Positions 1 to 64,000 of a stretch of DNA of 64,000 nucleotides are shown one piece after another. Made by a program: the position numbers and the translations under genes. The stretch is from Anaerolineaceae bacterium (GTDB lineage: Bacteria > Chloroflexota > Anaerolineae > Anaerolineales > UBA11657). The stretch covers positions 192,315 through 256,314 of the forward strand of contig BGOS01000003.1 in NCBI GenBank assembly GCA_003569365.1. The letters are read 5' to 3'. Each line of letters begins with the position of its first letter. The stretch's first letter is position 1. The notes beneath the pieces are model-generated. The model saw only the letters and a program-made list of their open reading frames with translations. It had not been told where the DNA came from and made no database searches.

Positions 1-1529
1 GCGGTTTCGATGTAGTGCGAGACCAGCGCAGCTAGCAGTCCGGCAGCTGTAAGCACGATGGCGGGGTCGCTCACACGTTGAGAAGTGCCACCGAGCGCAC
101 TCCACGTAAGAAACCCGCCAGTGCCCCCAAGAATGCCGAGCGGGATTGCAATGCCAATAAATTCTGGTCCTTGAGTGATCCACAGCGCGGCACTTGCAAA
201 CATGCCGCCGGTTGTGCCGGAGATCCAGAAGACGTTGCGGCGTTGGGTCGTGGCAATTAGCCCAAGGCTCTGCATGGCGGTGAAGAGTACGCTGCCGAGC
301 AGTGCGAGATGCGCGACGAGGCCGAGCGCGCCGCCGGTGACCAGCACATCGAGCGTTTCGTTATGGGCGCGGTCAGGCATTTGCGCGCGGCCAAAACTTG
401 GTTGTGAGAACGCCTGCACACCTAGGTCGAATACTTCGGGGCCGTATCCGATCCAAGCGCGCAGTTGGTTTCGGGTGTCAATCTCACCGCTTGGGTATTT
501 AATTGGCGCACGCGGGCTGACTGCCTGCCATGCACTTTGCCAAATTAGGATGCGGCCACTGCTGCTGGTGTCCTGCTTGTCCAAAAGGTGGGCGTACCGC
601 GTAAGGGTGCGACTGTTGCGCAAGCCGGACAGGATTGGGAGGTTCAGATTGAGAACGAGCAATGAGACGGCGCCAGCGGCGCCGATAGCAATGAGGGCCG
701 TTGTGTAGCGGCGCTGCCCGGTGGCAGCGAGCAGCGCGAGGCCGCCAAGCACTGTGCCGCCAAGCCATGCCAGTGCGGGTCCGCGGCTGCCGGTGTACAA
801 CATTGCGATCAACGCAAGCACTACCGCAAGCAGGTCAATTGCAAGCGTGCCAATGTGCCAAGCGTGGTTGTTCTGTTCGGCTTTTAAGTGTTGCCATGAT
901 TGGGACGCACTTACAAGGGCAAGCGGCAGAACCATTACGAAGTATGCGCCCGCAAAAATGGGATTGCCCAAGGTGGTGATGATGCGGTCCCGCAACTGAT
1001 AGTTCCACAGGACGCTGTCTGCGCCGAAGTGCTGCCCGATGCCAAAGAGCGAGATGGGCAGGCTGGTTACAACCGCGACTTGAAATAAGCGCTGCATTTG
1101 AGCAGGGGTGCGCAGCCAGGCGGCGGTGACTGCAAACAGCAAAACGTAGCCGAGCAGTGCGAGCACTCCCTGTGAGCGCAAGTAGGAACCCCAAAAGGAG
1201 ATGCGCGGGGACAGGGAAAAGATGTTGCTGATTAGCGCTGCGCATACCGTGAATGCTGTTGCGGCCGCGAGAGGGTGGGCCATTGCGGCAAGCCACTTGC
1301 GCGGGTTGGCAAGGGAGGTGGCATTTGTGAGGACGCCGGCGAGCACCACTCCCAGAGTCAAAAGCGCAATTGAGCGCACTATGGCGCCCTTGTCCGGCTC
1401 AAAGATGTTTTGTGAATGCGCGTTGTAAAACAGCGGTGCCAGGATGAGGGCAAACAACCAGCCAGATTCCAGCAGGGTTCCGGATACGCGCATCAGGCGC
1501 AAGTTGGCGGGTGTGGGATTGCGCGTCAT
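1..1529 (-). CDS. O-antigen-ligase (Wzy_C)-like polytopic membrane protein, 5' part only; the gene continues past the left window edge (third tandem paralog)
   Basis: Absent from the ORF track because it is open at the window edge. My manual minus-strand translation from ATG (1529..1527) is stop-free to nt 1: MTRNPTPANLRLMRVSGTLLESGWLFALILAPLFYN..IFEPDK..TLGNPIFAGAYF..YTGSRGPALAWL..IGYGPEVF..PDRAHNETLD. The motif order matches ORFs 4663..7803 and 2760..4679. The start overlaps the upstream stop as ATGA (1526..1529). Confidence 0.75.
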   Translation of the reverse strand, partial: MTRNPTPANLRLMRVSGTLLESGWLFALILAPLFYNAHSQNIFEPDKGAIVRSIALLTLGVVLAGVLTNATSLANPRKWLAAMAHPLAAATAFTVCAALISNIFSLSPRISFWGSYLRSQGVLALLGYVLLFAVTAAWLRTPAQMQRLFQVAVVTSLPISLFGIGQHFGADSVLWNYQLRDRIITTLGNPIFAGAYFVMVLPLALVSASQSWQHLKAEQNNHAWHIGTLAIDLLAVVLALIAMLYTGSRGPALAWLGGTVLGGLALLAATGQRRYTTALIAIGAAGAVSLLVLNLNLPILSGLRNSRTLTRYAHLLDKQDTSSSGRILIWQSAWQAVSPRAPIKYPSGEIDTRNQLRAWIGYGPEVFDLGVQAFSQPSFGRAQMPDRAHNETLDVLVTGGALGLVAHLALLGSVLFTAMQSLGLIATTQRRNVFWISGTTGGMFASAALWITQGPEFIGIAIPLGILGGTGGFLTWSALGGTSQRVSDPAIVLTAAGLLAALVSHYIET

Positions 1530-2857
1530 GGGTGCGGGTTGGCCAGAAGCTGTGCCGCGCTGGCCGCCTGCAGCTGGAGCAGAAGTTCGTGCTCAGCCGC
1601 TGGGGCGGTGGCAAGTGCGAGTGCGGCATGCTTGCCAGCTGGTTCGGGTTGCTGCAGCGACATGTACAGCTGTGCGAGGGTGCGGTGCACCGTCCATGGC
1701 TTGAACTTGGCGGCGCTTCCGGGTTGATCGTCATTTTCTGGCGTTGCGTCGGTGGCTAGCGGTTCACTGATGACTTGTTCAAAGATATCGGCGGCAATTT
1801 TGTAGTCAGCGCTTTGCGTGGATGCGGCGCTGCTTGCCGCACCGCGCTGCAGCCAAAGATTGCCAAGCAGCAGTTTGATTTCCGCAGCCGAGGTGCCAAC
1901 CGGATTGACGAGCGCCGCGCTGTAGAAAGACAGCGCATCATCGAAATCGCTGCTGGTTGCTTGTGGACTGAGGGCGCGGGCAGCGGAGACATTGCCGAGC
2001 AGCACAAGCGAGCGGGAGTTCGTGGGATCTTCGTTCAGGGCGCGCTTAAGTTTTTCGGCGGCCGCAGCATAGTCATGAAATACTTCGTAATCCAGCACGG
2101 CCCAGTTTTGCCACCAGCGTGCGTCATGCGGGTTGAGCCGCAAGGCAGCTGCCGAGTAGTTGTCGGAGCGATTGGCGATGGCGTTGCGGTCGGTCGGGTC
2201 TTCAGTATCTTGTGCCATATCAAAGTTCAGGCGCGCCAGGCTGATCAGGTGGTTTGGATTGAACGGGCTGATTTGCAGGGCACGCTCCAAACTTGCGCGC
2301 GCAATGGCACGCATGCCGGCGCGCTCGCCTTGGCTCGCTTGGCTGCGCGCCGCAAGGAGCGCGGTGCGCCCGTGCAGATACCAATACTCGTCTTCGCGTG
2401 GCGCGAGTTCTGTGGCTTCGGCGAGCAGTGCGAGTGCTTTAGCTGGCGTTGCAGCCTGCACCAGATTGCGGTGGGCATCTGCTGCGCGTGATCCAATATA
2501 GATTGCGGTAAGTGCTACGCCAAGTGCCAGGAAGCCCGCGAGTGGCGCGAGCACAACGGTTGCCGGAGTGGAGTTTCGGTTGGGCAGCTCACGGATGGCC
2601 AGCGCAAGGCCAAGCCCCGCTGTGACCAGCACAACCCAGGCTGCAAAAGAATATATGGATGCGCTGCGGGTTGCTGCTATGTTCAGAATTGCATCAGTCT
2701 CCGGGAGGGAAGGCGGGTTCAGGCGAAGTTGGTTCCATGCGAAATACATGAGCGGCAGGCTAAGGCCAATTACAAGCATGGCGCGCAGCTGCGTGGCAGA
2801 TGCAGCGTGGCCAAGTGCGATTGCTGCGGCTGTGGCGGCACATGCAAGCAGCAGCAA
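1526..2857 (-). CDS. Transmembrane + TPR-repeat segment; probably the 3' half of a frameshifted Wzy_C-TPR gene whose 5' half is 2760..4679
   Basis: 443-aa ORF with a non-ATG (TTG) start and no independent RBS. Hydrophobic N-terminal third, then TPR-like helical repeats (EDEYWYLHGRTALL..., NPHDARWWQNWAVLDYE...). Colinear with the C-terminal half of the intact 1046-aa paralog. Confidence 0.7.
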   Translation of the reverse strand: MLLLACAATAAAIALGHAASATQLRAMLVIGLSLPLMYFAWNQLRLNPPSLPETDAILNIAATRSASIYSFAAWVVLVTAGLGLALAIRELPNRNSTPATVVLAPLAGFLALGVALTAIYIGSRAADAHRNLVQAATPAKALALLAEATELAPREDEYWYLHGRTALLAARSQASQGERAGMRAIARASLERALQISPFNPNHLISLARLNFDMAQDTEDPTDRNAIANRSDNYSAAALRLNPHDARWWQNWAVLDYEVFHDYAAAAEKLKRALNEDPTNSRSLVLLGNVSAARALSPQATSSDFDDALSFYSAALVNPVGTSAAEIKLLLGNLWLQRGAASSAASTQSADYKIAADIFEQVISEPLATDATPENDDQPGSAAKFKPWTVHRTLAQLYMSLQQPEPAGKHAALALATAPAAEHELLLQLQAASAAQLLANPHP

Positions 2858-4679
2858 GCACCGAGGCCGGTGCGGTGGAATTTATTCCAACCCCGGGGGT
2901 AAGAAAGCCAAAGATTAGTGTGGTGCTGGCAAGCACAGCCGGCAGTGCTAATTCAGCACCGATGGCTCCGGCACGGGCAGGCGCGGCAGCAGATTCCCGT
3001 TTTGCAATATTCTTTGCGGTTGGTTTAACTTCAGGCTGTGCTTCTTGGGTCGGCTGCCGCAGTTGCTCCCAGTTCCAAATTAATACCGCCAGCATTATGA
3101 AGTGCAGGTCGGTAGCTACAGTGGCGATTCCAAATTGGGCCTCCACAAAATGCGCCAGGGCTGCGCCGGCAAATCCTGCAAGTAGTACATCGGCGGGCTG
3201 CGCAGGCCGCGGAGCCAAGAAGGCGCTGAGCACTGGGAACATTAACGTGCCAGCTGCGAGGCCGAGTGCTACGGCAACGGCTGCCAATTCAGGGATGCGC
3301 AGCAGCAAGATTGTTAGCAGTCCAGCAGCAGCGCCGGTGATCTGCAGGGTCCAAAGCCCATAGCGGCTCTTCGAACTGTTAATGAACCCCATGTTTAGGA
3401 GCAGCTTGTTAGCAAGCGATGCCCACAGGAGGTACAGTGCAGCCGCGCCGATGATGCCGGTGGCGAGCAGTGTGTCCCAAAGTATGTTGTGCGCGCGGTC
3501 GGAGAACAGCGCGTTGTGGAATTCGGTGCGGTAGGAGGGCGCAAGCACAAAGCCGGCAGTCTCGGGCCCGTAGCCGATCAGAAGGCGCAGCCAGCTCCAG
3601 CGATCAATGCTGCCGTCGGCGTAGATTAGCGGCGGAGTTGTCGTCAGCGCTGCTTGGGCGCGGTGCCATGTTTCCAGGCGCAGACTTGTGCCGGCTTCGG
3701 TGCGGTTGGTGGTGTCCCACAGATGTGCGATGCGGCCAAGGTAAGGTTCGTCGCGCAGTGTTTCGAGCGGTCCATTTGGCATGTTGAGCGCCAGCACTGA
3801 CAGCAGGCCAGCAACAACAAGACTAAACAGTGCGAACAGAACCTTGCGGTTGTTGACAGCAGCGGCCTGACAGATGGCCATGAATAAAAGTCCAGCGGCG
3901 AGTCCCAGCCATGGTCCGCGGCTGCCGGTAAACCAAATTGCCTCCAGCTGCGCAGCAGCAGACACCACATGCAGTGTGGCATATGCCAGCTGGCGTCCGC
4001 GTGCGCTGCCGCCGCGCAGCAGTTGGAGCGCGCGTGCGATTGTGACGGGCAGGGTGAGCACCAGGTAAGCGCCCAAAAAGATCGGGTTGCCTTGCGTAGA
4101 GGAGACCCGGTCTGCAAGAAACGATTTGCCCCACTCGGCAGGGTCGAGTCCGAGGTGCTGAAAAATTCCGTAAAGCGCAGTTACAGTTGCAGCCAGAACA
4201 ATTGTGTCCAGCAGACGCTGCACTTGGGCGTGCCGACGCAGGCCAACGCATTGTGCAACCAACACTGCGAGCAGGCATAATTCATAGAGTGTTCCGTGGG
4301 CGCGCAAGTAGGAGCCGTTCCAGCTGACTTGTGGTGCGATGGATAGAGCAGTGCTGATGAGCAGCGCACCTGCGATGCCGGCGTAGGCCGGCGGGATAAC
4401 GGCTGCTGCGCCGGCGGCGGTTGTAGTTTGCCCGGAGTAGCGCCAGACACTGACGCGCAGCAGCAGTGCGGCAAGCAGCATGCCCGCTAGGACTTGAAAC
4501 AGCGCAATTTTGTCCGGCTCGAAGATTGTGAAGGTGTGCAGGTTGAAGTGCAGTGCAACCACTACGATAGATGCGAGCCAACTTGCTTCAGCAATCCCAT
4601 CTGCAATTGCGGCCAGAGCGGCGGGCAGATTTGGGATGCGGTTGTGCGGTTTATTCACAGGGTTATTTTGCGGGCGCAA
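2760..4679 (-). CDS. O-antigen-ligase (Wzy_C)-like polytopic membrane protein, 5' part of the middle paralog
   Basis: 639-aa ORF. Motifs FEPDK, QGNPIFLGAYL, FTGSRGPWLGL, IGYGPETAG, SDRAHNILWD. The last ~20 aa (CMCRHSRSNRTWPRCICHAAARHACNWP) look out of frame. TTG start at 4679 (a GTG at 4658 is also possible) overlaps the upstream gene. Confidence 0.75.
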   Translation of the reverse strand: MRPQNNPVNKPHNRIPNLPAALAAIADGIAEASWLASIVVVALHFNLHTFTIFEPDKIALFQVLAGMLLAALLLRVSVWRYSGQTTTAAGAAAVIPPAYAGIAGALLISTALSIAPQVSWNGSYLRAHGTLYELCLLAVLVAQCVGLRRHAQVQRLLDTIVLAATVTALYGIFQHLGLDPAEWGKSFLADRVSSTQGNPIFLGAYLVLTLPVTIARALQLLRGGSARGRQLAYATLHVVSAAAQLEAIWFTGSRGPWLGLAAGLLFMAICQAAAVNNRKVLFALFSLVVAGLLSVLALNMPNGPLETLRDEPYLGRIAHLWDTTNRTEAGTSLRLETWHRAQAALTTTPPLIYADGSIDRWSWLRLLIGYGPETAGFVLAPSYRTEFHNALFSDRAHNILWDTLLATGIIGAAALYLLWASLANKLLLNMGFINSSKSRYGLWTLQITGAAAGLLTILLLRIPELAAVAVALGLAAGTLMFPVLSAFLAPRPAQPADVLLAGFAGAALAHFVEAQFGIATVATDLHFIMLAVLIWNWEQLRQPTQEAQPEVKPTAKNIAKRESAAAPARAGAIGAELALPAVLASTTLIFGFLTPGVGINSTAPASVLAAACMCRHSRSNRTWPRCICHAAARHACNWP

Positions 4680-7600
4680 GTTCGTTGATCATGCCCGCAA
4701 AGTAGGCTTGTTCAGATTGCGGTGCGCCAGCCTGGGCTGCCTGTGCGGCCGCAAGCGCAGCCGGTTTGTTGCCGAGGCCAAAATAGAGCTGTGCGAGTGT
4801 GCGTTGCACCATCCAAGGCGTGAACTCGCGCGCTGCTTGGCCGCTGGCCGCTTGTTCTGCAAGCCCGCGCTCAAAGAATGCGATTGCGGTGGTTGCGTGT
4901 TGTGCGGATTGCGCCGGCTGCAAAGTGCTGCGCTGGACGTACAGGTTGCCTTGCAGAACATTGGTTGCGGCAAGATCGCTGCCGGATTGGAGGCTTGCGG
5001 CCACAGCAAACTCGTCTTGCGCCTCTTCAAAGGCATCCGTTGTGAGGGCTGCTTTGGCTTCCGCAACCCTGCCCAGCTTTATGTGCGTCTTTGCCAAGTC
5101 CTGCGGCTTTTTTTGCAGAGCCAATGCATTGCGGTATGCGGCCGTGGCATCTGCCAAGTGCTTGCCAGCTGCAGTGGTGTCAATTGTTGCGTGCGCCAGA
5201 TGCATGTCTCCAAGGGCGAGGTGCGTGCTGTCGAAGGCCGGGTCGAGCGCGAGGGATTGTGCAAGCTTGGCTTGCGCGGCACTGAAATCGCCGCGTGTTG
5301 CGTATTCAAACCGGGCCCAATCGTTCCAAAGATAAACGTTTGCGGGAGTGACCCAGGTGGCACTCTCAAATGCAGCGGTAGCCTGAGCCGCTTTGGACGG
5401 TTCGTCAGTTGCCCAGTCATGATAGAGGCGGGCTAGTGTTACGGCAGCATCGGCGCCGAACGGCCGGGCTTGGATTGCGGTGCGCAAGGCCGCCTCGGCT
5501 GCGATGCGGTGCGGGTTGCGTTCTGCCGGCGTGGCATTTTGCTGCGCAATGCGGCGCTGCAGCTGGCCTACGCGATACCAGTAGTCCGGCTCGGCGGCGT
5601 GCAATTGCGTCAGCTGCGTGAACAAGCCCAGCGCCGGTTCGAGGCGGTTGTTTGCCTCCAAGGTTTGCGCGTGCTTCGATGTCATCTCGGCTTGCGCGCT
5701 GCCAACATCCGTTTGCCAGCCAAGGCCAGCCGCAAACAGGAAGCCGAGGGCGGTGGTAGCGCCGGCGAATGTGGTGGAGTGCAGCGCTGATACTTTTTGG
5801 CTTTGACTGAGAGCGAGCGAGATTGCTGCCGCGACTGCCCACACGATCAGGTTGTAGGCAGTGAAAAACGACTGGTAAGTAGAGTCGATGCGCAAGGCAT
5901 CCACTGCGGTGGTGGCAGCTGGCTGCGCCAGTGCACCGAGCGCAGCGTTGTAGATTGTAAAAATGACCAGCGTACTTGATGCAATTAGCAGGGCACGCCA
6001 GTAGTCAGCCCACGTGCGGGCAAGCAGCGCAGCGGAACTGAGGGCGGCGAGTAACATGAGGGTAATGATCAACGCGCCTTGTTCTGCCACGCGTTGGCGG
6101 CTGATCGCAAAGTCTGCAATCAATGTTGTACAGATCAACAAGGTGATGAGTCCGGGTACCAGCCATTGTGTAATTATGTTTAGCGGAGCAGATTTTTTTG
6201 CATCCTTCTTTCGGGCAGGTGTGCTTGCGGCAAGGGGGGCGGAGGGGGCGATCGGGGAGAGCGAGCAGAGAAGGGCAACCAGAGTCCAGAACAGTAGCTG
6301 GGTGGTGATGGTTGGAATGCCCACCTGCACTTCAATAAAGTGAGCCGCGAGGGTTCCGAGGACGGCGCTGGCGAGGAGGCGGTCTTCAGTTGGGTTGGTG
6401 TGGTTGCTTGTGTTCGGGGCGGATGCACAGTAAACAGCTGCTCCGGCAACCAGCCCAATCCCGCATGCGGGCGCCACGTAAGACACATCGAAAATAATGT
6501 ACGCAGCCGCGCCCATTGCGATTCCGCCACTGGTGGTGAGCAACAGCAGCATCAGCGTAGCGCTGCGATCGGGGAGCAACCCGGCTGTGCGCATGCCGAG
6601 TACCAGAATGGCTGCCCACATAAACAGCGTGGCAGCGAGCCCCAGCCCGCCGGAAGTAACAAGGGCGTCGAGCAGTAAGTTGTGGGCGCGGTCCGGGAAT
6701 ACATCGCGACCGATGGCATTGTCGTAAACAAGTTCAAAGGCGGGGCCAAATGTTTCCGGCCCGTAGCCTACCAAAGGCCGAATGGCTTGTAGCGCATCTG
6801 CGCCACCAGTGGCAAAGCGAATTGGGGTGCGGGCTGTGGCGAGGCGCAGTGCGCCGCGCCAGATGCGGCTGCGGCCGCTGGTGCTGGTGTCTTCGCTATT
6901 TAGCATGTTGGCGAGCCGCTGCAGGGGCGCGACTGTGCGCAGAGGTTGCAGTGGGCCATTGGGAATGTTGAGCACCGTAATGAAGATGGCACCAGCTGCC
7001 AGCGTTGCGAGCAGCGCGAGCGCCCATGCCCGCCGGCCGGCTTGGCGAAATTGGATCAGCAGCATGAAGCCCACGCCACAAAGCGCAGCCAGCAGTGGTC
7101 CGCGACTTCCGGTCCACCAAAGCGCTACGCTTTGGAGTGCCAGCAGCGTGGCGTATAAAAATCCGCGTGCATTGCGTGCCTGCCAAAGCGGGACGGCACA
7201 CGCGAGAGTAAGCGGCATGGCCATTCCCAAAAATGCGCCGGCAAAAATCGGGTTGCCAAGGGTGCTGATGATGCGCAGGCTGAGGTCATACTCCCACAGC
7301 GCAGGCTCAAATCCAAAGTGCTGTGCAATGCCATGCACGGAGACGACGCAACTGGCAGCGAGCAGTGCGCCAATCAAGCGTTGCTGCTGGGCAGGCTGGC
7401 GCAGTTCGGTGCCTACCGCCAGTGCGACAACAAGCAATGCGAGCAGCGTGTAGGTGCCGTTGTTGCGGCTGAGCGATCCAAAGAAACTCAGGCGCGGATC
7501 AATAGAGAGCGCGGTACTGAGCAGGGTTGCCATGATGAGCACAACTACGGGCGCCAGCAGTGGAGTTGTGCGCAGTTGCTGCCAGCGCGGCAGCCGGCTG

Positions 7601-7803
7601 GCGCGGGCAGCCTGCAGTGCCAGCCAAGCAGCCAGCATGAGCAGCGCCAATGCGCGCAGCACCGCGGTTTTGTCGTAATCGAACATGCCCGCAGAGAACG
7701 GGTTGTAGTAGAGCGGGACTACGACAAGCGCCACCAGCCAGCCGGCTTCAAGGAATCCGGAGCAGAACTGGGCAGCTCGCGTAGGGGCCGCGGAGCCAGC
7801 CAT
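4663..7803 (-). CDS. Giant O-antigen-ligase (Wzy_C)-like membrane protein with C-terminal TPR repeats (intact paralog, 1046 aa)
   Basis: Long ORF with ATG start and many predicted TM segments. Motifs FDYDK, LGNPIFAGAFL, WTGSRGPLLAAL, VGYGPETFG, PDRAHNLLLD. The C-terminal ~330 aa are TPR-like (EPDYWYRVGQL, YLWNDWARFEY). Confidence 0.85.
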   Translation of the reverse strand: MAGSAAPTRAAQFCSGFLEAGWLVALVVVPLYYNPFSAGMFDYDKTAVLRALALLMLAAWLALQAARASRLPRWQQLRTTPLLAPVVVLIMATLLSTALSIDPRLSFFGSLSRNNGTYTLLALLVVALAVGTELRQPAQQQRLIGALLAASCVVSVHGIAQHFGFEPALWEYDLSLRIISTLGNPIFAGAFLGMAMPLTLACAVPLWQARNARGFLYATLLALQSVALWWTGSRGPLLAALCGVGFMLLIQFRQAGRRAWALALLATLAAGAIFITVLNIPNGPLQPLRTVAPLQRLANMLNSEDTSTSGRSRIWRGALRLATARTPIRFATGGADALQAIRPLVGYGPETFGPAFELVYDNAIGRDVFPDRAHNLLLDALVTSGGLGLAATLFMWAAILVLGMRTAGLLPDRSATLMLLLLTTSGGIAMGAAAYIIFDVSYVAPACGIGLVAGAAVYCASAPNTSNHTNPTEDRLLASAVLGTLAAHFIEVQVGIPTITTQLLFWTLVALLCSLSPIAPSAPLAASTPARKKDAKKSAPLNIITQWLVPGLITLLICTTLIADFAISRQRVAEQGALIITLMLLAALSSAALLARTWADYWRALLIASSTLVIFTIYNAALGALAQPAATTAVDALRIDSTYQSFFTAYNLIVWAVAAAISLALSQSQKVSALHSTTFAGATTALGFLFAAGLGWQTDVGSAQAEMTSKHAQTLEANNRLEPALGLFTQLTQLHAAEPDYWYRVGQLQRRIAQQNATPAERNPHRIAAEAALRTAIQARPFGADAAVTLARLYHDWATDEPSKAAQATAAFESATWVTPANVYLWNDWARFEYATRGDFSAAQAKLAQSLALDPAFDSTHLALGDMHLAHATIDTTAAGKHLADATAAYRNALALQKKPQDLAKTHIKLGRVAEAKAALTTDAFEEAQDEFAVAASLQSGSDLAATNVLQGNLYVQRSTLQPAQSAQHATTAIAFFERGLAEQAASGQAAREFTPWMVQRTLAQLYFGLGNKPAALAAAQAAQAGAPQSEQAYFAGMINELAPAK

Positions 7804-7916
7804 GCGGTGATGATAACCAATCGACGGCGTGGGCGGCTTTTGATTTTGTAAAGGTGAAGTTAATTCGGCGTGGCGACGCGTGGAATGCCACGCTTTGCGC
7901 GGTGTAAACTTGGCGC

Positions 7917-9317
7917 GTGGCGATGCTATTTGCGCGCAATGCAGCGCTGCTGGTTACGATGGACGATGCGCGCCGTGAGATAGCGGGCGGTGCCTTGGTA
8001 GTGCGGGACGGCTGGATAGATGCGGTTGGCCCCTCGGAAATGTTTGCGGTTGAGCCGGGAGCGACAGTATTGGATCTTACGGGGCACATTGTGATCCCCG
8101 GATTAGTGAATACGCACCATCATCTTTATCAAACGCTTACGCGCGCAGTGCCGGCTGCGCAGAACGCCAACTTGTTTGGCTGGCTGAAAACGCTCTATCC
8201 AATCTGGGCGCGCATGGGTCCGGACGCTGTATACACAAGTGCGTTGGTGGGAATGGCGGAGCTGCTGCTTTCCGGATGCACAACCATCAGCGACCATTTG
8301 TACATGTTTCCCAATGGCGCGCGGCTGGATGATGAAGTGCGCGCAGCGCAGGAGATTGGTGTGCGCTTTCACGCCTCGCGCGGCTCAATGAGCCTGGGCG
8401 AATCGCAGGGTGGCCTGCCGCCTGATCGCGTGGTGGAGCGCGAGCCGGCAATACTGCGCGATTGTCTGCGGGTGATCGAGCAGTTTCATGATCCCAAGCC
8501 GGGCTCAATGCTGCGCGTGGTTGTGGCGCCGTGTTCTCCCTTTTCTGTCAGTGCCGGCTTGATGCGCGAGTCGGTTGAACTGGCGCGCAGTCACGGCGTG
8601 CAGCTGCACACGCATCTGGCCGAAACGCTGGATGAGGAACTTTTTTGCGAACAGAAGTTTGGGCACCGGCCAGTGGCTTATGCCGAGGAGCTGGGTTGGA
8701 CGGGGCCGGATGTATGGTTTGCGCATATGGTGCACGTGAGTGCGCGCGAAATTCCGTTGCTGGCGCAGGCAGGCTGCGGGCTCGCTCATTGCCCGTCGTC
8801 GAACATGCGGCTCGCGTCAGGCATTGCGCCAATTATGGACTATCGGCGGGCGGGCGTGAAGGTGGGTTTGGGTGTGGATGGATCTGCATCCAATGATGGC
8901 AACCACATGTTGCTGGAGGCGCGGCAGGCCATGTTGTTGGCGCGCTTGAAGCTGGCTGAGGACGAACGGCAGGCGCATGCCAGCGGCGCCAAGAGCGCAG
9001 CGGCACCGCAGATGACGGCGCGCGAGGCGCTGGAGATTGCAACGCTCGGCGGCGCAAGTGTGTTGGGCCGCACGGACATTGGCGCGCTTGCGCCCGGCAT
9101 GTGCGGTGATTTTGTGGCGTACAAACTGGACCGGCTGGCTTTTGCCGGCGCACAAGCAGATCCTTTGGCTGCGCTTTTGTTTTGCGCGCCGCAGCAGCCG
9201 GATGTGGTGGTTGTAAATGGACGGGTGCTTGTGCAGGATGGACAGCTGACTACGATTGACCTGCCACCTGTGATTGAGCGGCACAACCGGATTTCGATGG
9301 AGATGATTAACGGGTGA
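7917..9317 (+). CDS. Amidohydrolase-superfamily deaminase, 8-oxoguanine deaminase / SsnA-like
   Basis: 466 aa. Motifs IPGLVNTHHHLYQTLTR (HxH metal site), LHTHLAETLDE, AHCPSSNMRLASG, GLGVDGSASND. From memory it is colinear over nearly its full length with 8-oxoguanine deaminase-type enzymes. Start is GTG 7917 or ATG 7923. Confidence 0.85.
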   Translation: MAMLFARNAALLVTMDDARREIAGGALVVRDGWIDAVGPSEMFAVEPGATVLDLTGHIVIPGLVNTHHHLYQTLTRAVPAAQNANLFGWLKTLYPIWARMGPDAVYTSALVGMAELLLSGCTTISDHLYMFPNGARLDDEVRAAQEIGVRFHASRGSMSLGESQGGLPPDRVVEREPAILRDCLRVIEQFHDPKPGSMLRVVVAPCSPFSVSAGLMRESVELARSHGVQLHTHLAETLDEELFCEQKFGHRPVAYAEELGWTGPDVWFAHMVHVSAREIPLLAQAGCGLAHCPSSNMRLASGIAPIMDYRRAGVKVGLGVDGSASNDGNHMLLEARQAMLLARLKLAEDERQAHASGAKSAAAPQMTAREALEIATLGGASVLGRTDIGALAPGMCGDFVAYKLDRLAFAGAQADPLAALLFCAPQQPDVVVVNGRVLVQDGQLTTIDLPPVIERHNRISMEMING

Positions 9318-9423
9318 CGCGGGTGGGCACGATGCGTGTCGGAGCCGGTTGGCGGTGCTTGACATACGCTATGATTGAGATGCGAGCGGCGGTGATCTGC
9401 CAGTTTGCCAGGGAGGATCTTAG

Positions 9424-10413
9424 GTGAAACGAGTCGCACTTTATTTGCAGGATGCACATTCGCTGCAGGACGGTATTAAGTATGCGCAGTATGCGGAGGC
9501 GCATGGGTTTGAGGCCGTGTGGCAGGCCGAAAGCCGGCTGGTGCGGGATGCGATTGTTCCGATGGCTGCGTTTGCGGCCACTACGTCGCGCATCAAGATC
9601 GGCTCGGGTGTCATCAACAACTGGACGCGCAACATCGGGCTGCTGGCGTCCACTTTTTTGACGCTGGATGACCTGGCTCCTAACCGCATCATTTGCGGTA
9701 TTGGTGCGTGGTGGGACCCACTCGCAGCAAATGTGGGTATCGAGCGGCGGAAACCGCTGCTTGCCATGCGCGAAACAATTGAAGTGTTGCGGCGCTTGCT
9801 TGCCATGGAGAACGTCACGTTCGACGGTGAGTTTCACAAAGTGAAGGGAATTGAGCTGGATGTGGTGCACGGTCGGCGCGAGCCGCGCAACGTCCCGGTG
9901 TTCATTGGCGCCACTGGCATGAAGATGATGGAGATGACCGGTGAAATTGCGGATGGCGCGGTGTTGAACTATTGCGTGCCGCCAGAGTACAACGATGACG
10001 CGATGGAGCAGCTGGCCGCCGGGGCCAAGCGCGCTGGCCGCAGCATGGATGAGATAGACCGGCCGCAGCTGATCGTGTGCTCGGTGCACAAGGACCGGGC
10101 GGTGGCGATAACTGGTGCGAAGCGCTTGCTCACGCAGTATCTGGCGCAGCAGCCGCACATTGCAAAGGCCTCCGGAGTTAGCGCCGACGTGGTGGGCAAG
10201 GTGCAATCTATTTTGGGCTGGCCCGCAACAAAAGAGCAGGTTGAAGAGGCGATGCAATTTGTGCCGGACGATTTCGTTTTGAAGATAAGTGCCACGGGTA
10301 CGCCGGATGAAGTGCGTGCGCGCGTGCAGCAATATATTGACCGGGGTTGCACCTGTCCCATTTTGTATCCGATGGGCGATCCGTATCTTATGATGGACAC
10401 GTTTGCAGTTTAG
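9424..10413 (+). CDS. LLM-class (luciferase-like) flavin/F420-dependent oxidoreductase, Mer-like
   Basis: 329 aa. GTG start 7 nt after GGGAGGA. The luciferase-like TIM-barrel pattern ([12 protein letters not shown]..., [35 protein letters not shown]) is typical of F420-dependent LLM enzymes. Cofactor assignment is an inference. Confidence 0.75.
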
Positions 10414-10466
10414 TATGCGGTTTGGGTCTGCAGCAGAACATTTAACAACGAGCGAAATCATATATT

Positions 10467-11672
10467 ATGAAACCAGCTGAAGTGGCAGCAGTGCAAGCGC
10501 GTGTGGCCGCGGCCAAGCCGAAGATCGTGCAGTTTTTGCGCGAGCTGTGCGCAATTCCTTCAATGGAAAGCAAGATTGGGCCGGTAGGCGAGCGGGCTGC
10601 AGCCGAGATGCGCGGGCTCAAGTTCGACGAAGTCCGTTTTGACAAGATGGGCAATATTCTGGGCCGCATCGGCAGCGGGGCGCGCACGATTGTTTTTGAC
10701 TCGCACATTGATACGGTTGGCATTGGCGACCCGTCGGCGTGGGGTTGGGATCCTTTTGCGGGCAAGGTGGAGGATGGCGTACTGTACGCGCGCGGCGCCT
10801 GCGATGAGAAGGGCAGTACGCCGGGCATGATTTACGGGATGGCAATTGCTCGCGACCTGGGTTTGCTGGAAGGCTGGACCGCTTATTATTTTGGCAACAT
10901 GGAAGAGTGGTGCGACGGGATTGCCTGCAACACTTTTGTGGAGGTGGACCCGGGCGTGCGGCCGGACTTTGTGGTTATCGGCGAGCCGACGCGCATGCTG
11001 GTATACCGCGGGCACAAGGGCCGGCTGGAGATGAAGGTGACGGCGCGCGGTCGCAGTGCGCATGCAGCCAGCAATCATTTGGGCGATAACGCAATTTACA
11101 AACTGCTGCCCATCATCGAGGCGATCAAGAACATGGAGCCGCAGCTGGGCGACCATGAATTCCTCGGCCACGGCAAGATTACCGTGTCTGACATGCATGT
11201 GAAGACTCCCAGTATCAATGCCGTGCCGGATGAAGCCACAATTTTTATTGACCGGCGGATGACGTTCGGTGAGACGAAGGCAGCGGTGCTGGCGCAGATT
11301 GAGGCATGTATCCCGGTGGCAGTGCGCGACAGCGTCAAACTGGCTGAGCTTTTCTACGATGACCCTTCATACACCGGCTATGTGTTTCCGGTGGAAAAGT
11401 ATTTTCCGGCATGGGCGTTCCCCGAGGACCATCCGCTGGTACAGGCGGGGCAGGCCGCACGCGGCGTGATCGGGCTGGCTGCTGCGCCTGCGAGTAAATG
11501 GAACTTCAGCACGAACGGAATCTATTGGGCGGGCAAGGCGGGCATTCCTTCCATTGGGTTTGGTCCCGGGGATGAAGTTACGGCGCACACCGTAAATGAT
11601 TCTGTGTCGTTGGCTGATGTGGTGAAGGCAACCGAGTTCTATGCGGTGCTGGCGAGCCAGATTCCGCTTTAG
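10467..11672 (+). CDS. YgeY-family M20 metallopeptidase/deacylase
   Basis: 401 aa. M20 metal and catalytic motifs FDSHIDTVG, ARGACDEKG, VIGEPT, GHKGR, plus C-terminal GFGPGDEVTAHTVNDSV. Resembles E. coli YgeY-type hydrolases overall. Confidence 0.85.
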   Translation: MKPAEVAAVQARVAAAKPKIVQFLRELCAIPSMESKIGPVGERAAAEMRGLKFDEVRFDKMGNILGRIGSGARTIVFDSHIDTVGIGDPSAWGWDPFAGKVEDGVLYARGACDEKGSTPGMIYGMAIARDLGLLEGWTAYYFGNMEEWCDGIACNTFVEVDPGVRPDFVVIGEPTRMLVYRGHKGRLEMKVTARGRSAHAASNHLGDNAIYKLLPIIEAIKNMEPQLGDHEFLGHGKITVSDMHVKTPSINAVPDEATIFIDRRMTFGETKAAVLAQIEACIPVAVRDSVKLAELFYDDPSYTGYVFPVEKYFPAWAFPEDHPLVQAGQAARGVIGLAAAPASKWNFSTNGIYWAGKAGIPSIGFGPGDEVTAHTVNDSVSLADVVKATEFYAVLASQIPL

Positions 11673-11700
11673 GGCTTTACGCACAGTTTGCTATTAAGTC

Positions 11701-12651
11701 ATGGCTGAGGGGCGGCTGGCTGTTGTGGCGGTGGGTGGCAACTCGCTGATTACTAGCAACACGCAGCGTTCGGTGCCGGATCAGTTTGATGCGGCTGCGG
11801 TATCAATGCGTTACGTGGCGGACATGGTCGAAGCCGGCTGGCGCGTGGTGCTAACGCACGGCAACGGACCGCAGGTGGGTTTTATTTTGCGGCGCTCGGA
11901 GTTGGCGCTGCATGAGCTGCATCCCGTGCCGATGGATTATGCGGTTGCTGACACGCAGGGTGCCATCGGGTACATGTTTCAAAAGGCGCTGCTGAATGAA
12001 TTTAGCGCGCGCGGGATGCAGCGCGCTGTGGCAACCGTGGTGACCCAGGTGCGGGTGGATGAGGACGACGCGGCTTTTACTGATCCCGCAAAGCCGATCG
12101 GTTCGTTTATGGATGAGGCAACTGCCCGCAAGCGCGAGGCTGAGTTAGGTTGGCGGGTGAGGGAAGATTCTGGTCGCGGCTGGCGCTGGGTGGTGCCTTC
12201 GCCAATGCCGCGCGAGATCATAGAGTTGGCCTCAATCCGGGTGCTGTCCCAAAGCGGGTGTTTGGTTGTGGCGTGCGGCGGGGGCGGTATTCCCGTAGTG
12301 CGGCGCACTGGCGGCAAGTTGCGGGGCGTGGAGGCAGTGATCGACAAGGACCATGTGTCGGCGTTGCTGGCGGAGCAGCTGGGTGCCGATCTGTTCTTGA
12401 TATCCACTGCGGTGCCGCAGGTTCTGGTGAACTTTAATAAGCCGGACCAGCGCGCTCTAGCGCGGGTGACACTTGCGGAAGTGCAGGCGCTCAACGATCA
12501 GGGACATTTTGCAAAGGGCAGCATGCAGCCGAAGATCGTGGCAATGATGCACTATTTGGAAAATGGCGGTGAGGCTGGATTGATCACGGACCCCGAGAAT
12601 ATTGGGCGGGCGCTCGCGGGTGAAACCGGTACTCATTTTGTGGTGAGGTAG
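11701..12651 (+). CDS. arcC: Carbamate kinase
   Basis: 316 aa. Motifs VVAVGGNSL, LTHGNGPQVG, ACGGGGIPV, DKDHVSALLA, FAKGSMQPKI are the classic carbamate-kinase signature. Confidence 0.9.
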   Translation: MAEGRLAVVAVGGNSLITSNTQRSVPDQFDAAAVSMRYVADMVEAGWRVVLTHGNGPQVGFILRRSELALHELHPVPMDYAVADTQGAIGYMFQKALLNEFSARGMQRAVATVVTQVRVDEDDAAFTDPAKPIGSFMDEATARKREAELGWRVREDSGRGWRWVVPSPMPREIIELASIRVLSQSGCLVVACGGGGIPVVRRTGGKLRGVEAVIDKDHVSALLAEQLGADLFLISTAVPQVLVNFNKPDQRALARVTLAEVQALNDQGHFAKGSMQPKIVAMMHYLENGGEAGLITDPENIGRALAGETGTHFVVR

Positions 12652-12896
12652 GGACTGGAGGGCGTGTGGCGTGGGTTGGAGCACAGTGGCGCTGGGGATG
12701 CGCGTGCTGAGGAGATCATGCGGTGGGGATGTCTGTCACCAATCAGGGCGACAGCTGATGTTTGGTGTTTGCTGGCAGGTGGTGCATAATTGCGTGGTAG
12801 ACTTGCGACCGTTGGGAAGCGAAACGTGAGTTTTATTCTGGCCGATGAGTTTGTTTTTGATTAGTTGGGGTAACTGAAAAACGGAGGAGAACGAAA

Positions 12897-15311
12897 ATGA
12901 AAGTATCGAAAATGTTGAACGGGTTGGTGGCTGGTGCCGTGCTGTTGGGTGCTTGCGCTGCGCCGCCTGCCCCGGCTGCGGTGGTTGCGCCAACGGCAGT
13001 GCCGGCAGCGGTTCCCGAAGGCAAGAAGATGGAGATCTTCAGCTGGTGGACGAATGGCGGTGAAGCCGATGGCTTGAACGCGATGTTCGAGATCTTTACG
13101 GCGAAGAATCCGGACACGGAGATTATTAATGCGACAGTCGCCGGTGGCGCGGGCACAAATGCGAAGACCGTGCTGAAGACGCGTTTGCAGGGCGGCCAGC
13201 CGCCGGACACTTGGCAGGTGCATGCTGGCAAAGAGTTGACGCAGTATGTTGATGCCGGGCAGATGGAGCCGTTGACTGGCTTCTTCAAAGAGCAGGGCTT
13301 TGACAAGAACATGCCGCAACTGCTGCTGGATCAAATTACATACAACGGTGAGATTTATTCGGTGCCGGTGAACATTCATCGCTCCAATGTGCTTTGGTAC
13401 AACATCAAGGTGTTTGGCGATAACAATATTACGCCGCCGACGACGTTTGAAGAGTTTTTTGCAGTGGCTGACAAGCTCAAAGCTGCGGGCATTATTCCGC
13501 TGGCGGTGGGTGGTGCCGACAAGTTTGAGGCACCGCATCTCTTTGAGAGCGTGCTGCTGGGTGTTTACGGCCAGGATGACTATGTGAAGTTGGTTGGCGG
13601 CGATGCGGCGTTGTGGGCTGACGCGCGTCTGGATACAAGCATCAACACTCTGGCGCGCATGCTGTCCTACTCCAATGATGACCGGGCTTCGATTGGCTGG
13701 TCCAGTGGCGCAGACATGGTGCTGGAGGGCAAAGCGGCCATGACGATTATGGGCGACTGGGCGCATGGTTACATGATGAGCAAAGGCGCAGCGGCTGGTA
13801 CTGATTATGGTTACGCGCCGGCGCCTGGCAATGGCGGCGTGTTTATGTGGCTGAGCGACAGCTTCGGGCTCGCAAAGGGTGCACCGCACCCGGAAGAGGC
13901 GAAAGCGTGGCTGGCGGTGGCTGGCTCGCGCGCCGGGCAGGATGCCTTCAATCCAAAGAAAGGCTCCATTCCGGCACGCACCGACGCAGACCAAAGCCTG
14001 TACGATGTATATCTTAAATATTCCATCAAGAGCTTTGGTTCTGACAAACTTGCGCCGAGCATTGTGCACGGCGCTGGTGCACCGGAACCGTTCATGGCGC
14101 TCTACGGCAATGCGTTGAATGTGTTCTCAAGCGACTTGGATGGCGAGGTGTTGAAGAGCTCGCTGGTGGAGGCGACTGCTGAGCTTGGCGCCAAGGACGT
14201 AACAGCCGCCGCATTTGCCAAAGAAATCGTGGCGGGCTTGATTATGGTGGGCCCGGAACGGGACCACGGCTGGAATGAGGCGCATCTTATGGCGACAGAT
14301 TATGTGACGGGCAAGATGCCCAATGTGCGCTGGGTGATGATCGACAAGGTTAATGGAGCAGACCGGCCCGACACCACGATCGAGCAGCTTGCGGATGATT
14401 TTGCGGCGAAGGGCGCGCAGATTATTTTCACTAATTCGGCCGAGTTCAAGGACCCGACAAATAATGCGGCGAAGGCGCATCCCGAGATTACCTTCATTCA
14501 CATTTCTGGCGATGCAGTGAAAGACGGAACTGCGGCGCCGAATGTGGGCAACTTCATGGGCCGTATGGAGTCTATGAAGCACGTGTCCGGGTGTGCGGCG
14601 GCGCTGCAGACGAGCACTGGCAAGATATCCTATCTTGGCCCGTTGATTGACGCAGAGACGCGGCGGTTGGTGAACAGTGCTTATCTGGGCGCGAAATACT
14701 GCTGGGAGAAGAGTGGTAAGAAGGCGTCGGATTTGAAGTTCGACGTTACATGGATTGGGTTCTGGTTCAATATCCCGGGATTTACGCTGGATCCCACCCA
14801 GGTGGTGAACGATTTCTACAATTCCGGTTCGGATGTAGTCTTGTCTGGCATTGATACCACCGAGGCTGTGGTTGTGGCTGGCCAGCGCGCCGAAAAGGGC
14901 GAAAAGGTTTACGCTATTCCATACGACTATCTGGCTGCGTGTGCCGAAGCTCCAAAAGTGTGCCTCGGCGTCCCCTACTTCAACTGGGGCCCACTGTATC
15001 TCTCGGCTGTGAAGGGTGTGGGTGAGGGAACGTGGAAACAGTCTTGGGATTGGGCAGGTGCGGACTGGGCTGACATGAAGAATCCGGATACGGGCACTGT
15101 GGGTTGGGAAAACGGCGGTGGGCTGAGCGCTGCCAATCAGGCAACGCTCGATGGCTTTATCAAGGAGCTTGCCGGCGGCCTCAACCTGTTTACCGGCCCG
15201 CTAAAGTATCAGGATGGAACGGAGTTCGTGGCGAAGGATGCGGTGGCTTCAGACGAGCAAGTCTGGTATACGGAGCAGCTCTTGGCGGGTGTTAAAGGCG
15301 CTTCGAAGTAG
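12897..15311 (+). CDS. Lipoprotein fusing two different ABC solute-binding domains: N-terminal family-1 (sugar-type) SBP and C-terminal BMP/PnrA-type (nucleoside-type) SBP
   Basis: 804 aa. GGAGGAG RBS. Signal peptide with lipobox LLGAC. Residues ~40-440 resemble an extracellular solute-binding family-1 protein (FSWWTNGGEADGL..., GDWAHGYM). Residues ~455-804 resemble a BMP-family SBP (IMVGPERDHGWNEAH, LFTGPLKYQDGTE). Confidence 0.85.
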   Translation: MKVSKMLNGLVAGAVLLGACAAPPAPAAVVAPTAVPAAVPEGKKMEIFSWWTNGGEADGLNAMFEIFTAKNPDTEIINATVAGGAGTNAKTVLKTRLQGGQPPDTWQVHAGKELTQYVDAGQMEPLTGFFKEQGFDKNMPQLLLDQITYNGEIYSVPVNIHRSNVLWYNIKVFGDNNITPPTTFEEFFAVADKLKAAGIIPLAVGGADKFEAPHLFESVLLGVYGQDDYVKLVGGDAALWADARLDTSINTLARMLSYSNDDRASIGWSSGADMVLEGKAAMTIMGDWAHGYMMSKGAAAGTDYGYAPAPGNGGVFMWLSDSFGLAKGAPHPEEAKAWLAVAGSRAGQDAFNPKKGSIPARTDADQSLYDVYLKYSIKSFGSDKLAPSIVHGAGAPEPFMALYGNALNVFSSDLDGEVLKSSLVEATAELGAKDVTAAAFAKEIVAGLIMVGPERDHGWNEAHLMATDYVTGKMPNVRWVMIDKVNGADRPDTTIEQLADDFAAKGAQIIFTNSAEFKDPTNNAAKAHPEITFIHISGDAVKDGTAAPNVGNFMGRMESMKHVSGCAAALQTSTGKISYLGPLIDAETRRLVNSAYLGAKYCWEKSGKKASDLKFDVTWIGFWFNIPGFTLDPTQVVNDFYNSGSDVVLSGIDTTEAVVVAGQRAEKGEKVYAIPYDYLAACAEAPKVCLGVPYFNWGPLYLSAVKGVGEGTWKQSWDWAGADWADMKNPDTGTVGWENGGGLSAANQATLDGFIKELAGGLNLFTGPLKYQDGTEFVAKDAVASDEQVWYTEQLLAGVKGASK

Positions 15312-15350
15312 TCTGTTGGGGAGTAACCCTTCAGTTTAGTGTTGTAGAAG

Positions 15351-15382
15351 CCTTGCCCCTTCCGCCGTTGGAAGGGGCAAGG
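15351..15382 (+). promoter_or_regulatory. Perfect 13-bp intercistronic stem-loop between the SBP gene and the ATPase gene
   Basis: CCTTGCCCCTTCC (15351-15363), loop GCCGTT, then GGAAGGGGCAAGG (15370-15382). No U-tract follows, so a processing/stability element or partial attenuator is more likely than a full terminator. Confidence 0.5.
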
Positions 15383-15396
15383 TGCTTTAACCTCCT

Positions 15397-16863
15397 ATGA
15401 AGATCGAGCTGCGCGAGATACACAAGCGGTTTGGCGCTGTGCATGCCAATGCGGGCATCAATCTCAGCGTCGGCACCGGTACGATTCTGGGAATTTTGGG
15501 TGAGAACGGGGCCGGCAAAAGCACACTGATGAAAATCCTGTCCGGGTATTTCCATCCGGACAGTGGCGGAATATTACTGGACGGCGCGGCAGTGCGCTTG
15601 CGTACTCCGGCTGACGCGCTGCGGCATGGCGTGGGTATGCTGCACCAGGACCCGCTCGACTTCCCCCCGATGCGCGTGCTTGACAACTTTCTGCTGGGAC
15701 GCGAGCACCAGTTCTGGCAGCGCCGCAGCGCTGCGCGCGCTGATTTCGATGCACTCTGCAGCGAGTTTGAATTCCGGCTGGATCCGGATGGTTTTATGTT
15801 TGATCTGACGGTTGGCGAGCGCCAGCAGCTGGAGATTGCGCGCTTGCTGTGGCTGGGCGCCCGGGTGCTCATTTTGGACGAGCCAACAACTGGTATATCG
15901 GCCAATCAGAAAGTAAAGCTGTTTGCCACGCTGCGCAAACTGGCTGCTCAAAACAAGACCGTGATCTTTGTGTCGCACAAGCTGGAAGATGTAGAAGGCT
16001 TGTGCGGGCGGGTGGCGGTGTTGCGGCGGGGCGCGCTGGTGGGTGAGGCGCAGCCGCCGTATACAACTGCCGGCCTCGTGCAAATGATGTTCGGCCAGGC
16101 GTTGGCAGTTGGGGTGCGGCCGGCAGCGCCATTGGGCGCACCACAGCTGGAGTTGCGCGGAGCTGAGTTTGCAGGTGAACATATTGTGCTGCGCAATGTG
16201 GACCTTACGGTGGCTGCGGGGGAGGTGGTCGGTCTTGCCGGTCTGGAGGGTTCCGGTCAGCAGCAGCTGTTGAAAGGGGTGGCAGGTTTGGTTGCGCTTG
16301 GCAAAGGCAGCTTGAAGATTGGAGGGCGTGATCTGTCACAGGCATCTTACAAGGAATTTTTAGCCGCTGGTACCGCGTTCATGGCGGCGGACCGGCTGGA
16401 AGAGGGAATGATTGCGGGGCTTACGATCGAAGAGCACATGGTGCTGGCACGGCGCGGCAAGCAGCCGGCAATTGTGGATTGGGCAGTTGCGCGAACGGCT
16501 GCGCAGGCGGGCATCGCGGAGTTCAATATCAAGGGCGCTCCAGCTAGTGTGGTGGAGGGGCTTTCGGGTGGCAACCAACAGCGCGCGCTGCTGGCGTTGC
16601 TACCGCCGGCTCTCAAGCTGCTGGCAATGGAACATCCGACGCGTGGACTGGATGTTGAGTCTGCCATCTACATTTGGAGCAAGCTGCTCATGCGGCGGGC
16701 GGAGGGAACCGCAATACTTTTTGCCACCGCAGATTTGGAAGAGCTGCTGCGCTATAGTGACCGGGTGCTGGTATTTTTTGCCGGTGAGATCATGGCTGTG
16801 CTGCGCGCGGCGGATGCCACGGTTGAGCAGCTTGGCGCGCTAATCGGGGGCAAACAAAAATGA
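15397..16863 (+). CDS. ABC transporter ATP-binding protein with duplicated NBD (sugar/nucleoside CUT2-type)
   Basis: 488 aa. Walker A GENGAGKST, Walker B LILDEPT, a second NBD with the signature LSGGNQQR. Stop overlaps the next start (ATGA at 16860). Confidence 0.9.
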   Translation: MKIELREIHKRFGAVHANAGINLSVGTGTILGILGENGAGKSTLMKILSGYFHPDSGGILLDGAAVRLRTPADALRHGVGMLHQDPLDFPPMRVLDNFLLGREHQFWQRRSAARADFDALCSEFEFRLDPDGFMFDLTVGERQQLEIARLLWLGARVLILDEPTTGISANQKVKLFATLRKLAAQNKTVIFVSHKLEDVEGLCGRVAVLRRGALVGEAQPPYTTAGLVQMMFGQALAVGVRPAAPLGAPQLELRGAEFAGEHIVLRNVDLTVAAGEVVGLAGLEGSGQQQLLKGVAGLVALGKGSLKIGGRDLSQASYKEFLAAGTAFMAADRLEEGMIAGLTIEEHMVLARRGKQPAIVDWAVARTAAQAGIAEFNIKGAPASVVEGLSGGNQQRALLALLPPALKLLAMEHPTRGLDVESAIYIWSKLLMRRAEGTAILFATADLEELLRYSDRVLVFFAGEIMAVLRAADATVEQLGALIGGKQK

Positions 16864-17939
16864 GCAGTCTGGCAGCGACTGAGCGGCAGGGATGGGTTGG
16901 GCGTGTGCTGCTGGTGCTTGGCCCGGTGCTGCTGGCGCTTGTGATCACCTCTGGAATACTTGTACTGGCGGGCGCCAACCCACAAGCAACTTTGCTCAAG
17001 CTGTTAGCAGGCTCTTTTGGAACAGCGGTGAAGCGCGCGGATGTGGCGGTTGTGTGGGTGTCGCTGGTTATTTGTACTGCGGGCTTGCTGGTGAGCTTTA
17101 CTGCCGGTCAGTGGAACATCGGCATGGAAGGGCAGATTGTGATGGGGGCAATAGTTGCAACGTGGGTTGGCCGGCAGTTTGTGGACATCTCCGGTGTTCT
17201 CGAGCGCGGGGCACCGCTTTTGGTAATTGCAGCAATGGTTGCAGGCGGCATTTGTGGCGGCGTGGTGTGGGCTACCGCAGCCGGCGCATTGAAAGTGCTC
17301 GGCAAGGTGCATGAAATATTTGCGGGCCTTGGCTTGAATTTTGTTGCCAGTGCCGCAAGCATCTATCTGATTTTTGGCACTTGGAAGCAGAAGTCCGGCG
17401 GCACATTGAGTGGCACTGTTTTGCTTGACGAGCAGCTGTGGCTGCCAACGCTGCAGGGTTTGCGGGCGAGCCCATACTCGCTGGGGCTGGCGGTGGTTGT
17501 TGTTGCGGCGGTCTATTTCGCGTTGCGGGGCACGCTGTGGGGCTTGCAGTTGAAGGCGGTGGGCCGGAACCTGCGCGCGGCCCGCACGCTGGGTGTCGCC
17601 ACTCACCGGGTGCTGTTTAGCGCCTACGCTGTTTGTGGAGCGTGCGCGGGCCTCGCGGGCGCTGTGCTTGTGGTTGGCGTGCATCATCGCTTGATACCGG
17701 GCATTTCCTCCGGGCATGGCTTTATGGGTATTCTGATTGCGTTGCTTTCCGGGTTTCAGGCGCTTTACATTGCGCCGATTGCGCTTTTCTTTGCGGCACT
17801 CAGCATCGGAAGCATTGCGCTGCAGCTGGATCTCAAACTCGATTCGTCGCTTGCGGGTGTGGTGCAGGGAGTGATGGTGCTGTGTGTGCTGCTGGTGCAA
17901 GGGGTGCGCCAGTGGCGGAGTGGCGGGTCCGGCACATGA
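16860..17939 (+). CDS. ABC transporter permease (BMP/ribose-type, first of two)
   Basis: 359 aa and highly hydrophobic (~8-10 TM). Translationally coupled on both sides. Confidence 0.85.
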   Translation: MSSLAATERQGWVGRVLLVLGPVLLALVITSGILVLAGANPQATLLKLLAGSFGTAVKRADVAVVWVSLVICTAGLLVSFTAGQWNIGMEGQIVMGAIVATWVGRQFVDISGVLERGAPLLVIAAMVAGGICGGVVWATAAGALKVLGKVHEIFAGLGLNFVASAASIYLIFGTWKQKSGGTLSGTVLLDEQLWLPTLQGLRASPYSLGLAVVVVAAVYFALRGTLWGLQLKAVGRNLRAARTLGVATHRVLFSAYAVCGACAGLAGAVLVVGVHHRLIPGISSGHGFMGILIALLSGFQALYIAPIALFFAALSIGSIALQLDLKLDSSLAGVVQGVMVLCVLLVQGVRQWRSGGSGT

Positions 17940-18958
17940 GCGAAGTGGTTTTGATTGCAACGCTGGCGTCAATTCTCGCGGACAGCGCGCCAATAATTTT
18001 TGCTGCACTTGGCGAAACCCTGAACGAGCGTGCGGGTGTCGTCAATCTTTCGGTTGAGGGCACAATGATGCTCAGTGCCATGATAGGGTTTGCTGCAGCG
18101 TTTGTATTGGACGGCTACGGGCCAATGCTGTTTATGGGCACTGACCTTGCGCCCTACATCACGGTTGCAGCTGGTTTCGCGGCTGCAATGCTGGCGGGCG
18201 CGCTGATTGCGCTGGTCGTTGCATTTGGCAGCATTACCCTGCGGCGTGATCAGGTTGCAGTGGGTTTCATCATGACCCTGCTGGCGATAGATTTGAGCTC
18301 GTTTGCCGGTGTTAATTTTGTGCGCAAGCCTGGCCCGTCGGTCGGGCATCTGCCTATTCCCGCTCTCGCTGACATTCCTGTTGTCGGGCCAATCTTGTTC
18401 TCGCAGGATGCTGTGACTTACTTGAGCTTTTTACTAATCATTGGCATGGCAGTGTTTTTTGCGCGCACCCAGCCGGGCCTGCGGCTGCGCGGCATTGGCG
18501 AGCGGCCACAGGCAGCTTTTGCCCGCGGCACCAATGTAGTGCTGATGCGCTATCTCTATACGGCGCTGGGCGGAGCGTTGATCGGATTTGGCGGTGCGGC
18601 TTTCTCGTTGCATGTAAAGCTTGGCTGGAGCCACCGCCACACTGCGGGCTTTGGCTGGGTGGCATTGGCAATTGTAATTTTTGGCGGATGGGATCCGCTG
18701 AAGGTTGCGCTCGGTGCTTATTTCTTTGGCGCCTTGCGGGCAGCTGCAACCACGCTGCAAGCGTTGCTGCCGGCAGTGCCCGTGCAGGTGTTTCCGTTGC
18801 TGCCGTTCCCGCTGATGATCCTCACGCTGGTGATATTTAATAGTGATGGATTAGTGCGGGCACTTAGTCTGCTGCCGCTTGGGCCGCGCCGCTTTTTGTT
18901 TGGTCTCTTGCGGAGCAATCCTCCCGCAGCTCTCGGCACGCACTTTCGGCAAGAGTGA
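17936..18958 (+). CDS. ABC transporter permease (second of two)
   Basis: I chose the in-frame ATG at 17936 (MSEVVLIATLASILADSAPIIFAALGETLNERAGVVNLSVEG), which forms an ATGA overlap with the upstream stop. The longer track ORF (17633) has an implausible Cys/Arg-rich extension. Confidence 0.85.
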   Translation: MSEVVLIATLASILADSAPIIFAALGETLNERAGVVNLSVEGTMMLSAMIGFAAAFVLDGYGPMLFMGTDLAPYITVAAGFAAAMLAGALIALVVAFGSITLRRDQVAVGFIMTLLAIDLSSFAGVNFVRKPGPSVGHLPIPALADIPVVGPILFSQDAVTYLSFLLIIGMAVFFARTQPGLRLRGIGERPQAAFARGTNVVLMRYLYTALGGALIGFGGAAFSLHVKLGWSHRHTAGFGWVALAIVIFGGWDPLKVALGAYFFGALRAAATTLQALLPAVPVQVFPLLPFPLMILTLVIFNSDGLVRALSLLPLGPRRFLFGLLRSNPPAALGTHFRQE

Positions 18959-19163
18959 TGCCGGCGGTTGGGAGCAAGCTGCGCGGCGGCTTCCACTTGT
19001 TGAGTTTGAATTAAAATACGATTGGCTCAATGGTATGTTTGCTACAAGATTGCATTGCGGTGGCAGGCGTGTAGTGCGTGGTTTGTTTGCTGCATGGATG
19101 CTGAGTTAAGGCCGCGCTTGCAGGCTTTTGCCGGCACAGCAGCGTTTGTAAAAGTAGTTACGA

Positions 19164-20441
19164 GTGGTATCGGCGGAACTTGTGAGCCAAATTAATTACG
19201 CATGCAATAGGTGCGGTCCTTTGGCGGGCCTGGCGGAGCCGGTGTATGTCTGCCCGCAATGCTGTGGCAATTTGGATGTGGTGCTGGATGTGGAACAGGT
19301 GCGGCGCTTGCATGCCCCGGGAAGCATTGGAGCTGGGACGGATGCGTCGTTGTGGCGCTACGCCGCGCTGCTGCCGGTAAAAGTGCCGCCCGCAACCACT
19401 GCAACCCTGCGCACTGTCGGTGGCACGCCGTTGTTTCCGGTTTCGCGGTTGGCGCAGCATTGCGGGCTTCGGGACGTGTGGATAAAAGATGACAGCCGCC
19501 TGCCAACGGCTTCGTTTAAAGACCGGGCGAGTGCGGTGGTGGTGGCGCGGGCGCTTGACCTGGGTTACACGCGGCTGATTACTGCATCGACGGGCAATGC
19601 CGGCGTGGCGCTGGCAGGCATGGCAGCTGCTGCCGGGCTGGAGGCGGTCATCCTCGTTCCTGAGAGCGCGCCGCCGGCCAAGATTGCACAGTTGCTCATA
19701 TTTGGAGCTCGCCTGATTCTCGTGAAGGGCAACTATGATGCGGCCTTTAAGCTGAGCCTGCAAGCGGCGCGAGAGCTGGGTATGTACTGTCGGAGCACCG
19801 GCTACAACCCGTTTACGCTGGAGGGCAAGAAGACTGCAGCTTTTGAGATCGCTGAACAGCTTGCCGCCAGTTTGGGGGGTGAGGTGCGTGAGATGTGGAC
19901 TGCGCCGGACTGTGTGTTTGTTTCCGTGGGCGATGGTAACATCATCGGTGGGGTGCACAAGGGGTTCAAGGAGCTGCATGCCCTCGGCTGGATTAGCCGG
20001 GTGCCACGTATGATCGGCGTGCAGGCGGTGGGTTCGGCGGCAATCTACAATGCGTTTGCTGCGCGGACGGATGCTATTGCGCCAGTTGACGCACACACGG
20101 TGGCGGACAGCATTGCGGCGGACTTTCCGGCAGACGGTTTGCATGGCTTGCAGGCGGCAACGCAATCGGCTGGTGCCTACCTGACTGTTACGGATGATGA
20201 AATTCTGGCTGCGATACCGGAGCTGGCGCGCTTGACCGGCGTATTTGCGGAACCGTCGTGCGCGGCGGCATACGCGGGTTTGCTAAAGGCGGCGCGCAGC
20301 GGCCTGGTGGCGGCGCACGAGCGGGTGGTGCTGCTGATAACTGGCAGCGGTTTGAAGGATGTGGCAACTGCGATGCGCACGGTTGGTGCGGCGCCGGTAA
20401 TCGCACCAACTGTTGCGGAATTGCGCCAAGCGTTGGTGTGA
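19164..20441 (+). CDS. Threonine-synthase-like PLP enzyme with N-terminal Cys4 zinc ribbon
   Basis: 425 aa. CNRCG...CPQCCG ribbon, PLP-lysine motif PTASFKDR, STGNAG, GDGNIIGG. The fold assignment is firm but the substrate is not. Confidence 0.75.
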   Translation: MVSAELVSQINYACNRCGPLAGLAEPVYVCPQCCGNLDVVLDVEQVRRLHAPGSIGAGTDASLWRYAALLPVKVPPATTATLRTVGGTPLFPVSRLAQHCGLRDVWIKDDSRLPTASFKDRASAVVVARALDLGYTRLITASTGNAGVALAGMAAAAGLEAVILVPESAPPAKIAQLLIFGARLILVKGNYDAAFKLSLQAARELGMYCRSTGYNPFTLEGKKTAAFEIAEQLAASLGGEVREMWTAPDCVFVSVGDGNIIGGVHKGFKELHALGWISRVPRMIGVQAVGSAAIYNAFAARTDAIAPVDAHTVADSIAADFPADGLHGLQAATQSAGAYLTVTDDEILAAIPELARLTGVFAEPSCAAAYAGLLKAARSGLVAAHERVVLLITGSGLKDVATAMRTVGAAPVIAPTVAELRQALV

Positions 20442-20453
20442 GGAGTTGACTGC

Positions 20454-21278
20454 GTGAAAATTTTGATTGCAGCGGACATGGAGGGCGTCACCGGCGTTGT
20501 GAACTGGGATCACGTCGATCCGGCGCACGCTGAGTACCAGCGATTCCGCCGGTTGATGACCGCCGATGTGAACGCTGCGGTATGCGGTGCGTATTTAGGC
20601 GGAGCCTCCGCGGTTACGGTAACGGATGGACATTGGGGCAACCGTAATATTTTGATTGAGGAACTTGAAGAGCGGGCGACGTTACAAAGCGGTGGCACGC
20701 GCCCGCTGGCTATGGTTCAGGGTGTCGAAGCGGATGTGGCGGGTGTTTGCTTTGTGGGGTACCACGCGCGGGCTGGTTCGCAGTATGCTGTGCTGGACCA
20801 TACATGGTCTGACACCACTGTAGCCAACTTGCGGTTGAACGGAGAGGTGGTTGGCGAGATCGGCCTGAATGCTGCGGTGTGCGGCCACTTTAATGTTCCA
20901 GTGGTTATGATCTCTGGCGATCAGACTGCGTGCAAAGAGGCGCTTGAGTTGCTGGGCGGGCTGGAAGTGGCAACAGTGAAGCAGGCGCAAGGGCGGATGG
21001 CAGCAGACTGCCTGCCGCCGGTGGTTTCGCAGCGCCGCATCTGCGAGGCGGCGGCGCGCGCAGTTGCGCGCGTGGTGGCGGGAACCGCACCCGCGCCGTT
21101 TCGGCTGGTGCTGCCAGTGATGGTTGAGATTGAGTTTATGCAGTCTGACATGGCGGACCGCGCGAGTCTGGTTCCGGGCAGCCAGCGCGGGGCCGACCGC
21201 TGCGTGCAGTTTGAGGCACGCGATATGCTTGCGGCTTATAACGCGTTCAGAACATTGTGTGCGACATCGCGCAACTAG
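20454..21278 (+). CDS. M55-family metallopeptidase (DppA-type D-aminopeptidase)
   Basis: 274 aa. GTG start. The N-terminus MKILIAADMEGVTGV plus GYHARAG and EIGLNAA are typical of the M55 family. Confidence 0.85.
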   Translation: MKILIAADMEGVTGVVNWDHVDPAHAEYQRFRRLMTADVNAAVCGAYLGGASAVTVTDGHWGNRNILIEELEERATLQSGGTRPLAMVQGVEADVAGVCFVGYHARAGSQYAVLDHTWSDTTVANLRLNGEVVGEIGLNAAVCGHFNVPVVMISGDQTACKEALELLGGLEVATVKQAQGRMAADCLPPVVSQRRICEAAARAVARVVAGTAPAPFRLVLPVMVEIEFMQSDMADRASLVPGSQRGADRCVQFEARDMLAAYNAFRTLCATSRN

Positions 21279-21299
21279 CAATGGTCAAGGATACAACAA

Positions 21300-22766
21300 A
21301 TGATTGATTTGACGGTGGATCGGAAGACTGTGGAGCGCAATGCAAAACGCGCGCGCGAGCGCAACGTGCTTATTCCAACGCTGGCGCAGCAAGTTGCGCC
21401 GCAGACGGCGCCTGCAAAAATTCGAGAGCGGCTGAAAGGCATTGGGCTGTGGGACGTGGATCCCGCAAATTTGTTCCGGATCTCGTGGCATAACGCGCCG
21501 GCTGCGCGTGGCGGCGGGTTCGGTCCGGTGAATTACATCGAGTTTCCGTCGAGCATCACCGGGGTGCAGGCGCGCATCGTCGCGATTGTGGGCAAGTGGT
21601 TTCCCACTGGTGCGCACAAGGTGGGTCCGGCATTCGGCTGCTTGGTGCCGCGGCTGGTGAGCGGCCAGTTTGATCCCACGCGTCAGAAGGCGGTGTGGCC
21701 TTCAACCGGCAACTATTGCCGCGGCGGTGCCTATAACTCCGCCTTGCTGGGTTGCGAGTCCGTGGCCATCCTGCCGGAGGGCATGAGCGCGGAGCGCTTT
21801 GAGTGGCTGCAAACGATGGCGGGTGAAGTAATAAAGACGCCTGGATCCGAAAGCAATGTCAAAGAAATTTTTGATAAGTGCAATGAACTGCGCAAGTCTG
21901 GAACCGACCTGATGATCTTTGATCAATTTCAAGAGATGGGCAACTACCTCTGGCATTATTCCGTGACCGGCCGGGCACTGGAAGAGGTGGTGCGCCGATC
22001 GCTCGGCAGCGGCGATTCGTTTGCCGGTTTTGTGAGCCACACGGGTTCGGCCGGCACGATTGCGGCGGGTGATTATTTGAAGCAGCAGTTTCCGCACAGC
22101 AAGATTGTTGCAAGTGAGGCGTTGCAGTGTCCAACGTTGATCCAGAATGGTTTTGGGGCGCACCGGATCGAGGGCATTGGCGACAAGCATGTGCCGTGGA
22201 TTCACAACATCCGCAATACGGATATGGTAATGGCGGTGGATGATGACGCGGCAATGGCGATCACGCGACTGTTCAATGAGCCGGCGGGGCAGCGTCTGCT
22301 CGCCGGGAAGGGAGTGCCGGAGGCACTTGTGACGCGCCTTCCAGAACTTGGTATCTCATGTGTGGCTAATTTAATTGCGTCTATTCAATTCGCCAAGTGG
22401 TACGAGCTTGGGCCCAACGATGTGGTGGCCACCGTGCTCACGGACTCGATGGAGCTCTATCAAAGCCGCCTGCGTGAGCTAACAGAGCAGCACGGCGAGT
22501 TTGATGACCGCGCCGCGGCGGTGGCTTACGAGCGCCATCTTTTAGGTGCGCATACGGCCAATGTGCAGGAGCTGACGTACCCCGAGCGCAAGCGCGTGCA
22601 TAACCTTAAGTACTTTACATGGGTGGAGCAACAGGGCAAGGCAACGGCGGAGTTGAACGCGCAGTGGGAGCAGACTTCGTTTTGGACCGGAGTGCAGGGC
22701 CAGATGGGGGAAATGGATGCGTTGATTGATGAATTCAATGGCCGCTCCGGGTTGGCGGAGAACTGA
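21300..22766 (+). CDS. Long-form PLP-dependent enzyme of the Trp-synthase-beta/cysteine-synthase fold
   Basis: 488 aa. Probable PLP lysine in FPTGAHKVGPAFG, then STGNYCRGGAYNSALLG. Carries a ~90-aa N-terminal extension and a ~120-aa C-terminal extension relative to cysteine synthases. Confidence 0.7.
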   Translation: MIDLTVDRKTVERNAKRARERNVLIPTLAQQVAPQTAPAKIRERLKGIGLWDVDPANLFRISWHNAPAARGGGFGPVNYIEFPSSITGVQARIVAIVGKWFPTGAHKVGPAFGCLVPRLVSGQFDPTRQKAVWPSTGNYCRGGAYNSALLGCESVAILPEGMSAERFEWLQTMAGEVIKTPGSESNVKEIFDKCNELRKSGTDLMIFDQFQEMGNYLWHYSVTGRALEEVVRRSLGSGDSFAGFVSHTGSAGTIAAGDYLKQQFPHSKIVASEALQCPTLIQNGFGAHRIEGIGDKHVPWIHNIRNTDMVMAVDDDAAMAITRLFNEPAGQRLLAGKGVPEALVTRLPELGISCVANLIASIQFAKWYELGPNDVVATVLTDSMELYQSRLRELTEQHGEFDDRAAAVAYERHLLGAHTANVQELTYPERKRVHNLKYFTWVEQQGKATAELNAQWEQTSFWTGVQGQMGEMDALIDEFNGRSGLAEN

Positions 22767-22823
22767 GCGTAGATATTACGTGCCTGGCACGCAAGCTTGA
22801 ATACTGAGTAAATCTGGAGAACT

Positions 22824-24743
22824 ATGGCGACTACGAACATCAAGGATGACGCGACCACACAGGCGGGGGAGCCAGTGCGGTTTCAGGCGGAAATCCGGCA
22901 GCTGCTTGATATTCTGGTGCACTCGCTTTATACGCGCCGGGAAGTGTTTTTGCGCGAGTTGATTTCGAATGCGTCGGATGCGCTGAACCGCATGCAATTT
23001 GAAATGCTTACCAATACGGATGTGGTGGATCCGGAGGTTTCGGCTGCGATACGGATTACGGTTGATGAGTCCGGCAAGCGCCTGACAATTAGTGACAGCG
23101 GGGTGGGAATGTCGCGCACTGAGCTGGTTGAGAACCTTGGCACTATCGCCCGTTCGGGTGCGCAGCGCTTCATTGAAAATGCCAAGGAAACTGGCACTGA
23201 TGCGACCGACATCATTGGGCGGTTCGGGGTGGGTTTCTACTCGGTGTTTATGATTGCGGACGAGGTGCGGGTTACCTCACGCTCTTTTCGGCCGGAGGAT
23301 GAGGCTGCGTGTTGGGTGTGTGCGGGCGGCGAAACATTTACCTTGGAGGCGTCGGACCGCAGCCACCGGGGCACCGTGATTGAGCTTAAGCTGCGCGAGG
23401 AAGCGGCGGAGTTTGCGGATGCATTTCGCATTACGCAAATTGTGAAGCAGCACTCGGATTATGTGCCGTTCCCAATTTATGTGGGCAAGCTAACTGACAA
23501 AGCCGGCGAGTTCAAGATTGCCAATCAGCAGACGGCGCTGTGGCGGCAGCCGGCGCGGGATGTGAAGACCGGCGAGTATGTTGAGTTCTTCCGGCAGCTT
23601 ACGTTTAGCGGCGGCGAGCCACTGTTGCAAATTCATTACGCGGCGGATGCGCCGGTTCAGATTTACAGTATTTTGTTTGTGCCTCCCAAGGCCAGCCGGG
23701 ATCTGTTCACGGCGCGCTATGAGAGTGGGATCCGGCTGCATGCGCGCAAGATATTGATTGAGGAAAATTGCCGGGCGCTGGTGCCTGAGTACCTGCGGTT
23801 CTTGCAAGGGGTTGTGGATTGCGAGGACTTGCCATTGAATGTTGCGCGTGAAAATGTGCAGTCGAGTCCATTGCTTGTGAAAATCAGCCGTGTGCTTGGC
23901 CGCAAAGTTGTGGATGAGTTCAAGAAGCTTGCGCTGAATGATGCTGACAAGTATCTTGGATTCTGGAACGAGTTTGGCATATTTCTCAAGGAGGGGGCTG
24001 CCACGGACCCGGAAGCGGCGACCGACTTGATGGAATTGTTGCGCTTCCGCAGCACGCGCGTGGATGGGGAGGTGACGGCGCTTGCGGAGTACGTGCAGCG
24101 GGTGAAGGATGATCGGAAGGAAATATATTATCTGCTGGCAGACGATCTGCGGACTGCCACCCGCAGCCCGCACCTTGATTATTTCAAGCGCAATGGTTAT
24201 GAGGTATTGCTGCTGATCGAACCGGTGGATGCGTTCCTGATGGCAAATGTGCGTGAGTTTGACGGCCACAAGCTGGTCAACGTTGCGTCAGGAGAGATGA
24301 AATTGCCGCCGGCTGCAGCTGCCGATGATGCGGTGGTTGAGGAAGCGCTTGCCGGGCGCGATCTTGCGCGGCTGATTGTTAAGTTCAAGAGCCAGCTGGG
24401 CTTGCGGGTTGCTGATGTGCGGGACACAGACCGGTTATCGGATTCGCCGGTGCGGCTGGTGGACTCTGGCGGCGCGCCCGGCCGGGAAGTGCAACGGGCA
24501 ATGCGCGCCATGGATCGCGAATACGAACAGCCGAAGATGGTGCTTGAATTAAACGCACGGCATCCGCTGCTGCGCAGTTTGGTGCATCTGCCAGAGCCGA
24601 GCGAGATCTTGGATTTGTGCGTGGAACAGCTGTTTGATGCAGCGCTACTGCTGGAAGGGCTGCACCCTGATCCCGCGGGAATTGTGCCGCGCCTGCAAGA
24701 GCTGATGCAGGCTGCTGTCGGCAAAACCACCCCAGCTGAGTAG
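22824..24743 (+). CDS. htpG: Molecular chaperone HtpG (Hsp90)
   Basis: 639 aa. Motifs FLRELISNASDALNR, DSGVGM, GRFGVGFYS, PLNVARE. Confidence 0.95.
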   Translation: MATTNIKDDATTQAGEPVRFQAEIRQLLDILVHSLYTRREVFLRELISNASDALNRMQFEMLTNTDVVDPEVSAAIRITVDESGKRLTISDSGVGMSRTELVENLGTIARSGAQRFIENAKETGTDATDIIGRFGVGFYSVFMIADEVRVTSRSFRPEDEAACWVCAGGETFTLEASDRSHRGTVIELKLREEAAEFADAFRITQIVKQHSDYVPFPIYVGKLTDKAGEFKIANQQTALWRQPARDVKTGEYVEFFRQLTFSGGEPLLQIHYAADAPVQIYSILFVPPKASRDLFTARYESGIRLHARKILIEENCRALVPEYLRFLQGVVDCEDLPLNVARENVQSSPLLVKISRVLGRKVVDEFKKLALNDADKYLGFWNEFGIFLKEGAATDPEAATDLMELLRFRSTRVDGEVTALAEYVQRVKDDRKEIYYLLADDLRTATRSPHLDYFKRNGYEVLLLIEPVDAFLMANVREFDGHKLVNVASGEMKLPPAAAADDAVVEEALAGRDLARLIVKFKSQLGLRVADVRDTDRLSDSPVRLVDSGGAPGREVQRAMRAMDREYEQPKMVLELNARHPLLRSLVHLPEPSEILDLCVEQLFDAALLLEGLHPDPAGIVPRLQELMQAAVGKTTPAE

Positions 24744-24806
24744 CACCGGGTGGTGGCTTATGATCGTGCCGGATTTTGGACAGTTGATTAGAAGCGCATT
24801 GATGCT

Positions 24807-25838
24807 GTGAAGATTAATATTCTGGGTGGTGGGCCGGCCAGTCTCTACTTCGCCATATTGATGATGAAGCGAGACCCGGCGCACGTGATAACAGTATTTG
24901 AGCGTGACGGACCGGAGGACACCTTTGGGTGGGGCATTGTATTTTCTGGGCGTACCTTTCAATTTCTGGAGGAGAATGATGCACTGAGCCATGCCCGGAT
25001 AGTCGCCTGCTCCCAAACTTGGGAGGATGTCATCATCGGGCATCCGCTTGAAACGATTGCGATTGGGGGCAATTTATTCTCTGGTATTGCGCGGCTTACA
25101 TTCCTGAATATTCTGCAGCAGCGCTGCCTTGAGCTTGGGGTGGACTTGCGGTACCACGCCAACATTGGAGCAGAGCAGCTGCCGGCGCTGCGCGAGTGCG
25201 ACTTGTTTGTTGGGGCAGATGGTTCCAACAGCATGTTTCGCAAGTACTATGAAGATCTGTTCTTGCCAACAATTGATTTGCGGCAAAACAAGTTTGTTTG
25301 GCTCGGCACACCGCAGTCCTTTGATGGCTTGGCGATGTATTTCCGCGAGAACGCGGCTGGAGTTTTTATTGCGCATGCGTACCGCTTTGTTGCGGCTGAT
25401 AAACCGTTGAACGGGGCTTGCAGCACATTTGTGGTGGAGTGCGCACCGGAAACCTGGCTGCGGGCGGGCCTCGATAAGATGGGCGAGGCAGATACCTGCG
25501 CTTATTTGGCCGGTGTGTTTGCCGAGCCGCTGCAGGGCCATGCGCTGCTGGCCAACAAGTTTTTGCGCTGGTTGAATTTTCCGATTGTGAAGAACAAGCG
25601 CTGGCATCATGGCAATCTGGTGTTGCTGGGTGACGCGCTGCATACGGCGCATTTTTCGATTGGAAGTGGAACCAAGCTTGCGCTTGAAGACGCGGCTGCA
25701 CTGGCCGATGCGTTTTCCGGCCAGCGCAGCGTACCTGCGGCGTTGTCAGAGTTTGAGCGCAAGCGTAAGCGGTGGGTGGATGAGTTTCAAGATGCCGCGC
25801 TGCGCAGTCCTTACCTGGCTGGAAAATGTTGGTGGTGA
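24807..25838 (+). CDS. FAD-dependent aromatic-ring monooxygenase of the salicylyl-CoA 5-hydroxylase / 2-aminobenzoyl-CoA monooxygenase type (3' end frameshifted)
   Basis: GTG start. Motifs ILGGGPASLYFA (dinucleotide-binding GxGxxG), GADGSNS, LLGDALHTAHFSIGSGTKLALEDA. After ...QDAALRS the conserved continuation (LTWLENV...FAYRAQTRS) lies in the +1 frame. Confidence 0.8.
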   Translation: MKINILGGGPASLYFAILMMKRDPAHVITVFERDGPEDTFGWGIVFSGRTFQFLEENDALSHARIVACSQTWEDVIIGHPLETIAIGGNLFSGIARLTFLNILQQRCLELGVDLRYHANIGAEQLPALRECDLFVGADGSNSMFRKYYEDLFLPTIDLRQNKFVWLGTPQSFDGLAMYFRENAAGVFIAHAYRFVAADKPLNGACSTFVVECAPETWLRAGLDKMGEADTCAYLAGVFAEPLQGHALLANKFLRWLNFPIVKNKRWHHGNLVLLGDALHTAHFSIGSGTKLALEDAAALADAFSGQRSVPAALSEFERKRKRWVDEFQDAALRSPYLAGKCWW

Positions 25839-25983
25839 GCTTGCGGGTGATCCGGTTGCGTTTGCATACCGCGCGCAAACGCGCAGCAAGCGCGTTGGCT
25901 ATAGCCGCGTCAAGCGCACTGCGCCAGACTTTGCTGCGCGCTATGACAGCTGGAAGGACCGGCAGCCGCCTGCAGCCGGCCCG

Positions 25984-26385
25984 GTGCCAACAGAATGGCT
26001 GGACCTTTTTTGCAAGCGCAGCTTTGGCCACCTTGCGACGCTCATGTCCGACGGCACACCTCATGTCACTCCGGTGTGGGTTGATTACGATGGCACGCAT
26101 GTGCTGGTCAACTCCGCGCGCGGTCGCTTGAAGGATAAGCACATGGAGGCGCGGCCGGATGTTGCACTTGAGATTCAGGACCCCGACAATCCTAACCGTT
26201 ACTTGCTTGTGCGCGGCGCTGTGGCTTCAATTAGCGAAGCCGATGCCGATGAGCAGTTGGATGCGATGTCGCCGCGCTATTTGAATCGGGAGAAATATCC
26301 AGCGGGTATGCGCTTTCCTGGTGAAGTGCGGCGGTTGTATAAGATTAAGCCGAAGAGTGTTGTATTTTGGGATCCGTTTGGATGA
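25984..26385 (+). CDS. PPOX-class (pyridoxamine-5'-phosphate-oxidase-like, F420/FMN split-barrel) domain; either a separate protein or the C-terminal domain of the upstream monooxygenase
   Basis: Motifs FGHLATLMSDGTPHVTPVWVDYDGTHVLVNSARGRLKDKHMEARPDVALEI..RYLLVRGAV..KIKPKSVVFWDP. The frame is open from 25609. A GTG at 25984 is possible but has no RBS. Confidence 0.7.
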   Translation: MPTEWLDLFCKRSFGHLATLMSDGTPHVTPVWVDYDGTHVLVNSARGRLKDKHMEARPDVALEIQDPDNPNRYLLVRGAVASISEADADEQLDAMSPRYLNREKYPAGMRFPGEVRRLYKIKPKSVVFWDPFG

Positions 26386-27158
26386 GTGCTGTGCAACGGG
26401 TGGCTTGGGTTACGGGGGCGGGGCGGGGCATTGGCGAGGTTACTGCGCGCGAGCTGGCGGCTGCCGGTTACAAGGTGGCTGTGTCTGCGCGAACAGTAAA
26501 CGATGTTGAGCGTGTCGCGGAATCGATCTGTGCGGCTGGCGGAATTGCGGTGGCCGTGCCATGTGATGTGACGCTGCCGGCTTCGGTGTCGGCGGCTGCC
26601 GGTCGCATTAGCGCCGCGCTGGGGGTGGTGGGTGTCTTGATCAACAATGCCGGGGCTGCAGAGTCGCATAAGTTTGTGGGGCATGACGATGAACTCTGGC
26701 AGCGCATGCTGAACGCAAATCTCAATTCTGTATATTTTGTGACGAAGTCCGTTGTCGGGGGAATGGTTGCAGCAAACTGGGGGCGAATTGTGACGGTGGC
26801 TTCGATTGCTGCGCGGGTGGGGGGCAAATACATCGCCGCGTATACGGCCAGCAAACATGGCGTGCTGGGACTTACCCGCGCGCTTGCGGTGGAACTCGTC
26901 GCGCATAATATTACGGTGAATGCAGTTTGTCCGGGGTATGTTGACACCGCCATGACCGCAAACTCAGTGGAAAACATCAGCAGGCGCACCAACACTAGTC
27001 TCGATGAAGCGCGGGCGGCCCTTGAAAAGTTGAATCCGCAGCAGCGTTTAATCGCGCCGGCAGAAGTGGCGCGCGTTGTGCTGATGTTGGCAGGGGAAGC
27101 GAGTGCTGGGATTACGGGCCAAGCCATCAACGTTGATGGCGGCATGGTGATGAGCTAG
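26382..27158 (+). CDS. Short-chain dehydrogenase/reductase (3-hydroxyacyl-CoA dehydrogenase-like)
   Basis: ATG at 26382 forms an ATGA overlap with the upstream stop. Motifs VTGAGRGIG, NNAG, YTASKHG (YxxxK). Confidence 0.85.
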   Translation: MSAVQRVAWVTGAGRGIGEVTARELAAAGYKVAVSARTVNDVERVAESICAAGGIAVAVPCDVTLPASVSAAAGRISAALGVVGVLINNAGAAESHKFVGHDDELWQRMLNANLNSVYFVTKSVVGGMVAANWGRIVTVASIAARVGGKYIAAYTASKHGVLGLTRALAVELVAHNITVNAVCPGYVDTAMTANSVENISRRTNTSLDEARAALEKLNPQQRLIAPAEVARVVLMLAGEASAGITGQAINVDGGMVMS

Positions 27159-27257
27159 AGCGTGTTGTGTGCGTGCGGCTTTCGGCACTTTACGGCGATG
27201 GCACTCGTCTATGATATTTCGAGTGCTCAACTTGGAAGCTGGTGTGGCTAGGGTGCT

Positions 27258-28057
27258 ATGAAGCGGGATAAGTTTGACTTCGAGTATGTGGTGCGCGACG
27301 GAGTGGCGACGATCACCCTCAATCGGCCAGAGGTGTTAAACGCACTGACATTCGAAATCTATGCGCAGCTGCGGGACTTGTTCGAGGAGTTGCGCTACGA
27401 AGATGAGTGAAGGCGGTTGTGATTACCGGCGCCGGGCGCGGGTTTTGCTCAGGCGGGGATGTACACAAGATTATTGGCGAAATGCTCGGGCGTGACATGC
27501 ATGCGCACCTTGAGTTTTGCCGGATGACGGGACATTTAATTCGGAATATGCGCTTGCTTCCCAAGCCGATCGTGGCGGCCGTGAATGGGTTGGCAGCGGG
27601 GGCCGGTGCTGTAATTGCACTTGCCGCTGACTTCCGGGTGCTGGCTGACAGTGCGCGTTTCGCATTCTTGTTTAGTCGCGTGGGACTTACGGGCGCAGAC
27701 ATGGGGGCGGCTTTCTTGCTGCCGCGGGTTGTTGGGCAGGGGCGCGCTGCGGAGTTGCTGATGCTGGGCGATGACTTGGATGCGGCTGCTGCCGAGCGGT
27801 GCGGACTGGCGAACCGCGTAGTTTCCGGAGAGCGGGTACTGGAGGTGGCGCAGGAGCTGGCGCTGCGGTTGGCTGCCGGCCCGGTGTATGCGACCGGGGT
27901 TACCAAACTCATGCTGAACAATGCGTGGACGATGGACATTAGCACTGCGCTGGAGTCTGAGGCGCAAGCGCAGGCGTTGATGATGATGGGCGCTGATCAC
28001 CGCGCTTTTTACGAAGCGTTTGTTGATAAACGGGCGGCCAAGTTCACGGGTCGGTGA
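27258..28057 (+). pseudogene. Enoyl-CoA hydratase/isomerase (crotonase), split by a 1-nt frameshift at 27407-27410
   Basis: A 50-codon ORF at 27258..27410 (MKRDKFDFEYVVRDGVATITLNRPEVLNALTFEIYAQLRDLFEELRYEDE*) is the crotonase N-terminus. ORF 27407..28057 continues with VKAVVITGAGRGFCSGGD...AAVNGLAAGAGAVIALAADFR. Together they form one canonical domain. Confidence 0.8.
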
Positions 28058-28085
28058 GTGATGAATTGGTTTAAGGTGGAGCGGC

Positions 28086-28490
28086 ATGAAGCGACAGGTT
28101 ATTAATCCTGCAAGCCTTGCGCCGCCATCGGGCTACGTCTACGGTTTGGCTACAGAGGGCGGGCGCGTGCTGCACCTTGCGGGTCAAACCAGCATGGACG
28201 CGAGCGGGCGGATTGTTTTCCCCGGAGATATTGTGGCGCAATTCGGCCAAGCGCTTGCAAATATATTGTGTGTGGTGGAGGCAGCTGGCGGTGACGGCAG
28301 TGCGATTGTGAAGCTCACCATTTTTGTCATTGATAAACGGGGCTACCGTGAAAATTTGCGCCGCGTCGGCGAGAAGTACCGGTCACTGATGGGGAAGCAT
28401 TATCCGCCCATGACGCTGGTGGAAGTAAAGAGCTTGTTTGATGACGAAGCCATGGTTGAGATTGAGGGTGTGGCTGTGCTCGATAGCTGA
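28086..28490 (+). CDS. RidA/YjgF-family enamine/imine deaminase
   Basis: 134 aa. Motifs LHLAGQTSMD, typical RidA length, C-terminal VEIEGVAV. Confidence 0.9.
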   Translation: MKRQVINPASLAPPSGYVYGLATEGGRVLHLAGQTSMDASGRIVFPGDIVAQFGQALANILCVVEAAGGDGSAIVKLTIFVIDKRGYRENLRRVGEKYRSLMGKHYPPMTLVEVKSLFDDEAMVEIEGVAVLDS

Positions 28491-28608
28491 ATGTGGATCA
28501 ATGCTCACATGCATGGGGCGCCGAGATTTCGACGTGTGGGTGCTTTTGTTTGGACAACAAAATGAGCAGCCTGCGAACCGGCCGTGCTTGGGTTGGTAGC
28601 TGGTAATT

Positions 28609-29766
28609 ATGGAATTTTCACTTAGCGCTACGCAAGCGGCGGTACAACAGCTTGCGCGCAAGTTTGCTGATGAGCGCGTGGCTCCCCTCTCGCGAGAGAT
28701 GGATGAGCAAGGTGCCATGCCACTTGCCCTTATTTCAGATATGGCTGCGGTGGGTCTGCTGGGTGGTCCGTTGCCCGCTGAGCATGGCGGCGGAGCGTGG
28801 GATAAAGTGAGCGCGGCTCTCTGTTATGAGGAGCTGGGCCGGGTTGATTCATCGGTCCGGGGTTTTATGACTGTGCACTCCAGCCTTGTTGCGCAGTGCA
28901 TCCAGCAGTGGGGCAGCGTGGAGCAGCGCCGGCAGTATTTGCCGATGCTTATTTCTGCAGAGAGCATCGGCTGTTACTGCCTGACTGAGCCGAATGCAGG
29001 TAGTGATGCGGCCAGCATGGAGGCAACGGCTGTGCCAGATGGAGCGGGCTACCGGCTGAATGGGGAGAAAATCTGGATTACTAATGGCGGCATTGCACAG
29101 CTGGCAATTGTGTTTGCGAGCACGGACCGCACGCTGCGCCACAAAGGAGTGGGCGCATTTCTGGTGCCGACTAATGCGCCAGGATTTGTGCGTCGCAAAA
29201 TGCCGGGGCGCGAACTCGGCCATCGCGCAGCGGATCATGCCCACATTCGTCTGGAGAATATTTACGTTCCGGTCGATTCTATGTTGGGCGGGCCCGGCGA
29301 GGGTTTTCGGGTGGCCATGTCTGCGCTGGACCATGGGCGCCTGGGTGTGGCGGCGGGCGCCGTCGGAGTGGCGCAAGCCTGCCTGGATGCGAGTGTTGCG
29401 TTTGCGCGTGAGCGGCGCCAGTTTGGGCAGCGTGTGGGTGATTTTCAAATGATACAAGCTGCGCTGGCAGACATGGCGGCTGATGTGGAAGCAGCGCGGC
29501 AGCTCACCCTGCGGGCAGCATGGATGCAGGATCAGGGTCTCAAATCCACCCGCGCTACGTCGATCGCGAAATTGTTTGCAGTGGAGGCGGCGGTGCGGGC
29601 TGCCAACGAGGCGGTGTTGCTGCATGGCGGCCGTGGTTACACCAATGAGTATCCGGTGGAACGGTATTTGCGCGATATCAAAGGCTTGCAGATCTACGAG
29701 GGTACAGCGCACATCCAGCGCATAGTGATTGCGCGTGACTTGCTCGGCAAGGATACTGTGCCATAA
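28609..29766 (+). CDS. Acyl-CoA dehydrogenase
   Basis: 385 aa. Motifs CLTEPNAGSDA, WITNGG, GRGYTNEYPVERYLRD, QIYEGT. Confidence 0.9.
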   Translation: MEFSLSATQAAVQQLARKFADERVAPLSREMDEQGAMPLALISDMAAVGLLGGPLPAEHGGGAWDKVSAALCYEELGRVDSSVRGFMTVHSSLVAQCIQQWGSVEQRRQYLPMLISAESIGCYCLTEPNAGSDAASMEATAVPDGAGYRLNGEKIWITNGGIAQLAIVFASTDRTLRHKGVGAFLVPTNAPGFVRRKMPGRELGHRAADHAHIRLENIYVPVDSMLGGPGEGFRVAMSALDHGRLGVAAGAVGVAQACLDASVAFARERRQFGQRVGDFQMIQAALADMAADVEAARQLTLRAAWMQDQGLKSTRATSIAKLFAVEAAVRAANEAVLLHGGRGYTNEYPVERYLRDIKGLQIYEGTAHIQRIVIARDLLGKDTVP

Positions 29767-29815
29767 GTGGACTGAGGCAGTTGGTACTGCTCGTTTCTAG
29801 TTCGCGGAGGTAAAT

Positions 29816-31366
29816 TTGAAAGCATCTGATCTTCCCCTGGTCTACAACAGCGTGGCAATATTGGAGCATAACCTTGAGCAACGCGCGGACAAGGTGGCTC
29901 TCCTTACCCCGGAGCGCGAGCTTACATTCCGGCAAGTGTCGGAAGAGGTCAATCGTCTCGGAAACGCACTAAAGAGCTTGGATGTGCGCATGGGCGAGTA
30001 TGTGGGAATTCTTGCGCCGGATTGTGCGGAGTGGGCCGTATCCTATTTTGCAATCATGAAGATCGGGGCTATCGCGGTTGGGATGAATACTTTGCTGAAG
30101 CCGCTTGAGCATTTGTATGCGCTCAGGGATTGCCGGGCGCGGGTGCTAATCATTCATCAATCACTGCTGGCCAGCTTGCAAGGCATCCGCGACCAGCTTG
30201 ATTTCGTCGCAAACATCATTGTGGTGGGCGGTGGCGGCGAGGCCGGAGACTTGGAATACCGGTCCGTGGTGGCAGCCGGAGGAGTTCAGCTTTTGAGTGC
30301 GCCGACGCAGCGCGAGGATTACTGTGCGCTGAATTACTCCAGTGGCAGTACCGGGGAGCCCAAGGGCATTTTGCATGCGCATAAGGATCTTGCGCTTACA
30401 GCGCAGCTATGGGCCGTTGATGTGCTTGGTTTGCGTGAGAGCGATCGGACACTTGCGACGGCTAAATTATTCTTCACATTTGGTACGGGCGGCAATCTAG
30501 TATTCCCGTGGTATGTTGGAGCCAGCTGTGTTCTGATGGCTGCGCCGCCGCGGGTGGTGGGTAACGTGCTGGAGCATGTGCAGCGCTTTCAGCCGACGAT
30601 CCTGTATCACGCGCCGACTGGTTACGCTGCGGTGTTGGCAAATGAGGATTTTGTGGCTGGGAAGTATGACATATCTTCTGTGCGGCTGTGCGTGTCGGCC
30701 GGCGAGTCTTTGCCGGCTTCTGTGTGGCAGGCGTGGAAGGATCGGACGGGACTGGACATCATCGATGGCATCGGGGCCACAGAGGTGTGGCATATTTTCA
30801 TTTCCAACCGGCCTGGTGACATCCGGCCGGGAAGCAGTGGCAAGCCAGTGGCCGGCTACGATGTGCGTATCGTTGACGAAGAGGGCGCAGCGGTTGCGCA
30901 GGGCGAAGTTGGCAATCTCCTCGTGCGCGGGGAGTCTACTGCGCTTGGCTATCTGCATCAATCGGAAAAAAGTCGCAAGACATTTCTCGGGGAGTGGTTG
31001 TTTACTGGCGACAAGTATCAGGTGGATGCCGATGGTTACTACTGGCATGCGGGCCGGTCTGATGACATGTTGAAGGTTGGAGGAATTTGGGTGTCGCCGG
31101 TGGAAGTGGAGAGCACACTGGTGAGTCATGCGGCGGTGCTTGAGTGTGCGGTGGTTGGGCAACAGGACGCATCTAATCTGGTTAAACCTAAGGCATTTGT
31201 GGTTTTGAAGGAGGGTGTGGCTGCCAGCGACCAAACGCGCGATGACTTGGTGGCTTACTGCCGCGAAAAAATGGCAGATTACAAACGTCCGCGCTGGATA
31301 GAATTTGTAGATCAGCTGCCTAAGACTGCAACCGGCAAGGTGCAAAGATTTCGGCTGCGGGGATAG
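29816..31366 (+). CDS. Aryl-CoA ligase of the benzoate/2-aminobenzoate-CoA ligase family (AMP-binding)
   Basis: 516 aa. TTG start after GGAGG. Motifs YSSGSTGEPKG, TGD, KVGGIWVSP, and C-terminal PKTATGKVQRFRLR. Confidence 0.85.
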   Translation: MKASDLPLVYNSVAILEHNLEQRADKVALLTPERELTFRQVSEEVNRLGNALKSLDVRMGEYVGILAPDCAEWAVSYFAIMKIGAIAVGMNTLLKPLEHLYALRDCRARVLIIHQSLLASLQGIRDQLDFVANIIVVGGGGEAGDLEYRSVVAAGGVQLLSAPTQREDYCALNYSSGSTGEPKGILHAHKDLALTAQLWAVDVLGLRESDRTLATAKLFFTFGTGGNLVFPWYVGASCVLMAAPPRVVGNVLEHVQRFQPTILYHAPTGYAAVLANEDFVAGKYDISSVRLCVSAGESLPASVWQAWKDRTGLDIIDGIGATEVWHIFISNRPGDIRPGSSGKPVAGYDVRIVDEEGAAVAQGEVGNLLVRGESTALGYLHQSEKSRKTFLGEWLFTGDKYQVDADGYYWHAGRSDDMLKVGGIWVSPVEVESTLVSHAAVLECAVVGQQDASNLVKPKAFVVLKEGVAASDQTRDDLVAYCREKMADYKRPRWIEFVDQLPKTATGKVQRFRLRG

Positions 31367-31605
31367 GCTGTCTATTTTCAGCCGCTAACCCATTCTCTTG
31401 GATGGTTTTGCGTGGCTCCTGAAGCGTGGTTGGATAAAGTTCACAGAGTAGACTAGTGGTTGCATAGTATCGCCGCAGCAAGAATTGGGATGGCAATGTT
31501 CGCTGCAGTACTGGAAATATGTAGTTGTGGGTGCAGTTGGCGCCGGGGTATGTCTCCAGCGCGTCGCGCCAGTTGTTGTTGGAAACGAGCTGTGAGGATA
31601 CATTG

Positions 31606-33957
31606 ATGACAGATACGGGTAAGGTGCATCGCTATTTGGGAAAAGGCCATAGGTTAATTGAAGGTCAGGATAAGGTGTCCGGGCGTGTTAAGTACACTGC
31701 TGATCTAAGGCTGGCCGGGATGGTCTACTTGCGTCCGGTCCTTAGCCCCCATGCGCATGCTTCGATTGTTTCTTACAAGCTTGATGCGGCGCGGCTGGTT
31801 CCGGGAGTGGTTGCTGTGCTGACTGATGAGGATTTGTGCACCAGAGATACGGTGATTAATTCCCGGTCCAGCGCCGTGCTCGCGCGCGGTGTTGTTATGT
31901 TTAGAGGCCAGCCGGTGGTGGCTGTGGTGGCGGAGAGTGAGGCAGCGGCGCAGAGTGGGGCTGATGCGGTTGAGATCGAGTACTCACCACTGCCGGCTGT
32001 GGTTGATCCGGAGCGGGCAATTAAGGCCGATGCGCATGTGCTGTGGCCGAATGGTGTGCCCAAAGAGGGCGCGGACTTGACGGCGCAGCACGGTGCCAGT
32101 GCGAAGGAGACTGCCAAGGTTGTGCGTGCATACTCCAACCTGCATAATGAGCATCATTTCGGGCGCGGTAATGTCGAGCATGGTTTCGAGGAGGCTCACG
32201 TCGTCATCGAGCGGGTGTACCGGACTCCGATTGTGCATCAGGGATACATGGAGCCGCATTCGGTGGTGTGTGATCCGGATACGCTTGCCCAGAGCATCAC
32301 CATCTACACAAGCACGCAGGGGCAATACATTGTGCGGGACGAAACCGCGCGAATTCTTCGCCTACCCAAACGGCAAGTGCGGGTGGTGCCGATGGCAGTT
32401 GGTGGTGGATTTGGCGCAAAGTATGGCTCGCTTGAGCCGTTGGTGGGGGCTGTGGCGCTGGCGATTGGCCGACCGGTGCAGCTTGTGCTAACGCGGTCAG
32501 AAGATTTTCTAACCACCACGCCGTCCCCGGCTTGCATTATTGAATTGAAGACGGGTGCGAGCCGGGATGGAAAAATCACCGCGATTGAGGCGCGCGTCAA
32601 GCTGGATAATGGTGTGTTTCCATTTGAGCTTGGTGGAATTGTGGGAATGCTGCTCGGGGGCTACTATAAGTGCGCCAATGTAGATATTAAGTGCTTAGAG
32701 GTACTTACAAATAAACCACAAAGCGGCGCCTATCGGGCGCCGGGTGCTCCTTCCGCAACACTGGCGATTGAATCGAACGTTGATGACATGGCGCACGCGC
32801 TTGGAATTGATCCACTTGAATTTCGCTATGCCAATGCGGCTGAGACGGGTGACCCATGTGGCAACGGCGATCCTTGGCCGAATATTGGACTGAAGCAGTG
32901 TTTGGAGCGAATGCGAGTACATCCTTTATGGCAGCAGCGGCGAGGTAGTACTGGCGTGCGAACGGAGAATGTCCATAATGGACGATCTTTCAAATCCGGC
33001 TTAGGCAGCGATCGAAAGCAGACCGGGGTTGGGATTGCGGTCGGAGGCTGGCCTTGCGGAATGGGGCCTGCGTCGGCGGTGTGCCGGGTCGACTCGGATG
33101 GCACTGTGCGAGTGCACGTAGGTACTGTTGATGTGTCTGGATCCAACAGTAGTTATGTGCTGGTTGCGGCTGAGGTGCTTGGTGTATCCCCGGACAAGAT
33201 TGAGATTGTGCAGGGTGACACCAGTAGTGGCCCATTCGGGCCTCCAAGTGGCGGAAGCCAAACTACTTACAGTACGGCTGGTGCGGTGGCGGGCGCTGCG
33301 CAAGTGGTGCGGGACCGGCTGCTGCAGATGGCCAGTGATCACTTTGAGGCTAGCGTGGATGATTTGGAAGTACGCGATGGTTTTGTTTTTGTGAAGGGGG
33401 TTCCTGATCGGAGTGTGGGTTTTGGCGCGCTGGCTTCTACAGCTGAGAGTAAAAAAGGTGGCCCGGGACCGGTAATTGGTGAGGGGCGGGCTGCGGTTGA
33501 GGAAAATGCGCCGGGATTTGTGGTTCATCTTGCCAAGGTGGAGATAGATACTGACACCGGGCATGTGGAAGTTGTGGATTATGTTGCGATACAAGATGTC
33601 GGCTTTGCACTCAACCCGACGATGGTGGAGGGTCAGATTCACGGGGGGGTGGCGCAGGGGATTGGCTGGGGGTTGCATGAAGCGATGCTGTACGATGACA
33701 ACGGTCAGTTGCTTACCGGTACTTTTATGGACTACGATTTACCCAAGATTGAGCAAGTACCAAATATGGAAGTAATCCTAATAGAGAATCCTTCGCCGCT
33801 TGGCCCGTTTGGTGCGCGCGGTATTGGTGAGCCGCCGATTGTGCCGGGTGCGGCGGCAATTGGCAACGCGATTAGAGATGCAATCGGGGCCCGGCTTTGC
33901 GAATTGCCGATGCGCCCCGAGGCTGTGTGGCGAGCGCTTCAAAGTATCGAACGATAG
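31606..33957 (+). CDS. Xanthine-dehydrogenase/aldehyde-oxidase-family molybdopterin-binding subunit
   Basis: I chose the ATG at 31606 (MTDTGKVHRYLGKGHRLIEGQDKVSGRVKYTADL), preceded by GAGGA. Motifs GGGFG, YRAPG, and GIGEPP near the C-terminus. Confidence 0.85.
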   Translation: MTDTGKVHRYLGKGHRLIEGQDKVSGRVKYTADLRLAGMVYLRPVLSPHAHASIVSYKLDAARLVPGVVAVLTDEDLCTRDTVINSRSSAVLARGVVMFRGQPVVAVVAESEAAAQSGADAVEIEYSPLPAVVDPERAIKADAHVLWPNGVPKEGADLTAQHGASAKETAKVVRAYSNLHNEHHFGRGNVEHGFEEAHVVIERVYRTPIVHQGYMEPHSVVCDPDTLAQSITIYTSTQGQYIVRDETARILRLPKRQVRVVPMAVGGGFGAKYGSLEPLVGAVALAIGRPVQLVLTRSEDFLTTTPSPACIIELKTGASRDGKITAIEARVKLDNGVFPFELGGIVGMLLGGYYKCANVDIKCLEVLTNKPQSGAYRAPGAPSATLAIESNVDDMAHALGIDPLEFRYANAAETGDPCGNGDPWPNIGLKQCLERMRVHPLWQQRRGSTGVRTENVHNGRSFKSGLGSDRKQTGVGIAVGGWPCGMGPASAVCRVDSDGTVRVHVGTVDVSGSNSSYVLVAAEVLGVSPDKIEIVQGDTSSGPFGPPSGGSQTTYSTAGAVAGAAQVVRDRLLQMASDHFEASVDDLEVRDGFVFVKGVPDRSVGFGALASTAESKKGGPGPVIGEGRAAVEENAPGFVVHLAKVEIDTDTGHVEVVDYVAIQDVGFALNPTMVEGQIHGGVAQGIGWGLHEAMLYDDNGQLLTGTFMDYDLPKIEQVPNMEVILIENPSPLGPFGARGIGEPPIVPGAAAIGNAIRDAIGARLCELPMRPEAVWRALQSIER

Positions 33958-34085
33958 AGGAAGGGCGCACATTTACGACGAACAACCGTCCGCTACACCG
34001 CGAATTTCACCAGCTTGTCTTTAAGGTTCGGTGAAGGTCAGAGGGGGAGTTTTGAAGTGCGGTAGGTTCTTACGGGGAATAGGGA

Positions 34086-35309
34086 ATGCAATTTGATTTA
34101 GTTATCAAGGGCGGCACTGTTGTTTCGCCTGGCTGCAGGAGCGGCAGACTTGATGTTGCCATAAAGGGTAACCGAATCGCTGCGATTGAGAGCAGCTTTC
34201 CGCCTGATGCTGCGGCGCGAGTTGTGGACGCCGGCGGACTGATCGTGACTCCGGGCTTGGTTGATCTCCATACCCACGTTTATCACAACGCAACCTATTG
34301 GGGAATTGTTGCTGATCCGGTGGCGGCGCGAACCGGGGTGACAACCTGGCTGGATGTGGGTTCGGCGGGTGCCTACAATTTTGGGGGGTTCAGGCGTTGG
34401 ATTGTTGAACCTTCTCATGCAAGGATTTTTGCTCTCCTTAATATTTCATCGATCGGGTTAGCAGCTCCGACCTGGGAGTTGGCAAATCTTAATTATTGCG
34501 ACGTCGATATGTGCTGCCGCATTGTTGATGTTAGTCGCGATTTAATTTTGGGTATCAAGTGCAGAATGGATGCTAATACCACTGGCGGGAGTATGGAGCC
34601 GCTGCGACGGGCGCGGAGTGCTGCCGATAACTGTGGGCTGCCTTTGATGGTGCATGTGGGCATCGGTCCGCCGACCATCGAGCAGGTTTTGGATTTGATG
34701 CGGCCGGGCGATATTCTCACGCACTGTTTTACCGGTCACAACATGCGGATTGTTGATGAACGTGGGCTGTTGCTTGAGTGCGCCAAAAGAGCGCGTGATA
34801 CGGGTGTGGTGTTTGACATTGGGCATGGCGCAGGCAGTTTTTCATTCGATACGGCGCGGGCGTTGATTGGTAATGGTTATCTTCCGGATGTTATTTCGTC
34901 TGATATTCACCAGCTCAGTGTGAACGGCCCGCTATTTGATCTGCCCACGTGTTTGAGCAAGTTCCTGGCTCTTGGCATGTCTTTGGAGGATGTGGTGCGG
35001 GCGGCGACGGTCCGGCCGGCGTCCGTAATGCGCATGGAGCATGAGATCGGTTCGATTCGGGTTGGAGCTCTGGCTGATATTGCGTTGTTCCGGCTTGTGG
35101 AGGGAAATTTTTCTTTTTACGATGTGTTCATGCAGCGGTTGGATGGGAAGCAGTTGTTAGTTAATCAGCTGACTATTTGTGACGGGCGCGAGATGGTGTG
35201 TATGCCAGACGGCGCGCGCGCGCCTTGGATTGAGTTGAGCGCAGACCAGCGCAACCTGGCGGAGTGGGGCCATACGCCGGAGTCGATGGGGCGGTCTAAA
35301 TCCACCTGA
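34086..35309 (+). CDS. Amidohydrolase/deacetylase-family metallohydrolase
   Basis: 407 aa. Motifs LVIKGGTVV, TPGLVDLHTHVY (HxH), MVHVG, FDIGHGAGSF. Confidence 0.75.
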   Translation: MQFDLVIKGGTVVSPGCRSGRLDVAIKGNRIAAIESSFPPDAAARVVDAGGLIVTPGLVDLHTHVYHNATYWGIVADPVAARTGVTTWLDVGSAGAYNFGGFRRWIVEPSHARIFALLNISSIGLAAPTWELANLNYCDVDMCCRIVDVSRDLILGIKCRMDANTTGGSMEPLRRARSAADNCGLPLMVHVGIGPPTIEQVLDLMRPGDILTHCFTGHNMRIVDERGLLLECAKRARDTGVVFDIGHGAGSFSFDTARALIGNGYLPDVISSDIHQLSVNGPLFDLPTCLSKFLALGMSLEDVVRAATVRPASVMRMEHEIGSIRVGALADIALFRLVEGNFSFYDVFMQRLDGKQLLVNQLTICDGREMVCMPDGARAPWIELSADQRNLAEWGHTPESMGRSKST

Positions 35310-35952
35310 TACGGACGGTAGGCCGTTTGAGTGCGATCTGCGCTTCCGCGGCTGAGGGTCAACGGTAAAAAGTTCCGCCATTCGTTGGGCAAACAGTTGA
35401 TGGTTGTGTTTTATCGGGGTTTTCTGCGCTGAGCGACCTGGGTAATCGGTTGTGAATTGTGATTGGGAGTGAGATTGGGTCGACTTGTACTGGCGCGCGG
35501 TCTGAGATTAAGGAATTAGGCGTGTGACTCCATGCGCTGCAACGCCAGACTTTCGGCAGGCTAGACTGCGCTTGAATTACAGGTGTTCTGAATGGGACGC
35601 CGGGAAGCTGTCACCGGAACCCTGGGGTGAGGTGGGCCTCGATGGCAGGTTGGGTACGTGGCACATGATTTGTGTCGGCTTGAGTTGAGGCGGAGACTTC
35701 AAGTGAAACACGCCGTTTTTGTTAGTTTGCCGGAGTTAGGGCGTCAATTGGGGCGGAATGGTGGGGGGGTGAGGTAGTAAGTTCCTTTCGTCGGATTAGT
35801 TGTACAGAGATTGTTTGAGATTGTATAAGCGATACACTCTGTGACCAAAGGTTCTAGCAATGGTTACTTTTATTCGGAGTGTTGGCGGGCAGAGGTGGCG
35901 CAATTTGGTGGGCGTGTACGGGGTTTTTTTCATGTGGCTGCTGACGACTGGC

Positions 35953-36885
35953 ATGCATGTGCCGGACGGTTTTCTCTCAACCTCCGTGGCGTTGGCCGGG
36001 TGGGTGCTGATGGCGGCCACAGTGGCATATGCCCTGCGGCAGACTGCGGGCCAGCTGGGTGACCGGCAAATGCCGTTGATGGGCGTGCTGGCTGCGTTTA
36101 TTTTTGCTGCGCAATCGATTAACTTTCCGGTGCTGGGTGGCACATCCGGGCATTTGCTGGGCGGAGCACTTGCAGCCATTATCGTAGGCCCCTGGGCCGC
36201 CGTGCTGGTAATGACAAGTGTGGTTGCAATTCAGGCCGTGCTTTTTCAAGATGGCGGCTTGCTCGCGCTGGGTTTCAACGTTTTGAATATGGGCGTACTG
36301 ACGGCTTTCACGGGTTTCGCAGTATTCCAGCTAGTGGTGCTTATGCTTGGCCACGGTCGTCGGTCTACCCTGATAGCGGGCGCGGTGGGCGCGTGGCTTT
36401 CTGTGGTTGTTGGATCGGTAGCTTGCGCGGTGGAGCTTGCAATCTCCGGCACGACTCCAATTGGTATCGCCCTGCCTGCCATGGTCGGTGTGCATATTGT
36501 GATTGGCCTTGGCGAAGCCGTGGTAACGGTCGGGGCGCTATCATTTGTTTACGCAGCCCGACGGGATCTGCTTGAGCAAGGTGCATCCGCGCCCGGTAAA
36601 GTAAGCGCAGCGGTATGGCTCGCGGGTCTTGCGATTGCGTTAGTGGTGGCTGGGTTTTCTTTTGCAGCGAGCCCGGATCCGGATGGCTTGGAGCGGGTGG
36701 CAGCAGACATTGGTTTTCTTTCAAAGGCCAGCGCCCCGCTGTTTAATATATTTCCGGATTACACATTACCTTTTGTGAGTGATCCAGTCATTTCTGGCAT
36801 TCTGGCCGTGATGGCTGGTACGATGGTTGTGTTTGGCACGGTTTTTCTCGTGGCTGGGTTGCAACGGCGGCGGGTTGATGCCTGA
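35953..36885 (+). CDS. cbiM: ECF-transporter substrate-capture component CbiM/NikM fused to a PDGLE (CbiN/NikN-like) C-terminal domain
   Basis: The canonical N-terminus MHVPDGFL begins at 35953. The track ORF starts 31 codons earlier at 35860, which could be a cleaved leader. The C-terminal ~90 aa contain SPDPDGLERVA plus one TM. Confidence 0.8.
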   Translation: MHVPDGFLSTSVALAGWVLMAATVAYALRQTAGQLGDRQMPLMGVLAAFIFAAQSINFPVLGGTSGHLLGGALAAIIVGPWAAVLVMTSVVAIQAVLFQDGGLLALGFNVLNMGVLTAFTGFAVFQLVVLMLGHGRRSTLIAGAVGAWLSVVVGSVACAVELAISGTTPIGIALPAMVGVHIVIGLGEAVVTVGALSFVYAARRDLLEQGASAPGKVSAAVWLAGLAIALVVAGFSFAASPDPDGLERVAADIGFLSKASAPLFNIFPDYTLPFVSDPVISGILAVMAGTMVVFGTVFLVAGLQRRRVDA

Positions 36886-36887
36886 AT

Positions 36888-37679
36888 GTGCTGCACCTTG
36901 ATTTAGCGGATCATTATAGAAGCGGGTCGAGCCGGATACACCTGCTGGATGCGCGGGTAAAGCTTAGCGCAGCGCTGAGTTTTATTCTGATAGTCAGCCT
37001 CATTAATCCCTTGCGCCTGGGCGGCTGGTTTGCGCTGGCGTTGTTATTTCTCTCCACGCTCTTGGTTTCGGGTGCTTCCGGATTGGGAACCGGGTACGCC
37101 TTTCGGCGGTCGTATCTAGCGCTGCCTTTTGTTTTGGGGGCACTTGCGCTGCCGTTCACTGTGCGGGGCACCCCGGTAGCAGAAGTTGCTGGATGGGTAA
37201 TCAGCCGCGAAGGCACGATCCGGTTATTCGGCATCTTTGCAAAATCCTGGATTTCTGTGCAAATTGCAATCTTGCTGTCGGTGGTCACGCCGTTTCCGGA
37301 CATGCTCTGGGCACTGCGCGCGCTGCGCGTTCCAAAGCCATTGGTGAGCATCGTCGCATTTATGTATCGCTATCTTTTTGTTTTGATGGATGAGGCGTTG
37401 CGCCTGCGGCGGGCGCGTTCGGCGCGCTGCGCGCAGGGTGGGCAGCGCGCGGGCGGCGGCCTGCTGTGGCGTGGGCGGGTGGCTGGCGGACTGGTGGGTA
37501 ATCTGATGCTGCGCTCATTTGAGCGCAGTGAGCGTATTTACAATGCCATGCTTGCGCGCGGCTTCACTGGTGAGTTGAAGACGTTCGGGCGGCCAGCGGT
37601 GGCAGGTGAGGACATGTATTTACTGGCGGCATGGGTCTCGTTTTTGGTGCTTGCGTTGGTTGCGGCATTTTCTTTCTGA
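36888..37679 (+). CDS. cbiQ: ECF transporter transmembrane (T) component CbiQ
   Basis: 263 aa. GTG start 2 nt after the cbiM stop. Motifs HLLDARVKL and the EAA-like region ALRLRRARSAR. Confidence 0.8.
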   Translation: MLHLDLADHYRSGSSRIHLLDARVKLSAALSFILIVSLINPLRLGGWFALALLFLSTLLVSGASGLGTGYAFRRSYLALPFVLGALALPFTVRGTPVAEVAGWVISREGTIRLFGIFAKSWISVQIAILLSVVTPFPDMLWALRALRVPKPLVSIVAFMYRYLFVLMDEALRLRRARSARCAQGGQRAGGGLLWRGRVAGGLVGNLMLRSFERSERIYNAMLARGFTGELKTFGRPAVAGEDMYLLAAWVSFLVLALVAAFSF

Positions 37680-37693
37680 GAGGCAGCCGGATT

Positions 37694-38404
37694 ATGCACC
37701 ATACGATTGAAGTTCATAACCTTTCTTACCGGTACCCGGACGGGCACGCGGCGCTGGATGGCGTGACGCTGCGCATAGAGCCGGGCGAAAAGGTGGGATT
37801 GGTCGGCCCGAATGGCGCGGGCAAGTCCACGTTGATTTTGCATCTGAATGGTATTTTTCGTTGCACCAGCGGGTCCGTGCATGTGTGCGACGTGGAAGTA
37901 TGCGAGCAAACGCTTGGCAAGGTGCGGGCAGCGGTGGGGCTTGTATTTCAGGATCCGGATGACCAGTTGTTTTCGCCAACTGTTTTTGAGGACGTGGCGT
38001 TTGGCCCGATGCACATGGGAATGCGCGAGGCTGAGGTGCGGCGGCGCGTGGCGGCTGCGCTGGAAGCGGTCAATATGGCAGACTACCAGCAGCGGGTGTC
38101 ACATCACTTGAGCACTGGTGAAAAAAAGCGGATTGCAATTGCCACTGTGCTTTCGATGGATCCTGAAATTCTAGTGATGGATGAACCTTCTGCTGGCCTT
38201 GACCCGCGGGCGCGGCGCGGATTTATAAAGCTGCTGCGGGATTTACCGCAAACGATGCTCGTGGCGACGCACGATATCCGGCTGGTGCAGGAAGTGTTTA
38301 CGCGCGTGCTGGTGATGGACCACGGGCGCATCGTAGCGGACGGTGCCACGGATGCGATTTTGGGGGATGCTGCGCTGCTGGCGCGGCACGGTTTGGAGTT
38401 ATAG
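37694..38404 (+). CDS. cbiO: ECF transporter ATPase CbiO
   Basis: I chose the ATG at 37694 (MHHTIEVHNLSYRYPDG). Walker A GPNGAGKST, signature LSTGEKKR, Walker B LVMDEPSAGLD. Confidence 0.9.
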   Translation: MHHTIEVHNLSYRYPDGHAALDGVTLRIEPGEKVGLVGPNGAGKSTLILHLNGIFRCTSGSVHVCDVEVCEQTLGKVRAAVGLVFQDPDDQLFSPTVFEDVAFGPMHMGMREAEVRRRVAAALEAVNMADYQQRVSHHLSTGEKKRIAIATVLSMDPEILVMDEPSAGLDPRARRGFIKLLRDLPQTMLVATHDIRLVQEVFTRVLVMDHGRIVADGATDAILGDAALLARHGLEL

Positions 38405-38438
38405 CGGCTGAGGCCGGCTTGTTTGTCATGTGTGGGTT

Positions 38439-38459
38439 GAGCCGCGTGCAACGCGGCTC
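38439..38459. terminator. 8-bp GC-rich hairpin between convergent cbiO and pepA
   Basis: GAGCCGCG (38439-46), loop TGCAA, CGCGGCTC (38452-59). No U-tract on either strand, so terminator function is uncertain. Confidence 0.3.
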
Positions 38460-38566
38460 TGCGATTTAAGGGGAGCACAGATTTGGTTGCGGCAGCAGTT
38501 AACATTGCAGCAGCCGCTGACAAGTTGGGACCGTCGGGATGCGCAGCATTGGCTGCACCGCAGTGA

Positions 38567-40075
38567 TTACACGCCGGAGAACTCCATTGCCAGATCCAAG
38601 AGCAGGCGCACGCCATAACCGGTGGCACCTTTGGGCGTGAGCGGGTTGTCGTCGGTGTCGGTCCAAACCATGGAAGCAATGTCGAGGTGGGCCCAGGGGT
38701 AGCCTTCGGTGAAGTGCTCGATGAATTTGGCGCTGGTGCTTACGCCTTCGGTGCGGCCGCCGCTGTTTTTTACTTCGGCCATGGCGGTTTCGATGGGCTT
38801 GAAGTATTCGGGGTACATGGGCATGGGCCACAGGCGTTCGCCGGTGCGCTGCGCGGCGGCGAGCAGTGCGGACTGCAGAGCGTCGTTGTTGGCGAAGCAG
38901 CCAGCGGCTTGACGGCCGAGGGCGATGCCAATCGCACCGGTGAGCGTGGCAAGGTTGACCACGGCGGCCGGGTTGTAGCGCGCCACATAGCCAAGCGCAT
39001 CCGCCAGCACCAGCCGCCCTTCGGCATCGGTGCTGATGATCTCAACTGTTTTGCCGGTGATGCCGGTGAGGATGTCGCCGGGCCGGAAGGCGTTTCCATC
39101 CGGCATGTTCTCAATGCAAATGGCGACGCCGAGCACGCGGCGCGGCACTTGCAGGCGCGCAATTGCCTGCAGCGCGCCAACCACCGCAGCGGCGCCGCCC
39201 ATGTCGTCTTTCATCAGCCACATGTTTTCCGGATCCTTCAACGAGATGCCGCCAGTGTCAAATGTGATGCCCTTGCCCACAAGCACCAGCGGCGCAGAAG
39301 TTTCCAGGCCCTTGGGCGCATGCTCCAAAATAATAAAGCGCGGCGGGTTTTTGCTGCCGCGGCTGACTGCCAGCGCGATGCCCATGCCGGCGCTTTGCAT
39401 GGCTGCCTCGTCCAGAATGGTGCATGCCAGGCCGGTAGCGGCTGCCATTGCACTTGCGCGCGCTGCAAATTCTTGCGGGTTGAGAATGTTGCCGGGTTCG
39501 CTGACGTAATTGCGTGCCTGGCTGACGGCTGCGGCGACGGCTGCGCCGGCCTCCACGCCGGCTTGGATGGATGCCAGTTTGTCGGCGTCCAGCTCCACCA
39601 CGCTGCAGGTTAGCGGGCCCGCGGGCAAAGCAGTGCGCCGGTATTGCGGCGGACGGTAGGCGCTGAGCAGTGCGCCTTCGGCTGTGGCCTGTGCGGCTGC
39701 GCGCGCGTTAAGGCCGCCGATGCCCGCGCCATGCACAATTGTGGCGTAAGACTTGACGCCGGAGAGACGGCCGACCGCGCGGCCGGCCACAGCTGCGGCG
39801 CGGCGCGCCGCAATCAAATCAAACTTGGCTGCGGAGCCGAGGCCCACCAAAAGAACGCGCGCTGCGCCAATCTGGTTGTTGGTGTACAGCACGGCGCTGG
39901 TGTCCATTTTGCCAGTGAAGTCACCGCTGGCAATCAGGCGTGAGATTGCGCCACCAAGCGCGGTATCAACTGTGCCGGTTGCGCCGCCCGGCGTTGTGAC
40001 ACCTTCAAACAGATTCACCACGATGCAGTCTGAGGTGTCTGTGATGATGGAATGCTGCTGGACTGATATTTGCAT
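38567..40075 (-). CDS. pepA: Leucyl aminopeptidase (M17)
   Basis: 502 aa. Motifs VGKGITFDTGG, MKDDMGGAA, IISTDAEGRLVLADAL. Confidence 0.9.
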   Translation of the reverse strand: MQISVQQHSIITDTSDCIVVNLFEGVTTPGGATGTVDTALGGAISRLIASGDFTGKMDTSAVLYTNNQIGAARVLLVGLGSAAKFDLIAARRAAAVAGRAVGRLSGVKSYATIVHGAGIGGLNARAAAQATAEGALLSAYRPPQYRRTALPAGPLTCSVVELDADKLASIQAGVEAGAAVAAAVSQARNYVSEPGNILNPQEFAARASAMAAATGLACTILDEAAMQSAGMGIALAVSRGSKNPPRFIILEHAPKGLETSAPLVLVGKGITFDTGGISLKDPENMWLMKDDMGGAAAVVGALQAIARLQVPRRVLGVAICIENMPDGNAFRPGDILTGITGKTVEIISTDAEGRLVLADALGYVARYNPAAVVNLATLTGAIGIALGRQAAGCFANNDALQSALLAAAQRTGERLWPMPMYPEYFKPIETAMAEVKNSGGRTEGVSTSAKFIEHFTEGYPWAHLDIASMVWTDTDDNPLTPKGATGYGVRLLLDLAMEFSGV

Positions 40076-40121
40076 GGGGGCAATACTCCGTGCGCCAACT
40101 ATAACAAACTGGAGCGTTGTA

Positions 40122-41057
40122 TCACGGGGCGGCAGGTGTGCTTAGTGCGAGCTCCGTGAAGACATCCTCCAGGGTTGGATCAGCGGGCAGCACCTGTGCA
40201 TGCGGGCAGCCGGCTGCAGCGAGTATGGCTTGCAGACTGCCCGCGGTGCAAGTACCGTGCAGCGTTACGGCGTGCAGCCGGTCACCCAGCAGGCTCGCAC
40301 GGCGTACGCCCGGATGTGCTTGTAGTGCGCCGAGCGCAGCGAGCAGGGGCGTGGCCACTATTTCCCACGCGGGTCCGGCAACCAGCGTTTGCTTGAGAGC
40401 GCCGGGCGTATCGATAGCCAGCAGCCGGCCGGCGTGCATGATACCGAGGCGGGTGCAGTGTTCAGCCTCATCTAGATAGTGTGTGCTCACAAATATTGTG
40501 GTGCCTTGTTCCGCCAGCGCGTAGATCAAGTCCCAGAACTCGCGGCGCGTAGCCGGATCCACGCCGCTGGTGGGCTCGTCTAGAAACAGCAGGCGCGGGC
40601 TGTGCACCAGCGCGATGCCGAGGGCCAGGCGCTGGCGCCAACCGCCGGACAGCTGGCCGGCAATGGCGTTGGCATGGTTGATTGCACCGATGGTTTGCAG
40701 CACGGCTTGCACCCGCGGCTGGCGCACTGCCGGTGGCATGCCATAGACACCGGCGTAGAACTGCAGGTTCTCGCGCACTGTGAGATCCTCGTAGAGCGCG
40801 AACTTCTGGCTCATGTAGCCCACCAGCGGCCGGATGAGTTCGGTCTCGCGCTGTGCATCGTAGCCAAGCACGCTGGCGCTGCCGGCGGTGGGCTGCATCA
40901 GGCCCAGCAGCATGCGCATGGTGGTAGTCTTGCCGCTGCCGTTGGGGCCAAGGAAGCCCAGTACTTCGCCGGTGTCTACGGTGAAGGTGACGCCATCGAC
41001 GGCGGTGAAGTCGCCGAATTTTTTGGTGAGGCCGCGCAGCGCGATGGCTGTGGTCAT
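40122..41057 (-). CDS. ABC transporter ATP-binding protein (ABC-2 exporter, second NBD gene)
   Basis: 311 aa. Motifs GPNGSGKTT, LSGGWRQRL, LFLDEPTSGVD. Start overlaps the upstream stop (41054-41057). Confidence 0.9.
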   Translation of the reverse strand: MTTAIALRGLTKKFGDFTAVDGVTFTVDTGEVLGFLGPNGSGKTTTMRMLLGLMQPTAGSASVLGYDAQRETELIRPLVGYMSQKFALYEDLTVRENLQFYAGVYGMPPAVRQPRVQAVLQTIGAINHANAIAGQLSGGWRQRLALGIALVHSPRLLFLDEPTSGVDPATRREFWDLIYALAEQGTTIFVSTHYLDEAEHCTRLGIMHAGRLLAIDTPGALKQTLVAGPAWEIVATPLLAALGALQAHPGVRRASLLGDRLHAVTLHGTCTAGSLQAILAAAGCPHAQVLPADPTLEDVFTELALSTPAAP

Positions 41058-41983
41058 GGTGTGGGCGGTGCTGCGAGCAGCGCGATGAAGACGTCTTCGA
41101 GGGTGGGTGCAATGGGGCGCAGCTGCGTGACGGTTACGGCGGCAGCCGCCAGCGCGGCTGGCAAGCGCTGCAGCGGGCCGGCTGCGCTGCGCACGCGCAA
41201 ATGCAGGCGGTCGCCGAAGGTCACTGCCTCCACCAAGTCCTCATCCTGCATGCAGATGCGGCGGGCTTGCTTTAGGGGCGCAGCAGTGAGCTCAAGCACG
41301 GCGCCATCAAAGGCTTGGGTGAGGGCGCGCGGGCTGCCGGTGGTAAGCATGCGGCCGCTGTGCATGAAGCCGAGGCGCTGGCAGCGGGCGGCTTCGTCCA
41401 TGTAGGTGGTGGTCACAACCAGTGCCATGCCGCCCGCGAGCAGGCGGATGAGCAATTGCCAAAAATCCTGGCGCGTGACTGGATCGACACCGGCAGTGGG
41501 TTCGTCCAGCAAGAGCACTGTGGGCGCGTGCACAATGGCGCAGGCGAGGCCGAGTTTTTGCTTCATGCCGCCGGACAGCTGGCCGGCAAGGCGGTTCTCA
41601 AAACCAGCGAGGTTTACAAAGCCCAGCAGTTCGGTAATCCGGGCCTGCACGGCGCCGGGTGGCATGCCGCGCACCGCTGCAAAGAAGGCAAGGTTCTCTT
41701 GCACGGTGAGATCTGTGTAAAGCGCAAAGCGCTGCGCAAGATAACCGGCACTGCTGCGGGCTTTATCCGGGTCGGTGGCGAGATTTATCCCGCAGAGTTC
41801 GACGCTGCCCGCGTCTGGCGTTAGTGCGCCAATCAGCAGGCGAATGGCGGTTGTTTTTCCAGCACCGTCGGGGCCCACCAGGCCGTAGGCTTCGCCGGCT
41901 GCAACTGTGAGGCTGATGCCTTGCACGGCGCGCGTTTTGCCAAAGGATTTGCTTAGGGCGCGCGCTTCAACCAGAGTGCTCAC
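41054..41983 (-). CDS. ABC transporter ATP-binding protein (ABC-2 exporter, first NBD gene)
   Basis: 309 aa. Motifs GPDGAGKTT, LSGGMKQKL, LLLDEPTAGVD. Confidence 0.9.
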   Translation of the reverse strand: MSTLVEARALSKSFGKTRAVQGISLTVAAGEAYGLVGPDGAGKTTAIRLLIGALTPDAGSVELCGINLATDPDKARSSAGYLAQRFALYTDLTVQENLAFFAAVRGMPPGAVQARITELLGFVNLAGFENRLAGQLSGGMKQKLGLACAIVHAPTVLLLDEPTAGVDPVTRQDFWQLLIRLLAGGMALVVTTTYMDEAARCQRLGFMHSGRMLTTGSPRALTQAFDGAVLELTAAPLKQARRICMQDEDLVEAVTFGDRLHLRVRSAAGPLQRLPAALAAAAVTVTQLRPIAPTLEDVFIALLAAPPTP

Positions 41984-41988
41984 GCGCG

Positions 41989-42999
41989 TTAGGGTGCGAA
42001 GGTTACATCAGCCGGCATGCCGGGCTTGAGCTGGGCGTTTGGATTTTCAATTGAGAGGCGGATGGCAAACACGGTTGCCTTGCGCGCGTCGGTGGTCTGC
42101 GTGTTGCGCGGGGTGAACTCGGCCTTGTCCGCGATATGGGTGACGGTTGCGGCAAAAGTTTTGCCGGGGTACGAGTCAACTGTAACCAATGCCTGCGCGC
42201 CAAGTTTGATGGCACCGTAGCGCGCCTCGGGCACAAACACGGTCACATGCAGGTGTGCCAGATCAGCAAGTACAAACAGCGGTACGCCGGGCAACACCAC
42301 CGCGCCTGGCTCCACTGTGCGCGACAGCAGCGTTGCAGTGAGAGGTGCTTTGAGCGTAAGCTTTGCAAGCTGCACATCCAGGACAGCGATGGCGGCAGTG
42401 GCGGCATCAGCCTGCGCCTGGGCGGCGGCTGATTGGGCTACGCTGCTGGTGATCTGGTTGGGGTTGGTGCCGGCAGCGAGCAGTGCGTACTGCGCTTCTG
42501 CATTTTCCTGGGAGCTGAGGGCGGCGGCGAGCTGCTGCCGGGCTGCGCGTCCGGCGGCGGTGTCTGATGTTTTTGGCGGCAGCGCATCCAAGTTCTCTTG
42601 CAGGCCGGCAACTAACAGCTTGGCTTTGTCCACGATCGTCTGGGCAACTGCCAGCGCCTCTTTCGTGGGCGCAGTTTTTAGCAACGCCAGATTGGCTGCG
42701 GCAGCGGCAGCGCTGCTTTGCGCAGCCGCTGCTGCGGCTGCTGCCTGCGTGCGCTGCGCGTTGAGCAGCGCGTCGTCCAGCTTTAGCAGCGTTTGGCTCT
42801 GATTGACCAGGTCCCCTTCCGCAGCGCTGATTGAGGTGACGCGGCCGCTGACTTCGGCCGCAATGACAACCTCCACGGCTTCAATTGTGCCGGTGGCGGT
42901 TAACGCGCTGGAAGCTGTGGGCCGTGTGGTGTACCACCACCAGCCGCCGCCAGCGAGAAGTAAGACGAGCAGCAGTGGTGCCAGTTGCTTTGGTTTCAT
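41989..42999 (-). CDS. HlyD-family membrane-fusion/periplasmic adaptor protein
   Basis: 336 aa. N-terminal TM, then GTIEAVEVVIAAEVSGRV, a long Ala/Gln coiled-coil, and a C-terminal beta-barrel motif LKPGMPADV. Confidence 0.85.
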   Translation of the reverse strand: MKPKQLAPLLLVLLLAGGGWWWYTTRPTASSALTATGTIEAVEVVIAAEVSGRVTSISAAEGDLVNQSQTLLKLDDALLNAQRTQAAAAAAAAQSSAAAAAANLALLKTAPTKEALAVAQTIVDKAKLLVAGLQENLDALPPKTSDTAAGRAARQQLAAALSSQENAEAQYALLAAGTNPNQITSSVAQSAAAQAQADAATAAIAVLDVQLAKLTLKAPLTATLLSRTVEPGAVVLPGVPLFVLADLAHLHVTVFVPEARYGAIKLGAQALVTVDSYPGKTFAATVTHIADKAEFTPRNTQTTDARKATVFAIRLSIENPNAQLKPGMPADVTFAP

Positions 43000-43031
43000 T
43001 TTGACGACTCCTTGGATTGCCGGTAAGCGCG

Positions 43032-44165
43032 TCAGTCCAGGCGCTTTTGGAAACGCGTGGCGGCGGCGGTGATTACCACCACTGCAAAAATGCTGAGTGC
43101 AATTATTTCCGGCCAGAGCTGCGCCACGCCCACGGCTTTGAGCACAATGCCGCGCACCACAATCAGGAAGTAGCGCAGCGGAATGGCGTAGCTGATAAGC
43201 TGCAGTGCGCGGGGCATGGCGGCTACCGGGTAAATGAAACCGGAAAGAAAAATGGAGGGCAGGTTGTAAAACAAGGCAAATATGATGGCTTCTTGCTGCG
43301 TGCCGGCGACGGTGGATATGAGGAGTCCCAGCGCCAGGTTGGTAACCAGGAAGAGTGCCGAGAGCAGTAGCAGCAGCGGCAGGCTGCCATTAATGGGCAC
43401 ACCAAACAGCAGTACGCCGCCTGCCAGGATTAGGAGTGTGTCGATGAAGGCGATCAAAACATAGGGCGCCAGCTTTCCCACAATGAGTTCCGCACCTGTG
43501 AGGGGTGTGACTATGAGCTGCTCGATGGTGCCGCGTTCACGCTCGCGCACAATGGCAGTGGCGGTGAGGATCACCGTCAGGAACTGGAGAATGAGGCCGA
43601 CGAGGGCGGGGATCATGTAATACGCGGAGATCAGGTCCGGGTTGTACCAGACGCGTGCCCGAACTTCGATTGCAGGCGCGGCGGCGACCGCCATGCCCCG
43701 CGCTGCGAGGCGTTCCACTGTGAGCGCGGTGGCGCGGGCCTGGCCGATCAGGGTGGCAGCCGCAAGCGCGGTGCCGGCGATGGCGGGATCCGAGCCGTCG
43801 ATAATGAAGGCCACCTGTGCCGGCCGTCCGGCTGCGAGCCGGCTGCTGTAGTCCGGCGGAATGATCAGGCCGGTGCGCGCGTGGCCGCTATCAATCAGGG
43901 TGCGCAGTTCATCTTCGCTAGTTACATCGAAAGCTTGGCGGAAGTAGTCCGCGGTGCGAAACGAATCAAGCAGTTTGCGTGAGGCAGGCGATTTGTCTTG
44001 ATCCAGCACGGCGAGCGGGATGTTGCGCACATCGCTGGTGGCGGCGTAACCCAGCAGCAGCAGCTGCATGATGGGCATGATGAACACGAGAGCCAGCGTG
44101 CGCCGGTCGCGCATAATCTGGAGCCCTTCCTTGCGCATCAGAGCCAGCAGGCGCGTTAGGTTCAT
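43032..44165 (-). CDS. ABC-2-type transporter permease
   Basis: 377 aa. N-terminal cytoplasmic segment, a large extracytoplasmic loop, then 5 C-terminal TM segments. This is the typical YbhS/YbhR-like pattern. Confidence 0.85.
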   Translation of the reverse strand: MNLTRLLALMRKEGLQIMRDRRTLALVFIMPIMQLLLLGYAATSDVRNIPLAVLDQDKSPASRKLLDSFRTADYFRQAFDVTSEDELRTLIDSGHARTGLIIPPDYSSRLAAGRPAQVAFIIDGSDPAIAGTALAAATLIGQARATALTVERLAARGMAVAAAPAIEVRARVWYNPDLISAYYMIPALVGLILQFLTVILTATAIVRERERGTIEQLIVTPLTGAELIVGKLAPYVLIAFIDTLLILAGGVLLFGVPINGSLPLLLLLSALFLVTNLALGLLISTVAGTQQEAIIFALFYNLPSIFLSGFIYPVAAMPRALQLISYAIPLRYFLIVVRGIVLKAVGVAQLWPEIIALSIFAVVVITAAATRFQKRLD

Positions 44166-44231
44166 GGGTGGCTGGGGATTAGTTGTTGGCTGGCGAACAC
44201 CTTTTCATAAACCATGTTGTTGCTTTGTTTG

Positions 44232-45338
44232 TCAGATGGTGATTTTGCGGTCGCGCGCGGAGATACGCCAGGTGGTTGTGGCGCGCTGATTTTCCACGAT
44301 CACGGCAGACATGTACAGCGCAACGGTCGGGCAGATGTGGCGTGGAATGCCGTACAGGCAGTCGCCCACTTTGTAGTTGGCTGCGAGCGGTGTTTCCAAG
44401 ACGAGGTGTTCTTCGCTTTGCTGAAGGGCTTGTGCATCTTCAAGTCCCAACAGGGTGACGCGCGGATGCGGGTTTTCGGAGGCAATGGCTTTATGTCCCA
44501 GATCCACACAGACGAGATTGTCTCCCGGTTTGCTTATGACGCGGGTAAAAACCAGCGCAGCATGCTGGAAGTTGAGGTCCGGAAATTGTGCGGTACCGGT
44601 GTCTGAAAGCACCGTGGTGCCGGGGCTGCATTCAACGTCGCTGTTGGCGGCGTGAATTGGGAATGTGCGCGTGCCGCTGCTTACGAGGCGCGGCACCGGC
44701 AACCCGGCTGCCTGCAGATCGCTGCGCAGCTGGCGCACTGGCGCCATGTCTTGCGCACATTGGGCGGTGCGGGCGGTAATGTCGATCAGATTGTTGTGGC
44801 CGTCGTAGGCGTGCAGGCCGCCGGGCGTGATGCCGGGCAAGGTGGCCAACTCTTTGTAGATTGCGAAGGCCTGCGGGCCGGCTGCAATGCCGGTGCGGTG
44901 CATGCCGCAGTCCACATCCAGCAGCACTTCGGCGGTGGCGCCGGCTGCGGTCAGCGCTGCCGATAATGTGCGCATGACTGAGACATCGTCCGCGATCACG
45001 GAGAAGCGTGTTGCGGGAAAGGCGCGCGTAAGTTCCACGAAGCGCTGCACATTCGGGCCAACCGGCTGGTACGCAAGCATCACATCAAGCGCGCCGGCGT
45101 GCGCGGTCATTTCGGCTTCGGCGATGGTGGCACACTTGAATTTGTCGATGCCAGCCGCCAGCTTGAGCTTGATGATTTCGGGCAGCTTGTGGGTTTTCAC
45201 ATGCGGGCGCAGGCGCGCCGGACCGCCGGTAAGGCGCAGCATGTGCTGCAGGTTGGCCTGCACGCGGTCCGGGTAAATGAGCAGGGCCGGGGATGGTACG
45301 TCAGCGGCGTTGGTCATCTGGTGCGATTGTGAATTCAT
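44232..45338 (-). CDS. D-threonine-aldolase / D-serine-dehydratase-like PLP enzyme (alanine-racemase N-terminal fold)
   Basis: 368 aa. Motifs PALLIYPDRV..., RPHVKTHK (PLP lysine context), FKCATIAEAE. Confidence 0.75.
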   Translation of the reverse strand: MNSQSHQMTNAADVPSPALLIYPDRVQANLQHMLRLTGGPARLRPHVKTHKLPEIIKLKLAAGIDKFKCATIAEAEMTAHAGALDVMLAYQPVGPNVQRFVELTRAFPATRFSVIADDVSVMRTLSAALTAAGATAEVLLDVDCGMHRTGIAAGPQAFAIYKELATLPGITPGGLHAYDGHNNLIDITARTAQCAQDMAPVRQLRSDLQAAGLPVPRLVSSGTRTFPIHAANSDVECSPGTTVLSDTGTAQFPDLNFQHAALVFTRVISKPGDNLVCVDLGHKAIASENPHPRVTLLGLEDAQALQQSEEHLVLETPLAANYKVGDCLYGIPRHICPTVALYMSAVIVENQRATTTWRISARDRKITI

Positions 45339-45445
45339 GTGTTTAACCTGTTGGGATTCTGATTGTTACTGATGCCGCTGCGGATAAGCGAAATGGTTGG
45401 GAGTGCTGCAGCAGCAGGCTGCGCCGCTTGGTGGCGCTGCGGTTT

Positions 45446-46309
45446 TTAGGCAGAGCGCCGCTGCATGGCGAGGCTGGCAAGCGCCAGGCCCAGCGCCACC
45501 AAAAACATTGCGGCCCCCATCACATTTATTTGGGGCGGGACGCCGCGCTGCGCTGCACCCCACACGAACATGGGAAAGGTGACGGTATTGCCGGAGTTGA
45601 AGTTGGCCACGATGAAGTCGTCAAAGCTGAGCGCAAAGGCCAGCAGGGCGGCTGAAATGATTCCGGGCGTAACCAGCGGCAGGGTCACCTTGTGAAAAGT
45701 GTGCCATTCGTTGGCGTATAAATCCATGGCAGCTTCTTCCAGCGTACTGTTCATGCCCTGCAGGCGCGCCTTCACCGTCACCACCACATAACTAATGTTG
45801 AAGAGGATATGGCCAATGAGGATGGTGCCAAAGCCGGTGGGAATGCCAAGATTTAGAAACAATGCCAGCAGCGAAGATGCCATCACAATTTCCGGGGTAG
45901 CCATGGGCATAAAGATAAGCACATTGGTGGCGGTGCGGCCGCTGAAGCGGTGGCGCACAATTGCGAAAGCAATCATGGTGCCAAGCAGCGTGGCGCCGAT
46001 TGTGGAGAGCGCGGCAATCTGCAGGCTTTTTACCAGAGCGGGGCAAAGACCGGACACGCCGCAGGGATTGAGCCATGATTTAAGCGTGAAGCCCTGCCAG
46101 GTGAAGTTATAGCGGCCGCTGTTGTTATTGAACGAGAAGATGACAACCACGATCACCGGCAGGTAAATGTAGAACAGCGCCAGAAAGGCGTAGAACACCA
46201 CCAGATTGCGGGTGATGGCGCGCCACACGCGGAATAGCAACGGGGGCGGATTGGATGCAGTTAGCCGCGGGACGGCAGCCGCTGACAGCGGGGCAGTTGC
46301 TTGCGCCAT
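45446..46309 (-). CDS. potC: Spermidine/putrescine ABC transporter permease
   Basis: I chose the ATG at 46309 (MAQATAPL...). The track ORF extends to 46378 and would overlap potB by 35 nt. Six TM segments with an EAA-loop region (EEAAMDLYANEW). Confidence 0.8.
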   Translation of the reverse strand: MAQATAPLSAAAVPRLTASNPPPLLFRVWRAITRNLVVFYAFLALFYIYLPVIVVVIFSFNNNSGRYNFTWQGFTLKSWLNPCGVSGLCPALVKSLQIAALSTIGATLLGTMIAFAIVRHRFSGRTATNVLIFMPMATPEIVMASSLLALFLNLGIPTGFGTILIGHILFNISYVVVTVKARLQGMNSTLEEAAMDLYANEWHTFHKVTLPLVTPGIISAALLAFALSFDDFIVANFNSGNTVTFPMFVWGAAQRGVPPQINVMGAAMFLVALGLALASLAMQRRSA

Positions 46310-46343
46310 CAGGCAGCCTTGCGCCCGGCGCAGTGTTGTGCGC

Positions 46344-47216
46344 TCAAACCAAATCCTCCGTCCCGGCGCGGCGCACATATAACCCGACCAATACTAAAAT
46401 GGTAAACATAAGCGTGATGGAAAGCGCAGCTGCGGTTGGATAGTCAAGCACGGCCAGAAAGCGGCTGTCAATTACATTGCCGAGCATGGACTGCGAAGGC
46501 GTGCCCAGAAAGCGCACGTTGATGTAGTCGCCGGCGGCCGGAATAAAGGTGAGCAAGGTGCCCGCCACCACGCCAGGCATGGAAAGTGGAAACGTGACTT
46601 TGAAGAAAGCAGTGGTGGGGCTGGCGTACAAGTCCCCCGCTGCTTCAATCAGGCTTGGGTCAAGGCGCTCCAGTGAAGTGTAGAGCGGCAGCGTCATGAA
46701 CGGCAGGAAGTTGTAGGTGATGCCGGCCACGACGGCAACAGAAGTTGCCAGCAGGCGCCCGCCTGGCGGCAGCAGGCCGAATGTTTGAAACATGCGCACG
46801 ATCCAGCCGCTGTCTGCCAGAATTATTTTCCATGAAAGTGTGCGGATCAAAAAGCTGGTGAAGAACGGTGCGACGACAATCAGCAGCATCAGATTCTTGT
46901 AGCGACCGGCGCGGAACGCAATGAAGTAGGCCAGTGGATAACAGATGACCAGCGCCAGCAGCGTGGCCAGGCCGGCGTACACAATGGAGCGGCCGAATTG
47001 CTCACGGTAATCCCAGAAGGCGTTGGTGTAGTTGGCGAAGCGCCACGTGAGGCGGAAGCCAGTGCTGATGCTGCCTTCTTGCAGAGAGGTGGAAAGCAGC
47101 GTGAGGATGGGTGTAACAAAGAACAATCCCAGCCAGAGCAGGCCGGGCAGCAGCAGAGCATAGGGCATCCAGGCCGTGCCGGCCAGCAGCCCGCGCCGCG
47201 GCGGAATGGAGCTCAT
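46344..47216 (-). CDS. potB: Spermidine/putrescine ABC transporter permease
   Basis: 290 aa. EAA loop IEAAGDLYASP. Overlaps the potA stop by 4 nt. Confidence 0.85.
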   Translation of the reverse strand: MSSIPPRRGLLAGTAWMPYALLLPGLLWLGLFFVTPILTLLSTSLQEGSISTGFRLTWRFANYTNAFWDYREQFGRSIVYAGLATLLALVICYPLAYFIAFRAGRYKNLMLLIVVAPFFTSFLIRTLSWKIILADSGWIVRMFQTFGLLPPGGRLLATSVAVVAGITYNFLPFMTLPLYTSLERLDPSLIEAAGDLYASPTTAFFKVTFPLSMPGVVAGTLLTFIPAAGDYINVRFLGTPSQSMLGNVIDSRFLAVLDYPTAAALSITLMFTILVLVGLYVRRAGTEDLV

Positions 47217-48379
47217 AGTTCTTCGGCTTCGGTTTCCAGCGGGGCGCCGGTGCGCGGCACGGCGAATGTGTGCTGCGGGTCCCAGTGCAGCTGCACGGCT
47301 GTGCCGCGCGGGCGCATGCCATCGACCCCCATGTTTTGCGCGAATACAGTCAGCTCCTGCTCCCAGGCAGTGCGCACCACATATTGCGTGCTGACGCCCA
47401 TAAAGCTGGAGTCTGTGATGGTGGCTTGCAGTGCGTTGTGGCCGGCAGGCAGCTGGGCGCCGGCGCTGGTCATGTGCAGTTTCTCCGGGCGCACACCCAC
47501 ATACAGGTCGGTGGCGGCGGCGGCGGGCCGGTTGGCAGCAGGCAGGCGCAGCGCCACGCCGTGTGTTTCCACCAAAAGCAGCGCGCCGTCGGTGCCGGTA
47601 ACGCGGCCTTCCAGTAAATTGGATTTGCCCAGAAAGTTTGCGACAAAGGCGGTGGCGGGGCGTTCGTACAGGTCTATGGGTGAAGCCAGCTGCTCCACGT
47701 GCCCGTGGCTCATGACGGCGATTGTGTCTGCCATGGTCATGGCTTCTTCCTGGTCATGCGTTACGTGCACAAAGGTGGTGCTTACCTCGGTCTGAATGCG
47801 CTTGAGTTCCAGCTGCATCTGGCGCCGCAGCTTGAGGTCGAGCGCGCCCAGTGGCTCGTCCAGCAGTAAAACTTGCGGAGCGTTAATAAGGGCGCGCGCG
47901 AGGGCGACGCGCTGCTGCTGCCCGCCGGAAAGCTGTGCGGGCCGGCGGGCGCCATATCCATCGAGCTGCACCAGTTCCAACATTGCGTCGACGCGCTTGC
48001 CGATATTCTGCTCGCCCTTGCGCCGCAGCCCGAACGCCACATTTTCATAAACGGTCAGGTGCGGAAAGAGCGCGTAACTTTGAAAGACCGTGTTAACCGG
48101 GCGGTTGTAGGGCTTGAGGTGCGTAATGTCCTTGCCGTTGAGCAGGATCTCGCCACTGGTGGGTTGTTCAAGCCCGGCAACCATGCGCAGGGTTGTGGTC
48201 TTGCCGCAGCCAGACGGGCCGAGCATTGCAAAGAACGAGCCGGCTGGCACGGTCAGGCTGACGTTGTCCACCGCCACAAAAGCGGGGGTGGCCATGACCG
48301 CGCTGCCAAAGCGCTTTACCAGATTGGTGATGCGCAGCTCCGCAGCCGGTCCCGCTAATTTTTCTTTCATTGGATGCAC
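47213..48379 (-). CDS. potA: Spermidine/putrescine ABC transporter ATP-binding protein
   Basis: 388 aa. Motifs GPSGCGKTT, LSGGQQQRVALARAL, LLLDEPLGALD, and a C-terminal TOBE-like domain. Confidence 0.9.
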   Translation of the reverse strand: MHPMKEKLAGPAAELRITNLVKRFGSAVMATPAFVAVDNVSLTVPAGSFFAMLGPSGCGKTTTLRMVAGLEQPTSGEILLNGKDITHLKPYNRPVNTVFQSYALFPHLTVYENVAFGLRRKGEQNIGKRVDAMLELVQLDGYGARRPAQLSGGQQQRVALARALINAPQVLLLDEPLGALDLKLRRQMQLELKRIQTEVSTTFVHVTHDQEEAMTMADTIAVMSHGHVEQLASPIDLYERPATAFVANFLGKSNLLEGRVTGTDGALLLVETHGVALRLPAANRPAAAATDLYVGVRPEKLHMTSAGAQLPAGHNALQATITDSSFMGVSTQYVVRTAWEQELTVFAQNMGVDGMRPRGTAVQLHWDPQHTFAVPRTGAPLETEAEEL

Positions 48380-48404
48380 TGCGCCACGCGGGCTGCAAAA
48401 TTTC

Positions 48405-49637
48405 TCACGCGCCGATTGTTTTTTGGAAGAGTTCTTGGTATGCCTTATCCTCTTCCTCGGTCAGAATCTTAAACTGGAATGTGTTGGCGAGCATTTTATC
48501 GCTGGGAAAGATCAGCTCGTTGTTGGCCATCTCGGGATCCAGTTTTTCCATGGCAGCTTTGGCGCCAGTAACGGGCGAGATGTAATTTACCCACTGGGCT
48601 ATTTGTGCTGCCACTTCCGGCCGGTACACATAATCCATCAGGGCTTCCGCGTTGCGTTTGTGCGCTGCCTTGGCAGGGATGAGCATGTTGTCTGAGAACA
48701 GATTTGCCCCTTCCGCCGGCACCACAAATTTCAGGTCGGGGTTGTCCAGCTGCAGCTGAATGATGTCCCCGGACCACGCCACGCAGGCGGCAATGTTGCC
48801 GACGGCCAGGTCGTTGGCGTATTCGTTGCCGGTGAAGGCGCGGATTTGCCCGTTGTCGGATGCGGACTTGATGCGTTCCATTGCTTTTTCGAAATCGGCG
48901 AAGGCGTGGTTTGTCGGATCCAGCCCCATTGATGCCATTACCAGCCCGGCGGTGTCGCGCATCTCGGAGAGAAAGGTTACCTTGCCGGCGAGGTCCGGCG
49001 CAAAGAGGTCATTGATGCTGCTTAGCTCGCGGCCGGTTAGCGAGGGGTTGTAGCCGATGCCGCTGAGGCCGGATTGCCAGGTTAGCGAGCGTTTGCGTCC
49101 GGGGTCAAAGGCTGCTTTTTGCAGCGCCGGCAGCAGGTTGGCTTTGTTGGGCACATTCGCTTCAGTGATCTCCTCCGTCCAGCCCAGCTTGATCATGCGC
49201 GCGGCCATCCAGTCCGTCAGCACCGTCAAGTCGCGGCCGATGTCCTGCCCGGCTGCCAGCTGGTTGCGGTACTTGGCAAACCAGGTGGTGTTGTCATCGA
49301 CCTCTTCAATATATTCTGTTTTGATGTTGGATTCTTTTTCAAAGTTGCGCAGCGTGGGCGAGGTTGTGCCGTCTTCTTCCATGTCTATGTAGAGCGGCCA
49401 GTTTGCAAATGAGAGCGCGCCGCCGGGTGTGGCCACTGGCGCGGGCGCTGCGCCGCCCATTTGCGGGCTCATGCCACAGGCTGCCAGCAGGCTGCCACCA
49501 AGCAGGCCACCGGTGCCCATGCCCAGCTTGCGCAAGAAGTGGCGCCGCGAAAGGCCGAACGATTTTAAAGTGCGCAATATCTCGGGATCGGGCAGCGGCC
49601 GCATTGTGTCTGTTTTGCGATTTGTGTTTCGGGTCAT
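48405..49637 (-). CDS. potD: Polyamine-type ABC substrate-binding lipoprotein with Tat signal
   Basis: 410 aa. Twin-arginine motif SRRHFLRKL and lipobox LLAACG. PotD/PotF-like body. Confidence 0.8.
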   Translation of the reverse strand: MTRNTNRKTDTMRPLPDPEILRTLKSFGLSRRHFLRKLGMGTGGLLGGSLLAACGMSPQMGGAAPAPVATPGGALSFANWPLYIDMEEDGTTSPTLRNFEKESNIKTEYIEEVDDNTTWFAKYRNQLAAGQDIGRDLTVLTDWMAARMIKLGWTEEITEANVPNKANLLPALQKAAFDPGRKRSLTWQSGLSGIGYNPSLTGRELSSINDLFAPDLAGKVTFLSEMRDTAGLVMASMGLDPTNHAFADFEKAMERIKSASDNGQIRAFTGNEYANDLAVGNIAACVAWSGDIIQLQLDNPDLKFVVPAEGANLFSDNMLIPAKAAHKRNAEALMDYVYRPEVAAQIAQWVNYISPVTGAKAAMEKLDPEMANNELIFPSDKMLANTFQFKILTEEEDKAYQELFQKTIGA

Positions 49638-50061
49638 TGGTGCCTCCGTGAGTTTTGGACGCGGTTGATAGCAGAGCAGTGGTGCGTGCGGGGCTGCACT
49701 CGTAGTTTAGCCGGATGGAAGGCGCGGGAGCAGCGGTGTGTTCATTACCAGTGCGTGAATTGTAGCGGACTGCGGGCAATGGCGCAAATGGGGTGTTGTG
49801 GGGTTGCGGGTTGTCAGATTGCGGCGCTCTAGTAGTTGTTGGTGACCGTTGGTCTGGGCAAGAGGGCGCCGGCTTGGGCGGCGCTGCAACAGAGCTGAGT
49901 GGACGGCCAGATAGGCTTCAGGCGCACGGCAAATGAATGGTATTGGTGAATAGGTTTGGGTCGCTGCTTACTACTGTACTATTAAGCGGCATGGAATGTA
50001 CTGAAATGATTGTGATGTGTCGTTTGTGTCCGTGTTCCGGCGTGATGTTGCGGAGCTGCGC

Positions 50062-50652
50062 ATGAGCAATGAGCCCAATCGCTGGCTGACGGAGCGCAGC
50101 GGCTCCGCGGATGAGTATGATGCCACGTACCAGCAGCGCGCGGCGGCTGGTGAAGACGTGCACGGCGAAGCAGATTTTGTGGCGGCGCTGGGCGGGCACT
50201 CCGTGCTGGACGCGGGTTGTGGGACGGGGCGCGTGGGGCGCGAGCTGGCACGGCGCGGGCTGGATGTGGCGGGCGTTGATATTGATGTGCAGATGCTGGC
50301 GACTGCCAGGCGCATGGCGCCGGCGGTGCCGTGGCTGGCGGCTGACCTTGCGACTGTGGACCTGCGGCGCAAGTTCGATGCGATTGTGATGGCGGGGAAC
50401 GTAATGATTTATCTGGCGCCGGGGAGCGAAGGCATGGTGGTTGCGAATATGGCGCGCCACCTTGCGCCGGGCGGCTTGCTTGTGGCGGGGTTTCAACTGC
50501 AGGCTGGGTATTTCCACTTGCAGCAATATGACGATTGCGCAGCGGCGGCCGGGCTGGAGCTGGTGCAGCGTTGGGCCACGTGGGATCGCGTGCCGTGGTG
50601 CCCCGGTGGGGACTATGCGGTTTCGGTACACCGGTACGGAGGTGGCGAGTAA
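50062..50652 (+). CDS. Class I SAM-dependent methyltransferase
   Basis: I chose the ATG at 50062 (MSNEPNRWL). Motif I is VLDAGCGTGRVGRELARRG, followed by DIDVQML. Confidence 0.8.
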   Translation: MSNEPNRWLTERSGSADEYDATYQQRAAAGEDVHGEADFVAALGGHSVLDAGCGTGRVGRELARRGLDVAGVDIDVQMLATARRMAPAVPWLAADLATVDLRRKFDAIVMAGNVMIYLAPGSEGMVVANMARHLAPGGLLVAGFQLQAGYFHLQQYDDCAAAAGLELVQRWATWDRVPWCPGGDYAVSVHRYGGGE

Positions 50653-50821
50653 CGCGCTGCGGGACGGGCAGCGGTGATGCGACGCTTGCGTTTGCGGATG
50701 CTTGTGTGGTCGGGTTCTTACTGCATCCAAATCTTGGGGTTGGCTTGCATTAGGTTGTGGTGCGGGTGGCTGTGGGCCTAAGAGCCGGCAGGCAGCTTTG
50801 CGCGCGGTGCGGCGGGGGCGA

Positions 50822-52189
50822 TTACTGGTAGCCGAACAGGGGCGGGAACACGGCGACGACAACTGCTGCCCACGCGGAGTAAACGGGCAGATAAGCAAGT
50901 TGCCAGTGTTCCAGCGTGGCAAACGGGGCGCGGCGAAACACGAAGCGCCAGTAGAGCCCGGCTGAACCGGCGAGGTTGACGAGCAAAATCAGATTTTCGC
51001 CGAGGGCCGCAACGCGGTTGGGGGTGAAGCCAAAGCCGGAAATGCGCGCGAGGATTGCCCACAGTGCGATGCCATCAACTGCGAGCGCGCTTGCCACGAG
51101 CAGCAGTTGCAAGCCGTCGAAAAAGCCGGGCGCTGCCTGCGGGGAGCGCGCCGAGGCAGCGTAAAGCACCAATCCAACGACGACTGCCAGCATCAAGTCC
51201 AAGCTGATCAGCAGTTCACGCTCAACGTTTATTGGGCTGCCGGTCCACAACATTGTGGCGAGAAACACCAGCAGGAGAATTGTGAAGAGCGGCGTGAACA
51301 GCCGCGTAAGCATCGGGGCCAGGTTGCCGATGACGCTCTGCTTGGATTCCACGAGCCATGCGGCGATGATGACTGTGCCCGCCGCCCCGCAGGGGATCAG
51401 CCAGCCTGCGACGAACCAGGCTGAGTTGGTGTTGATGGCCGTGAACATAATGGAAGTGAAGCCGGCGAGGACGATGCCGCCCAGCGCGATGAGCACACAG
51501 TAGATTGCCAGCTCGCCGGAGAAGCGCACAAACTGCATGCGGGCACTGTTGGCGAACCAAGCGCCGCGGACGTGCGCGAACCCGACGGCGAGCCAGAGTG
51601 CGATCGGCAGGTGCAGGATGGCAAGGAGCGCAGTGTGGCTGCTGTCCGCGAACAGGTAGGCGTTTGCAAAGTAACCCCCGGCTGCAAAGGCAAGCGTGAG
51701 CGTGAGGGCTTTGCGCGCATTTGGTGCGCGGTGCCACATTAGGTAGGCAGCAAGCAAGGGGAAGACGAATAAACTCGCGTTGCGCAGGTAAAAGAGCGGT
51801 GGGTCCGCGTCCGGCGAGAGCGGGATGCCAAAGAGGACGGGTGCTTTGACTGCCAGCGCTGCGGCGGTTGCAAACGCAAGCACACCGCGCAGCTCCTTGG
51901 CGCGTGTTGGCGCAAGGGCTGCGCCCGGGTCAGATGGCGGCTGCTGCCACAGCTGGGCGGCATGCGTACCGGCAAAGTCATGGGTCGGCGCATCGCTGCT
52001 GCCTACGCGCTTGAGCGCAATCAGGAAGGCTTCATCTGCGGATAAGCCAGCTGCGCTGAGTGCGGCGAGGTGCGCGCGCAGCTGCGCCTCACTTGCTGCG
52101 GGCTGCGGGCTGCCCGCAGTATGGCGGGTGCTTACGTATGCGCGCCACTCGGCAATCTGCGCTTCAAACGGTGCGGCAGTAGTGGTCAT
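50822..52189 (-). CDS. Polytopic membrane protein of unknown function (DUF4153-like with a soluble N-terminal prefix domain)
   Basis: 455 aa. A helical N-terminal ~100 aa (AQIAEWRAYVSTRH...) followed by ~10 TM segments. The family name is from memory. Confidence 0.6.
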   Translation of the reverse strand: MTTTAAPFEAQIAEWRAYVSTRHTAGSPQPAASEAQLRAHLAALSAAGLSADEAFLIALKRVGSSDAPTHDFAGTHAAQLWQQPPSDPGAALAPTRAKELRGVLAFATAAALAVKAPVLFGIPLSPDADPPLFYLRNASLFVFPLLAAYLMWHRAPNARKALTLTLAFAAGGYFANAYLFADSSHTALLAILHLPIALWLAVGFAHVRGAWFANSARMQFVRFSGELAIYCVLIALGGIVLAGFTSIMFTAINTNSAWFVAGWLIPCGAAGTVIIAAWLVESKQSVIGNLAPMLTRLFTPLFTILLLVFLATMLWTGSPINVERELLISLDLMLAVVVGLVLYAASARSPQAAPGFFDGLQLLLVASALAVDGIALWAILARISGFGFTPNRVAALGENLILLVNLAGSAGLYWRFVFRRAPFATLEHWQLAYLPVYSAWAAVVVAVFPPLFGYQ

Positions 52190-52442
52190 GCCTGTGGAGG
52201 CGCAGTTAGCAAATGGCTATTCAAGCTACGCGCGTTCGCATTGAACTATTTGCGACGGCAAATTATCAATAATCTAAAGCGCCACTTATGCGGATAATTC
52301 TAACTCCGCCTGACCAAGTGTCTTGGGAGGAATTTTTTTTGCGGTTTGGGGGCAAGCGTTGCGCACTGCATCGCGTGCCGCTGTTGGCCTGCTACTCTGC
52401 CGAGTCGGCGCGAAGCCAGGCCAAAACTTCCTGCAAGGCGGA

Positions 52443-52721
52443 CTAAGCGGGTAGGCGCGCTGCCTCCCCGACTTCGGCAGGGCAAATTTCCTCTTCCATC
52501 AGTTGGAGATGCGGTGCGTCTGGCGCTAGCAGGGCGTCGTTGGAGGTTGTGTACTTTGCGAGGATATAGCGGATAAGGCAGGTAACCGGGATGCCCGTTC
52601 GCTGGCTCAACTCATAAACAGCCGGCAGGGGATCGGCAACTGTGTAATATGTCACGTCAGCCTTGAAGTTGGCATGCGCATCATTCGATTCCCAGACATC
52701 GGTATAAGGGTAAAGTTTCAT
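52443..52721 (-). CDS. Hypothetical small protein (92 aa)
   Basis: ATG start. GC is lower than the surroundings. No motif recognised. Lies downstream of the nucleotidase gene on the same strand. Confidence 0.45.
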   Translation of the reverse strand: MKLYPYTDVWESNDAHANFKADVTYYTVADPLPAVYELSQRTGIPVTCLIRYILAKYTTSNDALLAPDAPHLQLMEEEICPAEVGEAARLPA

Positions 52722-52849
52722 AGTTCTCCGTCAAGTAAGTTATCGACCCTTGTTTTGTCGCCTTGAGCGTTACACCGCCACACCTGTACAAGTTTGGAAA
52801 ATATTCGCGGTCACAGCCTTATAAAAAAAATATGCTTGGAATTAGGTGG

Positions 52850-53347
52850 TTAATTCTGAAACCTGTTGGGTGTGCGTTGGCTGCAGGGGCAGCAACGCGT
52901 TGGGCAGCACTGCGCAGGAACGGTAGAACTGCGGGCCAGTCCGGGAAGCGCTGTACCGAACTGGATGTGCATGCCCTCAAATTCCCCTGCTCCATGCTTG
53001 GTGCGGTCATCCACCAGAAAGTGGCCGCGGTTTAAGTTCTTGTGATGCGAAAGGATGAGGCGCTTGTGAGCATTGGCGCCAATGTGACGCTTGGTCCAGA
53101 GCAACTTGTCTGACCACGCTGTCGGGTTCCCCCACGGTGCGGTAGACAAAATGCAGGCATCGAACAGAAAAGACAGCTCATTGAAAGCATCAATCGCGCC
53201 GGGGATGGGAGTCATCAGCGAGAAGATGCCCGGGACTTCGTCAAGGTTGCCTTCATAGATCTTGAGCACTTCGGGCGAAAGGTGCGGGACGGCGGATTGA
53301 AAGTCGACCAGCACGTTGTCCATGTCGAAGTAGAGAATTTTGCGCAT
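52850..53347 (-). CDS. 5'(3')-deoxyribonucleotidase-like HAD-superfamily nucleotidase (3' end frameshifted)
   Basis: I chose the ATG at 53347 (MRKILYFDMDNVLVDF, HAD motif I DxDxV). Also LVDDRTKHG. After HIQFGTA the conserved FPDWPAVLPFL continues in another frame (ORF 52819..53010). Confidence 0.7.
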   Translation of the reverse strand: MRKILYFDMDNVLVDFQSAVPHLSPEVLKIYEGNLDEVPGIFSLMTPIPGAIDAFNELSFLFDACILSTAPWGNPTAWSDKLLWTKRHIGANAHKRLILSHHKNLNRGHFLVDDRTKHGAGEFEGMHIQFGTALPGLARSSTVPAQCCPTRCCPCSQRTPNRFQN

Positions 53348-53487
53348 GCGGGCTGCGTGGCCGTCGGTGCTGACCATGCGGAGATTATAGGGTGCACCGG
53401 ACTACCACATCTAAGTGCCTGGTATCGGTGTGCGCAGAAGCTGGTGCAGCGCGGAGCATCATGCGGCGGGATGAATGATAATTCAGC

Positions 53488-54789
53488 ATGGCTTTGAATT
53501 CTCCGGTGCGCGCTGCGCAGCCTGTGCTTGCTGTGCGCAGTATACACCCGGCTTGGATTGCAGCGGCGGTTACGTTCCTGACGCTGGTGGCAACGGCGGG
53601 CTTCCGTTCTGCGCCCTCCGTGCTGATTGTGCCGCTTGAAGCGGCCTTCGGATGGAGCCGCGCGCAAATCTCATTGGCGGTATCCGTGAATGTTTTGCTG
53701 TACGGGTTTACGGCGCCGTTTGCGGCGGCGCTGATGGAGCGCTTTGGCATCCGGCGCGTTGTGATGACGGCGCTGACGGTAATTGGCAGCGGGGCGGCCG
53801 CCACAGTCTTTATGACTGAGCCGTGGCATTTGGTGCTCTTGTGGGGCGTGGTGGTGGGCGTTGGCACCGGCTCGATGGCGCTGGTGTTTGCGGCAAGCGT
53901 GGTCAACCGCTGGTTTGTGCAGCGGCGCGGACTGGTAATGGGGCTGCTGACGGCGGCAACCGCCAGCGGCCAGCTTGTTTTTCTGCCGGGACTTTCGATG
54001 CTGGCGATGAATGTGGGCTGGCGCAGTGTGTCGGTGACAGTGGCTGCGGGCGCGTTTGTGATGGTGCCGGTGATCTGGCTATTCTTGCGCGAGCGGCCGG
54101 CGGACGCGGGCCGGCTGCCTTACGGCGCAGCGCCGGATTGGCAGCCACCGGTGCGCAGTGAAGTGAATGCTGCGCGGCTGGCGCTGCAAACTTTGCGGGA
54201 TGCGGCCAAGGTGCGCGACTTCTGGTATGTGGCCGGCTCGTTTTTTGTGTGCGGGCTTTCCACCAGCGGGTTGATTGGCACGCACTTTATTCCGGCTGCG
54301 CATGACCATGGCATGGCGGAGGTGGCAGCGGCCGGCTTGCTGGCGCTGGTGGGCGTGTTTGATGTGGTGGGCACAATATTTTCCGGCTGGCTGACGGACC
54401 GCTATGACGCGCGCCGCCTGCTGTTTTTTTATTACCTGCTGCGCGGCATCTCGCTCTTCCTGCTGCCGTGGGTGCTGTTCAGCACGGTGCAGCCTTCCAC
54501 GCTGGTGTTTGTGGTTTTTTACGGGTTGGACTGGGTGGCGACGGTGCCGCCCACGGTGCTGCTGTGCCGCCGGATACTTGGGCCCGGGCATGCCACGGTT
54601 GTGTATGGCTGGGTATTTGCGGCGCATCAGGTGGGCGGCTCGATTGCGGCGCTGGGGGCTGCGCTGCTGCGCGTGCAGTTTGGCGATTATGCGCTGGCGT
54701 TTTATACGAGCGGCTTGCTGTGCGTGGTGACGGCATACTTTGTGCTGCAGATTGCGAAGGACGTGCCGGCCGGGCAGCTGCGGCGTTGA
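53488..54789 (+). CDS. MFS transporter
   Basis: 433 aa, 12 predicted TM segments. MFS loop motif ALMERFGIRRV between TM2 and TM3. Confidence 0.85.
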   Translation: MALNSPVRAAQPVLAVRSIHPAWIAAAVTFLTLVATAGFRSAPSVLIVPLEAAFGWSRAQISLAVSVNVLLYGFTAPFAAALMERFGIRRVVMTALTVIGSGAAATVFMTEPWHLVLLWGVVVGVGTGSMALVFAASVVNRWFVQRRGLVMGLLTAATASGQLVFLPGLSMLAMNVGWRSVSVTVAAGAFVMVPVIWLFLRERPADAGRLPYGAAPDWQPPVRSEVNAARLALQTLRDAAKVRDFWYVAGSFFVCGLSTSGLIGTHFIPAAHDHGMAEVAAAGLLALVGVFDVVGTIFSGWLTDRYDARRLLFFYYLLRGISLFLLPWVLFSTVQPSTLVFVVFYGLDWVATVPPTVLLCRRILGPGHATVVYGWVFAAHQVGGSIAALGAALLRVQFGDYALAFYTSGLLCVVTAYFVLQIAKDVPAGQLRR

Positions 54790-55104
54790 GTGCGGCGCTG
54801 GCTGCAGCATTTGTTTGCGCGGGCTGGCACGGTGGGCGTTGGCTGCTGGTTGAGTTGGCAGCGGGCGGTTGATGGGCTGACGCTGCGGGTGCGCTGCGGA
54901 TGCGGGCAGCGGGCGGGATGCGGGCTTACAGGCAGCAAGCTGGCAATGTGGGCTGCAGTTGAAGGGCGGGCGGCCGCTGGTTCGGGTGCGGCTTGCGGGC
55001 GGCGCGCTGCGGGTGCGAAGCGGCGCCCAATTTTTTAAGCGCAAGGGCAGCGGGCCGTGCAAGGAGTACGGGGGCTGCGTGAAAATAGTTGTGGGAGGCG
55101 GCTG

Positions 55105-55536
55105 ATGGCGGAATATATTCCGAGTCCGAGCGCGTGGGTGCGGGAGCAGGTGGAGCTGTATGAGCGCACGAATGGCGCGGAGGGCAGCACAGATGCGGCG
55201 GGGCAAGCGGTGATTATTGTGACGAACACCGGCAACAAGAGCGGGGCGGTGCGCAAGACGCCGTTGATGCGCGTGTGCGATGGCAAGCGTTATGTGCTGG
55301 TGGGGTCGAAGGGCGGCGCGCCGGAGGATCCGCTGTGGGTGTACAACTTGCGGGCGCAGCCGCTGGTGGAGATCCGCGATAAGGCGCAGGTAATGGCGAT
55401 GCGCGTGCGCGAGGTGGCGGATGCGGCTGAGCGCGCGCGCTTGTGGGCGCTGGCGGTGGCGGCGTTTCCGATTTATGCGGAGTACCAGCAAAAGACGCAG
55501 CGGCAGATTGCGCTGTTTGTGGCGGAGGCGCTGTAG
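55105..55536 (+). CDS. Deazaflavin (F420)-dependent nitroreductase-family (DDN-like) oxidoreductase
   Basis: ATG at 55105, 6 nt after GGGAGG. Motifs GNKSGAVRKTPLM, GSKGGAPEDPLWVYNLRAQP, FPIYAEYQQKT. Confidence 0.8.
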   Translation: MAEYIPSPSAWVREQVELYERTNGAEGSTDAAGQAVIIVTNTGNKSGAVRKTPLMRVCDGKRYVLVGSKGGAPEDPLWVYNLRAQPLVEIRDKAQVMAMRVREVADAAERARLWALAVAAFPIYAEYQQKTQRQIALFVAEAL

Positions 55537-55619
55537 CTGACGGTGGAACTGCTGCGCGCGGCGCAGCAGCTTTTGTTGCTTGCAGGTTTTAGTTTTTGGT
55601 TTTAGCAAGTGAGGCAAAT

Positions 55620-56588
55620 ATGAAGTTTATGAATTTGGGGCGCTCGGGACTTTCGGTGAGCCGGCTGTGTTTGGGCACGATGAACTTTGGGCCGGAGACG
55701 GATGAGGCCAGCGCGCACGCGATTATGGATGCAGCGCTGGCGAGTGGCATTAACTTTTTTGACACGGCCAACCGCTATGGTGCGCCGCAGCCCGGGCGCA
55801 CGGAGGAGATTATGGGGCGCTGGTTTGCGAAAGGCGGCGGCCGGCGCGAGAAGGTGGTGCTGGCGACAAAGCTGTACGGCGAGATGAATCCGTGGCCGAA
55901 CAACAAGTGGCTGTCGGCGCTGAACATCCGGCGCGCGTGCGAGGCAAGCTTGAAGCGCATGCAGGTGGATTACATTGACCTGTACCAGATGCACCATATT
56001 GACCGCAGCACGCCGTGGGAGGAGATCTGGCAGGGGCTTGAGCTGCTGGTGGCTCAGGGCAAAATTATTTATGCGGGCAGCAGTAATTTTGCGGGCTGGC
56101 ATCTGGCGCAGGCGCAGGCGGCAGCAGCCAAACGCAATTTTCTGGGGCTGGTGTCGGAGCAGGCGCTTTACAACCTGGTGGTGCGCGATCTTGAGCGCGA
56201 GGTGATTCCGGCGGCACTGTTTTACGGGATTGGGATCCTGCCGTGGTCGCCGCTGAACGGAGGGCTGCTGGGCGGTGTGCTGAAGAAGGAGCGTGACGGC
56301 AAGCGCCGGCTGGCGGGGCGCGCGCAAGAGTCATTTGAAAAAATCCGGCCGCAGATTTTGCAATATGAGGAGCTGTGCGCTGCAATCAAGCAGGAGCCGG
56401 GTGATGTGGCGCTGGCGTGGCTGCTGCAGCAGCCGGGTGTGACGGCGCCGATCATCGGGCCGCGCACACTGGCGCAGCTGGAGGCGGCGCTGGTGGCCGA
56501 GCAGCTGGAGCTGAGCGCGGAGGTGCTGGCGAAGCTGGATGCGATCTTCCCCGGCTACAAAACTTCGCCCGAGGATTTTGCGTGGTAG
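55620..56588 (+). CDS. Aldo/keto reductase
   Basis: I chose the ATG at 55620 (MKFMNLGRSGLSVSRLCLGTMNFG). Motifs FFDTANRYG, DLYQMH, GSSNF. Confidence 0.9.
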   Translation: MKFMNLGRSGLSVSRLCLGTMNFGPETDEASAHAIMDAALASGINFFDTANRYGAPQPGRTEEIMGRWFAKGGGRREKVVLATKLYGEMNPWPNNKWLSALNIRRACEASLKRMQVDYIDLYQMHHIDRSTPWEEIWQGLELLVAQGKIIYAGSSNFAGWHLAQAQAAAAKRNFLGLVSEQALYNLVVRDLEREVIPAALFYGIGILPWSPLNGGLLGGVLKKERDGKRRLAGRAQESFEKIRPQILQYEELCAAIKQEPGDVALAWLLQQPGVTAPIIGPRTLAQLEAALVAEQLELSAEVLAKLDAIFPGYKTSPEDFAW

Positions 56589-56798
56589 GGCTGTGACAAC
56601 GATTAGTCCCAAACCTGATGAAGAGTGGTAGTGCGGCGCGAAGGGCGCTATAATTTGCGGAGATTATTTGAGGAGGGGCGGTGAGTGTCGGCGCGGGTTG
56701 GCGGGCTGGTTGCGCCCGGTGTCCGGTAAATTTCGGCAAGCCGCAAGCTGCGTGTGGATGGCGGGTTATTTTATTTTTTTTGAAACTAAGGAGCTAAC

Positions 56799-57173
56799 AT
56801 GAACGAAAAAGAATTGGTACTCTTGTGGAATGACAAGCGCAGTCAAATTACGGCGGCGCAGATGGGTCCGACCATCATCTTGGCTGGTGTGCTGGTTTTG
56901 CTCGCAGTCGGCAACATCGGTGCCATGAGCGCAGCGGCGAAGTATTTGGTGCTGGGCATTGTGGCTGCTTCCGGAATTCTGGCGTCAGTGACCCAGTTCG
57001 CTGCGGCGCGCGAGGGCCAGTCTGTGTGTGCGGATCTGGCTGCGCTGGGTCCAAAGACCGCGGTTGGCAAGGGCGTAGCAGGATCGGCTTCAGCCATCTC
57101 TGTTTTCGGCGGCCTGGTAGTGGTGTTGGACTTGGTGGTGTTTCTGCTGGCAGCGAACTTGCTGTTGTCGTAA
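56799..57173 (+). CDS. Hypothetical small membrane protein (124 aa, ~3 TM)
   Basis: ATG 7 nt after AAGGAG. Hydrophobic segments GPTIILAGVLVLLAV, YLVLGIVAASGILASV, VFGGLVVVLDLVVFLLAANLLL. A strong terminator follows. Confidence 0.6.
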   Translation: MNEKELVLLWNDKRSQITAAQMGPTIILAGVLVLLAVGNIGAMSAAAKYLVLGIVAASGILASVTQFAAAREGQSVCADLAALGPKTAVGKGVAGSASAISVFGGLVVVLDLVVFLLAANLLLS

Positions 57174-57223
57174 CTGCGGTTTTGTAGCACGGCAGCGCTT
57201 GGGCTGCCGGTTTACTAGTTGAT

Positions 57224-57282
57224 CCGGGCCGGCAGGCGCCGGGCGCTTGAGCGCCGGCGCTTTGCCGGCCCGGTTTTGCTTT
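57224..57282 (+). terminator. Rho-independent terminator (long imperfect GC hairpin + T-tract), preceded by a smaller hairpin at 57190-57209
   Basis: CCGGGCCGGCA..GCGCCGG..GCGC-TTGA-GCGC..CGGCGC..TGCCGGCCCGG (about 21 paired bp) followed by TTTTGCTTTG. Upstream, the 7-bp hairpin CGGCAGC-GCTTGG-GCTGCCG is followed by GTTT. Confidence 0.6.
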
Positions 57283-57339
57283 GCGGTGCGCTGCCACAAA
57301 TGCGTTAGGATGTTATGCGCCTGCGAACACTACTGATTG

Positions 57340-57927
57340 ATGATGAACACTGCTGAAAGAACTTCCGAAACGCACCCGATTGAGGTGGGCTGGCTAAGCG
57401 ATCTGTGGCCGGGGCGCGTGGGCTTAACCCTAGCGCCGGGCAAGCAGCAGCCGGGTGGTCTTAGCGGCGCCTGGATGCGCAACTTGGAGCTGGACCTGCA
57501 ACGACTGCGCACTGTATATGGCGCGCAGCATCTGGTGTGCCTGCTGGAGGATCGCGAGCTTGTGAAGCTGGCGATTGGCGAGCTGCCGCAGCGCGCGGCA
57601 GCAAACGGGCTGGAGTTTCACCGCTTGCCCATCCAGGATGGCAGCCTCCCGGCGGAAGTTGGTGCGGTGCGCGAGCTTGTAGTGCGCATCTGCAGCTGGG
57701 CTGCGGCGGGGCAGACGACGGTGATTCATTGCATGGGCGGGCTGGGGCGCGCCGGCACAATTGGCGGCTGCGTGCTGCGCGCAGCCGGCTTGGATGCGCC
57801 CGCTGCTTTTGCAGCGCTGCTGGCGGCGCGCGGCGTGAACTGTCCGGAGACAAATGAGCAGCGCCTTTATGTGCAGCAGTTTAGCGTGGGACAGGGGGTT
57901 TGCCGCAAAAGCTATACGGGCCGATAA
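57340..57927 (+). CDS. Cys-based protein tyrosine/dual-specificity phosphatase (CDKN3-like)
   Basis: CX5R P-loop VIHCMGGLGRAGTIGG. Start is ATG 57340 (or TTG 57337). Confidence 0.8.
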   Translation: MMNTAERTSETHPIEVGWLSDLWPGRVGLTLAPGKQQPGGLSGAWMRNLELDLQRLRTVYGAQHLVCLLEDRELVKLAIGELPQRAAANGLEFHRLPIQDGSLPAEVGAVRELVVRICSWAAAGQTTVIHCMGGLGRAGTIGGCVLRAAGLDAPAAFAALLAARGVNCPETNEQRLYVQQFSVGQGVCRKSYTGR

Positions 57928-57929
57928 CT

Positions 57930-58799
57930 TCACTCTTCGTATTGCTCGACGATAACAGCGATTAATTTTGTGACAATTATGTTTTGTGATTTCAGGTCAG
58001 CTGCGGTGAGATTGAATACTAACCGATCATTGTTTTGCTCTGCTTCAAGTCCAGCTTCTTGAATTTGACTGACATTTGCAGCGTTCCAGGCATTTGGCAT
58101 GATTACTCGCAAGTGGTTCTTGCGCGGCCGAAAATGAATGAAGTTTCTTGATCGCTCTCCGTCTGACAGTCCAATGTAATGCTTGTTGAAGTTAAGTTGG
58201 TATGTTGTCTTGGTGTGCTGGTTAATTATTTTTAGGACTTCGTCTGCCGTTTGCATGACAGTTGCAGAACTGCGCTTGACCCAGTCTTCCCGGTCTGATG
58301 GTGCTGGGCGCACCTCTGTTACATCGTCGCGCCGCAGCGAGCGCTGGTCAAGGACGGTGGTGAAGCTGAGGATGACTTTGTCGTCAATACTTAGGGCTTG
58401 CAATTGAATTGCGATCAGGGGCAGCGTACCTGCTAATAGTGCAAGAACATTCAGAAAGCGGCTGGTTATATCTTCGGCCACAATTACAGCGCAGTGATCG
58501 TATGCGGGGTACCTGCGGCGTTCGATGTCCCAGTATTCCAAGCATCTAATAATGTGCGATTCATCGGTCGCACCGAGCATTAGTTCAACTTCATAGCGTG
58601 TGTCCGCGTCGGTATCTGCAAGGAGCAGGTCCAGCCGGCCAGCGCGATCCTGCTGGCGTTCGCGATCCAGTAGCTCAATTTCCCCGAGACCGATTATCGC
58701 GGGATTTTCTGCAATGCGGTCCTGAAGCCATTTCTCGTTCAGTTCCGCATGCCCTTTAAGTATGATGCGTTTATGTGGTGTATAGGTTAGCGTGGTCAT
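57930..58799 (-). CDS. Predicted PD-(D/E)xK (NucS/DUF91-like) nuclease-fold protein with a C-terminal DUF5655-like domain
   Basis: 289 aa, markedly low GC. N-terminal region NPAIIGLGEIELLDRERQQDRAGRLDLLLADTDADTRYEVELMLGATDESHIIRCLEYW fits the restriction-endonuclease-like pattern (D...E-x-[K/Q]). The C-terminal HYIGLSDGERSRNFIHFRPRKNHLRVIM resembles DUF5655. Both assignments are from memory. Confidence 0.65.
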   Translation of the reverse strand: MTTLTYTPHKRIILKGHAELNEKWLQDRIAENPAIIGLGEIELLDRERQQDRAGRLDLLLADTDADTRYEVELMLGATDESHIIRCLEYWDIERRRYPAYDHCAVIVAEDITSRFLNVLALLAGTLPLIAIQLQALSIDDKVILSFTTVLDQRSLRRDDVTEVRPAPSDREDWVKRSSATVMQTADEVLKIINQHTKTTYQLNFNKHYIGLSDGERSRNFIHFRPRKNHLRVIMPNAWNAANVSQIQEAGLEAEQNNDRLVFNLTAADLKSQNIIVTKLIAVIVEQYEE

Positions 58800-58835
58800 G
58801 GTGGGTTTCCTGTGTTGTGGGCTCTTAATGACTGG

Positions 58836-59720
58836 CTACGCTGCCGCTTCCGCATCCTGAATTTCCTTTAGCATGCGGCCGTCATCAGTTTTCCATGCGG
58901 TGCGCCCGTTTGATGCTCTGCCCAGCAAGACACCGGATGCAGTGGAAGGCGAGTTGAAGGTGTAATCCTGCGAGAGCGTTAAACCAGCACCGGCAGGTGC
59001 TGGGATGAGGACTCCTTGGCGCTGTAGGTCAGCCCGAATGGTGCGGAGATATTCCTGGGCTGATGCGGTGATATTGTCATCAATGACGGCCTGCGCGCCT
59101 TTGTAGACAACGAAGCCTGCGGCTGTATCCCGCCCCGAGGCTTTTATTCCGCGTGCGCTTAGAAAGAGTAAGTGTTTGTCAGTGGGCACCGTAATGGTTG
59201 TTTCAAATAGCGAGTACCCAACGAGCGGCAGGCACAAAAGCAGGTCGTCGAGGAATCCTTCCGCCGTTGCCGCGTCGGATTCCGACAGTGATGGTGCGCC
59301 GGGTAGAACTACGTTCTCGAGTACGCAGCGCTTGGCAGCTTGCGCCAGTTCCACGAGCCGGGATTCCAGCAACTGCACATGGGCTTTGTTGAGATTTGTA
59401 TCCTTACTGGTGAAGATTACGGCATGCGTCCAGAAGTCTTTTCTGTTTGCATGCTGTTCAAGGCGGGCTTTTACCGGATCGCCTTCGCCCACATAGAGGC
59501 GCGGTAGCGCAGAGGTCTCGTCAGGGCCAACCAGCAGATAAACGCCCGTGCGATTGAGTTCCTCGCGGTGCTTACTCTCGCCAAACATCGCGCGTGGGAT
59601 CACCAGGCCACGCCCGGTCCAGTTGGATTTTTCTACTACCTTGAGTCCTTCGGGATTGCCACCCGGAAGATAAACATTGACCGAGAAGGGGCGCCGCGTG
59701 TCGGTTGCTATTGGTGACAT
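58836..59720 (-). CDS. GIY-YIG nuclease-family protein with C-terminal DUF4357-like (methylase-associated) domain
   Basis: 294 aa. Motifs NRTGVYLLVG...LYVGEGDPVKARLEQH (GIY...YxG...R) and NLNKAHVQLLESRL. The C-terminus FNSPSTASGVLLGRASNGRTAWK resembles DUF4357. Confidence 0.75.
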   Translation of the reverse strand: MSPIATDTRRPFSVNVYLPGGNPEGLKVVEKSNWTGRGLVIPRAMFGESKHREELNRTGVYLLVGPDETSALPRLYVGEGDPVKARLEQHANRKDFWTHAVIFTSKDTNLNKAHVQLLESRLVELAQAAKRCVLENVVLPGAPSLSESDAATAEGFLDDLLLCLPLVGYSLFETTITVPTDKHLLFLSARGIKASGRDTAAGFVVYKGAQAVIDDNITASAQEYLRTIRADLQRQGVLIPAPAGAGLTLSQDYTFNSPSTASGVLLGRASNGRTAWKTDDGRMLKEIQDAEAAA

Positions 59721-59998
59721 GGTTTGACGGTTGCCTCTCTGAGGTTATTGCCTAGTGGGTTGTGTCTTTTGTGGCGCGGCGCGCTTGGTGATGGGTTGGT
59801 GAGCTATTGCACTTGGGCAATTTGTCGATATTCAGTTGTTTTTCCCGACAAGCAGTTGTACGCTGCAGCTGTGATGCTGTTCATCTGACTATTGTAATGC
59901 GGAGCCGTCCGTGGCTGGTGGGTGGGGTGATGTGCGTTGGGCGCGCCGTCGATTGACAGGTCCCATATACTCAAAGCGGGTATATTGGAGGCACGATA

Positions 59999-60262
59999 AT
60001 GACAAGCCGCCGGAAGGGATCATCCTTATTATGGAAAGCAGTGACACTGCCGCTTGGGTTGGGGTTAATTGTTGTGAAGGGCACTGCATTGCTTGGCCTG
60101 GTGGCGGGAGCTGCGGTGTATCACGGCGTGAAGGCCGCACGCCGTAGCGCGCAGTATGACAAACTTTCTAAAGAGCGCGCCCTGCTCTACGCCCGCTTGT
60201 CTGAGGCCGACCGGATAAAGTTCGACTTAGCCGAGGTCAAACGCAAGATTGACGGTCTTTAG
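59999..60262 (+). CDS. Small membrane protein (87 aa; TM hairpin + charged C-terminal helix)
   Basis: ATG 8 nt after GGAGG. Sequence LLWKAVTLPLGLGLIVVKGTALLGLVAGAAVY, then a KR/E-rich helix. Confidence 0.55.
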   Translation: MTSRRKGSSLLWKAVTLPLGLGLIVVKGTALLGLVAGAAVYHGVKAARRSAQYDKLSKERALLYARLSEADRIKFDLAEVKRKIDGL

Positions 60263-60443
60263 TGCGCGGAGGTGCCGCCGGGGAGTGTTGTTTGCGGTGC
60301 CAGCGGGGCTGGGCTTGCTGGCCGTGCCCATACTAAACAAGCCGGTACCATTGGCGGCTGCGCTGCTGCTGTGCGCGGGCTGTTGGACCCAAGCAGCATT
60401 AGGCGGGACTATTCAGACACTTTTTGCCGGGCTGTTTGAATAA
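60249..60443 (+). CDS. Possible very small membrane protein (about 52-64 aa)
   Basis: This ORF overlaps both neighbours. The likely start is GTG 60285, downstream of GGAGG (60268-72). Two hydrophobic segments. Weak call. Confidence 0.3.
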   Translation: MTVFSARRCRRGVLFAVPAGLGLLAVPILNKPVPLAAALLLCAGCWTQAALGGTIQTLFAGLFE

Positions 60444-62037
60444 GCCGGCCAGCCTTGCGCTTGCAGTGCTTTTGGCTGCGGGTGCCCTGTATGTATCCGC
60501 CAGCAGCGCAGCTGCCGCAACCGCCACAGCCACGCAGACGCCTGCCGGGCGTGCGACGGCCACCAGAACTCCACTGGCACCTAAATCTGTAGAGACAGCC
60601 ACGGGCACTGGCAAGAAAACTTCCGCTCCATCTGCAACCAAACTTGCGAATGGCACTGCCACCCGGTTACCCAACAAAACCGCCACCAAGCTAAAGGGTA
60701 AAAACGCCACTGCGCAACCCAACGCCACCGGGACGAAGGTACAAAACAAAATTGCAACCGCTGCGCCCAACAGCACCGCCACGCAAGCGCCCAATAAAGC
60801 TGCGCCGCGGCTGCCAACCGCTACAGCCGCCAGAAATGCCACGCGCGTGCAGCCCGATGCTAACGGGCCGGATGCAACGGGTGTGCCGACGGCGACGCCA
60901 ATGGCGCCTGCACCATCGCCAACGCGCATTCCGCTGCGGCCAAGTGCAACTGCGGTTGCAACGCGGCCGCCTGCGACATCTCAAGCCCCGGCGCTTACCG
61001 CCACGCCAGTGCCAACGGCGCTTGCGCCAGCTGCAACTGTGCCACCAGGTGGCGGCGCACCGCAGCCAAACATCCGCGGCAACGGCAGTGTGCCTGGTTA
61101 CGATCGCAGCTCATGGAAACATTGGGTGGATGCCGACCGTGACTGCCAGGACACGCGCGCCGAAGTGTTAATTGCCGAGAGCCTTGAGCCGGTGACGTTC
61201 ACCAGCAGCGCCAACTGTACGGTGCTGGGCGGGCGCTGGTATGACCCGTATACGAATGCTGTTTACACAGTTGCGCGTGAGTTGGATGTGGATCACTTTG
61301 TGCCGCTGGGTGACGCCCACAGCTCGGGCGGATCTGATTGGGCGCCGGACCGCAAACAGGACTACGCCAATTCGCTGGCCGATGCCGACCACTTGATTGC
61401 AGTGTCGGCGTCGGCCAATCGCGCCAAAGGCAGCCGCGCGCCGGATGAATGGAAGCCGCCCAATCAGGGCTACTGGTGTGAGTATGCTTATGACTGGATT
61501 CGTGTGAAGGCCGCGTGGGGGCTTTCTGTCACGCAAAGCGAATGGGTCGCTGTGAATAGCATGACGGCCACTTGCCCGGCTGGCTATACATATGCCAACG
61601 CTGCCAGCCAACCCGCTGCGCCCGCCGCTGCGCCCGCAACCGCGGTGGTGGTGGTGCCAGCCCCGCCTCAACCAACTGCAACGGCCGTGATAGTGGTTGT
61701 GCCAACAGAGGTGCCGGTTGTGGCAACTGCCGTTGTGGTGGCAACGGATGTGCCAGTGCCTGCGGCTGCGCCAACTGTTGCGCCCACCGATGTGCCCACG
61801 CCTGCGCCCGCTGCCACGGCCGTGGCTGCCGGCCAGTGCGCTCCCGGCCAGATTGATGTCAACAGTGCCGCGCTGGAGGACTTGCAGCGCATCATCCACA
61901 TTGGCGCTACGCGCGCGCAAGCGCTGATTGCGCTGCGGCCGTTCTCCAGCGTCAGTGATTTGGCGCGCATCAGCGGCATTGGCAATGGGACGCGCCTGGC
62001 CGCGATCAAAGCTGAGAATTTGGCGTGTGTGAACTAG
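60424..62037 (+). CDS. Secreted nuclease: signal peptide, T/A/P/N-rich repeat linker, DUF1524/GmrSD-C HNH-type endonuclease domain, A/V/P/T linker, ComEA-like helix-hairpin-helix DNA-binding domain
   Basis: 537 aa. Signal peptide ASLALAVLLAAGALYVSASSAAAA. Nuclease core YDRSSWKHWVDADRDCQDTRAEVL...DVDHFVPLGDAH...DHLIAVSASANRAKGSRAPDEWKPP. C-terminus IDVNSAALEDLQRIIHIGATRAQALIALRPFSSVSDLARISGIGNGT. Confidence 0.8.
   Translation: MPGCLNKPASLALAVLLAAGALYVSASSAAAATATATQTPAGRATATRTPLAPKSVETATGTGKKTSAPSATKLANGTATRLPNKTATKLKGKNATAQPNATGTKVQNKIATAAPNSTATQAPNKAAPRLPTATAARNATRVQPDANGPDATGVPTATPMAPAPSPTRIPLRPSATAVATRPPATSQAPALTATPVPTALAPAATVPPGGGAPQPNIRGNGSVPGYDRSSWKHWVDADRDCQDTRAEVLIAESLEPVTFTSSANCTVLGGRWYDPYTNAVYTVARELDVDHFVPLGDAHSSGGSDWAPDRKQDYANSLADADHLIAVSASANRAKGSRAPDEWKPPNQGYWCEYAYDWIRVKAAWGLSVTQSEWVAVNSMTATCPAGYTYANAASQPAAPAAAPATAVVVVPAPPQPTATAVIVVVPTEVPVVATAVVVATDVPVPAAAPTVAPTDVPTPAPAATAVAAGQCAPGQIDVNSAALEDLQRIIHIGATRAQALIALRPFSSVSDLARISGIGNGTRLAAIKAENLACVN
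60637..60852 (+). repeat. Degenerate in-frame tandem repeats (about 6-10 codons each) encoding N-x-T-A-T-x-x-P-like units
   Basis: TKLANGTATRLP / NKTATKLKGK / NATAQP / NATGTKVQNK / IATAAP / NSTATQAP / NKAAPRLP / TATAAR / NATRVQ. Six N-x-T sequons fall within 72 residues. Confidence 0.55.
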
Positions 62038-62076
62038 GAAATAGTTTTGGAAGGGTAACAGGAGGCTACTGATGGG

Positions 62077-62454
62077 TGATTATTCCTGGGTCTGATTGTC
62101 GTACTTGCATTGTTGGTGGCGCTATTCTTTATTTTTCGTGAAGTGCTTCTTTGGTACTGGAAAATTAACGAAGTTGTTGGACTCTTGACCCGAATTGCGC
62201 GGGCCCTGGAGGCAAACTCGCGTGTCCAATCAGCTGATGTAACGTTGCGGCGGCCTGTGCCGGACACATTCGTGACAGAAAGAAATGGAGATACGGAATC
62301 TCCGGGCAGTGCGACCGACCAACTTGCGGCATTGAGTGCTAGGATTGATGCACTGGTCGCGCAGCAAAAATTTATGGGTCCGGGGCAACCTAGGCGAAAG
62401 GTACTTCGCGACGAAATTGAAGAATTGCGTGCGCAGAGGAATAGAATGCTGTAA
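62077..62454 (+). CDS. Small single-pass membrane protein with C-terminal coiled-coil (about 125 aa)
   Basis: I extended the track ORF (62110) to the in-frame GTG at 62077, 11 nt after GGAGG. TM segment LFLGLIVVLALLVALFFIF, then REVLLWYWKINE and a helical tail. Confidence 0.5.
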
Positions 62455-62654
62455 TTGTGACTTGGCGCGCATGCGGTGCATTGGCAATATTCTGCGCTTG
62501 GTGTCTATGAATGCCGATAATCTTGGTTTGGGTATAGACGATGCAAAGGCCGCACATGGGCCGACTGTTGCGCCTGTGTATTACGATTTTGTTTCGTAGC
62601 TCGATTTTGATGATTGTCTAAGGTTAGATTTGTCGGCCACACTATAATGAGTAA

Positions 62655-62999
62655 ATGTTTGCTGCTGTAATCATCTGGATCTTGTCCGGCATTGGCGCCG
62701 CGATGATTGCGTCAAGCAAGAACCGCAGCGGTTGCGGCTGGTTCGCTGCGGGTCTTTTGCTCGGGCCGATCGCGCTGTTGATTGTGGGCTTTATGGCGCC
62801 TGGCGAGGCACCCGCCAAGCCGCTGCCCGGAAAAGCCCAACGAGAACATCCTGATGCTGCCGCTGAGCGCCTTTCAGCCTCGGGGCAAACGGGTGCAAGC
62901 CAAACGAAAGAGTGCCCATTTTGCGCAGAAACCATTCAAGCTAAAGCAATTCTCTGCCGTTACTGTAGTCGGGACTTGCCGCCACCATCTTACGGATAG
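62655..62999 (+). CDS. Small membrane protein with C-terminal zinc-ribbon
   Basis: 114 aa. Two TM segments (AAVIIWILSGIGAAMIA, WFAAGLLLGPIALLIVGF), then CPFCAE...CRYC. Confidence 0.6.
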   Translation: MFAAVIIWILSGIGAAMIASSKNRSGCGWFAAGLLLGPIALLIVGFMAPGEAPAKPLPGKAQREHPDAAAERLSASGQTGASQTKECPFCAETIQAKAILCRYCSRDLPPPSYG

Positions 63000-63346
63000 A
63001 TTAGGGGGCGGCGGCGAAAACCCCAAAGATGTTTGTCGGCCCGCATTGCGGGTTGTATGAAGCAAGGAGCAGGGGCTAGCCGCGTGGGCTAGGCATATCT
63101 GGGGCGCCGGTAGCACCGCAATTACGGCTGCGGAGGGACGGCCAGTCGCTACCGTAAAGCCGGCGGGCGTGGGGCTGCCCGCTGAAAACCCGCGGCTGTT
63201 GGCCGATACTTGAGGGAATATCCCAACTGGATTACCATCAAACCAGCTTGGGAGCAACAGGTGGTCCCGGAATGTCGGCTGGCTCGGGAATTGCATCTGT
63301 TGCAGGTGAGTTTATCGGAAGGATCCGGCAAGCTGGGATTACAAAT

Positions 63347-63832
63347 ATGCGAAAACTGTTTGCCTTTATGTGTGTTGCGTTAACTGCCGGCTGTGGTCTT
63401 TTGCCATGGTCGACCGTGAACAGGGTTTCCAATGCGGATGGCGACACGTACTCCGGTTCATGGAAGTACGACACCGCCAACGGCGAAGGCACCATGACGT
63501 TCGCTGATGGCAGTAAATACACCGGCGGCTGGCGCGACGGCAAGCCCACCGGCGAAGGCACGGTCAACTTTAGCGATGGCTCCACGTTTACCGGAAGCTG
63601 GGATCACGGCAGCGCCAGCGGCAGCGGCACAATGAAGTATGCCAACAAAGACAAATACACCGGCGCGTGGCAGCATGGCAAGTTCCACGGCCACGGAGTC
63701 TTATTGCTCCATGATGGCAGTGCCTATGAAGGCGAGTTCGAGCATGGCATGTTTCACGGCGCGGGCACCATGCTGAACGCCGATGGCAGCAAGGAAACCG
63801 GCCAATGGCACCACGGGCAGCTTGAGCATTGA
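63347..63832 (+). CDS. MORN-repeat lipoprotein
   Basis: I chose the ATG at 63347 (MRKLFAFMCVALTAGC, a lipoprotein-type signal). It is followed by about 7 MORN units (YSGSWKYDTANGEGT, YTGGWRDGKPTGEGT, FTGSWDHGSASGSGT, YTGAWQHGKFHGHG, YEGEFEHGMFHGAG...). Confidence 0.75.
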   Translation: MRKLFAFMCVALTAGCGLLPWSTVNRVSNADGDTYSGSWKYDTANGEGTMTFADGSKYTGGWRDGKPTGEGTVNFSDGSTFTGSWDHGSASGSGTMKYANKDKYTGAWQHGKFHGHGVLLLHDGSAYEGEFEHGMFHGAGTMLNADGSKETGQWHHGQLEH

Positions 63833-64000
63833 GCGGCTGTCCGTTGCGCCAGCTTGGCAGCGATCGCGGGCTTTGATTCTGGCGTGGCGGCAGCTGCGCA
63901 CTTGTAAGCGCTGGCTGGCTGCCGCCGACCACGGCCAGCCCTAAGCGCATGCCCTATAGCGGAGAGCGGAGGAACGGCCGGCGCCACGGGCAAGGCTCAA

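Follow-up and report, generated by a model that had tools for sequence, protein, structure and literature searches.

Positions 24807–26385 of the window, the 64,000-nt stretch of DNA that was analyzed, hold one gene for a 525-aa two-domain enzyme in a CL500-11-type freshwater Anaerolineae lineage. As written, the gene is divided between two reading frames. The first ORF starts at a GTG and extends from 24807 to 25838 on the forward strand (343 aa), ending in ...DAALRSPYLAGKCWW* upon translation, and its stop at 25838 agrees with the earlier sequence-only reading. The open stretch of the +1 frame spans 25609–26385, and its translation from 25810 is LTWLENVGGELAGDPVAFAYRAQTRSKRVGYSRVKR.... NCBIfam analysis demonstrated that the profile PRK08255 (bifunctional salicylyl-CoA 5-hydroxylase/oxidoreductase) spans the break, with positions 1–335 matched in frame 1 and 335–387 in frame 2; the family continuation, previously placed at about 25808, thus resumes in the +1 frame from 25810. 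Alignment with close relatives identified the lesion as a single extra C at 25809/25810, the window having AGTCCTT (25806–25812) and the relatives AGTCTT or AGCCTT, so that the repair proposed earlier, removal of one C in agt-C-ctt, is the correct one. The repaired ORF ends at 26385 as had been expected, although it encodes 525 aa and not about 526. The GTG at 25984 (Val393) is the sole start codon ahead of the PPOX domain, again as first read. The stop TGA of the fusion (26383–26385) and the ATG of the next gene (26382–26384) overlap as ATGA, the coupling initially described, and the same overlap is present in the gene calls of relatives. The features of the locus are listed in Table 1.

Table 1. 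Features of the fusion gene and its operon (window coordinates).
Feature	Position	Strand	Evidence
Monooxygenase module, residues 1–334, frame 1, GTG start	24807..25808	+	PF01494; PRK08255 profile 1–335, 350 bits; VioD 3c4a
CC dinucleotide with one base surplus (frameshift lesion)	25809..25810	+	Sole indel in the fusion gene vs L001 and L074–L078
Monooxygenase C-terminal helices, residues 335–372, +1 frame	25810..25923	+	PRK08255 335–387; VioD alignment to residue 352; AF2 helices 309–371
Interdomain connector, residues 373–392, conserved	25924..25983	+	Conservation in 54 homologues
Predicted PPOX-class split-barrel (FDOR-B-like) domain, residues 393–525, plus stop codon	25984..26385	+	PF01243; TIGR03618; PDB 3f7e
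Short-chain dehydrogenase/reductase (SDR), start overlapping the fusion stop (ATGA)	26382..27158	+	PF00106 at 1.5e-54
Enoyl-CoA hydratase/crotonase (ECH, PRK08258 type), broken by a missing A at ~27405	27258..28057	+	Two ORFs match profile 17–60 and 63–277; intact 266 aa in relatives
RidA/YjgF family (enamine/imine deaminase family)	28086..28490	+	PF01042 at 5.6e-19; conserved beside the fusion (L003, L004)
Acyl-CoA dehydrogenase (ACAD)	28609..29766	+	NCBIfam families, E down to 1e-106; conserved in L003 and L004
Benzoate-CoA ligase family aryl-CoA ligase	29816..31366	+	TIGR02262, 559 bits vs cut-off 375; conserved in L003

A GC1/2/3 composition map for further frameshifts was not discriminating at 59% GC, and the window was compared with its relatives instead, over 14.8–54.2 kb (approximately 39 kb). 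In seven relatives at 98–99% DNA identity (L001 and six further independent assemblies), the fusion and enoyl-CoA hydratase genes were both intact. Over 16.5 kb, the window differed from L001 by 154 substitutions and exactly two indels, and these indels are the two frameshifts; comparison with each of the six further assemblies gave the same result. The second frameshift is the loss of one A 1.6 kb further on, within the enoyl-CoA hydratase gene, where the window reads GATGAGTG at 27400–27407. Other indels within 33–54 kb were all intergenic. The truncated 343-aa and 216-aa products occurred on one contig only, as against dozens of assemblies of the same population; by comparison, an identical HtpG was found on 18 contigs and an identical SDR on 6. 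The broken reading frame described in the sequence-only reading is thus present in the window, but it is private to one assembly and is not a trait of the gene or the lineage. The deposited record splits both genes, as GBL36520.1 (343 aa, annotated as "salicyloyl-CoA 5-hydroxylase") and GBL36524.1 (216 aa), and both entries should carry a frameshift flag.

Two causes of the private indels were weighed. If they were real mutations, the aryl-CoA operon would be in the course of being lost from the assembled strain as a young pseudogenized operon. This is consistent with the finding that the only two coding indels in the approximately 39 kb compared lie within one operon, neither in a long homopolymer, and with the likely source of the data, an Illumina MiSeq metagenome, in which single-base consensus indels outside homopolymers are uncommon. 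In addition, the xanthine-dehydrogenase-like and amidohydrolase genes immediately downstream are truly fragmented in a sister population (~85% identity; L084 and L085), as reproduced in two assemblies. However, the two private indels stand against zero window-private substitutions over 20454–31366 (11 kb), and the truncated products are confined to their single contig. Both indels also lie on haplotype differences and resemble hybrids of alleles: the relatives have AGT or AGC at the first site where the window has AGTC, and at the second site, the haplotype switches in the window within 10 nt. About 13% of operon positions are no more than 1 nt from a polymorphic site, giving a joint chance of ~0.02 for both indels. 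Because they coincide with population haplotype differences, a chimeric consensus is the likeliest cause, and the clustering of such errors in the operon is explained by its higher SNP density. We consider the loss of the operon by real mutation unlikely; judging from these alignments, both frame breaks are most probably artefacts of a consensus drawn from co-occurring strains that differ at these sites. An old pseudogene under relaxed selection was ruled out by the lack of private substitutions and by the strong purifying selection in the lineage.

It was also considered whether a programmed +1 ribosomal shift at AGU-CCU-UAC could yield the fusion without any repair of the sequence. The only point in its favor is that the two frames jointly encode a conserved protein. 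The relatives lack the frame change and all encode the protein in one frame, the site has no slippery or stop-codon context, and a second, unrelated frameshift lies in the neighboring gene. Such a shift is extremely improbable and for practical purposes is refuted by the uninterrupted orthologues.

Database searches with the repaired protein returned an uninterrupted 525-aa protein at 99% identity and more than 120 full-length homologues, which rules out a chance ORF. The best 120 homologues listed were uninterrupted proteins of 513–555 aa with 99–100% query coverage, containing both FAD_binding_3 and PNPOx_N. Neither these 120 nor any examined locus with a complete copy had a monooxygenase gene ending in its own stop ahead of a PPOX gene with its own start; all were single ORFs, and an independent PPOX gene behind a genuine stop was thereby ruled out. 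The monooxygenase–PPOX fusion proposed from the letters of the window is accordingly borne out, and it recurs in hundreds of independent assemblies. Fusions were found in Chloroflexota, in Methylomirabilota/Rokubacteria, and in other metagenomes, and they constitute a single tight clade of at least 57% identity, which a 50%-identity library reduced to a single representative (P0180, 57% identity), the remaining monooxygenase relatives having at most 47% identity and other architectures. In the connector, P373 and F375 were invariant among 54 homologues, and Y379, W382, P387, G391, and P392 were at least 90% conserved. The dN/dS values in this lineage were 0.04–0.10 overall, 0.07–0.11 for the monooxygenase part and 0.04–0.06 for the connector and PPOX part (0 for the closest pair). 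An AF2 model of the two-domain protein had a pLDDT of 89.3 and a pTM of 0.74. These sequence comparisons indicate that the fusion is real and under selection.

Separate neighboring genes for the two domains were considered as Rosetta-stone evidence and rejected. Stand-alone PPOX homologues (42–64% identity to the domain in most loci) had no monooxygenase within 8 kb, and stand-alone monooxygenase operons of Pyrinomonadaceae had no PPOX gene nearby. The earlier description of an unreported domain swap holds insofar as no describing paper was found in the literature library searched, which returned nothing linking aminobenzoyl- or anthraniloyl-CoA monooxygenase to F420, PPOX, or FDOR, or CL500-11 to F420. 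The architecture itself is neither rare nor hidden. It is plentiful in metagenomes and already bears the automatic names "anthraniloyl-CoA monooxygenase" (JGI) and "TIGR03618 family F420-dependent PPOX class oxidoreductase" (NCBI).

The N-terminal module is assigned by profile and structure matches to the group-A FAD monooxygenases of the VioD/anthraniloyl-CoA/salicylyl-CoA hydroxylase type. It matched PF01494 above the gathering threshold and PRK08255 (NF006101) at an E value of 2.1e-104 in frame 1. Its PRK08255 score of 350 bits falls well short of the equivalog cut-off of 1078 bits, so that the substrate could be another aryl-CoA. The closest solved structure was VioD (PDB 3c4a; E value by sequence, 5.5e-56), and Foldseek analysis of the whole two-domain AF2 model also returned VioD (E value, 5e-36; TM score, 0.82–0.88 relative to the target), together with KMO, MHPCO, and PHBH.

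The second module occupies the position of the Old-Yellow-Enzyme (OYE) reductase in the classical enzymes. Neither ORF nor the representative P0180 matched PF00724 (Oxidored_FMN), and PF01243 stood in that place, whereas the classical relatives P0183, P0185, and P0196 had PF00724 from residue ~394–400. The earlier claim of a PPOX-class domain instead of the OYE reductase is thus supported. In frame 2, PF01243 (PNPOx_N) was matched at 2.3e-11; the TIGR03618 score was 88.2 bits (cut-off, 79.05), with positions 2–125 of the 127-position profile covered. Foldseek with the two-domain model gave monooxygenase matches only, and the PPOX domain was therefore modeled (pLDDT, 92.8) and searched on its own. 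The best solved relative was MSMEG_3380 (PDB 3f7e), with an E value of 4.6e-14 by sequence and 2.3e-12 by fold (TM score, 0.73/0.82). The next F420 fold neighbors were 5jab (with F420; 4e-8) and 4qvb (with F420; 4e-7), the latter ranking after one uncharacterized PNPOx-like protein. According to these profile matches and the model, the C-terminal domain is a split-barrel domain of the FDOR-B/TIGR03618 class.

The sequence relationships suggest that this domain probably uses F420H2, replacing the NADH/FMN OYE module. MSMEG_3380 reduces alpha,beta-unsaturated carbonyls as a homodimer that depends on F420H2, for which its apparent KM is 130 nM (PMC3034190), and ene-reduction comparable to that of OYEs is established for FDORs (PMC5449967). 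Residues R51, K53, R55, R80, W35, and Y76 of the MSMEG_3380 groove and pocket align with R440, K442, K444, R469, W424, and Y465 of the fusion. F420 production has been biochemically shown in Chloroflexi, and genomes from the candidate phylum Rokubacteria are reported to contain F420 biosynthesis genes (PMC8498797).

Alternatively, the domain may work without F420. It would then either be a genuine stand-in for the OYE module, with bound FMN or FAD receiving electrons from NAD(P)H, or serve mainly as a dimerization or regulatory module. The split-barrel class is mixed in its cofactors (F420, FMN, FAD, and heme), which are not reliably predicted by phylogeny or sequence (PMC8518648), and Foldseek ranks 6–50 for the domain include many FMN-, FAD-, or heme-binding proteins. 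The F420 groove of MSMEG_3380 is conserved only in part, its R24, Q30, N32, H47, and Q52 being unconserved in the fusion domain. No F420 biosynthesis (cof/fbi) or F420-reducing genes were found in the window (64 kb) or around distant fusions, a result that is uninformative because these are small parts of the genomes, and stand-alone homologues occur in clades labeled Gammaproteobacteria and Verrucomicrobiia. Against these points, the curated TIGR03618 cut-off is exceeded, the three top PDB entries by fold (3f7e, 5jab, and 4qvb, counted past the uncharacterized protein) are F420 enzymes, and the named fusion hosts belong to the two F420-associated groups noted above. The PPOX part is also under stronger constraint than the monooxygenase part, which argues against a passive role. 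A function without F420 appears rather unlikely on this balance, and F420H2 is retained as the probable reductant.

The gene order fusion–SDR–ECH–RidA–ACAD–CoA ligase is kept in L003 (fusion 59% identical), and fusion–ECH–RidA–ACAD occurs on the short contig L004 (58% identical); an AMP-ligase adjoins the distant fusions in L086 and L087. Stand-alone monooxygenases were found in the same operon type in L006 and L007, indicating that a fused reductase is not obligatory for the pathway.

From this context, the pathway may be pictured as follows. The benzoate-CoA-ligase-family enzyme would activate an aromatic acid, most plausibly anthranilate, and the FAD domain would hydroxylate the aryl-CoA with NAD(P)H and O2. 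Acting as a dimer, the split-barrel domain would then reduce the hydroxylated intermediate by adding a hydride, probably from F420H2, at its activated double bond, a step performed by the NADH/FMN OYE domain in the classical bifunctional enzyme. The expected product would be a non-aromatic compound of the 2-amino-5-oxocyclohexenecarboxyl-CoA type, and its deamination, ring opening, and beta-oxidation could subsequently be carried out by RidA, crotonase, SDR, and acyl-CoA dehydrogenase. We regard it as likely that the locus is a single gene for an FAD monooxygenase, a connector, and an FDOR-B domain, with artefactual frameshifts, and that its product is an anthraniloyl-CoA-type hydroxylase/reductase probably using F420H2. 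A bolder proposal, that the fusion is a natural two-cofactor dearomatizing enzyme in which an FAD/NAD(P)H hydroxylase is hard-wired to an F420H2-dependent ene-reductase, is offered tentatively, at somewhat less than even chances.

If true, the fusion would contain the first FDOR-B1-type domain for which a physiological substrate is defined, since FDOR-B1 enzymes have been characterized by promiscuous activities only, their physiological substrates being listed as unknown (PMC8498797). A catabolic role of F420 would likewise be demonstrated for the first time outside Actinobacteria, in the abundant CL500-11 Chloroflexi of lakes and in Rokubacteria of soil and groundwater; according to the same review, there have been no experimental studies on the role of F420 in bacteria outside Actinobacteria (PMC8498797). 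An OYE module would have been exchanged in evolution for a deazaflavin module at the same junction, providing a natural module-swap experiment of OYE/NADH against FDOR/F420H2 on the same monooxygenase scaffold. The stereoselectivities of FDORs and OYEs are complementary, and on that account, the swap could be useful to the design of biocatalytic cascades. CL500-11 bacteria are among the most abundant in deep lakes, and the fusion is relevant to their use of nitrogen-containing aromatic compounds.

Among known systems, VioD (PDB 3C4A, 8GQR) is the nearest solved structure to the monooxygenase module. It differs in that it consists of a single domain, lacks a partner reductase domain, and takes as substrate a free indole-derived intermediate, not a CoA thioester. 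Like the fusion, the PRK08255/ACMR-type enzymes have a second redox module joined at profile position ~388 to the homologous monooxygenase module (positions 1–387), and their operons likewise contain an aryl-CoA ligase, a PRK08258-type crotonase, RidA, and acyl-CoA dehydrogenase. The overall chemistry is expected to be shared as well, with hydroxylation and then a reduction that gives a non-aromatic CoA ester (PMC3534580). In contrast, the C-terminal module is a split-barrel PPOX/FDOR-B domain of ~130 aa in the fusion and an OYE TIM barrel of ~380 aa in the classical type, and the second step of the former would probably draw on F420H2, in place of the NADH via FMN of the latter. The whole-protein score of 350 bits is far under the PRK08255 equivalog cut-off, and OYE-type or stand-alone relatives reach at best 47% identity.

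The split-barrel domain shares its fold and family with MSMEG_3380 and the FDOR-B1/TIGR03618 mycobacterial reductases. It is about 50% identical to MSMEG_3380 over an 83-residue core alignment and keeps several residues of the F420 groove and deazaflavin pocket. MSMEG_3380 and its FDOR-B1 kin add hydride to activated C=C bonds (PMC3034190; PMC5449967). Whereas MSMEG_3380 is a free-standing, promiscuous enzyme (131-residue PDB chain) whose physiological substrate is unknown, the fusion domain is tethered to a specific monooxygenase in a catabolic operon, and it occurs in Chloroflexota and Rokubacteria, not in Actinobacteria.

Profile searches of the two reading frames at the fusion locus, together with comparison with relatives, demonstrated that this locus is one gene broken by a single base. 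The first frame matched Pfam FAD_binding_3 and the NCBIfam family PRK08255 ("bifunctional salicylyl-CoA 5-hydroxylase/oxidoreductase") at profile positions 1-335 (E value, 2e-104), and the PRK08255 match went on in the second frame at positions 335-387. The rest of the second frame matched PNPOx_N (PF01243) and TIGR03618, "F420-dependent PPOX class oxidoreductase," with 88.2 bits (curated cut-off, 79.05). The sole start codon before the PPOX domain was GTG 25984 (Val393 of the repaired protein), and the stop TGA 26383-26385 was overlapped by ATG 26382-26384 of a short-chain dehydrogenase (SDR) gene. The sequence-only reading had proposed a monooxygenase stop at 25838 with the family continuation in the +1 frame, a PPOX-class domain reaching 26385, GTG 25984 as the only internal start and ATGA coupling to the next gene, all of which was borne out. 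Its predicted fusion also held, with a length of 525 aa rather than about 526. The two-domain AlphaFold2 model was confident (pLDDT 89.3, pTM 0.74). The deposited 343-aa product is GBL36520.1, "salicyloyl-CoA 5-hydroxylase [Anaerolineaceae bacterium]."

Coordinates of the features in the window and in the loci compared with it
Feature	Sequence	Coordinates	Strand	Details
Monooxygenase-frame ORF	Window	24807-25838	+	GTG start; 343 aa; ends in DAALRSPYLAGKCWW before the stop
+1 frame, open	Window	25609-26385		Reads LTWLENVGGELAGDPVAFAYRAQTRSKRVGYSRVKR from 25810
Enoyl-CoA hydratase (PRK08258 type), split	Window	27258-28057
Hydratase, first piece	Window	27258-27410		50 aa
Hydratase, second piece	Window	27407-28057		216 aa
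Two fragmented genes	L084, L085	16791-20465 (~ window 31525-35309)		Xanthine-dehydrogenase (XDH)-family molybdoenzyme, 161+470+119 aa; amidohydrolase, 92+325 aa
XDH-like gene, split	L074	11292-12777 (window ~32365)		240 aa, then 521-aa product
Stand-alone monooxygenase	L006	7980-9281		~375 aa
Stand-alone monooxygenase	L007	8001-9128		~375 aa
Free-standing PPOX homologue	L008	7974-8387		~133 aa
Free-standing PPOX homologue	L022	7959-8387		~133 aa
Two large adjoining Wzy_C proteins	Window	2760-7803	-	639 and 1046 aa
Unannotated ORF	Window	57930-58799		289 aa; unusually low GC at codon positions 2 and 3
DUF4357 protein	Window	58836-59720	-
GmrSD_C/HHH_3 protein	Window	60424-62037

An uninterrupted 525-aa homologue (P0001) was 99% identical to the repaired protein. 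Each of the best 120 matches listed spanned the whole protein (513-555 aa; coverage, 99-100%; identity, 57-99%) and contained both PF01494 and PF01243. Thus, among these matches, the uninterrupted fusion expected in orthologues was found, as was the pairing of FAD_binding_3 with a PNPOx domain beyond this genome. Database names of the homologues included "anthraniloyl-CoA monooxygenase" (JGI) and "TIGR03618 family F420-dependent PPOX class oxidoreductase" (NCBI). The named hosts were Anaerolineae/Anaerolineales, Chloroflexi, Methylomirabilota and Rokubacteria MAGs, and the nearest named genome was Chloroflexi bacterium ZSMay80m-chloro-G1 (87% amino acid identity). A protein library reduced to clusters of 50% identity contained a single full-length fusion representative (P0180; 521 aa, 57% identity). 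All other relatives of the monooxygenase module there were at most 47% identical and differed in architecture: stand-alone proteins of ~375-390 aa, fusions of 650-780 aa to an Old-Yellow-Enzyme (OYE) domain (PF00724), proteins of ~510-534 aa with a ~140-aa C-terminal tail lacking a Pfam hit (P0188, P0190, P0200, P0215, and P0317), and one 921-aa fusion to an AMP-dependent ligase (P0280). The monooxygenase–PPOX fusion is therefore a single tightly conserved clade in a family whose C-terminus is modular. The tails of P0188, P0200, and P0215 end in an OYE-like AGRxD motif, suggesting from sequence a degenerate OYE remnant.

Over 16.5 kb, 154 substitutions separate the window from the 99%-identical contig L001, and there are exactly two indels, +C (25809) and -A (27405); the former is the extra C to which the broken frame had been ascribed. 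The latter (GATGAAGTG to GATGAGTG) splits the hydratase gene, whose pieces match PRK08258 profile positions 17-60 and 63-277 and of which all relatives have an unbroken copy (264-266 aa). Both the fusion (525 aa) and the hydratase (266 aa) were intact wherever the relatives' contigs cover them, and six further independent assemblies encoding an identical SDR gave the same result at the sites they cover. A single contig carries the truncated products; the HtpG and SDR of the window were found on 18 and 6 contigs, respectively. Programmed frameshifting was excluded, as the frame change was seen in no relative.

The frame break is private to this assembly and is probably a chimeric-consensus artefact. 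At the first site, relatives have CGC AGT CTT or CGC AGC CTT, a synonymous T/C polymorphism, and the window has both alleles adjacent (CGCAGTCCTT). At the second, relatives read TAT GAA GAT GAA GTG or TAC GAA GAA TCA GTG, and the window reads TAC GAA GAT GA- GTG, a haplotype switch within ten bases with one base gone. As ~13% of operon positions lie no more than one base from a site polymorphic among relatives, the joint chance of both indels being so placed is ~0.02. SNP density among relatives was ~1.5 times higher in the operon (4.6% of positions) than upstream (3.1%), which would explain why consensus errors cluster in the operon; mismatches to L001 per kb were likewise ~2-3 times higher there. 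A real rare allele carrying both indels would fit the absence of long homopolymers at either site, a sequencing source that is probably Illumina, and the reproducible fragmentation of neighbouring genes in a sister population (L084 and L085). It is nevertheless rather unlikely, since both indels sit on haplotype differences and no private substitution accompanies them: over 20454-31366, every window substitution is shared with at least one relative, unlike an evolving pseudogene lineage. Near-identical contigs occur in ENA records MEHR18-4_SAMD001123xx and many DRR583xxx runs, and MiSeq 2x300 reads were the basis of the Lake Biwa MAGs described for the freshwater lineage CL500-11 (Mehrshad et al., 2018; PMC6169038), to one of which the window probably belongs.

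Between 33 and 54 kb, the indels that set the window apart from four relatives were all intergenic. Two of them were further private single-base deletions, at 35847 (upstream of the CbiM gene) and 38470 (between the ABC ATPase and M17 peptidase genes). In the Logan assembly L074, the XDH-like gene is split by a one-base indel particular to that assembly, so single-base frameshifts in this microdiverse population are not confined to the assembly of the window. The fragmentation of the two genes downstream of the operon in L084 and L085 (~85% DNA identity; SRR35384896 and SRR35551589), two independent assemblies, looks like genuine gene decay. The window copies are intact (XDH-like, 810 aa; amidohydrolase, 407 aa).

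The fusion gene is under selection in the CL500-11-type lineage. Between the populations L001, L084, and L002, residues 1-372 had a dN/dS of 0.07-0.10, and the connector and PPOX part had one of 0.04-0.06. In the 20-residue connector, P373 and F375 were invariant and Y379, W382, P387, G391, and P392 nearly so among 54 aligned homologues, a pattern that favours domains set in a fixed arrangement over domains joined by a floppy linker. The protein is a single polypeptide of FAD monooxygenase module, conserved connector, and FDOR-B-like module.

The operon holds an aryl-CoA ligase and beta-oxidation-like enzymes, the fusion being followed by SDR, PRK08258-type crotonase, RidA, acyl-CoA dehydrogenase (ACAD), and a benzoate-CoA-ligase-family enzyme (TIGR02262; 559 bits, cut-off 375). 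This order is kept beside fusions only 58-59% identical (L003 and L004), and more distant ones (L086 and L087) are flanked by ECH and/or aryl-CoA ligase. The same partners surround a stand-alone monooxygenase in the Pyrinomonadaceae MAG loci L006 and L007 (RidA-ECH-ACAD(-ligase) type). This enzyme is 48-52% identical and lacks a reductase domain, so some lineages either can do without the second module or supply it in trans. Synteny with L001 stops just after the ligase gene (window 31362, L001 16557), beyond which L001 has an MFS transporter and an Amidohydro_2 gene and the window, L074-L076, and L080-L083 have the XDH-like gene; the 3' end of the operon is a strain-level structural variant. 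Elsewhere in the window, a small group of genes that are likely of defence or mobile type (57930-62037) may be a genomic islet, and the two proteins with Wzy_C/O-antigen-ligase domains adjoin a TPR protein, an unusual pairing.

Free-standing homologues of the PPOX domain (L008-L073) have a wide distribution that takes in Blastocatellia, Rokubacteria/Methylomirabilota, Chloroflexota, Binatia, and other groups. They share the motif VTPVWVDYDGTHV, most are 42-64% identical to the fused domain, and no monooxygenase gene lies within 8 kb of any of them. The fused module probably derives from such proteins.

By score and modelled fold, the C-terminal domain is a TIGR03618/FDOR-B member with predicted F420 use. 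By sequence, residues 393-475 had just one relative in the PDB, 3F7E (E value, 4.6e-14). The domain modelled separately (pLDDT 92.8) was also closest in fold to 3F7E, "MSMEG_3380 F420 reductase" (E value, 2.3e-12; TM 0.73/0.82), followed by Rv2074 with F420 (5JAB), the uncharacterised PNPOx-like 2I02, and Rv1155 with F420 (4QVB). MSMEG_3380 is a homodimeric FDOR-B enzyme of class FDOR-B1 (PMC8498797) that acts on alpha,beta-unsaturated esters, which it reduces, and whose apparent KM for F420H2 is 130 nM (PMC3034190). Activated alkenes, cyclohexenone among them, are reduced by FDORs, which are seen as OYE counterparts with complementary stereoselectivity (PMC5449967). F420 production is biochemically confirmed in Chloroflexi, and Rokubacteria genomes are reported to contain genes for F420 biosynthesis (PMC8498797); named hosts of the fusion belong to both phyla. 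Cofactor preference in the split-barrel class is mixed (PMC8518648), which counts against F420 use, and no F420-related gene was found in the 64-kb window or beside distant fusions. The second module is likely a reductase replacing OYE, with the balance tipping slightly towards F420H2 as its hydride donor.

Under limiting NADH, the reaction of the bifunctional aryl-CoA monooxygenase/reductase (ACMR) type forms 5-hydroxyanthraniloyl-CoA (PMC3534580). The ACMR product is an enamine, and the conserved RidA, of the enamine/imine deaminase family, would fit an amino-substituted substrate such as anthranilate. The pathway downstream of this step is still regarded as unknown (PMC9007349). In the proposed route, the ligase would form anthraniloyl-CoA or a related aryl-CoA, which the FAD module would hydroxylate with NAD(P)H and O2. 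The dimeric split-barrel module would then transfer hydride, probably from F420H2, onto the activated intermediate, giving a non-aromatic oxo-cyclohexene CoA ester, and RidA, crotonase, SDR, and ACAD may deaminate, open, and oxidize the ring.

A literature search that covered few subscription journals, and so gives absence of evidence only, returned no link of aminobenzoyl/anthraniloyl-CoA monooxygenase with F420, PPOX, or FDOR, nor of CL500-11 with F420. In the sequence alignment with 3F7E, the MSMEG_3380 groove and pocket residues R51, K53, R55, R80, W35, and Y76 line up with R440, K442, K444, R469, W424, and Y465 of the fusion, and R24, Q30, N32, H47, and Q52 are not kept. The fusion is an abundant, uncharacterised variant of a known bifunctional enzyme. 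It would work like the ACMR/salicylyl-CoA hydroxylase-reductase family, yet is not a member, because it lacks the OYE domain that defines the family and its score of 350 bits falls far below the equivalog cut-off of 1078.

Follow-up and report, generated by a model that had tools for sequence, protein, structure and literature searches.

Organization of the locus

Within the 64,000-nucleotide stretch of DNA that was analysed (hereafter, the window), two minus-strand genes lie one behind the other: gene A (58836-59720), encoding a 294-residue protein of the PDC-S14 family, and gene B (57930-58799), encoding a 289-residue protein of a large unnamed family. A 36-nt spacer (58800-58835, minus strand) separates them, and its sequence places an AGGA Shine-Dalgarno-like element ahead of the ATG of B. 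A terminator scan found no terminator-like site in this spacer. The layout makes co-transcription of A and B likely. The presumed promoter location is the region upstream of A (59721-59923, minus strand), in which a scan found no sigma-70-type consensus. At the opposite end, the TAA stop codon of a convergent phosphatase gene ends at 57927 and the stop codon of B starts at 57930, leaving a gap of 2 nt. Both spacings agree with a first-pass annotation of this DNA, which had described the two minus-strand reading frames as a nuclease cassette. That A and B are real genes follows from the number of their relatives (2,695 scored for A, more than 7,900 for B) and the many invariant columns in their alignments.

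The base composition of the pair is atypical. GC content is 49.1% in B and 56.5% in A, against 62% and 59% in the flanks and 59.1% over the whole window. The 2,033-bp slot that contains both genes is the lowest in GC among 620 windows of about 2 kb (0.528 versus a mean of 0.591, sd 0.024). Its GC3 is also the lowest in the window, at 0.51 for B and 0.59 for A versus 0.64-0.77 in adjoining genes. The first-pass annotation had estimated a drop to the mid-40s for B and the mid-50s for A; the drop is real but milder, and 45% GC is reached solely in 300-nt windows at the 3' end of B.

A strain-variable cargo slot

Comparison with sister strains gives the cassette sharp boundaries. Twenty conspecific contigs of the Lake Biwa CL500-11 Chloroflexi population follow the window at 96-99% identity as far as 57,883/84 or 57,890, and match it at this level again from 59,890 or 59,924; the cargo between these points is unrelated. 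The slot in the window (57,891-59,923) holds only B, A and the upstream region of A. Its left anchor is a dual-specificity phosphatase-like gene (57337-57927, plus strand; CDKN3/PTP-SAK by Pfam annotation), whose product varies from 186 to 196 residues among strains, the last ~12 codons lying inside the variable part. The right anchor, orf87 (59999-60262, plus strand), encodes a small predicted membrane protein and is conserved beside every cargo type.

At least seven other cargo types occupy the slot in sister strains. These include Shango SngABC (E down to 4e-265); four type I restriction-modification (R-M) variants, two of them with embedded genes; a type III R-M system with a GmrSD_N gene, i.e. 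stacked independent systems; and an EVE-domain protein (PDC-M26A match) beside a DUF2357/PDDEXK_7 protein. No strain with an empty slot was found. Since recognised anti-phage systems fill this slot in sister strains, both A and B are probably defence genes. The window slot itself contains no R-M system beside A, and the reported absence of an adjacent methyltransferase is borne out.

The differing cargo of near-identical strains supports the earlier proposal that the cassette is exchanged horizontally. The further suggestion that it was inserted by a mobile element does not fit: the slot shows no tRNA, no convincing flanking repeats and no duplicated target site, and contains neither integrase nor hsd remnants. 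Given the lack of an integrase, tRNA or repeats, exchange appears to proceed by recombination in the flanks, and the observed pattern is that of cargo swapped via conserved flanking sequence. The sole Rfam match, to an IRES, was judged spurious.

Domain structure and family of A

Judged by its sequence, A is already catalogued as PDC-S14, a single-gene candidate. The PADLOC match is full length (PDLC04923, 8.3e-94, residues 10-292 against model positions 23-314 of 320), and four further PDC-S14 models also match. The first-pass annotation could not assign the pair to a named system; for A this no longer stands (PDC-S14, 8e-94), while B indeed lacks a PADLOC match.

The AlphaFold2 (AF2) model of A (pLDDT 86) begins with a small beta domain at the N-terminus, which is followed by a GIY-YIG-like core of beta-beta-alpha-beta-alpha topology, a helical linker and a DUF4357/RAMA-like C-terminus. 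The core (59331-59558, minus strand; approximately residues 55-130) carries GVYLLVG, LYVGEGD, R86, H90, N111 and E119. Across 33 family sequences, there is little or no variation at G59/V60/Y61, Y76/G78/E79/G80, R86, H90, N111 and E119. The GIY-YIG motif pattern is present in full, with GIY...YIG, an Arg approximately 10 residues after YIG, and a downstream Asn/Glu. Consistent with this assignment, profile alignment of the core with E. coli UvrC by hhalign gives 76.6% probability (E 2e-5) with GVY/YVG/R aligned, when 96 control ORFs in the same comparison reach at most 2.6%. Weak viral fold matches of A are enriched in GIY-YIG names, and plasmid homologs carry the RefSeq name 'GIY-YIG nuclease family protein'. 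Other searches returned less. The Pfam PF01541 gathering score is not reached, Foldseek of full-length A against the PDB gave no meaningful match, sequence and profile searches of PDB sequences gave nothing usable, and T4 SegA, SegF and I-TevII do not match the A profile, leaving UvrC as the only match. Support for a GIY-YIG core is moderate.

In the C-terminal domain, DUF4357 (PF14267; 58869-59036, minus strand; residues 229-284) reaches 59.8 bits where the cut-off is 38.4 (2.5e-16), and all 33 of the 33 family members have it. This, with the UvrC alignment, upholds the proposed combination of a GIY-YIG core and a DUF4357-like C-terminus. A weak RAMA match overlaps the same segment and recurs in 22 of the 33 members; at 14.9 bits against 35.2, it does not place A in the RAMA family, and the overlap alone is noted. 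The ~290-residue architecture is conserved over 3,215 clusters at 50% identity. Searching with the core alone gave no bridge to other GIY-YIG architectures, the best 150 matches all having the ~290-residue architecture of A.

Genomic contexts of A

Relatives of A are often embedded in type I R-M operons. Type I R-M genes lie within three genes of A at approximately 24 of 61 analysed A-centred loci, typically in the order hsdM-hsdS-[A]-x-hsdR (L101, L119, L128, L138, L142), and among 132 A-neighbour proteins the PADLOC MTase_I models match 22 and Specificity_I 15. The window copy is not embedded in this way. Elsewhere, the upstream neighbours of A encode lipase, integrase, peptidase, DUF3800, DUF5677 and PIN_3 proteins, and A-family genes are carried by plasmids and by a few phages as well.

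The PDC candidates were predicted from genes nested in BREX, DISARM or type I R-M, in a study that validated seven other candidates and gave the PDC systems as predictions only (Payne et al. 2024, 10.1101/2024.01.29.577857). A literature search for an experimental test or mechanism of PDC-S14 found survey mentions only. RAMA domains are predicted in the literature to read adenine methylation, and a role as type IV methylation readers has been put forward for GIY-YIG-RAMA fusions (PMC11037411); experimental confirmation of an m6A preference failed for the RAMA protein MPND. The host genome carries m6A at GANTC and TTAA, so A, if its activity depends on m6A, must act in a context-specific way.

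Fold and active site of B

For B, searching PDB sequences by sequence and by profile gave no usable match, and the assignment of its domains comes from the AF2 model (pLDDT 85). The N-terminal domain (58443-58739, minus strand; residues 21-119) has a restriction-endonuclease-like fold, and its top Foldseek match is EndoMS/NucS (5gke_A; probability 1.00, rmsd 2.1 Å, 99 columns, 25% identity). The C-terminal domain (57933-58292, minus strand; residues 170-289) matches the C-terminal DNA-binding domain of T4 MotA (1kaf, 5jlt), 3fov and a YdhG-like protein; on the strength of the model, it is probably a DNA-binding module. DUF5655 scores 12.7 bits in the window copy, against a gathering score of 24; of 38 family members, 8 have a match to it (best E 8.4e-5). 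The fold search is in line with the earlier description of a NucS-like PD-(D/E)xK fold followed by a DUF5655-like domain. Shedu/DUF4263 was sought in B and gave no PADLOC match at E up to 1 and no Pfam match at E up to 5.

The motifs quoted for A and B in the first-pass annotation are all present and are conserved in the family alignments. In B, D57, E70, E72, D79 and H82 are invariant and G54/R55 are conserved. The position at which Lys or Gln is expected is M74, as had been noticed, and this agrees with the only alignments obtained; Met occupies it in at least 90% of the family, with Gln in one member. B consequently lacks the canonical D...(D/E)xK triad, and an extra invariant residue, E70, lies on the same strand as E72. 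Without the canonical lysine, B may not cut DNA.

Distribution of B and its likely role

The family of B is large and widespread. Relatives fall into more than 7,900 sequence clusters, no Pfam family being found in any, and come from Acidobacteriota, Planctomycetota, Proteobacteria, Chloroflexota and other phyla, with one archaeal MAG. A PADLOC search with B gave no match at E up to 1, and no match was found in a phage collection. The neighbours of B include defence families (Mokosh, Hhe, type I/IIG/IV restriction, MADS, PARIS, AbiL and PglX), each accounting, as raw counts, for 1-3 of 141 B-neighbour proteins. Toxin-antitoxin genes, Mrr, MmeI and transposases are also found. Many other neighbours are housekeeping genes, encoding AMP-binding enzymes, GNAT acetyltransferases and TPR proteins. 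No neighbour is recurrent, the largest neighbour cluster comprising 4 of 431 proteins.

One possibility would be that B has no part in defence and is instead a NucS-like repair or recombination nuclease, a degenerate DNA-binding protein, or a selfish hitch-hiker with A. Its best structural match is a mismatch-repair nuclease, its canonical lysine is missing, PADLOC has no model for it, and many of its neighbours are housekeeping genes. Its conservation (43-66% identity across phyla, more than 50 invariant residues) is also unusual for a defence gene. This reading is nonetheless unlikely. Membership of the NucS family fails by a wide interval (NCBIfam NF003270, 17.5 bits versus a cut-off of 216), and the N-terminal position of the nuclease fold departs from the NucS domain order. 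The patchy distribution of B across Bacteria and one archaeon, together with its atypical GC3 here, points to horizontal transfer. No housekeeping partner is conserved in synteny with B; elsewhere it lies beside toxin-antitoxin genes, Mrr, MmeI, transposases, Mokosh and PARIS, and the other contents of the present slot are all defence systems. B is the new part of the finding, a defence candidate by location.

Association of A and B across genomes

The proposal that A and B form a conserved two-gene module ran counter to the co-localization data, which essentially fulfil the refutation that the first-pass annotation had itself set out, a lack of co-localization in other genomes. An A-like gene lies near B at 2 of 83 B-centred loci: in L055 (Phycisphaerae) A-like and B-like genes are directly adjacent in reversed order, and in L007 an A-like fragment lies 1.6 kb from B. 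Conversely, B is near A at 0 of 77 A-centred loci outside the window lineage (A at 70% identity or less), and profile searches revealed no cryptic B-like partner at A-centred loci. The possibility that A is always accompanied by a divergent NucS-like neighbour was also rejected; a PD-(D/E)xK neighbour occurs only in L094, where it is PDC-S02 rather than B. The rate at which A occurs beside B is similar to that of other defence families. Both families mostly occur alone and are strongly conserved when alone. On these grounds, A and B look like two independent single-gene modules.

The pair is kept together closer to home. A and B are retained side by side in L087-L093, and the pair travels as a unit in two diverged lineages. 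In L091-L093, the cassette aligns over 57,929-59,823 at 92.7% nucleotide identity, as compared to ~82% in the flank, and the ~100 nt directly upstream of A are conserved with it. Lineage-specific cooperation between A and B is thus conceivable given their likely co-transcription, their joint travel in two lineages and their adjacency in L055. In such a two-gene system, for example, one protein would recognise or nick DNA that is foreign or modified and the other complete cleavage, or B would serve A as a degenerate sensor or regulator. The shared orientation across a terminator-free spacer of 36 nt, the fact that A and B are the complete cargo of the slot, and the greater conservation of the cassette than of its flanks are consistent with cooperation, as are the independent adjacency in L055, the nearby fragment in L007, the presence of another PD-(D/E)xK candidate (PDC-S02) beside the A homolog of L094, and the Met at the catalytic Lys/Gln position of B. 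We nevertheless consider cooperation rather improbable. Pairing is found at 2 of 83 and 0 of 77 loci, the gene order is reversed in L055, A is no commoner beside B than are other defence families (1-3 of 141 each), both families persist alone, and another cargo of the same slot stacks independent systems (type III R-M with GmrSD_N).

Proposed function of the cassette

Taken in aggregate, the data favor, at a probability of roughly 0.6, a cassette that is defence-hotspot cargo: two independent nuclease genes that share one transcription unit and are swapped by flank recombination. The defence role proposed in the first-pass annotation accordingly survives as likely, from the hotspot and its other cargoes, all recognised defence systems, and falls away as a property of a conserved pair. 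A would most likely be a methylase-free (type IV-like) restriction endonuclease, in which the C-terminal domain may read the state of the DNA and the GIY-YIG core then cut nearby. B would most likely be a second, stand-alone DNA-targeting effector or sensor of different specificity, with a putative non-canonical active site formed by D57, E70 and E72 with M74 at the Lys/Gln position. The cargo would be exchanged between strains through recombination in the conserved flanks.

A bolder extension, which we hold tentatively and at somewhat less than even odds, is that B founds a new, widespread stand-alone family directed against mobile elements, combining a NucS-like fold, a D/E/E site with Met and a MotA-like double-wing reader. 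Here, it may have been recruited beside PDC-S14, so that two methylase-free nucleases would cover different foreign-DNA signatures.

GIY-YIG is the classic homing-endonuclease fold, and the weak viral fold matches of A are homing or intron endonucleases. That A is a selfish homing-type endonuclease gene invading R-M operons and hotspots, as might be suggested by A-family genes inserted singly into operons and by their presence on plasmids and in a few phages, is nevertheless very improbable: intron, intein and repeat hallmarks and a duplicated target site were not found, DUF4357/RAMA is common to R-M methylases and GmrSD enzymes and is not a DNA-binding module of homing endonucleases, the ~290-residue architecture is conserved over thousands of clusters, and A is exchanged here along with B by flank recombination.

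Reading the cassette as hotspot cargo has several consequences. For annotation, A should be labelled PDC-S14 (GIY-YIG with DUF4357/RAMA-like), and is neither an undescribed system nor half of a pair. B belongs to a large family without a Pfam or PADLOC model and, with its location-based support for acting in defence, is an inexpensive candidate for testing. The phosphatase-orf87 slot is a cleanly bounded hotspot that takes at least eight cargoes, and its host ranks among the most abundant uncultivated deep-lake bacteria. Defence-gene turnover in Lake Biwa was previously reported at the ecosystem level only (PMC9426551). The slot provides a concrete example of this turnover and could be mined for more cargoes. 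The general understanding of defence is unchanged, since defence hotspots are a well-known kind, as are nuclease candidates that consist of a single gene.

Comparison with known systems

Strain-variable defence hotspots and islands have been described for Vibrio, Pseudomonas and E. coli. The present slot resembles them in that the core genes on either side are conserved, the junctions are sharp, and near-identical strains carry defence cargoes that exclude one another; it differs in belonging to an uncultivated freshwater Chloroflexi population.

A resembles PDC-S14 in matching its models over the full length and in having relatives embedded in type I R-M operons. Unlike that setting, the window copy lies beside B in a hotspot and outside any R-M system, and B is not part of PDC-S14. 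With the wH-GIY-YIG type IV enzymes (Ahi29725I, Apa233I), A shares a single polypeptide with a GIY-YIG nuclease and a putative modification reader, and the lack of a cognate methylase. It differs in that its reader is DUF4357/RAMA-like rather than a winged helix, the order is nuclease and then reader, the dependence on modification is putative, and the host DNA carries m6A. The uncharacterised GIY-YIG-RAMA fusions (PMC11037411) likewise pair a nuclease with a putative reader in one chain. In many genomes, A-family genes lie between hsdS and hsdR, a position that prrC takes as well. PrrC is an anticodon nuclease, whereas A is a predicted GIY-YIG DNA nuclease, and the window contains no R-M system.

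The N-terminal domain of B corresponds to the C-terminal nuclease fold of EndoMS/NucS (5gke). In contrast to that enzyme, the nuclease comes first in B, the second domain is double-wing/DUF5655-like, and the motif is D...ExE/M rather than D...ExK. A further comparison is with the DUF4268 proteins, which are similar in size to B and have the same order of N-terminal motifs (D; E-x-Q versus E-x-M in B; TDxxH), and differ in their C-terminal domain, DUF4268 as opposed to the DUF5655-like domain of B. The similarity of B to a DUF4268 protein is weak (BLASTP E 0.008; hhalign E 0.019, 2.5% probability), with a consistent alignment register. DUF4268-domain proteins are embedded in type I R-M systems and are also found fused to GmrSD; one of them sits in a type I R-M cargo of this same slot.

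A defence hotspot with mutually exclusive cargoes

The window belongs to BD1, a draft genome of a CL500-11 Chloroflexi population from the Lake Biwa hypolimnion, in which the products of genes A and B (GBL36553 and GBL36554) are both annotated 'hypothetical protein'. Twenty conspecific contigs (L175-L194) were recovered by anchoring on the flanking 124-aa gene and on orf87 (59999-60262, plus strand). These contigs follow the window at 96-99% identity as far as 57,883/84 or 57,890, within the last ~12 codons of the phosphatase gene (57337-57927, plus strand), and the match resumes from 59,890 or 59,924. The DNA between is wholly different. The alternatives, all running in the A-B orientation, are: hsdR, a GmrSD_N gene (HEC-05-like), hsdS and hsdM; hsdR, a DUF4268 gene, hsdS and hsdM; two more type I restriction-modification (R-M) variants; type III Res and Mod with a GmrSD_N gene; a complete Shango system (SngC 4e-265, SngB 2e-181, SngA 1e-84); and an EVE-domain protein (PDC-M26A match) with a DUF2357/PDDEXK_7 protein. 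The cargoes are mutually exclusive and comprise at least eight types, including A+B, among strains that are 96-99% identical.

The phosphatase-orf87 interval is a strain-variable defence hotspot, of which the A-B cassette (57,891-59,923) is one cargo; this is the most informative new fact at the locus. Membership in this set gives location-based support for a defence role of both genes. The defence function proposed in the first-pass annotation is thereby strengthened for A and for B. At the level of the ecosystem, deletions in Lake Biwa MAGs have been reported to strike defence genes, chiefly type I R-M, more often than any others (PMC9426551).

The type I R-M cargoes of the slot can themselves hold a single embedded gene between hsdR and hsdS (L185:5337-7109 and L186:6010-6999, and also L190). 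The embedded genes encode a GmrSD_N protein matching PADLOC HEC-05 or a 329-aa DUF4268 protein, whose N-terminal motifs align weakly with the B nuclease domain.

A search of the slot for signs of mobile elements found neither a tRNA nor an integrase, and no convincing repeats or remnants of hsd genes. On either side the junctions fall into two tight classes, as fits exchange via recombination in the flanks. In a more distant relative (L091-L093), the cassette adjoins the counterpart of the window's phosphatase gene. Here, the cassette retains 92.7% nucleotide identity (window 57,776-59,823 compared), whereas the flank stands at about 82%; identity in the phosphatase gene is no more than some 82-86%, seen in short stretches, and its C-terminus has 59% amino acid identity in L091 and L093. 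This greater likeness of cassette than flank suggests either that the cargo was exchanged recently or that it is under much stronger constraint. A 22-nt imperfect direct repeat (57751-57772 and 60341-60362, 91% identical) loosely brackets the slot; each copy falls within coding sequence and neither is near the mapped junctions, so it is probably due to chance.

Gene structure and base composition

An ORF listing confirms two minus-strand genes: A (58836-59720, 294 aa) and B (57930-58799, 289 aa). They are separated by a 36-nt spacer, reading ...TAGccagtcattaagagcccacaacacAGGAaacccaccATG, in which no terminator-like site was found, and are probably co-transcribed. The stop codon of B begins at 57930, 2 nt from the TAA of the convergent phosphatase gene (57925-57927). 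Judged by their sequences, A and B are real genes, with 2,695 scored relatives for A, more than 7,900 for B, and many invariant residues in both. The drop in GC reported from the initial reading is real, and the 2,033-bp slot is the lowest of 620 windows across the 64 kb. The mid-40s value given for B was too low: B is 49.1% GC overall, ~45% being reached only by 300-nt windows at its 3' end. A is 56.5%, and the flanks are 62% and 59%. GC3 is 0.51 in B, 0.59 in A and 0.64-0.77 in neighbouring genes.

A and B rarely occur together

An A-family gene lies near B in only two of 83 B-centred loci, which span many phyla. In a Phycisphaerae MAG (L055, 2382-4174), a B-like gene (45% identity) is followed after 27 nt by an A-like gene (39% identity), in reversed order relative to the window; no second independent case of direct adjacency occurs in about 160 loci. 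In the other (L007), an A-like fragment lies 1.6 kb from B. B is likewise present in three of 80 A-centred loci, all from the window's own lineage (L091-L093, A at 91% identity), and is absent from the other 77, where A is at ≤70% identity. No neighbour of B recurs (largest neighbour cluster, 4 of 431 proteins), and a profile search revealed no cryptic B-like partner beside A. The first-pass annotation named a lack of co-localisation in other genomes as evidence that would refute its pair, and this is essentially what is seen; its two-gene system is not supported. We consider A and B functionally independent, with a probability of about 0.6; cooperation restricted to the lineage in which they are adjacent is unlikely.

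The upstream neighbours of A homologs are heterogeneous. The sole PD-(D/E)xK protein among them, in L094, is a PDC-S02 protein (314-1249; NucS_C/YhcG-like, PADLOC 3e-150), encoded directly upstream of a PDC-S14 gene (1397-2287). It is a further PD-(D/E)xK candidate beside a PDC-S14 gene, unrelated to B.

Type I R-M is a recurrent context of A, with hsd genes within three genes in about 24 of 61 analysed A-centred loci, typically in the order hsdM-hsdS-[A]-x-hsdR. Among 132 A-neighbour proteins, PADLOC MTase_I models match 22 and Specificity_I models 15. Within such operons (L127, L128, L130, L138), the A-family gene often has further embedded companions, with a DUF4268 protein encoded upstream of it and an SLFN/AlbA_2 + HATPase_c_4 protein downstream, forming multi-gene inserts between hsdS and hsdR.

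Gene A belongs to a catalogued family

The initial domain calls for both proteins hold up well. The label 'undescribed', given to the module as a whole, does not hold for A, since PADLOC PDC-S14 matches its full length (8.3e-94). PDC-S14 is among 145 'phage defence candidates' drawn by Payne et al. from genes that lie inside BREX, DISARM or type I R-M loci, a set distinct from their seven experimentally confirmed systems. No published test of PDC-S14 was found, other papers mentioning it only as a survey listing; the family is catalogued as a prediction.

DUF4357 is matched at aa 229-284 (2.5e-16, above the Pfam cut-off), overlapped by a weak RAMA match. The Pfam GIY-YIG model is not reached by A, is matched by two of 33 relatives at E 0.13 or worse, and Foldseek of A against the PDB was empty. 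A profile of the A core was built from 127 diverse members of the family and run against 97 control ORFs of E. coli and phage T4. It singles out UvrC (76.6% probability, E 2e-5; all others ≤2.6%), pairing GVY with GVY, YVG with YVG, and R86 with the catalytic Arg of UvrC. The AF2 model (pLDDT 86) has the beta-beta-alpha-beta-alpha order expected for GIY-YIG, GIY-YIG and homing endonucleases are over-represented among weak matches in a viral structure library, and plasmid homologs are named 'GIY-YIG nuclease family protein' in RefSeq. Taken together, the GIY-YIG assignment is moderately well supported.

A would most likely be a type IV-like GIY-YIG endonuclease that works without a methylase and uses its DUF4357/RAMA-like domain to read DNA state. 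By its definition, RAMA is found in fusions with N6-adenine methylases and with restriction nucleases of several folds, and it was predicted to read adenine methylation (PMC4738411). 'GIY-YIG-RAMA' fusions have been pointed out explicitly as candidates for type IV enzymes that are still uncharacterised, with one caveat: a preference for m6A was not confirmed for the RAMA protein MPND (PMC11037411). DUF4357 is found on GmrSD type IV enzymes as well (PMC4619093). The host's own DNA contains m6A at GANTC and TTAA and m4C at GCWGC, so any such reading by A must be context-specific.

Gene B has a putative non-canonical active site

B is 'hypothetical protein' in every record examined and represents a candidate family that is new, though its kind is known. 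It has no PADLOC match, and its matches to DUF5655 (E 0.13) and NucS (17.5 bits, cut-off 216) are below threshold. It is rare on plasmids and absent from the phage collection searched. Its AF2 model has two domains (pLDDT 85). The N-terminal domain best matches EndoMS/NucS in the PDB (5gke; 99 columns, rmsd 2.1 Å, 25% identity). Matches to the C-terminal domain are the DNA-binding 'double wing' of MotA from phage T4, 3fov and a YdhG-like protein. DUF5655 is found in eight of 38 family members.

Invariant residues are D57, E70, E72, D79, H82 and an EYWDIERRRYP block. The position after E72-x is M74, with Q in one member. Alignments to DUF4268-domain proteins have weak statistics (E 0.008; E 0.019 with 2.5% probability), but pairwise and profile versions keep one register (D57 against D, E72-L-M74 against E-N-Q, TDESH against TDHTH), making the original reading of M in place of K or Q plausible. 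The lysine position is not sacrosanct: BamHI has E there and BglII Q. E70 may compensate in the B active site. B would most likely be a separate DNA-targeting effector or sensor whose active site departs from the canonical form.

Other features near the slot

Beyond orf87 lies the gene of a 537-aa protein (60424-62037, plus strand). Its N-terminal half is of low complexity and rich in Ala, Thr and Pro, and GmrSD_C (DUF1524) and HHH_3 domains come after it; the called length of the protein among strains is 298/302 or 522-537 aa. Its features suggest a DNase that is secreted or at the cell surface, not a GmrSD defence enzyme. An Rfam IRES_Bip match at 60316-60371 is spurious (22.5 bits, gathering score 40). 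A second strain-variable segment, ~62,217-62,882, is missing in L185, L186, L188, L192 and L194. A 65-nt repeat (61955-62019 and 62457-62521, 71% identical) duplicates the 3' end of the adjoining GmrSD_C/HHH gene.
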